Part shown: positions 1 to 64,000 of the stretch, in pieces
Layout: the number at the start of each line of letters is the position of its first letter
Numbering within the stretch: position 1 is the stretch's first letter
Source of the DNA: Eutreptiella sp. 'Long Island Sound 2002'
Lineage: Eukaryota > Protista > Euglenida
Assembly: GCA_964036045.1 (NCBI GenBank)
Contig: OZ038379.1
Location: 50,468,001 to 50,532,000, forward strand
DNA: 64,000 bases
Direction of reading: 5' to 3'
Position numbers and translations under genes: made by a program
The notes under the pieces: generated by a model
What the model saw: only the letters and a program-made list of their open reading frames with translations
What the model was told of the DNA's origin: nothing
Databases searched by the model: none

Positions 1-2030
1 TTTCAGCCATGGGGCCTAAACGAGGGACCCATCAAAGGAATCCGTAGATAGCACCTGAGACACCCATCATACGTTACGGGGTCCATGTAAAAGCACAAAG
101 CTGCGCGGGTGTAGGGTCTCAATCGACTCGGCATGGTGGCTATAGGCAAACCAATTTTGTGGCCACACTGGTCAATAGACGGCACTTTTGATGGCAAATG
201 ACGTCCGCTAAGGGATCCAATTTGATGCCACGCGGCTCCCCAAGCCTTTATGCGCAATCACATTGTCAACGAATGATCACCTAACAACAACGCAAGGGTC
301 CCATGATCACACAACGACCCCCCAAAGGGTCTTGGTGGATTGTCATAAGTCCGCAAAAATACACCACTTTTGTGCCAACGTATGGCCGCTTGAAAGCAAT
401 TCAATCGTCGCTAGGGGGCCCTATAGGGGGCCAATTTGGGGCTTTTAGAGATAGTACCCAGAGACCCCTTTAGTCCCAGGGTGTTCGGGCGTTAGGCCAA
501 TCATTTTTTGCCAACTATAGTAAATATAAGGCAATATACCGCTTTGGAGGGCCAATCACCCTAGCGAAGAGGGCCTATTTGGGGCTGCATGGCTCTGCAT
601 GGCTTAGTATTCACTCCCATTTCCTCCACACGACCGCGGCACACAAGCCCAACGCTTTTAGGGAACGTCCGGGGTCTCCCGAATATTGCCATTGTTTAGC
701 CTAGCAATGCTAGCTTTAAAATTGTTGTGTTTCAGAAATGCTGCGTTCTCAGCCATGGGGGCTAAACGAGGGACCCATCAAAAGAATCCGTAGATAGCAC
801 CTGAGACACCCATCATACGTTAGGGGGTACATGTGAAAGCACAAAGCTGCACGGGTGTAGGGTCTCAATCGACTCGGCATGGTGGCTGTAGGCAACCGAA
901 TTTTGTGGCGACACTGGTGAATAGACGGCACTTTTGATGGCCAATGAGCCCGGCTAAGGGATACAATTTGATGCCACATGGCTCCCCAAGCCTTTATGCG
1001 CAATCACACTGTCAGCAAATGATCACCTAACAACAACGCAAGGGTCCCATGATCACCCAACGACCCCCCAAAGGGTCTTGGTGGATTGTCATAAGTCCAC
1101 CAAAATACACAACTTTTGTGCCAGTGTATGGCCACGTGAAAGCAATTCAATCGTCGCTAGGGGGGCCTATAGGGGGCGAATTTGGGGATTTTAGAGATAG
1201 TACCCAGAGACCCCTTTATTCCTTGGCTGTTTTGGCGTTGGGCGAATTATTTTTTGCCAACTATAGTCACCATAAGGCAATATACCGCTTTGGAGGGCCA
1301 ATCAACCTCACGAACAGGGCCTATTTGGGGTTGAATGGCTCCGCATGGCTTAGTATTCACTCCCATTTCCTCCACACGACCGCGGCACACAAGCCCAACG
1401 CTCTCGGGGAATGTCCGGGGTCTCCCGAAAATTGCCATTGTTTAGCCTAGCAATGCTAGACTTAAAATCGTTGTGTTTCAGAAATGCTGCGTTCTCAGCT
1501 ATGGGGCCTAAACGAGGGACCCATCAAAGGAATCCGTAGATAGCACTTGAGACACCCATCATACGTTAGGGGCTCCATGTAATAGCACAAACCTGCACGG
1601 GTGTAGGGTCTCAATGGACTCGGACTGGTGGCTATAGGCAAACCAATTTTGTGGTCACACTGGTGAATAGACGGCACTTTTGATGGCCAATGAACCCCGC
1701 TAAGGGATCCAATTTGATGCCACATGGTTCCCCAAGCCTTTAGGCGCCATCACATTGTGAACGAATGATCACCTAGCAACAACGCCAGGGTCCCATGATC
1801 ACCCAACAACCCCCCAAGGGTCTTGGTGGATTGTCATAAGTCCACCAAAATACACAACTTTTGTACCAACGTATGGCCGCATGAAAGCAATTCAATCGTC
1901 ACCCGGGGGCCCTATAGGGGGCCGATTCGGGGATTTTAGAGATACTACCCAATAACCCCTTTATTCCTAGGGTGTTTTGGCGTTAGGCCAATCATTCTTT
2001 GCCAACTATATAAGGAATATAACGCAATAT
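1..2030. repeat. 746-bp tandem satellite (~2.7 copies), itself a dimer of two diverged ~346/400-bp subunits
   Basis: CAGC(C/T)ATGGGG-CTAAACGAGGGACCCATCAAA recurs at 4, 750 and 1496 (period 746). Within a unit, the blocks starting CCAATTTTGTGGCCACAC (151) and CCAATCATTTTTTGCCAAC (497) align with each other. The third copy breaks off at ~2030. Confidence 0.95.
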
Positions 2031-2406
2031 ATAAAACCATGTGTGAAATAGTACACTGATGCATGGTGAAACAGACCCCCATTCTTAGTGAATTTCAATG
2101 GGACGCGAAATTTCGCCACATTTGGCAAAATGCAGAATAATGAGGTATAAAACACTGTCAGTCGATTGCCTGCTTGCCACAATACCAGATAGATACATAA
2201 TATCAGAGACATACGATTCGAACCATAAAGAACTCTTTACAACCAATCAATACACAAACATACATCACAAAAAATACCAAATGTTGCCTACAAAAGGCAA
2301 TTCCATGTGCCAACACCCACGAAGGGTGAGTCTGAATAACAAATCAAATAAAGTCGGGCACAAATGAAAATTCAAGTCAACTCCTCAGAGGATGGTGGTT
2401 TTGCAG

Positions 2407-5269
2407 TCACCAATGTCTTATCATAGCAGTTAACAGTCGTTGTTTGTTCCCCAAACGCGTTCCTTTCTGAGGTTGCTGCTGTGGCACGGCTGCTGGTGCG
2501 GTCCCACCACTTAGCAAATTCGCAAAGTTCTCCAATCGCTCTGGTGACGGCAACGGTCCTTTCGGCTCAAACAGTGGATGCGTATTTCCTTTGTGTGGCA
2601 AAACCAACTGCCGACTGTGCTGTTGTGTCTCCTCCTCATCATCCTGCCTCAACAGAGGGTGATCAAGCCCTTTTTGTAGGGGCTGCTTGGGGTTCGGTAC
2701 TGCCACCTGCATAGACAAAGGGGGGATTGCTAGCAGTCCCCTTTTTGGGCGTTGGCTTAGATACCTTTGGCTTTGGGGTTCCCTTGGGGTCGGCACCCAC
2801 GTCCGGCATACTATCCATGCAAACCTGTTCATCAAGGGCATCAGGTACATAAGCCATTCGAGCCCTGTCCATAGACACACCCTTGTCCAGTTGCGGCAAC
2901 ACCAAAACCCCGCAGATTGGGGCCAGAGAGTGAGCCTCTCTTGAAGTACCAATTATGAGCTCAATAGTTTCCTTTCGTAGTTCATCAACCGCACCTTTGA
3001 AGAACCAAATACAACCGAAAATTCCGACTTGAAACGAATGTGCAACGGAACGACAAAATGTGGGGAGTGGGACCCCACTAGCACCCAGTTTGTAAGATTC
3101 ATAGGGACTTTCAAAACCTCCAGCACCGGTTGAATAGCCTCTGGACAAAGGATACTGGGTGATGGGCCTTCACTGAACGTAACGTACATCGTCAGCTAAA
3201 CAGATCGTACAAATTGGACAAAATGACGGGAGTGGCAAAATTTCGCTCGATTGTGAGATTTCCGTTTTTTGGGGGGTACAATTCACAAGGTGCAATGTAC
3301 CGTTCTTGGAATTGAAGTCAACGTGACGATCGTCATCACTGGTTGCATCATAGTGAAATTCCGACCGCGGCTGCAACTGTTGTACACCATGACACTCACC
3401 TGATTCCCTCGCTCCTCAACCAGGTCCGTCCGCAGCCGCCTCATGATGATTTGAACGTCCACCAATTCACCGATAACCACCAATGGTTTCCCCATTGAAA
3501 CGTGTCGCACAGCAAGAGGTGGTAGACCCATGGACTAGCCTTTTGGAACCTCAACGACAACCAGTATGAACGGTAACCCAACGACAGTAACATTCAAAGT
3601 GGTAGTCGGATTCAGAAGACAAAGCTGAAAGGGGGACTCAACGCTAGTAGCATCTGCACCACAACCAAAAAATTGTCTTCAAGTGAACCACATTCCCTTG
3701 GGACCTAGCAATGTCAAAGGAATTACGAAGTCTGGCCAGGTGGCTCGTGAAGTCTACATATTTTGAAGATGTCGAGAGTTCGGCTTTAAAGACAGAGTCC
3801 CAAAGAGGCACAGGCAAGTCATCAGTATACACCCAGCCAGTACAGTGGAACTTCAATGCACCAATTCCCTTGATATGACGCTGTAACGTAGCAATCTCGG
3901 ATGTATTTCCTATTACAAAGGAAAACTGGGTGTCCACACCATGTCTGCAAAGAAGACGCGAAATTTCGCCACTATCAACAAAATTCGATGATTTCATAGT
4001 GCATTTCAGGATGCCCGCACACCATACTGCGGGATGGGTGAACCAACTCCTCTGGACAATCAGGATGCATAACAATCCTGCTCCATCGCATTTCCCTTTG
4101 GCATTCACGTGCCACTTTGGCCAGTCCTACAAAAGCAACTTGTGGAGTCTCCATGTACCCAGCACACTGTCCCAAGTATGGTCTAATGAGCCCCTCAAAT
4201 GGTTTGAATGATCAAAGTGCCAAGGGGATCCTCCTGTTCTCGAAATTGCGTATTCCATCAATTGCTGTATAGCCAGTTGCCTCAATCATTCCAGCCAAAG
4301 GTAGCCGGCTTGGTGGCACACAATCCTATAGTATAGACAACCAAAGTTTTTAGGGCCTAGGACAAAAATGCGCATCAGAGCAACAGTCACACACCGGGCG
4401 TCCTTCGACAACTGTCAATCCAGGCTCCTCCAACATCTAGCGGCACGGGTCCGTGAGAAGAGATCCGCATTTTCAGGCTCCTCCAAGTTCTCCATCAGGA
4501 GCACTGCCCTGTCAAACCTGCATGCTCCTGTGCCTGACAACTGTGTTGTCTGCTGGTGGCCTGCCAGGCGTCTCCTCTGGCGCAAGGGAGTATCCCACCT
4601 TAGAACCATACACTCAAACTCCTGCTGCCATCTCAAAGGGTCCATATTCTTTTTCGCGCGTTCACTTGCTAGTCTCGTTGCCGCACAAAACACATGCTGA
4701 CAGCCAATGATCCAGAAACTGCCCACTACAACAAAAGCAGAAAAAAAATTGTCCCCGGGACAGTACACAAACGATGGACGCATATGTGGAAGTGCAGCAA
4801 CATACAATGGTCAGGCCAGACTAGCAATCCTTTGATGATCCCCACGGGAGATACCCTTGCCCAATCCTTCAGCTGCGGCTTCAGTCTGGTCTCGCTGACC
4901 TTCTTGGTTTGCCCGTGGTCGCGGTTCACATCCGACCGCAGGACGTTGTTGGATAACACCAATGTCTTCTGCACCGCATCGGCTAGAGTGACTGTTTTCG
5001 AAGGTCCCTTCTTGTTTGCACGGCTGTGCGGCGTCCGTTCACTGGGGCCCTCGAAGAACCCGTGCGGGGGTCGTACAAAGAGCGTGGCTCGGGGGCCAGA
5101 GGCACGCTGGTATTTGATTTTGGGAGTACAGGTGACATGACAGCGGGGGCCTAGAGGAAATCAGGGTGCTTTGGTCATGGATCTCAGTGACAGGCATGAA
5201 GTTGGTTGTTTTCGGACCCATTATTCCTAATTTATAGCCTTTGCAAGGGGGAATCCAGGAAAGCTGCAT
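2407..5269 (-). pseudogene. Degraded coding relic of unknown identity (chain of frameshifted minus-strand ORF pieces)
   Basis: Consecutive minus-strand ORFs (5039-5269, 4726-4974, 3644-4108, 3283-3531, 2663-3148) have protein-like composition but many stops. No motif was recognised. Confidence 0.3.
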
Positions 5270-5974
5270 AAAAGCACCTTAAATGACACATCAGGATATT
5301 GTCAGCAAAAGATAGTACATCAAATCAACCAAGACGGGAGCACGGACGAAAAAGAATAGCACATTGTTGGTACGAGTGGCAGTAGTGTAATAGTAGCCTT
5401 TACCACAGAGGCTCAAAACATACAAAACCCATGCAAAACATACAAAGCATGCAAAATTTCGCGTCTCAAACCAAAATAGGGTAAATGCACTATTGAAAAA
5501 ACCAAATATGCCAGATGCGGCGAAATTTCGCCACTCAATGCAAAAAAAACAACAATCAAAGGACGCTGTCGGGTACATTGTAAAGACAACAGGTATGTCA
5601 GTCCCATCGTGAAGTACCCTGTCCAAAAACCTCCTCTTCATCTAGAATTGCTACCATGTCGTCATCATCCGACACAAGACTGTCATCACTGCCACTGTGG
5701 ACTGCAAACAAGGCCACCTCAGGGCCATCGTCCTCGTCATAACTCGCATTGTCGGCACCTGCCCTCCCCCCCCCCATTTGGATGCTGCACCCTATTCCGC
5801 GCTACTAGTGGCTGCGGGCCGGGTTTGGCTGCCGGTTTTGGAGTCCTTGGGGCAGGTTTGGCGATGGGTGCACCCTGTCTGGGGGGGTGGGGGGGGAGCA
5901 GTTGGTTTTGCTACGGGTTTCCCTGGTTTGGGTTTGGCTTTGGGCATAAGTGGGCAGGTAATTTGCATCACGCT

Positions 5975-7755
5975 CTAGATATCCAAATTCCGTTGCACTA
6001 TAATCGTTGACGGAGGCACCGTTTGGTGTAGAACCGTAAGAAGGTCATCGCTTGGGGGATTTTTACGAAGCACGGTCGTGATATATTTGTGAAAGGCAGT
6101 GAAAAGGAAGCTAGGTGGTGAAAATGCCGCAAATGTTGAGGGAAAACGGAGGTCATCTAAACTACGCAACACGACTAGTTCTACAACCCGAATGGGTGGG
6201 GGCTTCCATTGCACAATGGGCAAGGATGCAACAGAGACACTAAGAATAGACTTTCTCATATTGGACCCATACCGCATCACACACTTCTCCGTCAGTGAGA
6301 ACCGCATGTTCTTCCTCCCCGCCAAGGTCTGACTCAACGTTACAAAAATTTCGGGGATGCCACTCAGGGATGTGATGGCAGTCGTAATCCGGCACTGTGC
6401 AAACAACCTGCTCAACATTGCCTCACCATTTTCCTCATTGTGAATACAACCGGGCGTTCGAGAGTGCCAAGACTGCCATGTCCGTAGAGCAGCCACCAAT
6501 GTCTTGATGTACTCCACAATCTCCCAGTGATCCCACACCAAAGAAAGCACAACCAGCAAACAGGAGTCTAGCACTGCCAAGGCATTTTTCCCACTTCCAG
6601 GATCTCTACCAGCCCAATTGCAGTCTCTCACAAGGACACCAATCCTAAATGGAGCACCCCAATACTCCTTCAACAACACCTTCCACCACAAAAGTAGCTC
6701 CTTGCTTTTAGATTGCATGTCCGTCAGTGGTCCATTCTGCGCCGCCACAGCAGATGCATCAAGTTTTGCCTAAACTCTTGGTGGGTAAGTGCGAGCATTT
6801 AGACAAAGCGCCAGCATTGGATTCGCCATATGAAGGAGGTTCACCTTTGTTGGTAATGTGTCCCCTTCCTTGAAATGGTTGTGTACTCTCTCGATCAGAC
6901 AGATAATGGGCAGAAAGTTGCGGTAAAGCATAGCGATCATATGCTTGTACGGGTGCCAAGCCCCGTGGATGAGGGGGAGGCTTGACCAGTGAAACTGTAA
7001 GTTCCATGAAGTGTAACTCTGCCCATACAAGTATTTCAACAGCTCACAGTGAATCTTCATATCCACACATAGAGGCAAATCATGCCGAGTTGCCTGCTGC
7101 ACATGCCGAATGGTATTTAGAAATTTCAAATGATCCAGTTTGGTTCCACACCGTAGTTGACACAGCATCATTGGTTGCCAACGAAGAGATAGCACATTCT
7201 ACCGCACAATGTCCAGGGGAACTTGAACAAAGGTATGCTGAATCATGTGAGGAAGAGCATAGACCCGCCCAAACAGATCCGCATAACGTAGTTGCAAAGC
7301 ATCAATACGTCCCCGAAACGTCTGGACGGCATGAATTAGTGAGACATGAACCGGAAATGGTGGTAGCGCTGGCAAATGTAACACGGCCACAGGTGTGCGG
7401 TTTATGGAGTGGTCACGATGCAGCGGGTCCACCCCATAATTTTTTTTCACCCAGTTGTCGTACCAGAGCGCCATTTGGTGGGTCTGCATGCTTTGCCAAA
7501 GCCAAGTTGCTTGATGACGCGCATTGGCACGAAGTGAGGGCATAGGTAGCTGCATGCACAAGTCCTGTGGGAGCCAAATGAAATAGGCATTGGTACATCC
7601 TCGGAATGTGCATTAGGGGCTGCCATCTTTCTCAAAAGGCGCCACGAGCATAGCAATTGATTGGAGAAAACAGTGTACCAACGGGGCTCCTTCCGTATTC
7701 CATGGGCAAACAGCAACCGTGTAAGATCCTTCCATGAGCGTCGATTTGTTCGCAT
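5975..7755 (-). pseudogene. Degenerate DDE-type transposase, possibly Academ/DUF6589-like (copy 1)
   Basis: Frameshifted pieces give LWYDNWVKKNYGVDP, then VDMKIH, then LIHGAWHPYKH, then CIHNEENGEAMLSRL. The same motif series occurs at 46.2-48.0 kb. The superfamily is inferred only from the DN / D / GxxH / E motif order. Confidence 0.5.
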
Positions 7756-10700
7756 TGCCCGGGCCTAGACAGCCAATACCCTTGCAGAGCCTCCATTGGC
7801 AACATCCATCATGAGACCACCAACGTTTTGAAACTCACGACTTGCCACAACCACCCTTAGCAGTGCCGGATCCATGTCCTGTGGTGACCTCACAGCAAAT
7901 ACTCACATATTTGCCTCAGAACAAGGAACATACTACATACCAAGATTGTCGCCATGTTCATAAAATTCATCAAAGGCACAAATTTCAGTACTTTTTACCG
8001 ATCAAATTAACATACACAGACGCAAATACACAATAAGGGCTTTAATTCATCAAATAATGAAGGAGTGACGAAATTTCGCGTCTCATGCGAGAAAAAAATG
8101 CATGAAAAAAAGGTATGATATCGGCCAATTTCAAAAGAGTGGCCAAATTTCGCTTCATTTTTGGAATTCGGCTCATTTGGGGGTTGAAATTGACTATTCA
8201 GAATTGGAGCATTGGTATGGTTCAAAAAATGGCTTTTAAAACGCAAACTGAAACAGTGACTCGCCCCCCCCCCCCCCCGTGCTTTTCATACCCTAATAAA
8301 ACACCCCAGTTCGGGATAACAAATTAGACTTCTTGAGGGTTACCAGGGAGGGCAGTTAAGGCCTCCTAAGATGATAGGATGTAGATTTGGAAGGAGGAGC
8401 ATGCAAGATGCCTACCACTCACTAGTTGTTGTCATGGTGTGTGTAAAGGCGTACTTGTGTGCCACTTGGAGTTGGATCGCACTATGCATGTGCGTTCTTA
8501 ACCATGGCACATGGGGCCGCACACCGGCATATTTGCGGGTAATCCGGATCGCCGTGTGCGAGGACAACGACATGGGCACCCTACCTACCATATGGGATGA
8601 AAATCCACATGTACAACATCATGCGATGTGCTATGTTGTACTTTGTGCTTTCTTCAATGTTGTGACATTCACATCGCCAAATTCATTAATCTTCATGCCC
8701 ACAAGAAAATAAAGGGAGCAGCAATATCGCAGTGTTGAAAGAAAAAAGGATGCACCTTTTTGGTCCGGGATTTGCCCTCCATTCATGACTAAAAGGACTT
8801 GTATGGAGTGGGGGAAAGAAGGTTTGCGCGGAGGGGGGGGGGGCTTAGGCCCCCTTTGCTAGAACCCCCCCCCTTCAGGGATTGAACGTCGGGAGGCCTT
8901 ACAAAGTAGCCTGCACAACCCAAAAAATGAGTGTTCAATGATGAAAACTGATTTCCAGCACTTCCCGGATCCCCCCCCAACGTTGGTGGTACTTTTGTCC
9001 GGTCAATTCCGGCTACATCCAATAGCAAAAAACAAAAAAAATGGATGTAACGCCCCACCTTGGCCTCCTGTTGGTGTTACACTTAAGAATCAGATGAATC
9101 ATTTGATGATTCAAAAACATTGGATCCTGAACTATTACCATCAGAAGTAGAATCAGATTTTCGGGAATCAGAGGCAGAGGGCCGAGTGGCACACGAAAAT
9201 CTTTAAAAGGCAAAGAAATGATGGCCGACATTTCTCCTGATGAAATGCATAAAACCCAGAAATGCTGCTGAAAAAAGATATTTGTTTATTCCTCCTTTCT
9301 AACAGAGTGGGAGTGTCGAAACCAGAGGTCGCCGCCACCTCTAAAGCTCCCGAGGGATCCGGGACGTCTTAGTGCATATTTCGCTTAGCCCACTTTGTAA
9401 GGGGGTCGGCCATCGCGACTCCTGAGGAGGAGCCCTGGGCGCCCCTAGACCGGGGTTTTCTCTTTTGCCCCCTCCGCTAATTAGATCTGCCAAAAAAAGA
9501 CGTTACAGCTGTCGGAAATCAGCCATCAGGGTTGAGCGCACTAGTGGAACCGAAACCCCTACGCCCTTCATGTGCCCGTTTTAGACCCCATTTGACCAAA
9601 GGGGAGTTAAGAGCAGAATTTCCTTCAGTTCGCTGGGTAAAAGATCCCCTAATTTTCATTTCATGATCGGTCGTCACCTTCGGGCCCCTCTCCTGGACCC
9701 CCCCCCTCCTTCTGAGGGGTCGAAGCCCCCCCTCCCCCCCCCCCTCGGACAAACCTTTTTTTCCCTTGCCATGGGGCAGCTCGTCACGTGTCCACCCAGA
9801 TGGTTATTAGGGGTCACCAACCGTGCCTACGCCACATGATCAGCGTCTCTACATCGCCCATAGTGGGCTTTGCGTACGGTATGGGTGCGTGGGAGATGGG
9901 TACGGCGGCATGGGTGCACACGTTATGGACTTGTGGACGTTGGCCTAAGAGGCGGAGGCCTCTCTCCGCTGTCATGACATGGGCTACAGCTCAAAGAATG
10001 ATGCATAGGGGAGCCAAACAATGCGACGGAGCGGTGTTTGGCTTTCTCATTCATTGTCCATTGTTTTATGGCCCTTGGACCCCCAGAAGAGAGGTTCTTG
10101 ATTCCTGCTTAAGGGCACCCCGAAACAAGAATGCCCTAGCTGTGCAACAGGTAAGGTATTGCACATTGTATTGTAGTGTCTTTTTTCACCACCATTCCTG
10201 GGTTTGATGCATTTTACCACGAAAAATGGCGGACATCGTTGCTTTGCCTGCTGGGTTGCGTTGGCCACTGGTCTAGTCTCGTCTACCTCCAAGAGTAGAA
10301 GGTAGTTGGAACGGCAATATGCCCATACAATTCGTGTGGCACCTTTATGGGCCCCAAGCGATGGAGGGCGTCTGAGTGCACATTTCGCTTGGCACACCTT
10401 ATAAGGGGACGGGGCATCCTGACTCCTGAGGAGGGGCCCTGGGGGCCCCCAGTCTTGAGTTTTTTCTTTTGCCCGCTCCCCTAATTGGATCCGCCAAAAA
10501 GGGATGTTACACTTGTGGAACATGAGCCATCACGGTTGAGCGCACTAGGGGAACCGCCCCCCTAGGCCCGCGCCCCTTTTATACCCCGTACGACCCGGAG
10601 GGAGCTAAGTGCCGAATTTTCTTCAGTTCGTTGGGTAAAAAGACCCGAAATTTTTGTTTCATGAATGGTTGCGACCTTCGGGCCCCTTTCTTGGACCCCC

Positions 10701-11062
10701 CCCTCCTTCGCAGGGTTCGAAAATGCCCCCACCACCCACCCCCGCACAAACCTTTTTTCCCCTTGCCATGGGGCAGCTCGCCACGTGTCCACCAAGATGG
10801 TTATTGGGGGTCACCAACCCTTCCTACGCCACATTGTCAGTGTGTCTACACCGCCCATCGTGGGCTCCGCATTCAGTATGGGTGCTTGCGAGATGGGTGC
10901 GGCGGCATGGGTGCACACGCTATGGACTGGTGGACGTTGGCCTAAGAGGCGGAGGCCTATCTCCGCTGTCATGACATGGGCTACAGCTCAAAGAATGATG
11001 CAGAGGGGAGCCACACATTGCGATGGAGCGCTGCTTGGCTGTCTTTTTCATTGTCCATTGTT

Positions 11063-13273
11063 TTAAAGCCCTTGGCCCCCCAGAAGAGGGGTTCTTGATT
11101 CCTGCTCAACACATGGTGCTGGGAGGCACAGCATAGAAGGTAACTTCGTCCGTCTCATGGGTTGAACACGCTGCTGCTCGTTCAAACCCGTAGGACCTTG
11201 AAATGAAGCAGCACTGTCCTCGTCCTCCGAAGGGGGTACAATATCAACTGTCGCAGGGTTAGAAACTCGGCTTTGAGGGATGGGCCCCACACGTCCCTTA
11301 CCCTTTCCCTTATCCTTTAGCGCCTTACGGCGTGCAGCACAGGACTTAAATGTGGCACGGCTCTTCAAACCCAGTTTGGGCCACTTGCGGACAGCTTCCC
11401 TGTCCGGTGGTACCCATTGACGGACACCACGCTTTGAGCCACAGATCCCACACACACATACCACATCACTCTCGGGATTTGCACCTGGAAAGGCGCATTT
11501 CACCGAACGGGTGTCTGGGTGCATATATAGGGAGCAACCACCTCCATCCTGGAAATGCAGCAAATGCTCTAAGAGGCGTTGGAAGACCACATGCCACACG
11601 GCATTGGCAGCAACCATGCCCGCCTCCAAAACAACGTTTCGTTGCACGGGCGCCCAAATTTTGGCACAGGGGATCTTCTTTTTTTTCTGCACGAACTTCT
11701 GATACAGCTCATGCTTCAAACTTTCACGAATATTGGCATCTTGCCTGGTACTAGTGACGGGGGCATATCTCTTGGCCACCCTCAGATCCCGCTCGCCGGC
11801 CTCATCGGAATACAGCATGGGTGTCCGTGGATTAAACCATGTGTGGGACCACCCATGCATATATAAGGTTGCAGTGCAACCTTCTTCAGCAAACTCGGGG
11901 ATGATGTGCACAATATATGTGTACAACGTCCCCATAGCTTGCCATGTGATAGTTGCCAGGTTATTACAACCATAGGATAGATGCACCATGTGGCAAAATG
12001 CCACCACCAAGGAATGGAAAGGCAGGGGGAGCACCATACCCCCTGCTAGTCTGCCCATGACTGTGCGGGCCTCGCGACCTGTGAGGCTAATGCCTGCCTG
12101 GAATCTACCTGGTACGTGACGCATGTGCTGCCTGCTATCAGGTGGCAAAGATCCAGGATCATACCTCCTTGCCACATGTGCTATGACCTGGAGTAGGTGA
12201 TGGTCGTAGGGCGCTCGTAGTGTTCGACCTATGACACCCAGGATCCTGGAGGGTGCTCCTTTGGTGTTGTGCAATACAGGTTGCACAATATATACCTCTT
12301 CCAGGTTAGAAACCCCCTGAAACTTATGGGACCCACGCACACCATTGAGACATCCCCCTTTGTGCAAAAAGAGTTCTCCCGCCCCATCCTTATTCACCCA
12401 GGGACACGCCACGCAGCCCTTTTGCCGGCACTCAGACCACAAATGGTGGTGATCGGCAGTGATTGCCCGGAGCCTTATCTGCAGGGTGGTGTTGTACACT
12501 GCACCAGCATACTTCATACGTTGCTTAAATTTACAAGAAGGCAGGGCTTGTAAGGCCTCTGCACGTTTGGGTAGCCACTGGCAATCACTGACCTTGGGAA
12601 GCTCTTGCCAGGTCAACATGTCTGTGCACCTAGGCACATTGCTAGAAATTGGGAACCAGTGTCCCTGGAAATCAATTATACTGATTTTTGTGTTAATATT
12701 TGGACGGCCCCGGGGCTGGTAACCGTCTGCGTAGAGGCCCAAGGTCAGGGTGGCATGGAGTGGTGGGGGTTTCTGCCGGCCTTGGGCAGCCAATGAGCCA
12801 CACTTCTGTAGAAGTAGGTGGCACAGCTGTGGTAACAACTTCCTGTTGTCCAGGGAGTAGTCCACTGCAGGAAGATGCAGGTCCTCCTGTTGCGTTAAAG
12901 CAACCATTGACCAACCAACCCCTGGTTGGAGATGGTCTAAGGTGCGCAAGACAGCGGCTGGCACCACATGCTCATGGCGAAGGCGAAGTGCAGCAGACTG
13001 GCACTCTGGTGCTTGGGTGACTGATGTGGCCTGTGTGGTAGGCAAAGGGCCAAGGGACCTACGCACAACTGTGAAGGTGCCACTTGGGGGGCGCTGTAGC
13101 TGGTCTAGGTCCTTGGCCTGCAAGGGGGTGGCCGTGGGGAAGTTCATGGCAAAGGCTGACACCATGAATTGATCAGCTGGAATAGGGCATATGCTGGCAA
13201 ATACCTCCAGCTTGGAGATCTCCCCATTCACCCATATAGCATGGTTGTTCACAACAAATTCATGGTGAAACAT
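11063..13273 (-). CDS. RAG1/Transib/Chapaev-like DDE transposase (736 aa, uninterrupted)
   Basis: Motifs appear in RAG1-core order: LYADG (D1), AITADHH (D2), GCVAC (CxxC zinc pair), PVLH, LTGREAR (cf. RAG1 NGNFAR, Transib DGNTAR), LYMHGWSH (zinc His pair, cf. NYFHKTLAH) and SDEAGERDLR (catalytic E, cf. SEGNESGNK). The ATG is 5 nt downstream of a pyrimidine-rich CAG. Confidence 0.85.
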   Translation of the reverse strand: MFHHEFVVNNHAIWVNGEISKLEVFASICPIPADQFMVSAFAMNFPTATPLQAKDLDQLQRPPSGTFTVVRRSLGPLPTTQATSVTQAPECQSAALRLRHEHVVPAAVLRTLDHLQPGVGWSMVALTQQEDLHLPAVDYSLDNRKLLPQLCHLLLQKCGSLAAQGRQKPPPLHATLTLGLYADGYQPRGRPNINTKISIIDFQGHWFPISSNVPRCTDMLTWQELPKVSDCQWLPKRAEALQALPSCKFKQRMKYAGAVYNTTLQIRLRAITADHHHLWSECRQKGCVACPWVNKDGAGELFLHKGGCLNGVRGSHKFQGVSNLEEVYIVQPVLHNTKGAPSRILGVIGRTLRAPYDHHLLQVIAHVARRYDPGSLPPDSRQHMRHVPGRFQAGISLTGREARTVMGRLAGGMVLPLPFHSLVVAFCHMVHLSYGCNNLATITWQAMGTLYTYIVHIIPEFAEEGCTATLYMHGWSHTWFNPRTPMLYSDEAGERDLRVAKRYAPVTSTRQDANIRESLKHELYQKFVQKKKKIPCAKIWAPVQRNVVLEAGMVAANAVWHVVFQRLLEHLLHFQDGGGCSLYMHPDTRSVKCAFPGANPESDVVCVCGICGSKRGVRQWVPPDREAVRKWPKLGLKSRATFKSCAARRKALKDKGKGKGRVGPIPQSRVSNPATVDIVPPSEDEDSAASFQGPTGLNEQQRVQPMRRTKLPSMLCLPAPCVEQESRTPLLGGQGL
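11110..11138 (+). repeat. Left bipartite terminal inverted repeat (CACATG-N13-CAGCATAGAA)
   Basis: Reads CACATG GTGCTGGGAGGCA CAGCATAGAA from the exact satellite breakpoint. Confidence 0.85.
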
Positions 13274-13302
13274 GGTGCCTGGGAAACAGAAGATTGCAGT
13301 AG

Positions 13303-13889
13303 GCCACTGTTCTGGTTGGTTTCAAAGAAACCATGTATGGAAAGCCCCAACCAGTACCTTTCACCAGAACCTTTTTTTGCCAGGATTGCTCCAATCAGTT
13401 TCCAGTTCCAAGGGTCCAAAGTGTGCTCGACTATCCGCCCCCTCACTCTGCGCCACTGTTTTGGTTGGTTTCAAGGAAACCACGTATGGAAAGCCCCAAC
13501 CAGTACCTTTCACCAGAACCTCCATTTGCCAGGATTGCTCCAATCAATTTCGAGATCCAAGGGTCCAAAGTGTGCTCGACTATCGCCCCCTCACTCTGCG
13601 CCACTGTTTTGGTTGGTTTCAAAGAAACCATGTATGGAAAGCCCCAACCAGTACCTTTCACCATATCCTTTTTTTGCCAGGATTGCTCCAACCAGTTTCG
13701 ACATCTAAGGGTCCAAAGTGTGCTCGACTATCCGCCCCCTCACTCTGCGCCACCGCTTTGGTTGGTTTCAAGGAAACCATGTATGGAAAGCCCCAACCAG
13801 TACCTTTCACCAGAACCTTTTTTTGCGAGGATTGCTCCAACCAGTTTCGAGATCTAAGGGTCCAAAGTGTGCTCGACTATCCGCCCCCT
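13303..13889. repeat. 149-bp tandem array 1 (~4 units) inside the transposon
   Basis: AAAGCCCCAACCAGTACC occurs at 13341, 13490, 13638 and 13787. Units are near-identical with no unique spacers. Confidence 0.97.
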
Positions 13890-13994
13890 GCCACAGGCAC
13901 AACAAGCATAAGCTAGGCAGTTCATGGTACCATTCATGGCAATTCATGGTGGTGTTGAAAAACACCGTTGGGCCCGTGGAGTGGTGGGGGCACA

Positions 13995-14525
13995 CTACAA
14001 CACAGGCGGAGGGGGTGGAGGGGGTGACGGGGCCCGGGGATATTGCGCCCACTGCTGTAGGAGGGTGGCCAGGGCCGCACGGGAAGCGGCCCTGACGACT
14101 GCCTGCCGCTGAGGGGCTGGGATGTCCCTCCAAAGGGCTCGACTGACACCCAAGTGGAGGTTGATGACACCTTGTGGGCAATCACCGAGGTCTAGCATCG
14201 ACATGTTTCCCTCCGCACGTCTCGCCCGAACGTCGTACATGCCCTGGGCGAAGACGTCCATAGGGAAGGCTAGGATAGGGGCCCGTGGTGCAGGTGGAAC
14301 CGGGGGGGGTGCAGCAGGGGCCGGAGCAGGGGCAGGGGCAGGGGCGGATAGGGTAGAGGAGGAGGCTATCTCTTCGTCCTCGACCTTGACCTTGGGGTCC
14401 TTGGCCTCCTTCGGCTCCTCCTTGGGCTCTCTCTTGAGCCTGACCCTCTTGCCCGGTCCTTCCGCTACTGCTTCTCTTTCCCGCTTCTTGCCCCCTTCTT
14501 CTCCAGATTCGCGCTTGTCTGACAT
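13995..14525 (-). CDS. Accessory ORF (~176 aa; charged N-terminus, Pro/Ala linker, possible small helical C-terminal domain)
   Basis: Open frame MSDKRESGEE...PPPVL*. The ATG is 10 nt downstream of TTGTCAG, a putative 3' splice site. No homolog was recognised. Confidence 0.55.
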   Translation of the reverse strand: MSDKRESGEEGGKKREREAVAEGPGKRVRLKREPKEEPKEAKDPKVKVEDEEIASSSTLSAPAPAPAPAPAAPPPVPPAPRAPILAFPMDVFAQGMYDVRARRAEGNMSMLDLGDCPQGVINLHLGVSRALWRDIPAPQRQAVVRAASRAALATLLQQWAQYPRAPSPPPPPPPVL

Positions 14526-14683
14526 TAACAGAAACCTGACAATCAGACAATTTGGAGTTGAAATACCAGCTACCTTGTGTGGTCCGACCCTTCGAAAATT
14601 CAATAGTCTTTGAGCAATGCCCACATCCCAACTGTCTTCCGTGGTCCGACCCTTCGAAAATGCAATACTCTTCGATCAATGCC

Positions 14684-15827
14684 AAGCCCCAACCAGTACC
14701 TTTCACCAGAACCTTCATTTGCCAGGATTGCTTCAACCAGCTTCGAGATCCAAGGGTCCAAAGTGTGCTCGACTATCCGCCCCCTCACTCTGCGCCACTG
14801 TTTTGGTAGGTTTCAAGGAAACCATGTATGGAAAGCCCCAACCAGTACCTTTCACCAGAACCTTCTTTTGGCAGGATTGCTCCAACCAGTTTCGAGATCC
14901 AAGGGTCCAAAGTGTGCTCGACTATCGCCCCCTCACTCTGCGCCACTGTTTTGGTAGGTTTCAAGGAAACCATGTATGGAAAGCCCCAACCAGTACCTTT
15001 CACCAGAACCTTCTTTTGGCAGGATTGCTCCAACCAGTTTCGAGATCTAAGGGTCCAAAGTGTGCTCGACTATCCGCCCCCTCCCTCTGCGCCACTGTTT
15101 TGGTTGGTTGCAAGGAAACCATGTATGGAAAGCCCCAACCAGTACCTTTCACCAGAACCTTTTTTTGCCGGGATTGCTCCAACCGGTTTCGAGATCTAAG
15201 GGTCCAAAGTGTGCTCGATTATCCGCCCCCTCGCTCTGCGCCACTATTTTGGTAGGTTTCAAGGAAACCATGTATGGAAAGCCCCAACCAGTACCTTTCA
15301 CTAGAACCTGCTTTTGCCAGGATTGCTCCAACCAGTTTCGAGATCCAAAGGTCCAAAGTGTGCTCCACTATCCGCCCCCTCCCTCTGCGCCACTGTTTTG
15401 GTTGGTTTCAAAGGAACCATGTATGGAAAGCCCCAACCAGTACCTTTCACCAAAACCTTTTTTTGCCAGGATTCCTCCAACCAGTTTCGAGATCCAAGGG
15501 TCCAAAGTGTGCTCGACCATCCGCCCCTTCACTCTGCGCCACTGTTTTGGTTGGTTTCAAAGAAACCATGTATGGAAAGCCCCAACCAGTACCTTTCACC
15601 AGAACCTTTTTTTGCCAGGATTGCTCCAACCAGTTTCGAGATCCAAGGGTCCAAAGTGTGCTCGACTATCCGCCCCTTCACTCTGCGCCACTGTTTTGGT
15701 TGGTTTCAAAGAAACCATGTATGGAAAGCCCCAACCAGTACCTTTCACCAGAACCTTTTTTTGCGAGGATTGCTCCAACCAGTTTCGAGATCCAAGGGTC
15801 CAAAGTGTGCTCGACTATCCGCCCCCT
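14684..15827. repeat. 149-bp tandem array 2 (~7.7 units) inside the transposon
   Basis: Same unit as array 1, with anchors at 14832, 14980, 15129, 15278, 15427, 15576 and 15725 plus a partial first unit. Confidence 0.97.
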
Positions 15828-15908
15828 GCCACAGGCACAACAAGCACAAGCTGGGCTGGAAGCATGAATGGATGCCAACAGGCAGTTCAGGTGCAGCTGC
15901 AGTTCATT

Positions 15909-18900
15909 TCAGTGCCTGGAATGGGAATATATACCTCCCTCTAAGTCCTCCCCCTCAGACTCAGGCTCAAGCTGAGGCTGTGCCTTGTGAGAGGCATCGG
16001 CCTTGGTCTCAGGGGGCACAATGAGGAGAATCAACTCCCCTGGCCCGGAATCACCCCCATGGATGAGGGGGAAGGACCTCATCCAATTGCGAGGTCGGTG
16101 GGCAGACCCCTTCACATAGTCAAGGACAGTCCTGACCTGTGTGACTATGCGAAGGGGCAGTGACCCTTGGTCCCCTGGTCCCCCTCCACTCGGGCCTACA
16201 TATGGGCTGCGGCTGATCTTCTTCCTCCTTTTACCTGAAGGGGCCCCAGAGTCAGGGGCCGCCCGCCCTCTCTTCACGCCTGTGGAGGAAACAGGCACCT
16301 TGGAATTTGAGTCTGATGACTCAGGGGCCACCTGCCCTCTCCTCACCCCTGTCGAGGAAATAGGCACGTCTGAGTCAGATGACTCAGAGTCTAAAACCAC
16401 CACCACCTCCTTCCCCTTCCCCTTCCCCCTCCCCTTACCCTTACCCTTCTCCTTCCCCTTCGCCTTACCCACTGCAATCTCTGGGGCAGAGTCTGAAGAG
16501 TCTGAATCACCCCCCCCTTCACCCCCCCCTTCCCCTTCCCCTTACCCTTACCCTTCTCCATCCCCTTCCCCTTACCCACTGCAATCTCTGGGGCAGAGTC
16601 TGAGGAGTCTGAATCACCCCCCCCCTTCCCCTTCCCCTTCCCCTTCCCTTTCCCCTTACCCACAACAGGGATAGCAGGGCCAGAATCAGGGTTCGCGATG
16701 CAAAAAAGCACCACAATGGGCACCATGTTGCTGGAGAGGGGGGCAAAGGGGACAGGCCCTTTGCCCCCCCCAACTGGGGCCTACTGCCCGGAGACTTCTT
16801 TCATCTCCTTCAGGGCCGCAGGGCCCCAGCCAGTGCGGCGGCACTTCCAGTTCCCTTTCACCTGGGCCCATGCGAGAGTTTTGTCCAGCAACTCCCGGCA
16901 CTGGCGCCCCCACATGGCAAAATGGCCCAGGGCGGGGGGGGTGTCCCAAACACTCACATGGTGGCTCATGTGTCACAAAATTATCTTAACCGCCACATAC
17001 ATGCAGTTGCGGCGGTTGCAGGAGTCGGGGGCGGTGTGCATCCTCACCGAAACCCCCCTGTCCCTCAACTTCTGGGTGTACGACCTTGAAACAGCCGTAG
17101 CTGCAAGGTCGTACACCTCCCAACCCCCAAGATGCCCTGCAGAAACCACCCCATGCAGGAGCTCCTCCTGGTGTCCCCCTGTCACCTCCCATTTCGGAAA
17201 GGGGGGGAGGGTGCTGGGGGGCATCTTGGGGAGGGGGGCCTTAAGGAGGCGGCGTTTCTTTGCCTCCTCCCAAGCCCCCCGCATTTGCCAAAGCAGATCC
17301 TCTGCCCTTCCCTGCTGGGCAGTAGCTGCTGCCCGCAGCTTTCCCTCCCTGCTCTTCACCCCCTGCCCCCCCTGCCTCTTCCCCCCCACCCCCTCCCGGA
17401 CAGCCTGCTCAGCCTTCTTGAAGGACTGGCAGGCCTGCTCAAACTGCCCTTTCAACTTGGAGTACCGATCGGCTGGTGATCGGTACTCCTTGAGGACCAG
17501 TTTCCTCAACTGGTCCGGAACCCCCAGCTCCCCACACACTGCCACACTCCGGTCAAAAATGGCCAGCTCCAGAACCACCTTGGCCAGGTTTGGGGGCATC
17601 TGCCCAATTGGAGCACGATGCTCCACTTGCCTGCGGGAGGTCACGGCCCCCCGAGTGACCCACACCACCACCCCCTCCCCCTCTGGCCCGTAGCGTGCCC
17701 CGGCCGCGAACCAGGACACTGTCTTCTTACTCAGCTGTGCAAGCACCATCTGGACTTGCACAGCTGCAACAGCCGCCAACAAAGCTGCGCAGTGGGCAGC
17801 CTGCATGCCCTTGGGGTCCTCCGCATCTTCTGCTGCGGCGGCGGGCCCTGCTGCTGCTGCTCCTGCTGCTCCTCCTACTACTAGCGCCTCCCACAAAGCG
17901 GGGGTGGCTGGCGAAGGGTTGCTGGCACCGGCAGTGCTACCGGCGCTGGGGTTCCCACTCCCAAGTTCGGCCAGTCGACCCGAGGAGATGGGGACGGCGG
18001 CAGGAGCTGGTGGCTGGGCGCGGGCAGCCAGGGCAGCAGATATGGAAGACATCAAAGCGAAAAAGAGGGCTGACGAAGACCCAACACAGTGCATCCCCAG
18101 CTTAGGCAGGGGGGGGGGGGGGCTTCTGCGCTCTCAACCTGGCCCTGGACCTTACCCTTGGCCTGCAACCATGCACCTAAGATGGTAAGTCGCTGCCGCT
18201 TTGGTGCGCCCTCGGAAGAAGGTTTGGGGGCTAGGGGCAAAAGAAACTCAATGCCCCACAAGACACCGTGCGCATGGTACGTGGGTTGCTGGTCTGTTCT
18301 GAAAACCTCACCGTCGGGGGGGGTAACCACCTTTTCCCACGTGCCTGAGGGGGCTTGGTCCCACACCCGCCAGCCGTCCTTTTCCCCGAAAACCTCTACC
18401 ACGTGTGCACCTGTGATGGTGGCTCTGAGGGCGCTGTGAATCGTTGCATGTGGGGACTCGCAGAAGGCATCGTTTATGATAACCCTCAAAACCTCGAACG
18501 GAACATGAATAAATGAGAGGGGGGGGAACTGCACGTTGCAGGTAACTACTTTTTTGGACCGCTTCTTGATCTTGGCCTCTTTGAACCAAGTAACTACATC
18601 GCTTTGGGTCCACTTTGACTCGCGAATGGTGCTGTCCGGGTGTGTGGACAGTATTGATTTCAAGTACATGTAATGTACACGCAACCTCTCTTCAGATTCC
18701 TTTGCAAAGGTCCGGTCCGTGTTGTATTTCGGATCCGGACCAACAATGCAGAGGTTTCTGTATTGTACACCGTACGAGGTCTCATGTTTGCTGGGGCTTG
18801 TCTTGCCCACAGCCTCCCGTGTCGTCAAGACACTGATTGAAAAATGCTTATGCATAAGCATAGCCAGCAAGGTATCCTTGGGCTGGATGCGGTATGCATC

Positions 18901-19160
18901 AGGGACGACCCTGTCCAAAAAAACCCTTAGCATTCTGGGTTCAATGGTCTCTGACGGCTTATGCCGCAGGCACACTGCTGCTAGGGCGTGTTGGAGGCGC
19001 GATTGTGTATCACCCGGTTCGGGAACTTCGGTATTGGCTGTGTCCGCGTCAATGAGCTCGCCCTCAAGCTCCAAATCTGGTTCCGGGAGCTGCTGAACGG
19101 GCTGGGGGGCTCAGCGGACGAAGACGAGGCACTAGCGGCACTGCCTTGACTACCAGACAT
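15909..19160 (-). CDS. Large multi-exon accessory gene (~1000 aa predicted) with 2 GT-AG introns and apparent lesions
   Basis: ATG at 19160 follows ...CAACAG|AC. Intron 18155-18070 (86 nt) joins ORFs 18052-19074 and 16973-18094 in frame (WLQAK|ALFFALM). Intron 16784-16731 (54 nt) joins the next two pieces in frame. The model needs one TGA (16975-16973) and two homopolymer frameshifts (~19110, ~16520) to be bypassed. Confidence 0.55.
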
Positions 19161-19294
19161 GTCTGTTGCAGGTGACAAAAAGTGTTCTGAGCACAAAAAG
19201 GGAATACATTAGTGAGTCTACTCAAAGGGGCCTAGGTGAGAAAGCGACACACATGCAAAAAGAAAACCACAAAAGCAGGCACAAAGCATCACAA

Positions 19295-19550
19295 GGCACA
19301 AAGGGCAAACATTCATAAGCTTGAGTACAGTGTTCTCGATGCAAGTTTGTAGGCAAAGCAGCGACCAAGGATCAAACTGGCGTTGCACATGTCAAAAGCA
19401 AAAGTCCAAATTCACAAAGGAGCACAAAGGGGAAGCAATCATAAGCTTGAGCACAGTGTTCTCCATGCAGTTTTGTAGGCAAAGCAGACAAAGGGTAGAC
19501 AAACATTAGCTTCAACGTGCTGTTCTCCATGGCATCTTGCAAGCAAGGTA
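19295..19550. repeat. Subterminal degenerate direct repeats near the right end of the transposon
   Basis: CACAAAGGG...ATAAGCTTGAG(T/C)ACAGTGTTCTC(G/C)ATGCA...TTTGTAGGCAAAGCAG occurs at ~19298 and ~19423, with a weaker third copy at ~19490. Confidence 0.75.
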
Positions 19551-19821
19551 GGCACCAAGCATCCAACCAAAATTCCACTGGGTTCGGGCTGAAAAATTTC
19601 TTCCGAGCTCTCCCGGCACGGTCGGCTGGGAAGCCCATGGAACATTCCTACCGATATTGGTTGCGTTTTGGGACCCCATCTGGCTGCCAAAACTTCCGAG
19701 CATCGTTCCAACGGTTTTCAAAAACTTCCAAGCGACGGACCGAAGCATATCGCATGCACGTCGGTACAGATTTCCTAAAATTGCCACCGGTAACCGGACA
19801 ATATTGGTCTCTCTTTCAATG

Positions 19822-19849
19822 TTCTATGCTGGCACCGGTGGTACATGTG
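19822..19849 (-). repeat. Right bipartite terminal inverted repeat (CACATG-N12-CAGCATAGAA)
   Basis: The reverse complement reads CACATG TACCACCGGTGC CAGCATAGAA from the exact satellite breakpoint. Confidence 0.85.
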
Positions 19850-21537
19850 AGGGAACGCCGAAAGAAGAATGCGCTAGTTGTTGAACAGGTAAGGTATTAC
19901 GTGTGCAACACGAATTAGATGGGCATATTGCCGTTCCAACTACCTTCTATACTTGGGGGTAGACGAGACCAGAGCAGTGGCCAATGCAACCTAGCAGGCA
20001 AAGCAACGATGTCCGCCATTTTTCGTGGTAAAATGCATCAAACCCAGGAATGGTGGTGAGTAAAGACATTGGTTGATTCCTCCATTTTGACAGATTGGGT
20101 GTGTGAGAAGGAAAGGTCGCGGCCACCTGTATGGGCCCCAAGCGATGGAGGGCGTCTGAGTGCATATTTCACTTGGCACACCTTATAAGGGGGTTGGGCA
20201 TCCCGACTCCTGAGGAGGGGCCCTGGGGGCCCCCAGTCTTGTGTTTTTTCTTTTGCCCGCTCCCCTAATAAGATCCGCCAAAAAGGGATGTTACACCCGT
20301 CGAACATGAGCCATCACAGTTGAGCGCACTAGGGGAACCCCTCCCCTAGGCCCGCGCCCCTTTTATACCCCGTAGGACCCGGAGGGAGCTAAGTGCCGAA
20401 TTTTCTTCAGTTCGCTGGGTAAAAAGACCCGAAATTTTTGTTTCATGAATGGTTGCGACCTTCGGGCCCCTTTCCTAGACCCCCCCCCCCTCCTTTGCAG
20501 GGTTCGAAAATGCCCCCACCCCCCACCCCCGCACAAACCTTTTTTCCCCTTGCCATGGGGCAGCTCGCCACGTGTCCACCAAGATGGTTATTGGGGGTCA
20601 CCAACCCTTCCTACGCCACATTGTAAGTGTGTCTACATCGCCCATGGTGGGCTTCGCATACAGTATGGGTGCGTGCGAGATGGGTACGGCGGCATGGCTG
20701 CACACGTTATGGACTGGTGGACGTAAGAGGCGCAGACCTATCTCCGCTGTCATGACATGGGCTACGGCCCAAAGAATGATGCATAGGGGAGCCACACATT
20801 GCGATGGAGCAATGCTTGGCTTTCTTATTCATTGTCCATTGTTTTATGGCCCTTGGCCCCCCAGAAGAGAGGTTCTTGATTCTTGCTTAAGGGCCCCCGA
20901 AACAAGAATGCCCTAGCTGTGCAACAGGTAAGGTATTGCATGTGCAACACGAATTGTATGGGCATATTGCCGTTCCAACTACCTTCTACTGTTGGAGGTA
21001 CACGAGACCAGAGCAGTGGCCAATGCAACCTAGCAGGCAAAGCAACGATGTCCGCCATTTTTCGTGGTAAAATGCATCAAACCCGGGAACGGTGGTGAAA
21101 AAAGACACTGGTTGATTCCTCCATTTTGACAAAGTGGGTGTGTGAGAAGGAGAGGTCGGAGTCACCTTTATGGGCCCCAAGCGATGGAGGGCGTCTGAGT
21201 GCATATTTCACTTGGCACACCTTATAAGGGGGTTGGGCATCCCGACTCCTGAGGAGGGGCCCTGGGGGCCCCCAGTCTTGAGTTTTTTCTTTTGCCCGCT
21301 CCCCTAATTGGATCCGCCAAAAAGGGATGTTACACTTGTGGAACATGAGCCATCACGGTTGAGCGCACTAGGGGAACCGCCCCCCTAGGCCCGCGCCCCT
21401 TTTATACCCCGTACGACCCGGAGGGAGCTAAGTGCCGAATTTTCTTCAGTTCGTTGAGTAAAAAGACCCGAAATTTTTGTTTCATGAATGGTTGCGACCT
21501 TCGGGCCCCTTTCTTGGACCCCCCCCTCCTTCGCAGG

Positions 21538-21629
21538 TTTTGCTAAAACCACAAGCAAACACGCAAACACGAGGCAAAACACGCACGTCTCCTGTGGCAC
21601 ATCTCGTCAGTGTGCCGCCTCCTCGTGGG
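21538..21629 (-). repeat. Split direct repeat B2 (92 bp), 3' terminus of the element
   Basis: TTTTGCTAAAACCACAAGC...CCTCGTGGG, identical to B1. Confidence 0.95.
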
Positions 21630-21694
21630 CAGTCACAAAAGCCCGGTATGGGCAATAGAAGTCGCAAATAGCGTCATTGGGTGGGACGGGTGGG

Positions 21695-21809
21695 CTGCTG
21701 GCAACAAGCAAAAATGCTCTACAAGTACAGAGGCTCACTGCACACACGCACGCACACACACACACCACCCGACGAGCAAAACCAAAGCTCAGGCACGGCT
21801 GAGCTAAGA
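21695..21809 (-). repeat. Split direct repeat A2 (115 bp)
   Basis: Identical to 27807-27921 and directly abuts B1. Confidence 0.95.
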
Positions 21810-21901
21810 TTTTGCTAAAACCACAAGCAAACACGCAAACACGAGGCAAAACACGCACGTCTCCTGTGGCACATCTCGTCAGTGTGCCGCCTCCTCGTGG
21901 G
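21810..21901 (-). repeat. Split direct repeat B1 (92 bp)
   Basis: Identical to 21538-21629. Confidence 0.95.
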
Positions 21902-22650
21902 TCTCGTTCATGCCAAACTGCCGCATAACCCCCCCCCCCCCCCCCCCCCCCCGCAGGTCTGAGACCCAGCGGCTCCCATGCGCAACGCACGCCACACCCT
22001 CGAAGTATACGGCCGCCCCAAACATAAATCGCCAAAGGCGCCCCGCACACACCGGCGCCACCCGCCAGGCTTCAGGCGTCCGCAGACCAAGCCCAAGAGA
22101 GCTTGGACGACCCCTGCCGCCGCCAATGAGGAAGCGGTAAATGTACAGCGACCGTCAGGCACTGCCGCCCTGTCGCAGAGCTGCCCGGCCAGCCCAGGGC
22201 AGCACCCCTGAGATCCGCAGCAGATCTCAAAAAGGCGGGCCAGCGCCCAACCCAGCTCCAACCCTAAGAAAGCATGGACCCCGGACCCACAACAAAGTGG
22301 CAGCGGTGCAGGCCAAAGGACCAACGCCCGGCCCATAACCACAAAACCAGCCCGCGACATCCACGCAGGGCAGGGCCGCCTCTACAGACAATCGCCCGGA
22401 GGGCTCCCGCCTGCGCACACTGGACCTGCCAAAACGCAGAGAGAATACGAGCCACACACAACAACCAGAACATTGGCGCAGCCGTGGAAGCCAAAAAACG
22501 CCCACAAATGCGCGAGCAATGCCCGGGCGCAAAGCAGCCCGGCCATCCCAGGGTGGCACTCAGAGACCTGACACAGAACGCAAAGCAAAGGGCGAGCGCA
22601 CACTCCCACCCCAGCCCCTCGGAGACCGGCTGACCACCCAAAAAAACAGA

Positions 22651-23181
22651 CTACACCAACGGCCTGAAGTGGCCAGCTATTCTCACCACCAAGGGATAAG
22701 ACCCCTGCACCCATAGATACGGGACGGGGGTACGACGACCCCCGTTCCAGTCCGTCAGCGACACCACCACCCTCTGACCTCCCCTCGACCCCGTCACCAC
22801 ATCCCACATCCCCCCGCAAGTGTGTCTGCCCCCCGGCTTCACCCCGGGGTCCCCAACCGCGGTGGTGCGCCGCGTCGCCTGCCCCCGAACCCGCTTGGCG
22901 ATGTCCATGGCCGCGGCACCCAGGAAGTCGTCCCTCTCCCCGGGATCTTCTGGCACGCCATACGCGACGTACAGCCGCACCCCATTCCGGAGGAGCACCC
23001 GGTGACAGGCCCTGCGGCCCACCAAGGCTCCCAACTTCTCCCGCAGCGCGGCGCGGCGCCGCGCCGCGCGCCGCTGAACGGCCTCCTCCGAACGCTTGCG
23101 CGAGCGGCTCTTGCCCCGCTTCCGCCCGCCGCTACGCGCACGGCGGTTACGGCGGCGCCGGGTCATGTTCACATGCACCAA
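22651..23181 (-). CDS. Extra Arg-rich basic ORF4 (176 aa) in the YR retrotransposon
   Basis: Starts ~40 nt after the RT/RH stop. The N-terminus is MTRRRRNRRARSGGRKRGKSRSRKR, followed by a globular-looking region. No homolog was recognised. Confidence 0.5.
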   Translation of the reverse strand: MVHVNMTRRRRNRRARSGGRKRGKSRSRKRSEEAVQRRAARRRAALREKLGALVGRRACHRVLLRNGVRLYVAYGVPEDPGERDDFLGAAAMDIAKRVRGQATRRTTAVGDPGVKPGGRHTCGGMWDVVTGSRGGQRVVVSLTDWNGGRRTPVPYLWVQGSYPLVVRIAGHFRPLV

Positions 23182-23222
23182 GAGAAACGAGCTCTACAAG
23201 CAGGCGCCGGCACTACACGACA

Positions 23223-25425
23223 TCAAGTCATTGCACCCACCGACTCCTCCAAGCGGTACTGCAAAAAAACCTCGTGGAACTCCGCCCCCCCTTCACCACC
23301 CCCCGGGGACCACAGGCCCGCTCTCCACGAATGCGGCAGAACAAAGGGCCCCATAGGCACCCCCAGGGTCCACAAAAAAACCGTGCGCCTATCGGGAAAG
23401 GCCCAGAGATCCCCAACCCTGCGTGCCGCCACCTCGCGCGCCAAACCCAGATCTCCATTGAAGTTGTCACTCAACCTGCTGATAGGATCAGCGGGATTAT
23501 GTGAACCACGCACCCAGTGCATATATACCGTGAAGCCTGGGCACGACGCCCACAGGTAGCGGAAACGCTTCAGAATGGACTGCTGGAATTTACGCCCCAC
23601 CTTGGCTTTACACCGAAGGAACTGCACTAGCGCCGCCGCATTATCCCCAAACAAATGGGCCTCCCGAACGCCTACATTGAGGATGAGCTTCAAGCCCCAG
23701 AGCAGCGCGGCAGCCTCCGCACACTGCTGGTTGGGCGGTTGCTCCGCGGGCACAACCGATCGAGAACCCACATCCATCGAAAACAGGCCCAGCCGGTATT
23801 CACCCGCGTCCAGCGCCGCGTCGACGTAAACAACCAACGGCGATCGCTTCACCACCCTGGGGAGGGACACCACTGACCATTGCCTCCTGGCAAGCACGCA
23901 CGCCACGCACATAGACTTAAGCAAACGCACTGGGGTAAACGGCAGCCGGGGGGGCGCCCAGAGCACATGAGCCCACACACCAGACAGGTGTGGACTGTGC
24001 CCAGAACCCGGGCGACATATCCACTGTGCCCGCCCCAAGAACTGCTGCAGCCGTTTTACCCTACAGGGTCCCACAGACAACCTCAACCAATGCGCAAACA
24101 GAGCTTCCCACGCGTTGCCAGCAGTCCGCACCTCCCCCCCCTGCAAATCAATATCCTTCCCCAGCCACACCAGCCGCTGCACAGGCTCTAACGTACTCTT
24201 TGGGCTGACTACAGCACCTGCACGGCGCAACGCCTCCGCCGCCCTTGCCGTCTGCTCTCGCACACGCGCGCGGCCGCGCCCCACAACCAGGACATCATCC
24301 AAGTAAATTAAAACCAGCACCCCCAACAGCCCCGCGCCGGCCACCAGACCCTCTAACACTCGCTGGCACAGGAGGGGGCTGTACTTCCACCCAAAGGGCA
24401 AGCACCGGAAAGCCAACACCCCCCCCTCTCCATCCGAGACGCGAAAGGCCCCCCAGAACTCGCGCGGCAGCTGAAGTGACCAAAAGCAATTACTCAGGTC
24501 GATGTGGCACATGCACAGCTCTTCCCCCCCCCCCCCCGGCAGGGACAGAATATCCCACACCGGCCTCATGCAACGCGCTCGGGCATAAAAAGAGGGGAGG
24601 AAAAAGGAGGACCCTTGCTGTGCCACCTGCGCCAAAAGGGCCAACACCTCCACAGAGGGGAGGGAGAACTTCTCCGGCCGAGACCGCATCTCCTCATTAA
24701 GGGGCACCAGATTGACAATCAAACTGCACTTCTCCTCCGTCTTGGGTATCGCAAAAACACCCCCATTGGGCCCAGGTGACCCCGGCGGCAGGGGGAAAAG
24801 CAAACCCTGGTCCCGCAAAGCCCTCATCATGACCACCGCCTCATCCGATGGGGGAATTATCCCAGAAAACTGCCTGCCTACCAATTCTGCGAAGCCGTCC
24901 GGCACACAACTATCCCAGACCTCGCGGGGGATATCCACACGCCCCACCGGCCCCAAACCCCGCGCCAATACCTCCTCCCTGATACGCTGCATAAGCAATT
25001 TGGGCGACGTCGAATCATGCAAGAGCGACTCCCAAACCTCAGGGCTAAATGAGGACAAAGCCACAGCCAAGAGTCGCAGAAACTCCGGCTGTCTGAGATC
25101 ACGGGCAGCTTCACTGCCCCACTCCAGAAACTGCAACAGGCGACGCTCCAGTAAACCAGGCGGTGCGCGGGGCAGACAAGCCCGCAGGGAGCACAACCAG
25201 GCGTCCCACTCACCGGTCCGAAGGCGCTCCCGCACCCACTGACCCAGCTCCGACGCGACGGGAAATTGCCGTTCGGGCAGCCGCACCCACAATCCTGGCC
25301 GGGCCCGCGGCCTTCCGCTTGCCCAAGACGGACGCGACCTCACCCGTCCTGCGGGCCGCGATGCGCAGCCGCCTGATGGAGGAGCCTGCTGCGGAGGCAG
25401 GTGGGGGGTCTGCATCCACATCAAT
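23223..25425 (-). CDS. Reverse transcriptase / RNase H (ORF3; the frame is open from 26702)
   Basis: RT motifs FAIPK, IVNL, HIDLSNCFW, CLPFGWKYSP, IYLDDVLVVG and WLG. RNase H motifs VYVDAA, EAAALLWG, GDN and NPADPISR. The start codon is uncertain. Confidence 0.92.
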
Positions 25426-26694
25426 GACTTCCCCCCCCCCGTCCCCCCGCGGCCGGCGCCCGCGTCCTGAGGACCCCTCAACAGCCGTAAGGGCCGGAGG
25501 GGCCCCCGGGTCACGTGCGCCAGCCCGGTCCTCCCTCCCAGCAGCTTCCGCAGCGGCAGGACTCGCGGACTCCCCAGGGCACGATCCACCCCGACCTCCT
25601 GCCGACCCATCCCCGTCACCTCCGCATTGTGGGGGCTCATCGGCATCAGGGGCACAGAGCTCCAGGAGCTCCTTCGGGAAAACGTCCCGGAGGGACACGG
25701 CGCGCCAAACGAACTCTCCTGCATGGTTATCAGGGGGCCAGGGGAGGACAGCCTCGGTCGTGACGACGAAGTCGTCGGGCGCGTCGGCGTAGTGGACTGC
25801 CACCGTCTCCGAAAGCCACCGCCCCCACCAAGCCAGCCACTTGATGGGCAGCCCCAACCATCGCAGGGCCGCGGAGCCCCCTCGCCTCCATGCGTGCCAC
25901 CTGGCGTGGGGGTTGTCGCTGCCCCCCAACGCGGCAGCCATGACCGACTGCATGAAGGCTGGTCCCTGCGGACAGAATTGCGCTCCGACGACAGCAGACG
26001 TGGCCCCCGTGGCATCGAGCCAGCCCAGCCACTCTTGGGCATACTTCCCGAGTCGCCTGCGCACGATGCGCGGCGCCACCTTGACCGTGCGGAACGCCAA
26101 TCCCCGACACCGGGATCCCCCCCTACGGAGGGGCGCGGCCTCACCCACCCGCAGAAGGCAGGTGAACGCCAGGACTGCCATCCCATAGACGGTCCACTGC
26201 GGTCGCTCCGTGCAAGCCAGCGCGAAGTTGCGGAGGTCGTCCAAACCTGCGTAGGGCCGTAGGGCCGGCTCCGTGGGCGCCCACTTGGCACAGCGCCAGA
26301 CCCGGCGACTGACGAACGCGGGTAGCCATCCCATGTCCTCCAGCGCCCGGAACGCCGACACTGCGACCTTGAGGGAGCTTCCCGAGTACCCCAGTCCCCA
26401 TAACTGGAAAACGTAGCGGCACGCCGCTCGTTCAAGCTCGGATGTGGGCGTGTAGCCCACCCAGAGGGCCATCTTGCGGAAGTGGGTACAATACGTACCC
26501 ATGGTGCTTTTTGCCCAGGAGGATGCCTGCAGGGCGTCCACGGAGGTGATCTCATCCTCCTTCCATATCCGTCTCCACGCTGCCCACACCAGGCGCCAGA
26601 CCACGTCCTCGCCATCCCGGAAGTCCGATGGTCCGAGAACCACCAAGGCCCCCCGGGGCTCGGGAGGGATGGGCCGGATGGGGCAGCTTCCCCA
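25210..26694 (-). CDS. Tyrosine recombinase (ORF2), in frame with gag after a single TGA
   Basis: The catalytic R-H-R-(W)-Y set is present: LLRVGEA, HAWRRGG, WGRW, VHYA. An N-terminal AKSTMGTY core-binding-type motif is also present. The frame is open from the gag stop. Confidence 0.9.
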   Translation of the reverse strand, partial: WGSCPIRPIPPEPRGALVVLGPSDFRDGEDVVWRLVWAAWRRIWKEDEITSVDALQASSWAKSTMGTYCTHFRKMALWVGYTPTSELERAACRYVFQLWGLGYSGSSLKVAVSAFRALEDMGWLPAFVSRRVWRCAKWAPTEPALRPYAGLDDLRNFALACTERPQWTVYGMAVLAFTCLLRVGEAAPLRRGGSRCRGLAFRTVKVAPRIVRRRLGKYAQEWLGWLDATGATSAVVGAQFCPQGPAFMQSVMAAALGGSDNPHARWHAWRRGGSAALRWLGLPIKWLAWWGRWLSETVAVHYADAPDDFVVTTEAVLPWPPDNHAGEFVWRAVSLRDVFPKELLELCAPDADEPPQCGGDGDGSAGGRGGSCPGESASPAAAEAAGREDRAGARDPGAPPALTAVEGSSGRGRRPRGDGGGEVIDVDADPPPASAAGSSIRRLRIAARRTGEVASVLGKRKAAGPARIVGAAARTAISRRVGAGSVGAGAPSDR

Positions 26695-27750
26695 TCAGTC
26701 AAAGCCGGGGCACTCGTGAAACCAATGCCGTTTCACTCCCCTCCCAGCGTTCTTGCATGCCCGACACGCTGTCACCGGGGCATTGGTGACGTCCATCGGC
26801 TCGGCGCCCGGCTTGGCGGTGTACAGGCGGCGGCCCCCCTCAACGCGGAACTTACCCTTCATGGCTTGCAGCCGCCGCCCCACCACCTCCTCCTCCGCCG
26901 CCCCCGTACAACCAGCGGACAGCACAGGCACATCGGACGCATCCTCGGGCGCGTCCGACCCCTCGCCGACCTGTCCGGGGTCCAAACCCTTCTTGCCCCT
27001 GTACGCCGACAGGCTAGTCACCGTGAACGTCCAGACCGCCTGGACAAAACTCCGAAGGCGCGTAAGTTCGTCATCATCCATGGACTCCAGCTGCCACACC
27101 TCCGTGTCCGCGGAGTCCGCGTCCACCACCGGCGCCAGCTCGTCCAGGATGGCGTCCGTGAACTTTTCCTTGTCCTTGTACTTGGAGACGTATTCGTGTT
27201 GGGGCACCTCCCTGCGCCACAACAAGGTGGACAGCGCGAGAAGGCTGGCGAAGATCCACTGGGGCTTAGAATCCAACTCCCTCACCTTCACGATTTCCGC
27301 TTTACACAGCGGCGGGACCTTCGCCATTTTCCTCTTGGACTCCGCCTCGGCCTTGGCACTGACCGCCTCCAACTGCTTGCGCAGGCCCTCCATCACAAGG
27401 GCCTGTCCCTGAACCAACTGCTTGAGCTCCTGAAGCTCTGGCGACACCGTCTGCGGCTGTTGGGGTGGTACCTCCACCTTGACAAAGCCCAGCAACGCCA
27501 CATCCAGGTCGCACTGGGCCATGACGCAATACGAGGCGATCATCTTCACCAGCCCCACCTCCCCCAGCTCGATTCCGTACTTGGCGACGAAACTAGCCTC
27601 CCACTCTGACCTGCGTTCCAGCAGCACCGACAGCTTCATCTCCACCTGCGAGGCAGCCCTGGCTATCTCTAGCATGGGAACGCTATCAATGAACTGGGAA
27701 CAAATTGTTCCCTTCGCGAAGACGGCAAAATCGTCAACTGACATATTCAC
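26695..27750 (-). CDS. Gag-like ORF1 (351 aa) with coiled coil and C-terminal Cys/His knuckle
   Basis: First ORF after A1. Contains the heptad-rich stretch LQELKQLVQGQALVMEGLRKQLEAV and ends CRACKNAGRGVKRHWFHECPGFD*. Confidence 0.8.
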   Translation of the reverse strand: MNMSVDDFAVFAKGTICSQFIDSVPMLEIARAASQVEMKLSVLLERRSEWEASFVAKYGIELGEVGLVKMIASYCVMAQCDLDVALLGFVKVEVPPQQPQTVSPELQELKQLVQGQALVMEGLRKQLEAVSAKAEAESKRKMAKVPPLCKAEIVKVRELDSKPQWIFASLLALSTLLWRREVPQHEYVSKYKDKEKFTDAILDELAPVVDADSADTEVWQLESMDDDELTRLRSFVQAVWTFTVTSLSAYRGKKGLDPGQVGEGSDAPEDASDVPVLSAGCTGAAEEEVVGRRLQAMKGKFRVEGGRRLYTAKPGAEPMDVTNAPVTACRACKNAGRGVKRHWFHECPGFD

Positions 27751-27806
27751 AGACCGGGTCGTTCCAAAGTGTCACGGAGCAGGCTCTACGTGTGACCACC
27801 TATGGT

Positions 27807-27921
27807 CTGCTGGCAACAAGCAAAAATGCTCTACAAGTACAGAGGCTCACTGCACACACGCACGCACACACACACACCACCCGACGAGCAAAACCAAAGC
27901 TCAGGCACGGCTGAGCTAAGA
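27807..27921 (-). repeat. Split direct repeat A1 (115 bp)
   Basis: Identical to 21695-21809 by eye. Confidence 0.95.
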
Positions 27922-30900
27922 GTTCGAAGGTGCCCCCACCCCCCACCCCCGCACAAACCTTTTTTCCCCTTGCCATGGGGCAGCTCGCCACGTGTCCACC
28001 AAGATGGTTATTGGGGGTCACCAACCCTTCCTACGCCACATTGTCAGTGTCTCTACATCGCCCATGGTGCGCTTCGCATACAGTATGGGTGCGTGCGAGA
28101 TGGGTACGGCGGCATGGGTGCACACATTATGGACTGGTGGACGTTGGCCTAAGAAGCGGAGGCCTATCTCTGTGTCATGACATGGGCTACAGCTCAAAGA
28201 ATGATGCATAGGGGAGCCACACATTGCGATGTAGCGGTGCTTGGCTGTCTTTTTCATTGTCCATTGTTTTAAAGCCCTTGGCCCCCCAGAAGAGGGGTTC
28301 TTGATTCCTGCTCAAGGGAACGCCGAAAGAAGAATGCGCTAGGGTTGAACAGGTAAGGTATTACGTGTGCAACACGAATTAGATGGGCATATTGCCGTTC
28401 CAACTACCTTCTATACTTGGAGGTACACGAGACTAGAGCAGTGGCCAATGCAACCTAGCAGGCAAAGCAACGATGTCCAACATTTTTCGTGGTAAAATGC
28501 ATAAAACCCAGGAATGGTGTTGAAAAAAGACACTTGTTGATTCCACCACTCGGACACAGTGGGAGTGTCAGAACGAGACGTCGCGGCCACCTTTATGGCC
28601 CCCAAGCGATGAAGGGCGTCTGAGTGCATATTTCGCTTGGCACACTTTATAAGGGGGTTGGGCATCCCGACTCCTTAGGAGGGGCCGTGGGCGCCCCGAG
28701 TCGTGAGTTTTTTCTTTTGCCCGGTCCCCTAATTGGATCCGCCAAAAAATTATGTTACACTTGTGGGACATCAGCCATCACGGTTGAGCGCATTAGGGGA
28801 ACCACCCCCTAGGCCCGTGCCCCTTTTATACCCCGTACGACCCAGAGGGAGTTAAGTGCCCAATTTTCTTCAGTTCGCTAGGTAAAAATTCCCCAAATTT
28901 TTGTTTCATGAATGGTCGTGACCTTCGGGCCCCTTTCCTAGACCCCCCCCCTCCTTCGGAGGGGTCGAAGGCGCCCCCCCAACCACACCCCTGCACAAAC
29001 CTTTTTTCCCCTTGCCATGGGGCAGCTCGTCACGTGTCCACCAAGATGGTTATTGGGGGTCACCAACCCTTCCTATGCCACATGATCGGCGTCTCTAGAT
29101 CGCCCATGGTGGGCTTTGCATACAGTATGAGTGTGTGGGAGATGGGTACAGCGGCATGGCTGCACACGTTATGGACTGATGGGCGTTGGCCTAAGAGGCG
29201 TAGGCGTGTCTCCACTGTCACGACATGGGCTACAGCTCAAAGAATGATGCATAGGGGAGCCACACATTGCGATTGAGCGGTGCTTGGCTTTCTTTTTCAT
29301 TGTCCATTGTTTTATGGCCCTTGGCCCCCCAGAAGAGAGGTTCTTGATTCCCGCTTAACGGAACTCGGAAAGAAGATTGCCCTAGCTGTGCAACAGGTAA
29401 GGTATTGAATGTGCAACACAAATTGTATGGGCCTACTGCCGTTCCAAATACCTTCTATATTTGGAGGTAGAAGACACCACAGCAGCGGTCAATGCAACCT
29501 ATCAAGGGTTTGGGTGGGCCGCGGCATTTGTAGATGTCACCAAAATCATCGACGCCCTCTTTAAGTGGGCCTACAATGATCACATGCTAGGGGCGGCCGG
29601 GGGGGGGGGGGGCTAGTTGCAACAACACTTGAACGGGAGGGGAAGTGGTTTCGCATTTTTGGCAATGATGGTTTCTAAACTTCGAACCCCCGTCACGCAA
29701 TCACAGGCCACCTCATATAGCCCCGTGCGCCATGACCACCCTCATGGCTACCCAAAGCCCTTCCCATTCCATGCTTTCCACTCTACGCGGAGCTCCTGTT
29801 CCACCCGCGCCTGGACCACACAAAGCCATGTTCAGAGCCTAAAACGAACGCTCGGTGTGGTTTTCTGGTGTTTTTGCTTGCATGTGTCACACCCGATTTT
29901 CACTTGCTTGGCTCAACTTCTGGATATTTGCTTTTAGCACCGTTGCCTAGCAAAGATCACACGTGGAGGGCATAGCAACGGGCTACATACCATGGAGGAG
30001 GGGGGGGATGGGCTAGGGGCCGTCCCAAAGTTGGGGCTCCTAGATCCCAACATATATGGCTCAAAATGAACGCCCATTCGCACCGATCATTTTGAGGTAT
30101 GTATGTTGGGGTGGTACATCTTTTTCAAAACAAAATTCAACCCAAACATGGGGGTCCCAAGGGTAGGGTGGGGCTAGAGGTAGGGAAGGGCGAGGGTCAT
30201 CATGTTTCTTCATGATCTTCGTGCATGGTTGAATTCTCCATAAAAATTTGAGTATTTTGTGTACACACACATGCGGTGAAAAAGAGCATTGGGCCCCACA
30301 TCCGAGGTCGCCAAAGCAGCCACACTAGTCCCCTAGGTGCTCTCCGGAACGAACCCCTTTTGTCTTCAATGCCCCCCCCTTGCACACATGGCCCTCACAT
30401 GGGTATTTGCGTGCCTGCTTTGCTACTTCATTCGCCGGGAATGCCAAAAACAAGGGTAGCTGGACGCATGACACCAAGGGGAGCCTTGGCGTGGTAGCCA
30501 ACCGCTAGGTGCCTAGTGAGCCCCATCCCTCAACCTCTCAATGGGGTTGTCGGCCTTCAATCTCTTGGCTGCCATTAATGAGGCGCCCCTTTGGAGTGCG
30601 CACTATTTGGTGTACATCTTGCATTGATTGCACCGGGGGTGGCACAAGCGATGGCGCCAACGTGAGGCACCTTGTTCTTTGCTTTGGTGTAGCAAGCAGT
30701 GCTAGTTGGCCACCACCCCATCTACGTCAGCGCGAACCAAACGAACTGTGACGGGGTCATAGTTGGCTCACGGACCACACGCACTACCGCCACCTGCGCC
30801 TCTCAGCTCCCCCCCATATGGAGACATGCCATCACTAATCGGAGAGAGCAAGCACACGTCCTCGCCACCTAGTACCATAGGTGCCTTCCAATTGTGCATT

Positions 30901-33900
30901 GACAAGCTACAGGACCAGTTTCGGACCTAACCTCCCCCCCCCGCCGGTGTCCAAGATGGTGCCCCCGGCCCCCATTGGACCCCGTTGAGGCCCTAACCGC
31001 CTTTGCAAACCTGTCACGGCACGGGGAGACTAACCAGTACTTCAAGTGTGTCTCCTTGCATTTCATTAATTTTTTGGGTGTTTCCGGCATCATTTTAAGA
31101 TTGACTTTGAATTCTCATTCGGCCGGCCAAAATACTGAATGTTGATAATTCACTTAGAAAAGTTAATAATATGGTCCCCATATTTATTCTTGCATCCAAG
31201 ACCCCGTATTTGCAATCAGTTTACGCTATGGTGAATGCCACGTACGGAAGGCCAATATGCTTCTCATGGCGCGACATGGACAATGCCAAAACGTTGTTCC
31301 TTGACGGCCTCCACCACCGCTTGGCCCAAGATCTAGCCTGGACTTCAGGGGTGCATGTCCCTCTGTCCCTTGGCAACCTCCACCGCCTCCTGGCCCAAGA
31401 TCTAGCCTCATCTTCCGAGCTTCTAAGCGGGTTGCAGGAGTGGGAGTACGGGAAGGTGTGTTGGGAGATTTAGGTGACCCCCAAGGTGTATAGGCCCGAG
31501 TAGCGGGACAGAGTGGCACAAGTAGTGTACATTGGGGGGACAAACGAGGAACACTTCCCATGCACCCCGGTGACACAGGCATGTGGTCATAGGCACAACT
31601 CATAGCACATTGTTTTGCCTTGCTGCACTGCAATGCTTACCGCATCAGCACCGAATATCGCCTCGACGTCGCCGCACAAGACAGCTATCGAATATCCCAT
31701 GGGCCATCACCCCCCCCCCCCCTAGGCGCCCGTTAGCCATGAACCATGGACTCAAGGGTATACACCTCGCCTTACAAAATACAATAGCGACGGTTGTGTG
31801 GTGGCGGACCGCGATTTGACCTGTGATCCGTGATGTGTCTGTGTGTTGTGCGTGTCCCGTATGCTATGTTGCCGTCACCGTAGTAGCCCTTTGACGAGGA
31901 ACCCTCTCCCAAAGTCATTTCACCCCTTGGGGACTCAATCCAGCGACCAGTTTGCATTACTTCCCGAAGACCGAGGGCAGGGATCGGACCCATCGCCTCT
32001 GCAGGAGGCTGTCTGGGCCTCCAATCCCGAGAGCACTCTCACACGCGTGTGTGTAGTGTGTTTCACGTATGCTCCTTTCCTTGGTAGAACATGTATTAGA
32101 CGAGAGTGGCATGGAAGAGCCCAAGCCAAGCGCAGACAAAGATTGCTCAACAACCGCGCAGGATAAAGAGGGATGAAATGAACTAAGGCGCAACATAGCC
32201 TCATCAACAGAGCCACCACCCCACGTGTTCATGGATTGCAGAAAACTACGCCAAAACTACATCTTGCTCCGTCAAACGGCATCAGGACGCGCCTGAAGAG
32301 GGGCGCATATACATGGACCATGACACTAAACCCACCCACTACTAGCCTCCGCAGTTCGAACCTACCCCCGGGAGACCCCAAGCTGCGTGCATGCCCACTA
32401 TGGTACTAGTATGATGTTGCTAATTTACCTTGCTCACACCCTCCCAAATGACAAATGGGGAACTATGGGGGGGGGGGGGGGTGAGCGGAACGTTGGTGGG
32501 GATGAGAAGGGTGCCAAGGCACCAAAACCACCAGCCCCCCTTGACCCCATCACCACTAACCCAGCCAACAAGGCAGCTACCAAGGCTGTCAAGCTTGTTG
32601 CCACCAAGTGTGCCTAGGAGTCACCGTGGGGAAGCTTTTCATGCAACGGCGCTATCCCCCCACCCCAAAAAGAAAAAGTGACCCCACCCCCATTAGTCTT
32701 TTCCTCCTCCAGCGACACCAAGGCCACCGCCAACCCCAAGCCCCCGCAAGCCCCTTAGGAACAGAAGATTGAGGAGCGAAATAAGCCCAAAGACCCCATC
32801 ATGAGCATAGTGGCCCACGTCCCCTGGCCAAAGAATTTGGAGAAGGGCGCTGTGGGCGGTGTCTAGGGGAGAAAGGGTAGTGTTGCTTGCGGTGCATACC
32901 TACGCATCACCACCCTTTATGAGTTGGTCCCGAGCTGCCTCATCCCAACCCACCTGGCGGCCAAGGAGCATGGGGGCGTGCCTGCAAAAGGATCCCCCCA
33001 ACTGCCCAATGGACACCAGATTGACTCCAAACCAAGCCCAACCAAAGCCCCCACCAATGACCCAACAAACCATCACATTGTGGGACCCCAAAATGGGACG
33101 CAAAAGGTGCGGGGGAGAGAACAATGGTGTGACCGCGCATGGCAAAAGGACGAGAATGTGCAATTTAATGCCGCACAACAACTATGCATGTTGTTTGGTG
33201 TGCTTTGCATGTTGTTGATTAACATTGATGCTGCCATTCATTGACAAAAAATGAAGTGTCAATCCAAAATGAAAAGTAAAAAAAAATGCCAAGTGCCATT
33301 CAACGAAAAAAGACATTGGTGTTTGCTGAGAACCCACCCTTGAGGGTAAAATAACAACCGAAGGCAAATTAGACCCTAGGGCGGCAGAAACCTTTGTCTA
33401 AGGAGCCAATCAAATAAAAAACAAAGTGTCTTTTTGAAATTCACGCAAAAAGTCTTCAACAACAATTCAATGTAGTAAGATTACTGTAGGTCACTACGGA
33501 CACCCTAGTCCCATTGAAATTTTTTGCTCTACATGCACCCCCCGAGCCATCGAAGAGGGTCCCGGGTGCTATCTCCCAATTTTCCAAACGAACACCCCTC
33601 ATGGAAGCATGTGTGCCGCACACGCACGGCGTGCTACTTTTCCAACGTGTGTACCCGTTAGGGGCAGGCTTCGACACGAGTCCCCAAATGCCCCCTAAAG
33701 AGAGATAACCCTTGGGTACCACACTTGTGCAAACATCCCTCGTGCGCTTAAACATAGCACAACCAAAACAACACCTCAACACATTCATCGATTGGTTTTC
33801 ATCAATCCATGTGCACATGTGTGGGTTCCTTAGCAATATCATCAATAATATAGGTGATGGGCTACTCCGCATGCATACCGTACCTTCAGGAGATTTCCTC

Positions 33901-36900
33901 TACATTTCCGTACGATTGGTGCCATACCCACGGGTTCTTCAGAGCGGTGTACAACACTGACACGAGGCTGGGTCCGACAGCATCGTAGGCCACTGGCTTG
34001 TTTCGCCCCACATGCACCGCTACCTCATGCCGGGGCTGAGCTTCGAAGGCGGGATCTTCAAAGAGCAACAAACGAAATTTCTATAGTGCCTCGCCTTGAA
34101 CAATTTTGCACTCAAAGCATGGACCTTTTGACAGAACAACATAGTCTAGTCGTTGAAGTCAAGAGTATCATAGACTAGGCTCAAAACTCCTAGACAAGGG
34201 GAAACCGGAGCAGTATTTGCAGCTGCTTGGTCACGGCGGACTGCTAAATCTCCACGCCGCACGCCGCGTCACATGCTCCCCCCTACAAGGCCCCATTGGC
34301 AAGGACATGGCCATTTTCCAGGTGGCATGGGGTAACAAAAACATGTGATTCCTTAGCAACCGCCAAAAACGCTCAGGACCCCTGGGCTGTGCTTGGCTGA
34401 TCATATCCTCACAATTGGAGAACGTATAAAATCATGTGATCCAAAGGACCCTCTTGTTGCGGTTCATTGGCCCTCAAAAGCGCGATGTTGGGCTTGGACA
34501 TAGTGGGCAAAATTTGGATGGCCTATGGGAGTTGTTATGCATCCATTGGATCCACACACACTCGTCCCGTCATACTTGGTTCTTATATCTTGGGGTGCAC
34601 TACGCGCATAGATACAACTGTAAACCCCCAAACCCAGGGTGCGGTAAAAATGCACACTTTTTGAAAACATGCGTGTGAGAGGGCTCTAACCCCCTCAATC
34701 ACCAATGGGGACCCAACGGAAAATTTACAGCGCCGTAAATTTTCATGAATGTCTGTCAAAATTTTCTTTTTCTCTAGACCAAAATTTATTTGAAAAATAC
34801 AATTCTTACAACGTGTTGTACCAATATGTCACACCCTGAGCCTTGTTCAGCTGTGGTACGATAGTTCATTGGGAGCCCCGGAGGAATATGGAGGAAGAAA
34901 GGAAAATGAGAAGGATAGGTGCAAGATCTAATTTGCGAACTAGAGGCAAGGCTTGTGTCTTTGCACAACTACAAGGAAAGAACTATTTGTGTCTGCAAGT
35001 CAAGTAGCGTTTCAAAATATCATGTCTTTGAAATTTTGTAATGTAGAGATTGTGCTTCCACTGAAGTCTCTTTGCCAAAATGCTTACGGCGCCAGCGCCG
35101 TAAAAAATGACGGATGTCAAGAGCATCAGATTGTGGTGGAAATGTTGTGACTCACTACAAGGGTGGGGCAGGGATGTTCAGACAAGGGGGAACTTGCATA
35201 GTCCACTGATACCAACCCCGACAAGGGGGTATGCCGTGATTTCCAAAACATGCAACCTAGTGCGGTTTTGATTTATCAAGTGTTGCGAGCTAGCTTTTGG
35301 ATTGCACCCGGGTCCTCCGTGGTTGGCGAGGGATTTTGCAGCGGCCAATACTCTTTATCTTGGGTCGCACAAAGAGCGACAACTCTACTTGCCCAACCCT
35401 AGGTTGACGGTATTGGGTGGGATGCTTTCTATGGCGCTGCTTGGCCCTAAGGCAGCATCGTTGCCAAGTTATATTGGCAGTAAGGTGGGTCTTTGACCCA
35501 GCATTATTGCAATGCTGATGCTCTAGGCTAGGCTTAAGCCTGACCTAGGGACATGAAATTTTCGTTCTGTGGCTTTGTGCCTGCATCCAAAGCGGAGCTC
35601 CGCTTCGGATTTGGTGGTTGTAGTGGGCACAACCTTCCTGGTGGCAGGTGTAAGTCAGTGTGCCACCAGAAGCAGTGATCAGTGACATGTTCTAGGGCAA
35701 CTTTAATTCTATTTGATTGGTGTTGTTTAGTGCTACGACATTTCTACAATCCTGACGTTTAGGGTTTGTTGCTTTTTGGGCATGTTTGTTGTATCTGGAT
35801 TGTACACAATGCACATGATGTATATGTCTAACTCTAATGTTCATTTTACGGCGCCGGCGCCGTAAACAGGTTTTTGCCCTAAGGAAAGCCCTGTCTCGTT
35901 GCTTGAGCAGCAGGATTCAGGATGATACATTGTGGTGAGCAGGGACATGTTCTAGTTTTTTCATTGATGGCTCTTTTCGGAGGGTCAATGGCAATGTGTT
36001 TTCCCCTGCCAACAACAATGGTCACTTTGCATCCATTTTCTTATGCAATGCACATTGTGAATATTTTTTTGCAACATTTCCATCTTGATTTCATTTTACG
36101 GTGTTGACGCCGGAAACAGCCCGTTTGGGTTTGTTTCCAATATCATTACCTTCAAGCAAGCACAACATGAGGTTGTAGCATAACATATTACTTAGGTATG
36201 TCTTTTCATAGCGAGTCAAATTTCCCGTACAACTCCCTCCGGGTATCTTGTGGTGGTTTTTCGAAGAAAAACATGCATGATCCGTTGCCCGCTCAACTTA
36301 TTGCCTATCCTGTATCCATATGTTGCAAATTTTTGGTGTGCTCTACAAATTTCTTGTTTGATCTGTGCGCCGGTGCACAACAAATGAACGCATCGTTGAA
36401 AGTTGGAGTGGCAAAAATCTTGAGATGTTGAGAAAATGTTGAGAGATGTTGCAAAGACTGTGATGCTTTGCAGCTGTGCTTTGCTTGTGGTGTCTGTGTT
36501 GTTCAACATCATCTGACAGGTCACAGGGGATTTGCGGGGAGGAGGGGGATAGAGGGATATACTGTGTGCCACGAGGGTAGCAGCGAGGGGGAATTGCCAA
36601 TTAATTGCTGGTGCAAATCCTTGTAAAATCATTCTTTTGTCCAGTGAACGCATCCCCCAATGAGTTTTTGGTCAAGAGTCCCCACCACCACTTGAAACCC
36701 TTTTTTTGAAGGGGGGTTGGAGGAGATGCAAGGGGAGTAAAAAAATATCAAAAAATGCCCCCCCCCCTTTTGGGTTCGACAATCACGAATCTTTCGGTTT
36801 TTTTACTTTAAGCCGAAAAAATGTTTTTGGGATGCGACCGCAAAGCGTTGGTGTGGCCGGAGTTGGACGAGCGCAGTTCAAGGAGATTTCAGACTTTTTT

Positions 36901-37079
36901 GCTTTGTCGCCCCGCTTTTGGAAAATCTTAGTGACTCCATGGTACCAACTATGACGGGTTGAACTTGGGATGTTGTGACGGCACACACACATTAGGAGAC
37001 AAAAAGATGCTCTTTGCAGCCTCTAGACTTGGCGAGGGCTGGTCATGACCCATGTGAAAGATGTGAAATATAGTTTCAA

Positions 37080-37920
37080 CAAAAAATAGCTCACATGTGT
37101 TGGATGAAAATTGCACCTTTTCCAGTGACCCTCAACGGTCCTCAAGGACCCTTGGGTTTTCGTTGGGTGATCATTTGGTGACAATGGGAGTACACACAAA
37201 CCCATTAGGAGCCATGTAGCACGAACTAGGCCATCTTAGTGGGGCCCATTGGCCCTCAAAGATGCCGTTTTGGGCTTGGTTGCACGGCAATGGTAAAAAA
37301 ATAGTGGGTATGTAGCCGCCGTTGTGTGTTGGTGGGGACCCTTGTCCCATTGCACGCTTTTTTTCCTTTCTTTGCTATCTCAAAGATTCCCAAATCTTTC
37401 CCCCAATAGGGCCCCACTGTTAAAGACTTAGCAGTTTGTAGTGCAGCACGGGTTGGCTAAAAAATGGCCATTCCTGGGCGACCCTTGACAACCCGAGGGG
37501 ACCCTGGGGTTGTTGTTGGGTGATCATTCGGTGACAATGGGAGTGCAGAAAAACCATGGGGAGCCATGTAGCACCACCAAATAGGCGCTCTTAGTGGGGT
37601 TTATTGGCAGGGGAAAGTGCCTTGTACGCACTGGAGTGGGCAAAAATTGGTTAGCCTTGAGCTGCCACAGTGCGTCAAATCAAGCCCTACTCCCATGCCA
37701 CTTTTTGGTTCCACATGGACCCCCTAACCAATGATGGGGATCCCGGCTGCTATCTGTGAGTTTCCCAGACTGGCAAGGACTTAGCCATTGACAGCTCGGC
37801 ACCGGTTGGCTCAAAAAGGTCTATTCCTAGGCAACCCCAGATCACCCTCACGGACCCTTGGGCTGTCACTGGGTGATCATTGGGTGACAATGGGAGCACT
37901 TATGCCATGGGGAGCCATGA
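37080..37920 (-). repeat. 353-bp tandem repeat (~2.5 units), monomeric relative of the 746-bp satellite in reverse orientation
   Basis: GGGTGATCATT(T/C/G)GGTGACAATGGGAG occurs at 37165, 37518 and 37871. Its reverse complement aligns to ...CACATTGTCAACGAATGATCACCTAACAAC at ~260-290. A further fragment lies at ~34370-34570. Confidence 0.8.
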
Positions 37921-39287
37921 TGCTGATGGATCCGATGGATGCTTGCAAAATCGGCGACTTGGAGGTCCTTTGATTGGGGCACATTCTTTGCGGGGCAGGC
38001 TTGCCAAAGGCAAAATAATTTTTGTCTGCGAAATCCATGATCTTACAATGGGCTCGAGTTTCTATCCCATATATTGGGGTATGCCACGCAGACACCCCCC
38101 CCCCAGGGGAGGTATGTGGCTTTCAAGCCTCTGTTTGATCTAAACAACCCATTTCAAGGTGATTATAGAATTGAAGTGGCGGCGAAGTGGAAACTCCAAA
38201 GTGGAGAGGTGATGTGTCTACATAACATTTGCCGTATCTGGGGCTCCAAGGCGGAGAGGAGTGAAATAGCTACATAAACCTCATTGTTTCGCGGTTTCTG
38301 AAAATGGACAAGAATCAAATTGTTACATAAGCCCTGTTTGCGGCAGTCCAAAGGGCAGACGCCTCAGGTGGCTCTGTATCCCTGCAATATAAGGGCCAGA
38401 TTCCAAAAAGAGTGAGGATTGTGGGGACCTTTCCCCTGTCCTATCGGGGGCCCACCGCCAAAAGGATTGTGGCTACATATCCCTTGCCGTGTCAGAGCCA
38501 GAACCCAGTGTTTGGCCATAAAGGTTGTGCAGTGCAAAAATTTCGTAATTGATGTGCTTTGATTTGAATTTACCACCTGAAGGAAATAAAGAGTAAGCCA
38601 ACTGGAAAACAAGAGACCCGGGTCACACCACACACCCGTTCCATCTGTTGGCTCCAGGTGATGATGGCGTGCATGTTGCTCTTGCTCTCAACTTTGCTGT
38701 CTTGTTTCTGGTAACCAGTGCACACACACTGGTTCTTCAGCGGACGGTCTGCTGTGTTGAACTACTAGTGCTGGGTCTTTGCACTGTATTTCAGGCTTTC
38801 CTTGACACCTGAAGCCAGACCTACCAATCAGCGTCTGGTGGGCCAATAGCAGTCCCACCTACTCACACCATGAAAGATTTTCTTTTTTGGCAGGAGGACG
38901 ATGAAGTTGACTAGACGGGCCAGGAATTGGATATCATCGTTTCATTTTGGGGCACTGGCTTGCTCATGGTCCTCTCTACTTCATCCTGTTTGCCAGGGAA
39001 CTACTTACTTTTCTATCAGCGTGGCTTCAAGTTTCACACACAGGCCATGGATACTAGGACACAGGCCATGGACATTAAGCCCCCAAGAAACGGCCAAAAA
39101 CCCCCCACGCATCACAGGTGGCCCAAATTCGGCCCTCATGTTGGCCCAAACAGTGAAGATTTGCTGGGCCTGGAGTCTCTTGCGCAATCAGGGCATCTCA
39201 GCGCAGATACACTGCCGGCAAACATTCTGTTCCAGCAAAGCCCACCGGCAGAATCCTGTGTTGGTCGGAAGATGCAGCAGCACACAC

Positions 39288-39493
39288 CCATTTCCTGCAT
39301 CTTCTTGATGTCCTTCTCTTTGCCTTTGGAGAGGCTGCTAAAACTTTTGCTGGACTGTGCGAACACCTGGATGCTTCTGTTTATTTCTGGTGTCACCTCC
39401 GAGATGTGCCGGTGGCGGTGCTCGCACCACAGCGGGTCCCCCTCATCCAGAATCACGTCCTTCACAACCTCTTTGCCTGAACTGTTATGGAAC
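39288..39493 (-). pseudogene. Isolated exon resembling the Sec1/Munc18 (SM) family
   Basis: FHNSSGKEVVKDVILDEGDPLWCEHRHRHISEVTPEINRSIQVF matches the SM-family consensus [27 protein letters not shown]. It is bounded by CTTCTTCCTTTCGCCAG| and |GTGTGT. No convincing neighbouring exons were found. Confidence 0.65.
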
Positions 39494-41395
39494 CTGGCGA
39501 AAGGAAGAAGCACATTCAAACACCACCGCCTTCCTTGGTTTCAGATTACGGTAGATTCTCTGGGGGGCATAGATGCCGGGTTTTGGGGCAGGGGATTGCA
39601 GCATTTTTACGGCTCGCCAAACTGATTACAATAGTGTGCATGTGCATTTGGGGGGGAAAACCATAATATAGAGGAAGGCCTGCATGGGTCTGTGGGTTAG
39701 GAGACATGATGGAGGGCTCCAACGCCTTCACTGCCACATCAAGCGGCTGGACTGGTGCCCCCCTGCAGCCACCGCCTCGCCTAGGCCAGGGCCTCTTTGA
39801 GAAAGATGAGAGCATTCTGTTCCCGCGCAGCCGTGCTGCTCCACCAGGTGCCCCTCGAGGCACTTGTGCTTGCTTTGCATCTCCCGGGGAGGGTGCTCCA
39901 TCCTGCACTTGGCTCCTCCCGCCGCTGACGTGGAGTCCTTGGCCTCGCTCCCCCAGGATGCAAATCTGGAACATGGTGTTCGACTTGGCAGATCAAAACT
40001 GTGGGCATTTTCCCTAGATAAGATCTGGGAGTACATGCTGCGACCCATTTGTGGCGTGCTGTGTCCATTGATCCCTGCTCCCATGGGTGGAACAGTATGT
40101 TGTGCGCGACATGCACGTTGTCCCCACAGATCGAAATCGCTGTAGGACGCAAACGACACACAGCTCGTGTTCCTAGGGTGCCCCGTACTATTGAGATCGC
40201 TGTAGGACACATTTGACAAGCAGATCGTGTCTCTAGGCCCCAGGGACATTCGTAGAGGCAGCACTGTACACGCTTGCAGCATGTCCAATGTGTTGTACGT
40301 GTGCTATAGAACAAGAACCTCCGTCCCACTGTCCCACTGCTGCCCATCCGCCCGACGGAGGCACCCTAGCTCCGACGCCTACCTAGCGGCATTGCAGTGG
40401 CTGGACTTGCTGCCCTTGGGTGAGCAACGGCCAAGGGTGGCAAATATCATTCATGGAACTCGCCCTAGACTTCGAGGCCTTTGCGGGCCACCCGCTACCA
40501 CCGGCCCCATAAGCCCAGTCTGTGGGAGGAGACCTGTCACTTCAGGGGGCATTATCATAGGGGGGGGGGGGGGTAGAAATCCATGGCGTAGTGCCGTGCC
40601 ATTCGCTTGGCCCCGCTCTTTGCCGGGCAACATTGCTTTGGTGAGCCTCCACTCGGTGGTTGCCCCTGTTGCTCTAGCTTCCGCTACATCTTCCACGTGG
40701 TCCTTCTAGCCTTTTGCTTTTGCGCCCATCGTATCTCGCCATATGCTTGGGGTCTCATGAGTTGTTGCAAACTGCCAACAGGCTCGAGAGTAGAGGTCGT
40801 CCCTCAACCTTCATGACCGTGACCCATGGCCATCAGCGATCAGCAGTGAAGCGTCATTTTTTCCCGGTAAGAGTCACTCTTGTCCTGTTGCTCAACGTAG
40901 CCGGGGCGATGAGCCGCAACACCCAGCCCTTTTCCTCCCCACCTATACCGCCCACCCCCTTGGCAAAAATTGCCTCAATTTAACTTGAGCCGCAATTCGC
41001 ACGAAGCCCCCAAAAGAAAATTTTTTATCTAGAATGCTACAACCCCCGGGCACGGGGGCCGCCGCCAGCCAATGTGTGACCCCGAGGGGTGTTCGACAGT
41101 TTGGGGGGCTGTAGGGGGGGGGGGGGGGACCCCCACCCCCCTCCGAAGGGGGGGGGGGGGACCCCTCCCCCCCCCTTGGTTGACCCAAACCCAGCACCTT
41201 TTCCGGCAGGCCCCGTCCAAGCGCGCAAACACACAAAGCTAACAAGATGCACTGTGAATGGTCATTGTTTTGCTGCACTGCAGCACTTTCAGAGTAGTAT
41301 TGAATGTTGCCTTGAGTTCGCCCAAAGGCCTTTCCTTCCCCTTGTCACAAACCACAGACATATATGTAGAGAAGCGAAGGGAGCCACAGACATAT

Positions 41396-41416
41396 AGAGA
41401 GAGAGAGAGAGAGAGA
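41396..41416. repeat. (GA)n microsatellite
   Basis: Direct reading. Confidence 0.9.
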
Positions 41417-41648
41417 AGCGAAGGGAGGGGAGGGGCCTCAAGCTTCGGAATCATCCTCCCACTCGTCGCGTGCCCTCTTGCCGGTACTCTTGGGGCGAGC
41501 ACGCTTCTTTGGCCGGGCTGCTTGTGCTCTTGTGACCCGGCAGGCTGCCGGCCCATCAGACATGGATTCCGATGGCACATAGTCACTAGTGCCTGACGGG
41601 GCACTACTGCTGGAGGATGCACTCGTACCGGAGGAGGCATTGGTGGAC

Positions 41649-41683
41649 GAGCTGCTGCTACTACTACTGCTACTGCTACTACT
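41649..41683. repeat. (CTG/CTA)n trinucleotide microsatellite
   Basis: Direct reading. Confidence 0.85.
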
Positions 41684-44600
41684 ACCTTGGTTTGGCCCAG
41701 AGAGAAGAGCAGGGAGAACAGTGGGCAGAGCCGGCGGCGCAGCAGGCTTCGCCTTCGGTGGCAATGGGGCCCGGAAATTGTCAAAGGCTTGCAACACCTT
41801 TGTTTTCTCCTCTTCGCTACACCCGGCATAGTCATGGGACACACCAGGGTGAGGCCTCCACTCTACCTCCTCACCATTGCAAGAGACGTATCTAATGCAA
41901 CTCCTTTTGTGACACGGGGTATGAACAAACGAACAGATTAACGAACAAATCCCATAAGCTAGTTTGGCCGCAGCAGCATGGTGTTTAGGTGGGCAACAAA
42001 CGGCATTTATATAGCGCCCCGTCTTGCCCTATCCGGCGCTGGTCCCTGGTTAGGGGTCCAGGTGCCCCGTGTGGGTTTGCTGAAATGGATTGAGTCAAGA
42101 AGCGTCGGAGTCCTACCTCAACCCTACATTCCCGGGGTCCCCAGCAAAGGGGACAAAATGCACAGGCAAGGTGGCTACATAACCTTTTTTGTGCTTTTCA
42201 GCCATTTTTGAATTCTCCACAAAATTCTGAGTATTTTGAGTATAGACACATAGGGTGGAACAAGAAAAATTCCCCCCGCCGTATGCCTAAAACAAAATCT
42301 CCGGCGCCTCCGGCGCCGACAAAGCACCTTGTTCCGTGCGACAATTTTGGGGTCCGTAGAGGGGGGGGGGGGTCCCCCCCCCCCCTTTGGGGTCGGGTCC
42401 TGACCAGGAGCGGCCCCCGTGCCCCCGGGGGGGTTATATTTGGGGGGGGGGGGGGTTTGCGCAACCAGCGGTGCCCTTCGGAAGCAGAAGGGGCCTGCAA
42501 TTTGAAGTGGCCGGGGATAGTAGAGAGGAGGAAGCACGGCCGACATTGGGTGTGGTGCGAAAGATCTTTGCACCTCTGTAGCACAGGGCACGACTAGGAA
42601 ACGTGAGGCCAAATAAACAGCGACTGCGGAAGTCATGGATTTGTGAAAAGCATGCGCACCCCCCATGCACAGTATGCGATCAAACACACTGGCATACGGT
42701 ACTGCTACCCCCGGAGACATAAAGGGCACCCCCCTAAGAGCTGAATGTTGAGGGACGGCATGTTGTTAAGCTGTATATACCATGAAGGGGGCGCTTAGCA
42801 GTTGGACTATGTTAGCTGTACAACATGCAGAACGCGTGGGACACTGGAAACGTCGCTGGAGCCATGTCGGGAGACAACGTCCGGAACGGTGTTAACGCGC
42901 ACGACGACTCCACTGGATGCCGGAGACAAGGGCAGAGCCAACATGAGTGATGCGCAGAGCATCAAGAACGCGCGGACACCACATTTTCCCCAGCAACGTG
43001 TTGAATGTGACAGTCTAGGTGCCTCAGTAGCAACCATCGTTGAAAACAGTGGGCCCACAAGGGCCATAGGATATCAGGCTACAAAGGCCATTAATTATGT
43101 CATCACCACTGTGGCGTCTGCTGTGTGCATGCATGCATGTGTGCACGCATGTGACGGTGATGGTGCGGTGTGGGTGTATGAAAACAATGGCTGGGACGAC
43201 TGCCAACCACGTGCCGGATGTAGGTCCGGCCACCCCTCTCCTTCCCCTTCGAAGCACTATGTGTACATGTCCATGTCGCTAGCGCTGCCCTTCTCCGGAT
43301 CCCAGGCTCTTTCAACTTCATGACCAGGTTCAGCAGTTGTGCAGAGCGCGGGGGACATATAGAACAAGTTTACGGTCACCAGGGACATACGGAGAGGCGG
43401 CACGCGGAACGTGCAGAACACTTTGCACACATGACTACGGCGCCAGGGACACAATGGGAAACATCGCACGGAACGCGAAAAAGGTGCAGTGCACGTTCTG
43501 CATGCACCTATGACCTCGATTGCTAGTAGGGTCCGACACTTCATCTTTCTTCGGTTCTTTCGCAGCTACGAAAGCCTCCACCTCCTTATCGAAACACCGT
43601 CGCCCTATGGCGGGGGTGAGTCGCGTGGGGGTGGTGGGGGTGCCTACTCGTGCGGTGGCGGCGCGTGGGCTCAGTGCGGCGGTGGCGTTGGGTCCTGGTC
43701 CCACTCGGGGGAGTACTTAGCCCAGTTCTTGATATCCGGCTCCGGCTTCATTGGGGTAATCCCACGGACCTCCTTCGGGCTCCCACTGCGGCTGCGCGTA
43801 CACCGAATATCCCCCGTGCAGCGGGTATTGCTGCAGCAAGGGCGGGTATTGCGGAGGAAGTTGCGGCACTGGCGGCAGCTGCGGGGACATCATGGAGACA
43901 ACATGCGCAACGTCCAGAGGACGCGAACAAATGCTGCCGGCGCCAGGGGAAGTGGGAGGTGAAGAATACTTTTGGCAGCGCCCTCCGCCCAAGCGGTAGG
44001 GTGCAGCGGCTGGAAATGCTTCATTGCCTTGGTGACCGAACTGCAGATCTTCGTTCCACGAGACAGGAAGGGCTTGGATCCTATGGGGCTCGGCACTGCT
44101 CAGTATCATGGCGGCAGGGCCAAGGTCTTGACGGACTGTAGGACACAAAATACGCGCTGAATGACATGAAGGTCTCCGGGGACACACACAGGGACACCGT
44201 GAGGAACGAATTTTGTGCGCAAAACACTGCCGAATGACCCCGGCGACACAGCGAGAGCCACCATGCAGAACGCGCAGAACACAACGCACACGTATACCTT
44301 CAGCCGCAGTTGCTAACTTCAACTGCCCGCAGCAATTCTTGTAGTGGTGGACGGAAGTACCCAGCAAGTAGCCATACTCGTTCTACTTCTTGTCTTCCTT
44401 TACCAACTTCTCCTTCCTCTTGTCTTCTTTCTCTCCCTTCTGCTTCTTCTTCTCCCTTTTCTCCTTCTTTTGCTTTCTTCCCCCTACACGACGCAAAAAA
44501 CGCGAAAACGGGATAAATGGCGCCAAGGACAGTATCGGGGACAACACGCGCGACGCGTAGAACGCGGTGGATGGCTGGTATGGGCTCCAGGGACAAGAAC

Positions 44601-45684
44601 AGAGACATCAGTCGGAACTTCCAGAACACTCAGAGCACGGACCTTTTTAGGTTCATCAAGAAAAAAACCCCAAAATGATGTGGCACGGATCTTGTGGACG
44701 ATGATGGCCACTGTGCCCTGCATAGTAGTGTGCAAGCAATGTGGGGGGCAGCCTGGACACATAGCATGCGATCATACACAAAACACATTGGTCCCACTGC
44801 ATGACGCGCCGGGAACTAAACAAAATGTAGCTTGGATCTTGTGCCCTCAATCTCGCAACCTTTGTCCTTGGTCGACCGGACCTTGTAGGTGCGGGCCTGT
44901 GTGAGGATCAGCACCCGGTGATTTGTCTTGGTCTTTTGGTCGTACACTTCTTCCATGCCTAAGACCCACCCCGCATGGTACCCGGTTGCAGAGAAGGGGG
45001 AGGTACGAAGGAACAAGCAAAGACAGCGCAAATGAGGACGAAGCCTACAGCGTAAACAACCCTAATTGTCTACTTTCGTGTGATCTCTTTCTTCGGCACC
45101 TGTGTTTCTTTAACGAGGCAAGTGAAGACTCTTGGCAGGCCCTCCCCAAGACAAGAGCCCAGAGACACTCTCGGCTGCACTCAGCCTACTTGGGCGCCAC
45201 TTCGTTTGCCTATCGTAAACACATCGTAAACATGCACATGCACACATTGCAAACATATGTTTTTGTTGCTTCGCTTAAAAAACCACCGCGCATTTTGGTC
45301 CTTCGTGGCGCCGCAGCACGACATGGGGTCGCACTCGGTCAGGTGTGTGTGGGGCAACTAGTACTCAGTGCAGTACAAGGGCAACATGGCACAAAGTGCC
45401 GAGCAACGACACAAAAGCCTGCACAAGTGATGTGGGACACTGAGAACACGCTGAACAGGCAATGCGGCGTTGGGGACAATTGCCGAGCTAGACGTCAAAA
45501 GCGCGCACAGCGCGCTCGACACGAGCAACGTCGTGACCTACTTGTATGGGGTCGTGCAACACATGCACATCAAATATGACAACAAAGCCAGGGGCAGCAA
45601 TGCGGCCCTAGACCCAAAAGTGATGAAATTACTAAAAACGGACAATTCCACTGCGATCCTCGGAATATGTCCAATATGTACTAT

Positions 45685-46010
45685 GTGTGCCATGTGTTGT
45701 GTGTGGCATGGGTGCCTTGTGTGCCGTGTGTGCCATGTGTGCCATGCCTGCCACATGTGCCATGTGGACCACGTGTGTGGTGTGTGCCATGTGTGCCATC
45801 AGTCTTGCAATGTGACCCACGTGTGCCATGGGTTGTGCAATGTGCGCAATGTGTGGAAAATGAGCAATGTGTGCCATGCATGCCATGTGTGCCCATTGCG
45901 CCACGTGAGCAATGTGTGCCACCTGTGCCATGTGTGATGTATGTGACATGTGTGCCACTTGTGCCATGCGTGTTATCAGTTGGGTCATGCGTGCCCCATG
46001 TGTCATGTTC
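45685..46010. repeat. Degenerate 9-bp minisatellite (TGTGCCATG)n
   Basis: TGTGCCATG/TGTGCCATC/TGTGCAATG units recur and generate spurious CHV/HMA-repeat ORFs. Confidence 0.85.
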
Positions 46011-46199
46011 AGCATGTCAATTGAAACAGCGTACGTGCATTGTGGTCGCCTTTATTGTCAATATCACTTGGGGTACCTTAATTGACGATTTTTTGAAGCT
46101 CGCCGAGATTTGGAAAATAGGCATGGCTATGTGCAATTTTTTTTTGGGTCTAGCTTAAATTTTTGCCACCTTTTTTGGTTGTATGTAAAATAGGCTTAT

Positions 46200-48000
46200 T
46201 TACAAGTCTTTCACGGTCGGGCAAAATTTGTGCCGGGTTTTGTGTCTCCCTACCTTTTAGGCAGTGTTCTTCACCAATTTTGCAGGTGGGGTTGAAATTT
46301 CTCCCAGGTTTGCTTTGTGAATCTATCCGAAGGTTGTCATTATCCGTACTATTCTGCAAAGCTTGTTTCTCGTTCTATCCAGTTCTTAATGTCTTCACCT
46401 CCACTTATCCAAATTTTTTGCAGCAGTTCCGTGCCATGTACTGTCCTCTACGCCATATGCCTATCCCTTTGTCTAACTGCAGGTCACGGTATAATTGGGG
46501 AATTGTGTCGTACTTACAGCCACGCAAAGTATGAGCCCTTGGCCAGTGCAACACCAAGCAGGGTTCCTTCGATCGGCGCGGCGGACTTGCGGGTCAGGCC
46601 TTGTGGAACTCCATGATGTGTCACCAAGTTTGTATGTGGTTTGATAACTTTAGGAGTTATAGATCCGGTGTGCATCCTCGTACACCGGATTTAAATTTGA
46701 ATTGCAATGCACTTGCAGTGTTGCACGGCATTGCTTTACCCCCCTACTCGGGTCTTCGAAAGCTGGCTGAAATTGAGACCAGGGTACCAAAGGTCGCAAA
46801 TGACATTTTTTGATCGATTGTTGTACTTTTTAGTCGTATTGATGTCGCCAACCGAAGCGTTCACAGTTTTTGGGTTCAGGACCATTTGGATATTGCTCGC
46901 CACAACGTACGTTCCCTAAATTGGAGACCCTTTTTCTTTTCCGAGTGGCGGTGTGGCACACACAACGAGCTATTGCGGCTTGCGTTTGATTTGACGTGTG
47001 TTGAACAACGCACTAGACACCGCGTACCACTGCTTGTAGACATGAAAATACACTTTGCACCGTTGAAGCTCTGTTACGGTGCAGCCTATGTTTGCTGGAA
47101 CGCACCGCAACTGCTTTTGGGGTTTCACCTCATACATGGCAGCGAGCACAAGTACAAGTATGCTGCCGAACTTATCTATCCGGCCTTCCGACCCCACATT
47201 GAGTTTGTGGAATAGTGTAAAAGCCTATAGGTCGGTTCTATCCCACCTCGAAAGGCAAAGGTTATTCATATAGAAAACACACTGCTTGGTGTTTTGCTTT
47301 CCACACCCTGCAATAGAGCCGGGCCGGATGCGTTTGTGTCTACTTTGTTTATGGGACCATCGGTATTTAATAGCCATTCAGCAAAAGGGTCTATATATGC
47401 ACGGTCCTAAAGGCGCCATTGCACATATATTGCCCGGCCGTTTCAACTATTGGGACTGTGGTGCGAGAATGCAATTGCGGGGGCCAGGGGGCTGGATGTG
47501 GGACTGTTGCTAAGCAGGCACTTGAGATGTGACAATTGGTTATGCTAAACATACTCAAGCTGGAAGAGCAGTTGACCACAGAGTGAAGGCCACTCATGTG
47601 GCTCTCCCGTTTTGGAGCTAGTGACATTCTTCCTCCCTGGGCTGTATCCAGTGTGAGGAGGTAGGTGAGTCACTGCTTAAAAGCTGGTGTGCATACATGT
47701 TTATAATGTACACCATTCTATGGGCAAAATTGAGGCCACCTCTTTGACCAGCCAATGTTCAACAATGAAAGTGTGCCTAATAGAGGTCTGGCGGAAACTT
47801 TTGCTTGGCCATACCAAGAGTCGTGGAAGAAATCAAAAATTCAGCTATTTTACAGGGGATGATATAGTCCACGACAAATTTTGTCAGTGGTACATCACTT
47901 GTAGTCCCATCTTCAGGGCTGATGTTACAATGGAGACTTTGGAGGCAGTGGAATCTTTTTTAGCTGACACTACTTCCCAAACTGGCACGACATAGGAGAC
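46200..48000 (+). pseudogene. Degenerate DDE-type transposase, possibly Academ/DUF6589-like (copy 2)
   Basis: CMWFDNFRSYRSGVHP, LVDMKIH, LIHGSEHKYKY and CIQCEEVGESLLKS are colinear with copy 1 at 6.0-7.8 kb. There are many stops and frameshifts. Confidence 0.5.
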
Positions 48001-49555
48001 ACAACAATTTGAGGAGAGTACTCCAGCTGCACACGGCCTTCAAAAGAAGCACGGGGGACGAGCCAAGAAGAATGCAATGGCAGCCGTCCAGTTCGGGTCA
48101 CCTCAACGAACAACATACAAGTACGCTGCGATCACAGTGTTATTGACCATGACAAAAACTTTGGCCCGGTGCGCAGACGATCCGATGATAGGGTACAACT
48201 TTGGTATGATGACCTAAAGGCTGCACCGCCTGTGGGTTTTATCCAGAACTTCATTTCCTATACCATGACTCCGATGTCCGTTGTATTTATGTTTCTCACC
48301 GTCACTGTTTTTGTGTTGACCGTGTGTTGTCTTTCTACACGCCATTTGTGGCGACCTGCACATAGGGTACTTCTCGGGGGTCAGGGTGTTTACATTATTG
48401 CCCAAAAATACAAACAGGATTTTTTAAGATGCAAAACCTGGATACCCCTAGCTAGTCTTTGGTATTTGAGGGATAAGAGGTCAAACGTGATTGCCCCCTG
48501 GGGGTCAGACACCGTCTTGTAGCCGTCCACCAAATTCACAGTCCTGCTGGCTCAGCTTCGATTGCTTGAGGGCAAATGTCATTGCTTGTGAATAGGCTTC
48601 AAGAGGAAGAGGAACAACACCAAACCCTTGTGTATCACACTACCGTTCTTCTTGACGAGTGCGGTGTAACTGCCAAGGAAGGCACCATGATGTGTTTCGA
48701 TGGTAGATTCTGCAGACGTGGGCCAGTTTTGGTGTTGGGTGGTTGTTGAAAACAGTGGGTGCTAATGCAGTTGACGCCATGACAGCCATGGAGAATCCTG
48801 CCCTTGGTACCTTCAAAGAAGTGGAGGGCATTATGCCTCACCGACTTTGAGGAATTTCACCTTGCATGGATGGGACAAAAAGTACCCTGCCCTCTAAAAA
48901 ACATTATAAGGGATATGAAAAGAGTACAGATGTGGGCTTCGCAGTTGCTTCATCCACAGGCAGTCACCCGGGGCACGTCCATGAGAGTAGAGGTATGTCC
49001 AATACGGGTGTATATTTGAATAATGTCATCGACCAAGGCAAAATTTCAGCGAGCTTTCGTTTCATTCAATGAAGCTTTGAAAGTAACCACCCTTTTGTCT
49101 TACTAATCTACAACTGCTGCCATCACTTCAACACGACTTGCCTCAGCAATCGGTTTTCCAGTGCTTGTTTCAACCTGTGGGTACATTGCACACTGGATAG
49201 TTACAAAACTAGAATCCGACTTCTCCTAAACCAGCTTAACAACATGACGGTGCAACAGGTTCCGCGGTCCTTCATAATTTGGATCTGCCCACAAAGGTGC
49301 CATAATTACTGGTGGCCATGGTGGCCACGGCTTTTCTTCGCTCCAACACCAACTCCCATAACAAACTTGAGGTGTGACATTATGTCACCCTCTTGGCTTG
49401 CCATTGAAATGGTGAACCCAACAGGCACCAAACAAGCAGGGAACAAGGCCGACGGGACTGAAAGCCGGCCTCAGCGTAATGCGGCCACAAGCAGCTATGG
49501 GGGCAAGTGACCCATGCAAGCCTCCCGCTATAATGTTGTTTTTCCAAACCACACC

Positions 49556-49559
<4 letters not shown>

Positions 49560-49585
<26 letters not shown>
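49560..49585. repeat. (CA)n microsatellite
   Basis: Direct reading. Confidence 0.9.
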
Positions 49586-49586
<1 letters not shown>

Positions 49587-51443
49587 CACAATGCTTTGCC
49601 ACTGTCCAAGGAATGCACAACAGGCCTTCAGTGTTGCTGCTTAGCTTTTGCTGTCTGCTCTACTTGTGTTCGGTGGTGGTTAGGGGGCTGATGTAAGAGC
49701 CACTAAGGGCCACGGTTGCAGAGGACATGTATGAATGTGATGTTTCCGTGTACAATTTGTCTTCCAAGACCCCATTGTATACTTGCAGTACCCATCGGCT
49801 TTCCATTGGTTGCACCACTCCCTTTGAGGAGAAATTGCACCGGTACGTTTGCTTATCGTGAGGGACCTGTGACCTCTATGATGCCTGTCGAGATCTTCTC
49901 GTATCTGTTGGACCTAGTGCCTCGCCCTCTATGTATTTTGCAAGCAGCGACGCCCCACTTCACAAACCGATTGTCTAGGTGTTCACAAAGGCTGTGCTCC
50001 AATGTTCAGGATTGGGGCTGTGATTGTGCCTCCTTTGATGCTGGCTGACTGTGACACACAAGGTTGTTAACAAACTCGCGAAGGTACGTGAAATGGCATA
50101 TACAAAAGGCACAACCGGATTAGTCTAAATTTGTGTCTATAAGGGGTCCCCAAAGGTGGGCGGATTGTCATGCGTAAGACTTTGTCGTCACAGGAAGCGC
50201 ATCTGGGAAGGGCAGATTTAGGGCCAAAGGTCGTAGGGGACGGATATGGGTTGGGCGAGCGATCCTGAAAAGAGAACCGCCACCCCTTGGCCATGCCGCC
50301 TTTGTTCGCGGCCCGGGGGACATATGTGTGGATGACGTCCATGGTATTGGTCTTGGGTGACCCTATCGGCAATGGAGTTAAGGTGCACCAACTCGCCCCC
50401 ATCCACGTGTTGTAACCAAGTTGGACGCATAAAAAGAGGCTAGAAAGAGAAAGAAAGAGGTGGTGATTGCTGTAGTCTTGCAATTCAGACCACCCCTTGA
50501 CAACCATTTGTCTCGGCCTTGAAACCCTGACCCCGGCAGAAGAATCCTGCCACAGTCCCCATACCCCTCTAGCTAGCAGATACCTCAACCCGAGACAACC
50601 AGTCAAGGACCATGCCACAACTCTGTCTCACAACCCTTGCCCAAGAAAATTGCCTGAATAAATCAGCAACCAAGAGAATAGCACCCATGAGAGAGCACAA
50701 AAAAAACTCCAACAACCACGTCTACCAATTGCATGGTCAAGGGTCTTGGGTTCGCCTGGGGTGCACTACGCGTACATGCACAGCCGTAAACCTCAAAACA
50801 GGGTTCACCGTATAAAATTGATGCTCTTCAAAAAACGCTTTCTGGCAGCTAGTATCACGCCGAAATCAAACCAATGACGCTTGGAAAATTTACCACGCCG
50901 TCGCCGTAAAATTTTGCACAGGATGTTGGCTTTTTCACCTTTCATCGAACCCGATATTTAACAAAAAAGAGACAGCATTAATGGATGGACACCTTGTGTG
51001 GCTGCATTTTTTTAGTCAATGACAAATTGGCAAGGTACTTTTGATTTCTGTTGTACATTATTTTACCCGTTGCTTCATTTGAGTGGGGGATTGGAGGCAG
51101 CTTATGTACACTAGTCGGTACAATTGGAAAAGACATGAGACACTAAACCAGTTTGATGGGCCAAAAATTCAAAGATATAGCTGTTTTTTTGTGGAAACCG
51201 GCGTCGATGGAACCACTGCTCTCCAAGGGGGCACCCTTAATTTTTACGGCGCCAGCGCCGTAAAGAAAAAAAGAGTGTCTGCTGCAAGGGGCAACCTTGA
51301 AAAAGATTCTTGGGATGCACAAGGTGGGGGTAGGGACAAGATAGGCTGACCACATCCTAAGTAACCCCCACCGGCTCACCAGTTGAACCCCTCCCCTCAC
51401 CAGTTCAATGAGCAGGGGGGGATTATTCTGAAGTGTGTAAACA

Positions 51444-52706
51444 TTTAAGGCGCCAGCGCCGTAAAATAAGAGGGGGTGATTCACACAACGGTGTACAGAT
51501 GGTAAGCAGTATCCCCCCGAAAAAAATAAGGGGTTTGCATGTTTGCATGGGTTTGCAAGGTGGAGGTGTGGATTTCCCCCACATAGGATTCTCCCACACA
51601 GCCCGTCCCCTGCCTGCTTGTATTTTTTTGTCAGCCCCTGTCAAAGGTGATGTGGACTTTTAATTCTTGTGTGAAAAGAGATGAGGGATAGCACCTCCCC
51701 CTCAGTTCTCATGGCAATATTTTCCCCTACCTGTGGTCAATTGCATTCATTTGCAATGCAAGCACCATTAAGAACCGTAAAGAAGAGTTAAGAACAATTG
51801 TGTAGAACGCGGCAAAGATAACAGCCAGACGAGGAAACATTCAGTTGACTGTCATGGGTGTTTTATGAGCGTTCCGTCAGTGACCACATTTTGTGTCACC
51901 TTAGGAGGTCCATTTTTCAAGCTTTTGCACAATTATAAGGGTGTTCTTATTTTGCAGGGGTGCTCGTATTTTGCAGGGGTGCCGTCAAACCGTTTTTTTT
52001 TTGGCACCATTTGCACACAGCACCCACGGGCATTGGTGTCCAAGCCCTCATGGGGCACTGCTTTGTTTGCCCCCAACAAAATTGAGTGCAGTGGGGTGGC
52101 TTTCAACGGGTCGGTTTTTGCATATGGGCTGAAAAGCAACACTGTTTCCTCGCCCCAAACACGATTTTTAGTGCACAAATTCAATTATTGTTAGAAAAAA
52201 GGCCATTTGCGAGTACGGCGCAATGTGCAAATGCATTGGGGGCACAAAGATGTGAGGACTTGGGCACCAATGCCCGTCGGTGCTGTGTGCAAGTGGTGCA
52301 AAAAAAAGTTTGGTAGGATAGCACCACGGCAAAACAAGAGCACTCCGAAAAAATTTGCAACAACACTAAAATTGCCACCTCTTTCGGTGAAACAAGAAGT
52401 GGTTTGTGGCCGAACGCTCATGTAAAACCCATGACAATAAACTGAAAGTGTCCTGGTCTGGCTATCATTTGTGCCACCTTCTCCACAAGAATGTGAAGGC
52501 CACATCACCTTTCACAGGGGCTCCCAAAAAAACAAGCAGGTAGGGGACGCGCTGTGTGGGAGAATCCTATGTGGGGGAAATGCACACCCACCCTGCAAAC
52601 CCATGCAAGCATGCAATCCCCTGATTTTTTTCGTGGGGATCATGCTTACCACGTGTACACCGTTGTGTGAATACCCCCTATCACGTTACGGCGCTAGCAC
52701 CGGAAA
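51444..52706. mobile_element. ~1.26-kb non-autonomous foldback/MITE-like element with ~210-bp inverted arms and nested inner inverted repeats
   Basis: 51444-51655 is the reverse complement of ~52500-52706 (roughly 80% by eye). An inner pair lies at ~51990-52075 and ~52225-52312. There is no coding capacity. Confidence 0.75.
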
Positions 52707-53188
52707 TATTTACGGATGTGGAGCCGTAAAATTTTTTGTCACTGCAGAATGATCCCCTGAATCAAACCTCCTTGTCAACCCCAGACCTGTGTGCCCACGG
52801 GACTGCATGACCGTGTGTTGAACCCCCAACTTTGGCTTGTCCTGTCCGTCCCCATCCACTATCCCTAGCATCCTTGTACCTCGCCTCCCTCAAGTAGGCC
52901 TCTTGTCATGTTCTCTTGGTGAAGTCGTGCTCCTGACATTTATGTGTTTCGTGCGGGAAACAACGTGCAAATGGGGAGGGGGGGGGGAGCATCTGTTCTA
53001 TTCCCTTGGTACAGGCTGGAAGACCCAATCTCGTTCTAGCCTAGACGCCACTAGAGTGGCTAGAACGAAGAAAAAAAAAGGCGGTAACCCCCCCCCGGGG
53101 GGGGGGGGGGGTTGAGGTGTTTAACCTAGGCACACCTATTCGTCCTCCGGGGGGCATGGTTTTTTTTCCACAATTTGACTGTTTTCAC

Positions 53189-53309
53189 CTGATTTTGGAG
53201 TCCAAAAAATTTTCCTTCTAGCGGCGTTGTAGCGACGTCTAGCGAGCGGCGCTGAAGCGCCGCTACAACGCCACTAGAACGGTTCGCTAGAACGCCGCTA
53301 GAACAATAC
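53189..53309 (-). other. Putative GT-AG intron (~121 nt), palindromic CTAG-repeat core, minus strand
   Basis: The minus strand reads GTATTGTTCTAGCGGCG...AAAATCAG|. The flanking exons were not identified. Confidence 0.4.
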
Positions 53310-53432
53310 ATATGAATGCTCCGCCACTCCTCAAAGAGAAATTGCCCGGGCTACCATGGCCAGCCGTGGCCAATTACAGGGTCCCGATGCCGGACCCAAC
53401 TCACGGAGCGCCAGGTTCCATCCCCCCGGGAC

Positions 53433-54610
53433 CCGGGACCCCTATGGGAATGTGCCGGGTGTGGGGGACACCCGGTATGTCCCTTGGAAGGAGGGGGGCA
53501 ATGGGGGGACCGTCAACCAAGTGACGGTGTTGGGAGATTGGGATGAAGAGTTGGACCCGGGGGAGTGGTGCGTGGTGTCGCAGGGGTCCAATGGGGAGGG
53601 GGGGAAGAAGGGGAAGAAGAGGAAGCGGGAGAAAGAGGGGGGCACCTTCCGGGTGCCGGGGGAGTGCCTCTTTCTCACCCGGGAAGAGACGGAGGCCAAC
53701 CTCCGAGACGCCTTGCGGGAGGGGGACGACGGGGACAACGGGGATGATGGGGATGACCGGGATGACGAGGAGGACGAGTGTGGCGACAAGGGGGAGGGGG
53801 GTGACAAGGGGGGTGAGGTGGGGGTCCACAAGGGGGGTGAGAGGGAAGGGGACACGGGGGGTGAGAAGGGGGGTGCCAGGAGCAAGGATGAGCCCCGGCA
53901 ACCCCCCACCACGTAGGAGGGGTAACCTGTGTGTCGCGACTCCCGAATGGTGGCTTGCGGGGGTAGGGGGGCTAATTGGGCTAACTGGGTTGATCGGGCT
54001 AATCCACCACCAAGTGACCCGGCGTCGGCCCGCCAAGTGCCCTTCCAAGTGACCTCTGGGGTGCGGTGGGGGGCTAACCGGGCGAACCGGGAGGTGCAGA
54101 GAGGCCACCCCCCCCCAAGGCCCTCAAACCCAAACCCCCCCCCAAGGCCCCCAAGAAGAAACCCCGCTTCGAGAGTAGCAAGGAAGCCCCCCCCCCCGAG
54201 GCCCAGACCAAGGCCAAGGCCAAGCCCAAGCCCAAGGGCAAGGGCAAGGGCAAGCCCCCCCTCCCCCAAACCCCAAGCCCCCCCCCCCCTTGGAGGATAG
54301 GGGCCGCGCTAGTGGTGGTGGTGGTGCTGCTGCTGTTGGTCTCCCTTGCCCGGTCCTGTACCCTGACCCAACCCTTGCGCTACGAGTCCATGCCCCTCGC
54401 ACTCCTACCCGCCTCCCACCTACCCAAACCGTCCAGCACCGAAAGGGCTAAATTGGGGTCATTCCCCATCATCCGGCCCAACTCGGTGATCCCCACGAGG
54501 CGCGTCCAGCCTCCGCCATCGCGCCACTCCACGCGTACCCCGCGGGGGTCGGCTCCACACGTCTACACGCTCGCAACCTGAGAACATAAACATGAGACAG
54601 GTGTATTCTA
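53433..54610. repeat. Rearranged duplicate (X-Y-inverted Z) of the 58575-59720 segment (Z-Y-X)
   Basis: X 53433-54080 matches 59091-59720 (direct). Y 54112-54300 matches 58905-59090 (direct). 54305-54610 is the reverse complement of 58575-58890. Confidence 0.85.
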
Positions 54611-54869
54611 GAGAGCTGGAATGGCTGCAAATGCATGACAATCTGCTGGTGGGACACCGGCAAGTGGCGGTTGTGGAGCTAGCTCTCAAATTGGAGTCCC
54701 ATGGGGGCAACTCTTGGCCCCACCCGCAATTACGGTTTACAGGCTTGGAGATGTCACTGTAAAAAAAGGGCAGTCCGGCCGGCGGTCACCATCATGGCCA
54801 ATCCTTGGGCACTCCCCCCACCAATAGCACCTTCGTCCGCCGCTAGCCGCTGCATGGGAGTTGCAGCTC

Positions 54870-55760
54870 ACGCCATGGATAGCCATCATGTTGCACCCGA
54901 CGCTTTCTTAGCAGGAAGAGCAGGCCTTCCTCCTCCTCCTTTCTGCTCGTGCTTTGGAGCACCGCCACAAACATGCCATGCACTTTGTCAACAAGCTGCT
55001 CCAGCGGACCGTCCGCCCATTGCTGCCCCGCCAGGGCAAGCTCTATGCTCTGACAACAACCTTCCTCCCACTCCTCACCCGGACCTGGCACCCAGTGCCA
55101 ACGGACCCTGTGGAGCTCCATGCATCTCTTCTTCCCCGCCGGGTCCCGCATTAGCCTGCTGTGGGCGGCCGCTAAATCGGGCAGCACACCACAGAGATTA
55201 AGGCACGGATGCCACTCCGAGAGCGCTGCCAGCTTGAGCACTCTAGCAAGTAGCATGACATGCAATAGAAACGGTTCCATGGCCACGTACCATGCGTGGC
55301 AATACCACAGTAGATGGTCTTCGTCCTCCCCGGCCCTTTGGTGGAGCATGGCCAGCGGTTGTTGGGGCAGAGCCCCGTCTCTTGCCGGTCATCCAAATGG
55401 CTCCCGCCAGGGCTCCCCTAAGCAGTATGCAGCTATATCGTGAAAGCGGTGAGCTCCCTGATCATGAACTCTTTGTTTAGGCCCACTCCCCATCCTCGGA
55501 ATGTGCGTGGTCTCCGCTTTTCCAACGCCGCTAGCTGGTTTGCTCTGAGTGACTCTCTAAAGAGGTGCTCCACATACTTCATGGAGGCGTGCACCACGTG
55601 CACTATCATCCTTGTGCGCGGAATGGCCCATTGCCACCATCCTCGTACGCAACGCCGGCCCAATTTACGAAACTCATGGATCGCGTGTCCCAGCGGGCAG
55701 CCTCGGGTGCCTCCGTACGTGCCTCCAACTTGGACCGCTTGGCCCACTCCCTCGCGGGCC
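54870..55760 (-). pseudogene. Non-LTR retrotransposon ORF2 C-terminal relic
   Basis: Contains the zinc-knuckle motif C..C...GEDEDHLLWYCHAW and WHPCLNLCG. Homologous to 60734-61560. Confidence 0.75.
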
Positions 55761-57045
55761 TTTGGGTGTTGAGCGTGGCCAATTGCAATGACAAGAGCAT
55801 GCACACCCTTGGGACGTTGTGGAAGAGCAATTGGGAGGTACTCCTCTCACCTAGTGCCTTTCACTCGTTCTAGTTTTGATCTAGTTAGCCTCGGACACTA
55901 CTCGCTAGAAGCTAGGCTAGACTAGACTAGACCAAAATGAACCATCCCCCATGTCTCGTGTTTAGGTGATTCAAGACATGATTGACACGGGGCTTGTCCA
56001 ATGGGGGCCCTCCAACAAGAAGGCAAAGGTGATCCTCGGGGGGGGGGGATCAACCGTGGACAGGAAGGGTGATCGGGGTGTGCACATGCCCCCTAGTGGG
56101 CTCCATGTTCAATGAGGGGATATGGAATGCCCAAAAGAAGACTTGGGAGGGCAGTGCTTTCCCGCGGACCATGGAGCGTGATGAGCCCCACTGCAAGCCG
56201 CTGGCTGAAGTACGCAGCGGGTTTTGAAATTGCCGCGTGCCAGGGTCATCTTGTGCATTTTGCACTTGACAACGGCCATGGGCCGCTTGTTGGGGGAGTT
56301 TGTCAACCGGGAGGCTAGGGCGGTCACCCTTGCGCTGCGTCAAGACCTGCAAGTTCTCTTGTCGGAGAGGCGTGCAGGTTGGAGTGTTTATGGGTCAGCT
56401 TCCGCGGACGGGGAAGAGACGGCCAATTTTTTTGAGGTACGGCCGGAAATTGCTAGGTGCCTCGGCATTAGGCCGAGCACGGCCAAGTACAAGGCCATCG
56501 TGAACTTGTGGGACCTGTTGCAGGCCCTCTATTGTACATATCATGGGCCTAACCCTTTGAACAGCGCCGCCGTGGCAAGGGATTTTCTCACGGCCCTGTA
56601 CTGTCGGTACAGCATCATGGTATCTACTGAGCCTCGAGCATGATGTAAATGCCATATTGCAGAACATTAAGCCATTTGGGTTGGCTAGGATCTCGGGTGA
56701 CATTTCGGAAAGCATCAACCGCTTTCTGAAACATGGTCATAATGAGCACAGCAACTGGGGGGGGGGGGGGCTGTCGGGTGGAGGGGGTGGACGAGGTGCC
56801 GGGTCGTCAGTGGGAGGCCATCCACAGGGAGGCCAATGTGCAAGCACAGCGCATGACGTGGCTGTTTGCATACTTTGACGTGTCGTGGGTTGTGCACGGG
56901 GGGAGCCGGTCGCACGTGCCGTGCTCGGGCAGCGATGCCATGGAGTCGAGGAGGGGCCGAGGCCACATGCATGATTCCCTCGAACAAAATCTTCACCATC
57001 AGCAACATGGCTTCCAAGGAACTGATTAGGCAGCTCATGCAAAAG
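55760..57045 (+). pseudogene. Second, divergent Transib/RAG1/Chapaev-like transposase relic (intron-containing)
   Basis: After removing intron 55838-55965: KVILGGDQPW (D2), VILCILHLTTAMGR (LH), ADGEETANFFE (cf. Transib DGNTARRFF), WYLLSLEHD and ISGDISESINRFLK (catalytic E). The first catalytic D is missing, and there are stops and frameshifts. Confidence 0.7.
55838..55965 (+). other. Putative GT-AG intron (128 nt) with CTAG-repeat core
   Basis: GAG|GTACTC ... GTGTTTAG|GTG. Removal gives the in-frame junction KSNWE|VIQDM. Confidence 0.6.
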
Positions 57046-57189
57046 GTATTTTGTCGTGCGTTCTAGCGCTGATCTAGGGAAGCGTTCTAGTGTTGATCTA
57101 GGCAGCACGATCGTTCGCTAGAACGTCGCTAGAACGCCGCTAGAAGGGTTGCCGAGAACGCTGCTAGAACGCTCCTGCGTTTTTTGTAG
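57046..57189 (+). other. Putative GT-AG intron (144 nt), palindromic CTAG-repeat core
   Basis: AAG|GTATTT ... TTTTTGTAG|CAA. Removal gives the in-frame junction RQLMQK|QQQTAELL. Confidence 0.65.
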
Positions 57190-58465
57190 CAACAGCAGAC
57201 GGCGGAGCTGCTGGCAGCGGTGATCGCGTAGCAGGAGGAGCAAGAGCAGCAGGCCTAGCCCAAGGCCGAGCAGGCCGCAGCCAAGCCCAAGGCCACGGCC
57301 GAGGCCAACGCTGCGGCCGAGCTCAAGCCCAAGCCATCCCCCCTCGCCAAGCCCAAGCCCAAGCCCCAACCCCAAGCCCCACCACCTCCGTTGCCACCCC
57401 CTCACCCGTTGGCCACCAAGAAGTCGGCCAAGGCGGCCCATGAGCGTGAGCAGCTGGAGGAGGCGCGAGGTCTCTCAAGTTACCTCGCAGCGCAAAAGGG
57501 TGCAAAGGCCAAGGCGGAGACCAAGGTCGGCCAACGGGAGACCAAGCCGGTGGAGCTGCGCAGGATTGGGGATGAGGAGCGGATCGCCATCGCGGAGCAC
57601 TCCCTCGGCAAGGCGACGGAGAAGGTGGAGGAGAAGGAGGTGATCCGGCAGCGGGATCGCAGTGTGCGGAGGATGGAGAGTATCGTGGCGGCGGAGGTGG
57701 ATGAGGTGGTGGAGGTGGAAGTGGCAGCTGAGGAGATGGTGGAGGAGACGGTGAAGGAGGAGGGGGAGGCGAAGGTGGTGGTGGAGACGGCGGTGGTGGG
57801 GGGGGATTGGCTGAGGTTTTTTTTGGGGTCGAGGGATGCGGGGGCCATCCGGGACCTGCCGTGAGACCCGGCCGTCCTCGCTGGCACCCCCCCCCCCCCC
57901 AAACCTGGACCGGCCCCTCCTCGTCACCCCGGAGAGTCCGGTTTGGACTCTCCGTTTTTTGATGCAACGGGTGAATCAAAGACTGTTGGGGCCCGGTAGT
58001 TGGGTATGGGTGGACGAGGGGGGGGTGGTCCACCTCGACAAACCCATGCGGGTGGAGGTGGTCCGAGGGTGGTGGGGGTGGGAACCGGAGTTGCCCGGGC
58101 GGAAATGGGGGGAGACGCGACCCCCCCCCCCCCCGGAAAAGGGGGTGAAGATGTTTGAGCTGGCCCAACACAACCTCTTCACCCCCGAGAAGAAAAAGGG
58201 GGGGGCACCCACTGGCGATTCGTTGCCATGTGATCGCAGGCGCTGGGACTGGGGGGGATGGAGTTTGTGGGGAGGACCTGAACGGCCAACCGGGGGGCGT
58301 ACGCCGGATTGGTGCACCGCATCGCCTCCCGGCCCAAGTCGAAGCCCAAGCTCGCCGCAACCCCCGCAACTGGGAACCCCCCGCAGCGGCACCCCCCCCA
58401 ACCCCTGAGACGCCTTCGCCAAGGCCCTGGGGGCCATCTCCCCCGCCGTGCACCGGTAGGGCACG

Positions 58466-58609
58466 GTATGCTGACTGCGTCCTAGCGTTGATCTAGCGAA
58501 CCGTTGTAGCGTTGATCTAGCCACGATAGTGCCGCCGCCGCTAGAACGCGGCTAGAACAGTTGCCTAGAACACCGCTAGAACACACCTGCCTCATGTTTC
58601 TGTTCTCAG
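58466..58609 (+). other. Putative GT-AG intron (~144 nt), palindromic CTAG-repeat core
   Basis: |GTATGC ... TTCTGTTCTCAG|. The donor position is uncertain (alternative at 58456). Confidence 0.5.
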
Positions 58610-59726
58610 GTTGTGAGTGTGCAGACGTGTGGAGCCCACCCCCGCGGGGTGCGCGTGGAGTGGCGCGATGGCGGAGGCCGGACGCGCCTCCTGGGGATCA
58701 CCGATTTGGGTCGGATGATGGGGAATGACCCCTATTTGACCCTCTCGGTGCCGGACCGTTTGGGTAGGTGGGAGGCGGGCAGGAGTGCGAGGGGCATGGA
58801 CCCGCGGCGCAAGGATTGGGTGAGGGTGCAAGACCGGGCGGGGGAGACCAGCAGCAGCAGCAGCAGCAGCACCACCACCACCACCAGCGGGGACAGGACA
58901 CCCCAGCCAAGGCCCTCAAACCCAAAACCCCCCAAGGCCTCCAAGAAGAAACCCCCCTTCGAGAGTAGCAAGGAAGGCGCCCCCCCCCCGAAGCCCAGAC
59001 CAAGCCCAAGGCCAAGCCCAAGTCCAAGGACAAGGGCAAGGGCAAGCCCCCCCCCCCCCCACCTCAAGCCCCCCCCTTCGAGGATAGGGGCCGGGACCCC
59101 TATGGGAATGTGCCGGGTGTGGGGGACACCCGGTATGTCCCTTGGAAGGAGGGGGGCAATGGGGGGACCGTCAACCAAGTGACGGTATTGGGGGATTGGG
59201 ATGCATAGTTGGACCCGGGGGAGTGGTGGGTGGTGTCGCAGGGGTCCAATGGGGAGGGGGGGAAGAAGGGGAAGAAGAGGAAGCGGGAGACAGAGGGGGG
59301 CACCTTCCAGGTGCCGGGGGAGTGCCTCTTCCTCACCAGGGAAGAGACGGGGGCCCACCTCCGAGAGGCCTTGCCAGAGGGGGACAACGGGGACGACGGG
59401 GATGACTGGGATGACGGGGATGATGAGGAGGACAAGTGTGGCGACAAGGGGGAGGGGGGTGACAAGGGGGGTGAGGTGGGGGGTGACAACGGGGGTGAGA
59501 AGGAAGGGGACACGGGGGGTGAGAAGGGGGGTGCCGGGAGCAAGGATGAGCCCCGGCAACCCCCCGACACGTAGGAGGGGTAACCTGCGCGTCGCGACTC
59601 GCGAATGGGGGCCACGGGGGGCAGGAGGGCTAATCGGGCTAACCGGGCTCATCGGGCTAACCCACCACCAAGTGACCCGGCGCCGGCCCGCCAAGTGACC
59701 TCCCAAGTGACCTCTGGGCTGGGGGA

Positions 59727-62400
59727 CTACTGGCAACAAACACCACAGTAGGCGGCCTTCGTCCTCCCCGCCGCCTTTGGTGGAGCATGGGCAGCCGTTG
59801 TTGGGGCGGAGCCCCGTGTGGTGCGTTGTGTCGGCTGTCCAAATGGCTCCCGCCAGGGCTCCGCTTAGTAGTATCCAGCTACATCGCGAAAGCGGCCGAC
59901 GCCCTGATCATTAGCTCTCTATTTAGGCACACTCCCGATCCTCCGAATGTGCATGGTCTCCGCTTTTACAACACCGCTAGCTGGTGAGTGACTCCCTTAA
60001 GAGGTGCTCTACGTACCGCTTGGAGGCGTGCACCAGGTGCACTATCATCCTTGTGCGTGTCATGGCCCATTGCCAACATCCTCGTACGCTACGCTAGCCC
60101 AATTTATGAAACTCATGGAGCGCGTGTCCCAGTGGACCCGTTGCCTTGGGTGGCTCCGTACGTTCCCATATGGCCTACGTAACTGTTTGTGCCGTGCCCG
60201 GGCGGCATACAATATGTGCTAGCTAGCACATCCTCCTATACGGGTCGACCATAGACGGGGGCATTTTTGTGCCCTGGCAACAACAGCACGAACACCACTT
60301 CTTTTGCCCGGCACGGTGTGCCGCGTCCCCAAAGCGCTATCATGATGGCTTTTTCCAGGCTGTTGACGCCCTTGTGCAATATATGTGCAAGCTCAACTCC
60401 ACGTAGCGCCTCCGCCACAATCATTACCGCCGCCACCGTGGCCTTGCGATCAAAGCCCCTCAGTATCATTCGGGTGTCCTTAAGTGCCTTCTTGCCTTTC
60501 GTAGTGCGGGGTTATTGCAACGGCCCCGTCCGTCTCCGCGGTACTGTTCACACACCAACCACCTGTTGTCATAAATCTTGCTATATTGGTATGTGCACTC
60601 CATCCAAGGTTGCCTCCGCGGTCTCCGGCTTCCTGCGGGGTGAGCCGGTGGCTGCAAATGCCAGCAACTTTTTTGCATTGACTTTTTGGGCCGTGTGCTG
60701 CAGCCATTTGCTAGCTGCGACAAGCAAGACCATTAGCTTGTCAACAAGCCGCTCCAACAGACCACTGTCGTCGTCCGCCCATTGCTGCCCCGCCAGGGCA
60801 AGCTCTATGCTCTGACAACAACCTTCCTCCCACTCCTCGCCCGGACCTGGCACCCAGTGCCAACAGACCCTGTGGAGCTCCTTGCATCTCTTCTTCCATC
60901 CCGGGCCCCACATTAGCCCGTTGTGGGCGGCCGCTAACTCTGGCGGCACGCCACAAAGACGAAGACACGGAGGCCAGTCCGACAGCGCCGCCAGCTTGAG
61001 CGCTTCGGCCAGCAGCATGACATCCAATAGAAACGGGTCCATGGCCACCATCCATGCCTGGCAATACCACAATAGGTGGTCTTTGTCCTCCCGGGCCCCT
61101 TTGGTGGAGCATGGGTAGCAATTGCTGGGGCAGAGCCCGTGTGGGGTGCTGTGTCGGCTGTCCAAATGGCTCACACCAGGGCTCTGCTAAACAGTATCCC
61201 GCTATATCCTGAAAAGGGTAAGCTCCGTGATCATTACTTCTCTGTTTAGTCACAGTCCCAATCCTCCGAATGTGCGTGGTCTCCGCTTTTCCAACACCAC
61301 TAGCTGGTTTGCTCTGAGTGATTCCCTTAAGAGGTGCTCCACGTACTGCTTGGAGGCGGGCACCAGGTGCACTATCATCCTTGTGCATGGCATGGCCCAT
61401 TGCCACCATCCTCGTACGCAACATCAGCCCAATTTACAAACCTCATGGATTGCGTGTCCCGCTGGGCCCGTTGACTTGGGAGCATGCGTACGTTCCCATA
61501 TGGCCTGCGTAACTGTCTATGCGGTGCCCGGGCTGCATGCAATACGTGCTAGCCAGCAGATCCTCCTATACGGGTCGGCCATGGACGGGACTACTTTGTG
61601 CCCCGGCAACAGCAGCACGAACACCACTTCTTTTGCCCGGCAGGGTCTGCCGCGTCCCCAAAGTGCTATCATCATTGGCTATTTCAAGGTTGTTGACACC
61701 CTGTGCAATACATGTGCAAGCTGAATTCCACGTAACGCCTCCGCCAAAATCATAACCGCCGCCACCGTGGCCTTGTGATCGAAGCCCCCAGGTATCATGC
61801 GGGTCTTCTTACGTGCCTTTTTGCCTTTCGTAATACAGGGTTACAACAACGGCCATGTGCCTCTCCGCGGTACTGTTCGCACGCCAACCCCCCGGTTGTC
61901 AAAAATCTTGCTATAGTGGTATGTACACTCCATCCAAGGTTGCCTCCACGGTCTCCGGCTTCCTGCGGGCCGAGCCGGTGGCTGCAAATGCCAGCAACTT
62001 TTTTGCGTTGACTTTTTGGCCCATGTGCTTCAGCCATTTACTGGTTGCGACGAGCAAGGTTATTTGGTGAGAGCAGTTTGCGGGCTGGCATGTAGGTATC
62101 AACCGCAAACACTTCCGCTGACATGGTGATTCCACGCCTCGGGTTGCATCCTCGGAGACGTCCTCGTCATCCTTGGTGCTCGTTCCTCACTTGTGCTGTC
62201 CGCATACCCCACCCCGTACAGATTGGGCGGGCACGAAGGTGAGATTGGCTCCTCATTCATGTCATCCAACCCCAAATGTGGCGAAGGCACACCCCTTAAC
62301 GATGCCCTAGAGCAGTAGAGTGCTCCATGCTTGCGGGGGTGGGTATTTCCTGCAGCCCAAGTCGCTCCCACACCTTTGCCGCTGACGTTGGCTCCAAGCT
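59727..62400 (-). pseudogene. Non-LTR retrotransposon 3' relic with a ~1.33-kb-period partial tandem duplication
   Basis: GVGYADS (YADD-like), QKVNAKK, thumb region ALWGRGRPCRAKEVVF and zinc knuckle DHLLWYC. Segment 59727-60733 repeats 61061-62060. Confidence 0.75.
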
Positions 62401-62704
62401 CTAATTAAACACTATCCAAAGGCCATTTGACTAGTGACTAGTAACTTGTTTATTTTGGTGAAAATTTGTTGTTTTTTTACCGTTTGTTTAAACAAATTGT
62501 TTGCAAAAATGATCATTCTGCAGCTGCTTGCCTCCTTCTACCCATTCCTTTCATTGCAGGTTCATAGGACACCACTTTGTTCCATGTGGCTGGTACCATT
62601 GAGGTCTGTATGATTCTCTACTACATGTTTAGATATGTCTGTATGCCTTCAACTTTGGTACAAAACAAATCCCATGCTCTTTATTTTTGGATGTTCCCAA
62701 TCCT

Positions 62705-62785
62705 TGTTTATTTATGGGAGCTTCATTCAAATGTTTAATTTTGGGACCTTCATTCAAATGTTTATTTTTGGGACCTTCATTCAAC
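62705..62785. repeat. 27-bp tandem repeat x3
   Basis: TGTTTATTT(A/T)TGGGA(G/C)CTTCATTCAAA units. Confidence 0.9.
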
Positions 62786-63136
62786 TGAAATGATTTTTCC
62801 GCTCTGCCTTGTTTTTTTTCCCCCGCTGTTTGCGCTTGCATCTGAATAATAATATTGGCTCATCCCTTCCTGTAATCCATACCCTGCACATGAAACAAGA
62901 GCACAACATAAACATGCGGAACATCTTTGTATTTGTTTATGTGCGCGGGCTCCACTGCCCCACTGCGGTTGCTTTAGAAGTCCGGTGGCCACTCACTCCC
63001 CTCCCGCTCCCTGACAGCCCTGCTGTCGTGCTCCTGCCCGAGGCAGAAGCGCCTCTCCCCCTCACCCTCCTCTTCCTCCTGCCCCTCCTCCCCTTCACCA
63101 CCCTCGTCCCTCTCGTCCTCCTCCTCGTCTTGTTCG

Positions 63137-64000
63137 TCATCGTCCACATTGATAACGTTGTCCTCTGGCGCCACGCATTGACTCGCCGTCCCCATACACA
63201 GATTTATCCCAATGCAGCACCATGCACCACACCTGTGAAAACACCTCATGCAATGCAGAAACAGTAAAAACGAGGGTAGGAGTCACCGAAAGGTCACACG
63301 GCAACTTCCCAGCACGCATGTCTGCAAGCAACCTCATCTTAATCTGAATAAATTGGTCCACGGCACAGGGCAAAGGGGGCAACGCTGGCTGAAAATGGTC
63401 ACGGATGGTGGTGATGCAATCCGTTGCATGCGAGGCCAGCGCAACACTATCATGCCATGGCCAGCCGAAAAAATCCAAGAAGCTTGTCGCCTTAGCAACA
63501 GGGTGGGTATTCACAAAGCGTGACAACAACTCATCACGTGCCCTCGCCACAAAATCACTTGCCTGCGACATGAATTGTGTGCGCCCGGTGCTGTTGTGCA
63601 GGGGGACACCATAAAACCGTGTATGGGAGCCCTCGTGAGAAACCAGAGCGGCATTGAATGCTAGCCACTCATCACCTTCCCATCGCGCTACTTTGTCCAA
63701 CTCAGCAACGCATGCCTCCACACTGCGATCAATCAGAGCAGAGCACCTCTTCGTCACCTGGATTCCCTGGGACATTAGGGCTGAAGCCTGCACAACATCC
63801 AGCATAAAAAACAGACCACATAGAAACACCTCGTTCGTGAATGCAAAAAGCAAAGCATCTCTTTGTTCTTTGTGGACTGCCTTGCTGAGGTGTACCTCAC
63901 GCAAACCAAGGACAACAATCACATAGCACCGCTTCATACGGCGCAAGGCATCTGATGCAAAAGCACACCAGCGACGAGTGTGCAAAACCCCTAATTTCAA
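63137..64000 (-). pseudogene. hAT-like transposase C-terminal portion (runs off the window edge)
   Basis: LFFMLDVVQASALMSQGIQ resembles the hAT helical-domain motif (L.DIL..I..LS..LQ). In a shifted frame, CIGINLCMGTAS resembles the dimerization-domain lead-in, but the ERxFS motif is absent. Confidence 0.45.

What the first reader, a model, noticed from the sequence alone, without database searches (positions are those of the whole stretch)
11110..19849. RAG1/Transib-like transposon with bipartite RSS-like ends and multi-gene cargo in a probable protist
Seen: an 8,740-bp insertion whose ends read CACATG-N13-CAGCATAGAA and CACATG-N12-CAGCATAGAA. The ~10 bp between the conserved blocks is unrelated at the two ends. 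It encodes an intact transposase with the RAG1-core motif series (D, D, CxxC, LH, GxxAR, YxH..H, ExxE). Known: RAG1 and Transib cleave at CAC-starting ends, and V(D)J signals are heptamer-spacer-nonamer. Inference: this lineage may recognise a terminal hexamer plus a spaced decamer, like an RSS, while pairing with accessory genes that are not RAG2-like. It is the best candidate here for an undescribed system.
Basis: partly seen in the sequence, partly recalled or inferred. Interest (0 to 1): 0.9.

Follow-up and report, generated by a model that had tools for sequence, protein, structure and literature searches.

The report
RAG1-fold DNA transposon, one-base duplication
This is a real but damaged copy of an abundant cut-and-paste transposon of a protist; its enzyme folds like RAG1, the enzyme that assembles antibody genes, its ends carry a two-block signal, and it duplicates only one base on insertion, so it looks like an unnamed branch of an already described transposon group rather than a new system.

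Summary
The finding is real and precisely bounded. Window 11110-19849 is a defective copy of an abundant cut-and-paste DNA transposon, inserted in one unit of a ~1-kb tandem repeat.

- **Target duplication:** uninterrupted sister units give the empty site and show a 1-bp duplication. All 8 complete copies examined show it.
- **Ends:** both read CACATG-13 bp-CAGCATAGAA. The right end here has 12 bp through a private 1-nt loss. Hexamer and decamer persist in lineages whose transposases are only 35-42% identical.
- **"Spacer":** it is not free. It is end-specific and ~60% conserved across lineages.
- **Transposase:** it has no Pfam or PDB sequence match. Its AlphaFold model matches RAG1 best (Foldseek E 1e-6, Z 13.9), then Transib, and it carries D, D, CxxC, H, HxxxH, E.
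- **Classification:** those hallmarks define the published CMCT clade (EnSpm/Mirage/Chapaev/Transib/RAG1), not Transib alone. Transib's 5-bp duplication is not met. I read it as an unnamed lineage of a known clade; a 1-bp duplication falls outside that clade's published 2-5 bp range.
- **Damage:** this copy has lost 750 bp, including the transposase C-terminus.
- **Cargo:** a roughly 900-1000-aa gene of unknown function. Its N-terminal domain is fused to the transposase in a sister lineage.

The scan had already noted this family elsewhere in this genome (s1-195169), and other RAG1-fold families there.

The parts
11109..11109 (.). Left copy of the 1-bp target site duplication (A)
   Evidence: Empty-site comparison with sister repeat units. 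The same single-base match flanks all 8 complete copies.
11110..11138 (+). Gene-proximal 29-bp terminal signal: hexamer 11110-11115, end-specific 13-bp segment 11116-11128, decamer 11129-11138
   Evidence: Conserved in lineages L002/L003, L004 and a candidate in L006.
11141..11142 (.). Junction of a 750-bp internal deletion relative to full-length copies. It removes the transposase 3' end, its stop codon and the proximal subterminal inverted repeat.
   Evidence: blastn against L001; sequence of L001 12080-12260.
11063..13273 (-). Transposase ORF, 736 aa. Bases 11142-13273 are homologous to residues 1-711 of the 827-aa full-length protein; 11063-11141 is read-through of the terminal repeat and flank.
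   Evidence: AlphaFold model and RAG1 matches.
13303..13889 (.). Internal 149-bp tandem array I (3.9 units)
   Evidence: Array length varies between copies.
13995..14624 (-). ORF B (209 aa, low complexity) between the two arrays. A variable region: detected in copy L007, not detected in L001.
   Evidence: No Pfam match.
14684..15827 (.). Internal 149-bp tandem array II (7.7 units)
15909..19074 (-). Gene A (roughly 900-1000 aa), here in pieces: A1 18052-19074, A2 16973-18094, A3 16391-16726, A4 15909-16472. A1 residues 48-199 form a domain that is fused to the transposase in the L004 lineage.
   Evidence: A1 and A2 form one ORF in P0257. No Pfam match.
18106..18127 (.). Homopolymer run (G14 on the + strand; a poly-Pro-coding C-run on the coding strand) where A1 and A2 fall out of frame
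   Evidence: Run-length variants in other copies (table 4, place 18109).
19593..19734 (.). Distal subterminal repeat. In full-length copies an inverted copy lies near the proximal end (deleted here).
19822..19849 (-). Gene-distal terminal signal, 28 bp here (29 bp in all other copies): hexamer 19844-19849, 12-bp segment, decamer 19822-19831
19850..19850 (.). Right copy of the 1-bp target site duplication (A)

Best explanation
Window 11110-19849 is a defective copy of a high-copy, recently active cut-and-paste DNA transposon. Its RNase-H-fold DDE transposase belongs to the RAG1-fold "CMCT" clade (EnSpm/CACTA-Mirage-Chapaev-Transib and relatives) as a separate, unnamed lineage.

Shown:
- A precise insertion with a 1-bp target duplication.
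- 29-bp ends made of an invariant CACATG, an end-specific 13-bp segment and a shared decamer (consensus mmGyrTrkAA; CAGCATAGAA in this family).
- A transposase model that superposes on RAG1 from the dimerisation/DNA-binding domain through the RNase H and zinc modules.
- All CMCT signature residues present.
- Hundreds of copies, several with open 827-830-aa transposase ORFs.

Inferred:
- A transposase dimer pairs one proximal and one distal end.
- The catalytic domain reads the CAC terminus and an upstream DNA-binding module reads the decamer about two helical turns (~20 bp) in.
- The end-specific segment lets the enzyme tell the two ends apart.
- Cleavage proceeds as in RAG/Transib (nick, then hairpin on flanking DNA).
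- Integration uses target cuts staggered by a single base pair.
- Gene A may be an accessory DNA-binding partner (compare TnpA of En/Spm), because its N-terminal domain is part of the transposase itself in a sister lineage.
- This copy has lost 750 bp of its proximal end, one base of the distal signal and the reading frame of gene A, so it is probably no longer autonomous.
For: - **Insertion:** empty site and exact ends come from sister repeat units.
- **Duplication:** a 1-bp TSD is seen in 8/8 complete copies: the window plus L001, L004, L007, L008, L009, L011, L012. My estimate of the chance of seven further matches is about 6e-5.
- **Ends across lineages:** conserved in lineages with 35-42% transposase identity. 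Between the two end types, hexamer identity is 1.0, decamer 0.81 and segment 0.35. Within an end type, segment identity is 0.56-0.63. Identity inside the element is 0.28-0.43.
- **Fold:** AlphaFold model pLDDT 74.8, pTM 0.70. All 38 Foldseek PDB hits at E<=0.001 are RAG1, best E 1e-6; BbRAGL and HzTransib follow. VIA-align gives RAG1 Z 13.9 over 335-360 residues (model 106-509 against RAG1 468-979), HzTransib 11.6, BbRAGL 10.9, Hermes <5.
- **Signature residues:** invariant in alignment A3, and they match the CMCT definition in PMC12730594.
- **Abundance:** a 157-member cluster at 90% identity; 383 cluster representatives at E<=0.001; hits on more than 100 contigs. Intact 827-830-aa ORFs exist.
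- **Gene A:** its N-domain is homologous to the N-terminus of P0013 (E 1e-14).
Against: - No sequence-level link to any described family. There were no Pfam hits (RAG1_* or Transposase_21) at E<=10 for 40 members and no PDB hits even with a profile. Clade membership therefore rests on a predicted fold plus motifs.
- Global TM-scores are low (0.3-0.4).
- P element transposase also scores Z 11.5.
- A 1-bp TSD lies outside the 2-5 bp range given for the CMCT clade.
- No transposition, cleavage chemistry, transcript or splice structure was observed. The read laying showed only DNA-like contigs.
- The role of gene A is a guess. Its model failed (pLDDT 44.5).
Confidence: 0.75

Rival explanations
1. 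It is a true member (deep branch) of the Transib/RAG-like superfamily. Its two-block ends would then be homologous to the heptamer-spacer-nonamer signals of Transib and V(D)J recombination.
For: - RAG1 chains are the best PDB matches by both aligners, and Transib follows.
- The ExxE, LH and GxxAR motifs resemble RAG1's (the RAG1 side is from my own knowledge).
- The end geometry (6+13+10 = 29 bp) is close to a 12-RSS (28 bp).
- Transib ends are known to be heptamer-spacer-nonamer (PMC1131882).
Against: - The TSD is 1 bp, not the 5 bp that defines Transib and RAG transposition (PMC1131882).
- No CMC structure is solved, so the PDB cannot rank CMC against Transib.
- Predicted-structure libraries return Transposase_21, Plavaka and DUF4218 clusters.
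- RAG1 Pfam domain models give no hit.
- The zinc-site histidines are HxxxH here, against Hx4H in RAG1 (from my own knowledge).
- The decamer is not A-rich, both ends have the same spacing, and the segment is constrained.
Confidence: 0.12
2. It is an aberrant member of an already named CMC lineage (Mirage, Chapaev, ESTA or EnSpm-like) whose target duplication has shrunk. The family would then be ordinary apart from its host.
For: - CA..TG termini with a CAC start.
- Multi-gene structure and large size with internal tandem arrays, as in many CACTA elements.
- A Transposase_21 cluster is the best named Atlas structural neighbour (TM 0.38/0.49, 350 aligned).
- Other RAG1-fold families of this genome make 2-bp duplications (earlier notes s1-195160 and s1-228006, not checked here).
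Against: - No Transposase_21, DUF4218 or Transpos_assoc Pfam hit in 40 members.
- The TSD matches none of the named lineages (2, 3 or 4 bp).
- No reiterated short subterminal motifs were found.
- The termini are CACATG, not CACTA.
Confidence: 0.2
3. The flanking single-base identity is not a duplication. The element inserts without duplication (as Spy, Crypton or Helitron do) at a preferred base context, or it carries one variable extra base.
For: Only one true empty site is available. The other seven sites are inferred from flanks alone.
Against: - An extra carried base would not make both flanking bases identical in 8/8 copies with three different bases (A, T, G).
- The empty site has one A where the filled site has two.
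- The protein is a DDE enzyme, not a tyrosine recombinase or HUH nuclease.
Confidence: 0.05

Closest known systems
Transib superfamily and RAG1 / RAG-like transposons (HzTransib, ProtoRAG)
   Same: - Best solved-structure matches.
- D, D, E with a CxxC plus H..H zinc site between the second D and E.
- Ends start with CAC and are built of a terminal block and an internal block separated by a segment (Transib: CACAATG-23 bp-AAAAAAATC; PMC1131882).
   Different: - The TSD is 1 bp rather than 5 bp.
- No detectable sequence similarity.
- The internal block is a non-A-rich decamer at 13 bp.
- Both ends have equal spacing.
- The segment is end-specific and conserved.
- The element is 9-12 kb with extra genes and tandem arrays, against 3-4 kb for Transib.
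- There is no RAG2-like gene.
- The host is a protist.
CMCT clade as defined by Kojima 2025 (EnSpm/CACTA, Mirage, Chapaev, Transib, Plavaka, ESTA, Lanisha, RAG1)
   Same: - C(2)C and H(3-4)H between the second D and E, plus a third conserved H.
- 5'-CA..TG-3' termini.
- RAG1 is the structural or HHpred match even for non-Transib members such as ESTA.
   Different: - The clade is described as making 2-5 bp TSDs; this family makes 1 bp.
- The family matches no named lineage's Pfam model.
En/Spm (CACTA) two-protein system TnpD + TnpA
   Same: - A large multi-gene element.
- A second large protein that may bind the element's DNA.
- The structural neighbours include a Transposase_21 cluster.
   Different: - No CACTA terminus and no 3-bp TSD.
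- No reiterated subterminal motifs.
- No evidence of alternative splicing.
- Gene A has no similarity to TnpA or to any Pfam family.
Other RAG1-fold transposon families of the same genome (earlier scan notes s1-195160, s1-228006, s1-202929)
   Same: The host genome and the RAG1-like fold are the same. Earlier follow-ups filed those families as unnamed CMCT branches.
   Different: Those have CCC or TG..CA termini and 2-bp TSDs, and some carry 2OG-Fe(II) dioxygenase genes. This family has CACATG ends and a 1-bp TSD, and no dioxygenase was detectable.

Membership tests
Transib superfamily | 5-bp target site duplication | tested here: not met
   1 bp in the window by the empty site and in 7 further complete copies. 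The definition is from PMC1131882.
Transib superfamily | Transposase with significant sequence similarity to the Transib TPase / RAG1 core | tested here: not met
   No RAG1_* Pfam hit at E<=10 in 40 members. No PDB sequence hit with a single sequence or a profile.
Transib superfamily | TIR = CACAATG-like heptamer, variable 23-bp (or 12-bp) spacer, A-rich nonamer | tested here: inconclusive
   A two-block end starting with CAC is present. However, the terminal block is a hexamer CACATG, the segment is 13 bp and constrained, and the internal block is CAGCATAGAA rather than A-rich.
Transib superfamily | Phylogenetic grouping with Transib+RAG1 within DDE transposases | not testable with these tools
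   No reference Transib, CMC or RAG1 sequences could be obtained.
CMCT clade (PMC12730594) | DDE triad with C(2)C and H(3-4)H, plus a third H, between the second D and E | tested here: met
   D183, D274, C287xxC290, H335, H473xxxH477 and E494 are conserved in alignment A3 (D274 in 6 of the 8 sequences, the rest in all). Their order and spacing parallel RAG1. The model aligns to RAG1 468-979.
CMCT clade (PMC12730594) | 5'-CA..TG-3' termini | tested here: met
   CACATG...CATGTG in all copies and lineages.
CMCT clade (PMC12730594) | TSD of 2-5 bp | tested here: not met
   1 bp in 8/8 copies.
CMCT clade (PMC12730594) | RAG1-like fold of the catalytic core | tested here: met
   Foldseek E 1e-6 and VIA Z 13.9 to RAG1. 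This rests on a predicted model only.
EnSpm/CACTA | CACTA termini, 3-bp TSD, Transposase_21 domain, reiterated subterminal motifs | tested here: not met
   Termini are CACAT and the TSD is 1 bp. No Transposase_21 Pfam hit. No repeated subterminal 9-mers. The only support is a fold-level neighbour.
RAG-like (RAGL/ProtoRAG) transposon | Adjacent RAG2-like (kelch/PHD) gene | tested here: not met
   No Pfam family on any cargo ORF. Atlas leads for gene A are weak and unrelated to kelch.
RSS-type recombination signal | Conserved terminal and internal blocks separated by a sequence-free spacer, with 12/23 length asymmetry between partners | tested here: not met
   The blocks are conserved, but both ends have 13 bp. 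The segment is end-specific and 56-63% conserved across lineages, against 35% between end types.

The most novel reading that the evidence does not exclude
The family is a deep, Discoba-hosted sister of the Transib/RAG1 branch and uses a split recognition system. The 29-bp ends would be true homologues of 12-RSS-type signals, with the intervening segment encoding left/right identity in place of the 12/23 length rule. The signal-binding N-terminal domain would sit either on the transposase (L004 lineage) or on a separate ~1000-aa partner (gene A), giving a two-subunit recombinase that integrates with a 1-bp stagger.
Probability: 0.15. Interest if true: 0.8.

Novelty: new variant of a known kind. 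Interest (0 to 1): 0.55.

Why it matters
It adds a protist lineage to the clade that gave rise to RAG1. Two-block terminal signals turn out not to be confined to Transib and animals, which bears on how old the heptamer/nonamer logic is.

A 1-bp target duplication lies outside the 2-5 bp range published for this clade (PMC12730594), and I know of no eukaryotic DDE transposon reported to make one. It implies an unusual active-site geometry at strand transfer.

The end-specific but conserved 13-bp segment offers a natural system for asking how a RAG1-fold enzyme distinguishes its two ends without a 12/23 rule.

Several copies keep open 827-830-aa transposase ORFs, so the enzyme could be expressed and tested.

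For genome annotation, this high-copy family and its deletion derivatives should be masked as a transposon.

Tried and rejected
- **Sequence searches on the transposase:** Pfam on the transposase and on 40 family members and PDB sequence searches with one sequence and with a profile gave no hit.
- **Pfam on cargo ORFs:** nothing beyond a sub-threshold TrAA12 match on a low-complexity piece.
- **Rfam on the whole window:** no RNA family, so the ~1-kb host repeat is not a known RNA gene array.
- **Profile search of 1.84 billion representatives and word-indexed profile search:** the listed hits (the best 150 of 383 and 120 of 153) carry no name or Pfam domain and look like this family. Weaker hits were not shown, so no bridge to named families was obtained.
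- **Read laying over 13150-19149:** intended to find splice joints linking gene A's first exon to the transposase ORF. The runs behave like DNA contigs of a multi-copy repeat, so there is no usable splice evidence.
- **AlphaFold of gene A's first 340 aa:** pLDDT 44.5, so it was not searched further. Atlas feature leads (MBD-like, score 0.6) are too weak to use.
- **Homology of P0001 residues 1-105 to gene A's N-domain:** rejected. An apparent N-terminal extension in P0008 is only translation of the 149-bp array.
- **Reiterated subterminal motifs of the CACTA/TnpA kind:** none found.
- **Other copies sharing this copy's 750-bp deletion** (which would show that 32 bp of the end suffice for mobility): none among the 15 listed cluster members.
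- **Phylogeny against RAG1, Transib and Chapaev:** could not be run because no reference sequences were obtainable.

Full report
**1. Observation**

The two end strings are present exactly as reported. The left end, 11110-11138, reads CACATG-13 nt-CAGCATAGAA. The right end, 19822-19849 on the minus strand, reads CACATG-12 nt-CAGCATAGAA. The gapped pattern occurs twice in the window and never in 100 dinucleotide-preserving shuffles.

The 8,740 bp is a genuine insertion. The surrounding DNA is a tandem array of ~1-kb units at about 9.3, 10.3, 20.1, 21.2, 28.6 and 29.6 kb. Four uninterrupted units read straight across the insertion point.
- Empty site: ...GCTCAAGGGAACG...
- Filled site: ...GCTCAA|CACATG...CATGTG|AGGGAACG...

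The ends are therefore fixed to the base, and exactly one base (A, at 11109 and 19850) is duplicated.

**2. Other copies**

The 736-aa ORF (11063-13273, minus strand) has many relatives in one large eukaryotic assembly, plus a few in other assemblies. Its 90%-identity cluster has 157 members, and several copies keep open 827-830-aa ORFs. I fetched twelve loci.

Seven further elements have both ends inside the fetched DNA: L001, L004, L007, L008, L009, L011 and L012. In every one, the base before the first CACATG equals the base after the last CATGTG: A, T, A, G, T, T, T. In no case does the identity extend to two bases.
- With the window's empty site, that makes 8 of 8. My estimate for seven further matches by chance is about 6e-5.
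- An extra carried base would not make the two flanks identical, and an extended inverted repeat would make them complementary rather than identical.
- The family therefore makes a 1-bp target duplication.

**3. State of this copy**

Compared with full-length copies (9.0 kb in L001 and L011, 12.1 kb in L007 with longer arrays), the window copy has three lesions:
- A 750-bp deletion between 11141 and 11142. It removes the last ~116 codons and the stop codon of the transposase, and the proximal subterminal repeat. This is why the ORF runs through the terminal repeat into the flank.
- One base missing from the distal signal (N12 instead of N13).
- Gene A out of frame at a homopolymer run (18106-18127).

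"Intact transposase" therefore holds only for the catalytic core.

**4. The ends across lineages**

Ends were recovered from the following lineages:
- Lineage 1a: the window and its close copies.
- Lineage 1b: L002 and L003, about 72-76% nucleotide identity.
- Lineage 2: L004, 42% protein identity.
- L005: 35% protein identity, from another assembly.
- L006: a candidate end only, 38% protein identity.

CACATG is invariant. The decamer consensus is mmGyrTrkAA. C10, G17 and C18 are also invariant.

Mean identity by block and by comparison:

| Comparison | Hexamer | 13-bp segment | Decamer | Inside the element |
|---|---|---|---|---|
| Proximal vs distal ends | 1.0 | 0.35 | 0.81 | 0.35 |
| Same end type, different lineages | 1.0 | 0.56-0.63 | 0.70-0.80 | 0.28-0.43 |

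However, the intervening segment is not a free spacer. It is end-specific and constrained (proximal kyGCTnnnAsGCw, distal TAyCnnnnGnGCm). Both ends have the same 13-bp spacing, so there is no 12/23-type length rule.

Full-length copies also carry a ~140-bp subterminal inverted repeat about 115 bp in from each end. No reiterated short subterminal motifs were found.

**5. The transposase**

No Pfam family matches, and no PDB chain matches by sequence even with a profile.

An AlphaFold model of residues 1-730, built on a 40-row alignment, has pLDDT 74.8 and pTM 0.70.
- Foldseek against the PDB: all 38 hits at E<=0.001 are RAG1 chains (best E 1e-6), followed by amphioxus BbRAGL and HzTransib. Hermes and P element follow far behind.
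- VIA-align: RAG1 Z 13.9, 335-360 residues, rmsd about 4 A, model 106-509 on RAG1 468-979. That span runs from the dimerisation/DNA-binding domain through pre-RNase H, RNase H, ZnC2 and ZnH2. HzTransib scores 11.6, P element 11.5, BbRAGL 10.9 and Hermes below 5.
- Conserved residues: D183, D274 (in 6 of the 8 aligned sequences), C287xxC290, H335, G399xxAR403, H473xxxH477 and E491xxE494. They follow the order and approximate spacing of RAG1's D600, D708, C727/C730, H795, H937/H942 and E962. The RAG1 residue numbers are from my own knowledge.

**6. What that means for classification**

Kojima 2025 (PMC12730594) defines a CMCT clade: EnSpm/CACTA, Mirage, Chapaev, Transib, Plavaka, ESTA, Lanisha and RAG1. 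[quoted passage not shown] Non-Transib members such as ESTA also find RAG1 by HHpred. A RAG1-like fold and motif series therefore diagnose the clade, not Transib.

Consistent with this, predicted-structure libraries return a mix of neighbours: a Transposase_21 cluster (TM 0.38/0.49, 350 residues aligned), a Plavaka-bearing cluster, a DUF4218 protein, several unnamed predicted proteins and a few entries named only "Transposase".

The defining Transib/RAG feature, a 5-bp duplication (PMC1131882), is not met. The 2-, 3- and 4-bp duplications of Mirage/ESTA, EnSpm and Chapaev are not met either.

I file the family as an unnamed lineage of the CMCT clade. A phylogeny could not be run for lack of reference sequences.

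**7. Cargo**

All genes read from the distal end toward the proximal end.

Gene A (19074 to 15909) is split here into four ORF pieces. In P0257, A1 and A2 are one ORF. In L011, a copy with an open 830-aa transposase, A1 (368 aa) and A2+ (553 aa) abut at the same C-run.

A1 has many diverged relatives (47-70% identity), so it is a real gene. Its residues 48-199 are homologous (E 1e-14) to the first 156 residues of the L004-lineage transposase P0013, where this domain is fused to the catalytic core. The window-lineage transposase has a different, well-folded N-terminus. This suggests, but does not show, that gene A supplies a DNA-binding or targeting module in trans.

No Pfam family matches, the Atlas gives only weak leads (MBD-like, 0.6), and the model failed.

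ORF B (13995-14624) lies between two 149-bp tandem arrays. It was detected in L007 but not in L001, so it may be dispensable. No RAG2-like gene is present.

**8. Activity and expression**

Logan contigs of several runs of two organism labels cover the element at high depth, with many sequence variants and rearranged joints. That is expected for a multi-copy family. An estuary metatranscriptome also holds parts of it, but nothing demonstrates transcription or splicing.

L008 is a 3.66-kb internal-deletion derivative with perfect ends and a 1-bp duplication.

**9. Earlier notes of this scan**

- The same family was noted elsewhere in this genome (s1-195169).
- Other RAG1-fold families with 2-bp duplications were followed up and also filed as unnamed CMCT branches (s1-195160, s1-228006, s1-202929). 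Those notes call the host a Euglena-like alga. I did not test the host's identity.
- No paper in the searchable library describes Transib- or CACTA-type elements in euglenids.

**10. Verdict**

The element is a real RAG1-fold transposon with conserved two-block ends. It is a new lineage of a described clade rather than a RAG1/Transib relative in the narrow sense or a new system.

Three features are new: the 1-bp duplication, the end-specific constrained segment, and the domain shared between gene A and a sister lineage's transposase.

Noticed in passing
window 21538-27921: A second, GC-rich ~6.4-kb insertion interrupts another unit of the same ~1-kb tandem array, two units to the right. Another first-reader note calls it a tyrosine-recombinase retrotransposon. 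I only saw its boundaries in the unit alignment.
   Followed up: partly
window 9336-11109, 19850-21537, 27922-~29600: The host array has ~1.0-kb tandem units, 62-98% identical. It has no Rfam match and no obvious gene, and it has been hit by two different mobile elements within 20 kb.
   Followed up: partly
window 18106-18127: A G14 run (a C-run on the coding strand, coding for poly-Pro) separates A1 and A2 of gene A by a frameshift, both here and in L011. P0257 is in frame, and contigs of other copies show 2- and 3-nt length variants. This could be assembly error, decay or a slippery site.
   Followed up: partly
L008 9154-12814: A 3.66-kb internal-deletion derivative with intact ends. It fuses the first 164 residues of gene A in frame to the C-terminal part of the transposase (P0007, 518 aa).
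   Followed up: partly
L004 2441-13254: The sister-lineage element (10.8 kb) contains an RVT_1 reverse-transcriptase ORF at 7291-8613, probably a nested retroelement. Its transposase carries the gene-A-type N-domain.
   Followed up: no
L002 1-9900: In this lineage-1b copy the ~150-bp internal tandem array extends for more than 9.7 kb upstream of the transposase. The arrays expand greatly in some copies.
   Followed up: no
window 3-2010: Three tandem units of 746 bp (90-93% identical).
   Followed up: no
window 45666-45985: Degenerate 9-bp periodic arrays of TGTGCCATG-like units in two blocks.
   Followed up: no
window 53433-55820 and 59091-61892: Dispersed duplicated segments (85-95% identical) with G-rich 9- and 12-bp periodic repeats. 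Another first-reader note places short introner-like repeats here.
   Followed up: no
run X1 (estuary metatranscriptome), on window 11140-13270 and 13150-19149: An environmental RNA library holds a quarter of the sampled words of the transposase, and short contigs 90-99% identical to gene A. This is a hint that the host or the element is present, and perhaps expressed, in estuarine water.
   Followed up: no
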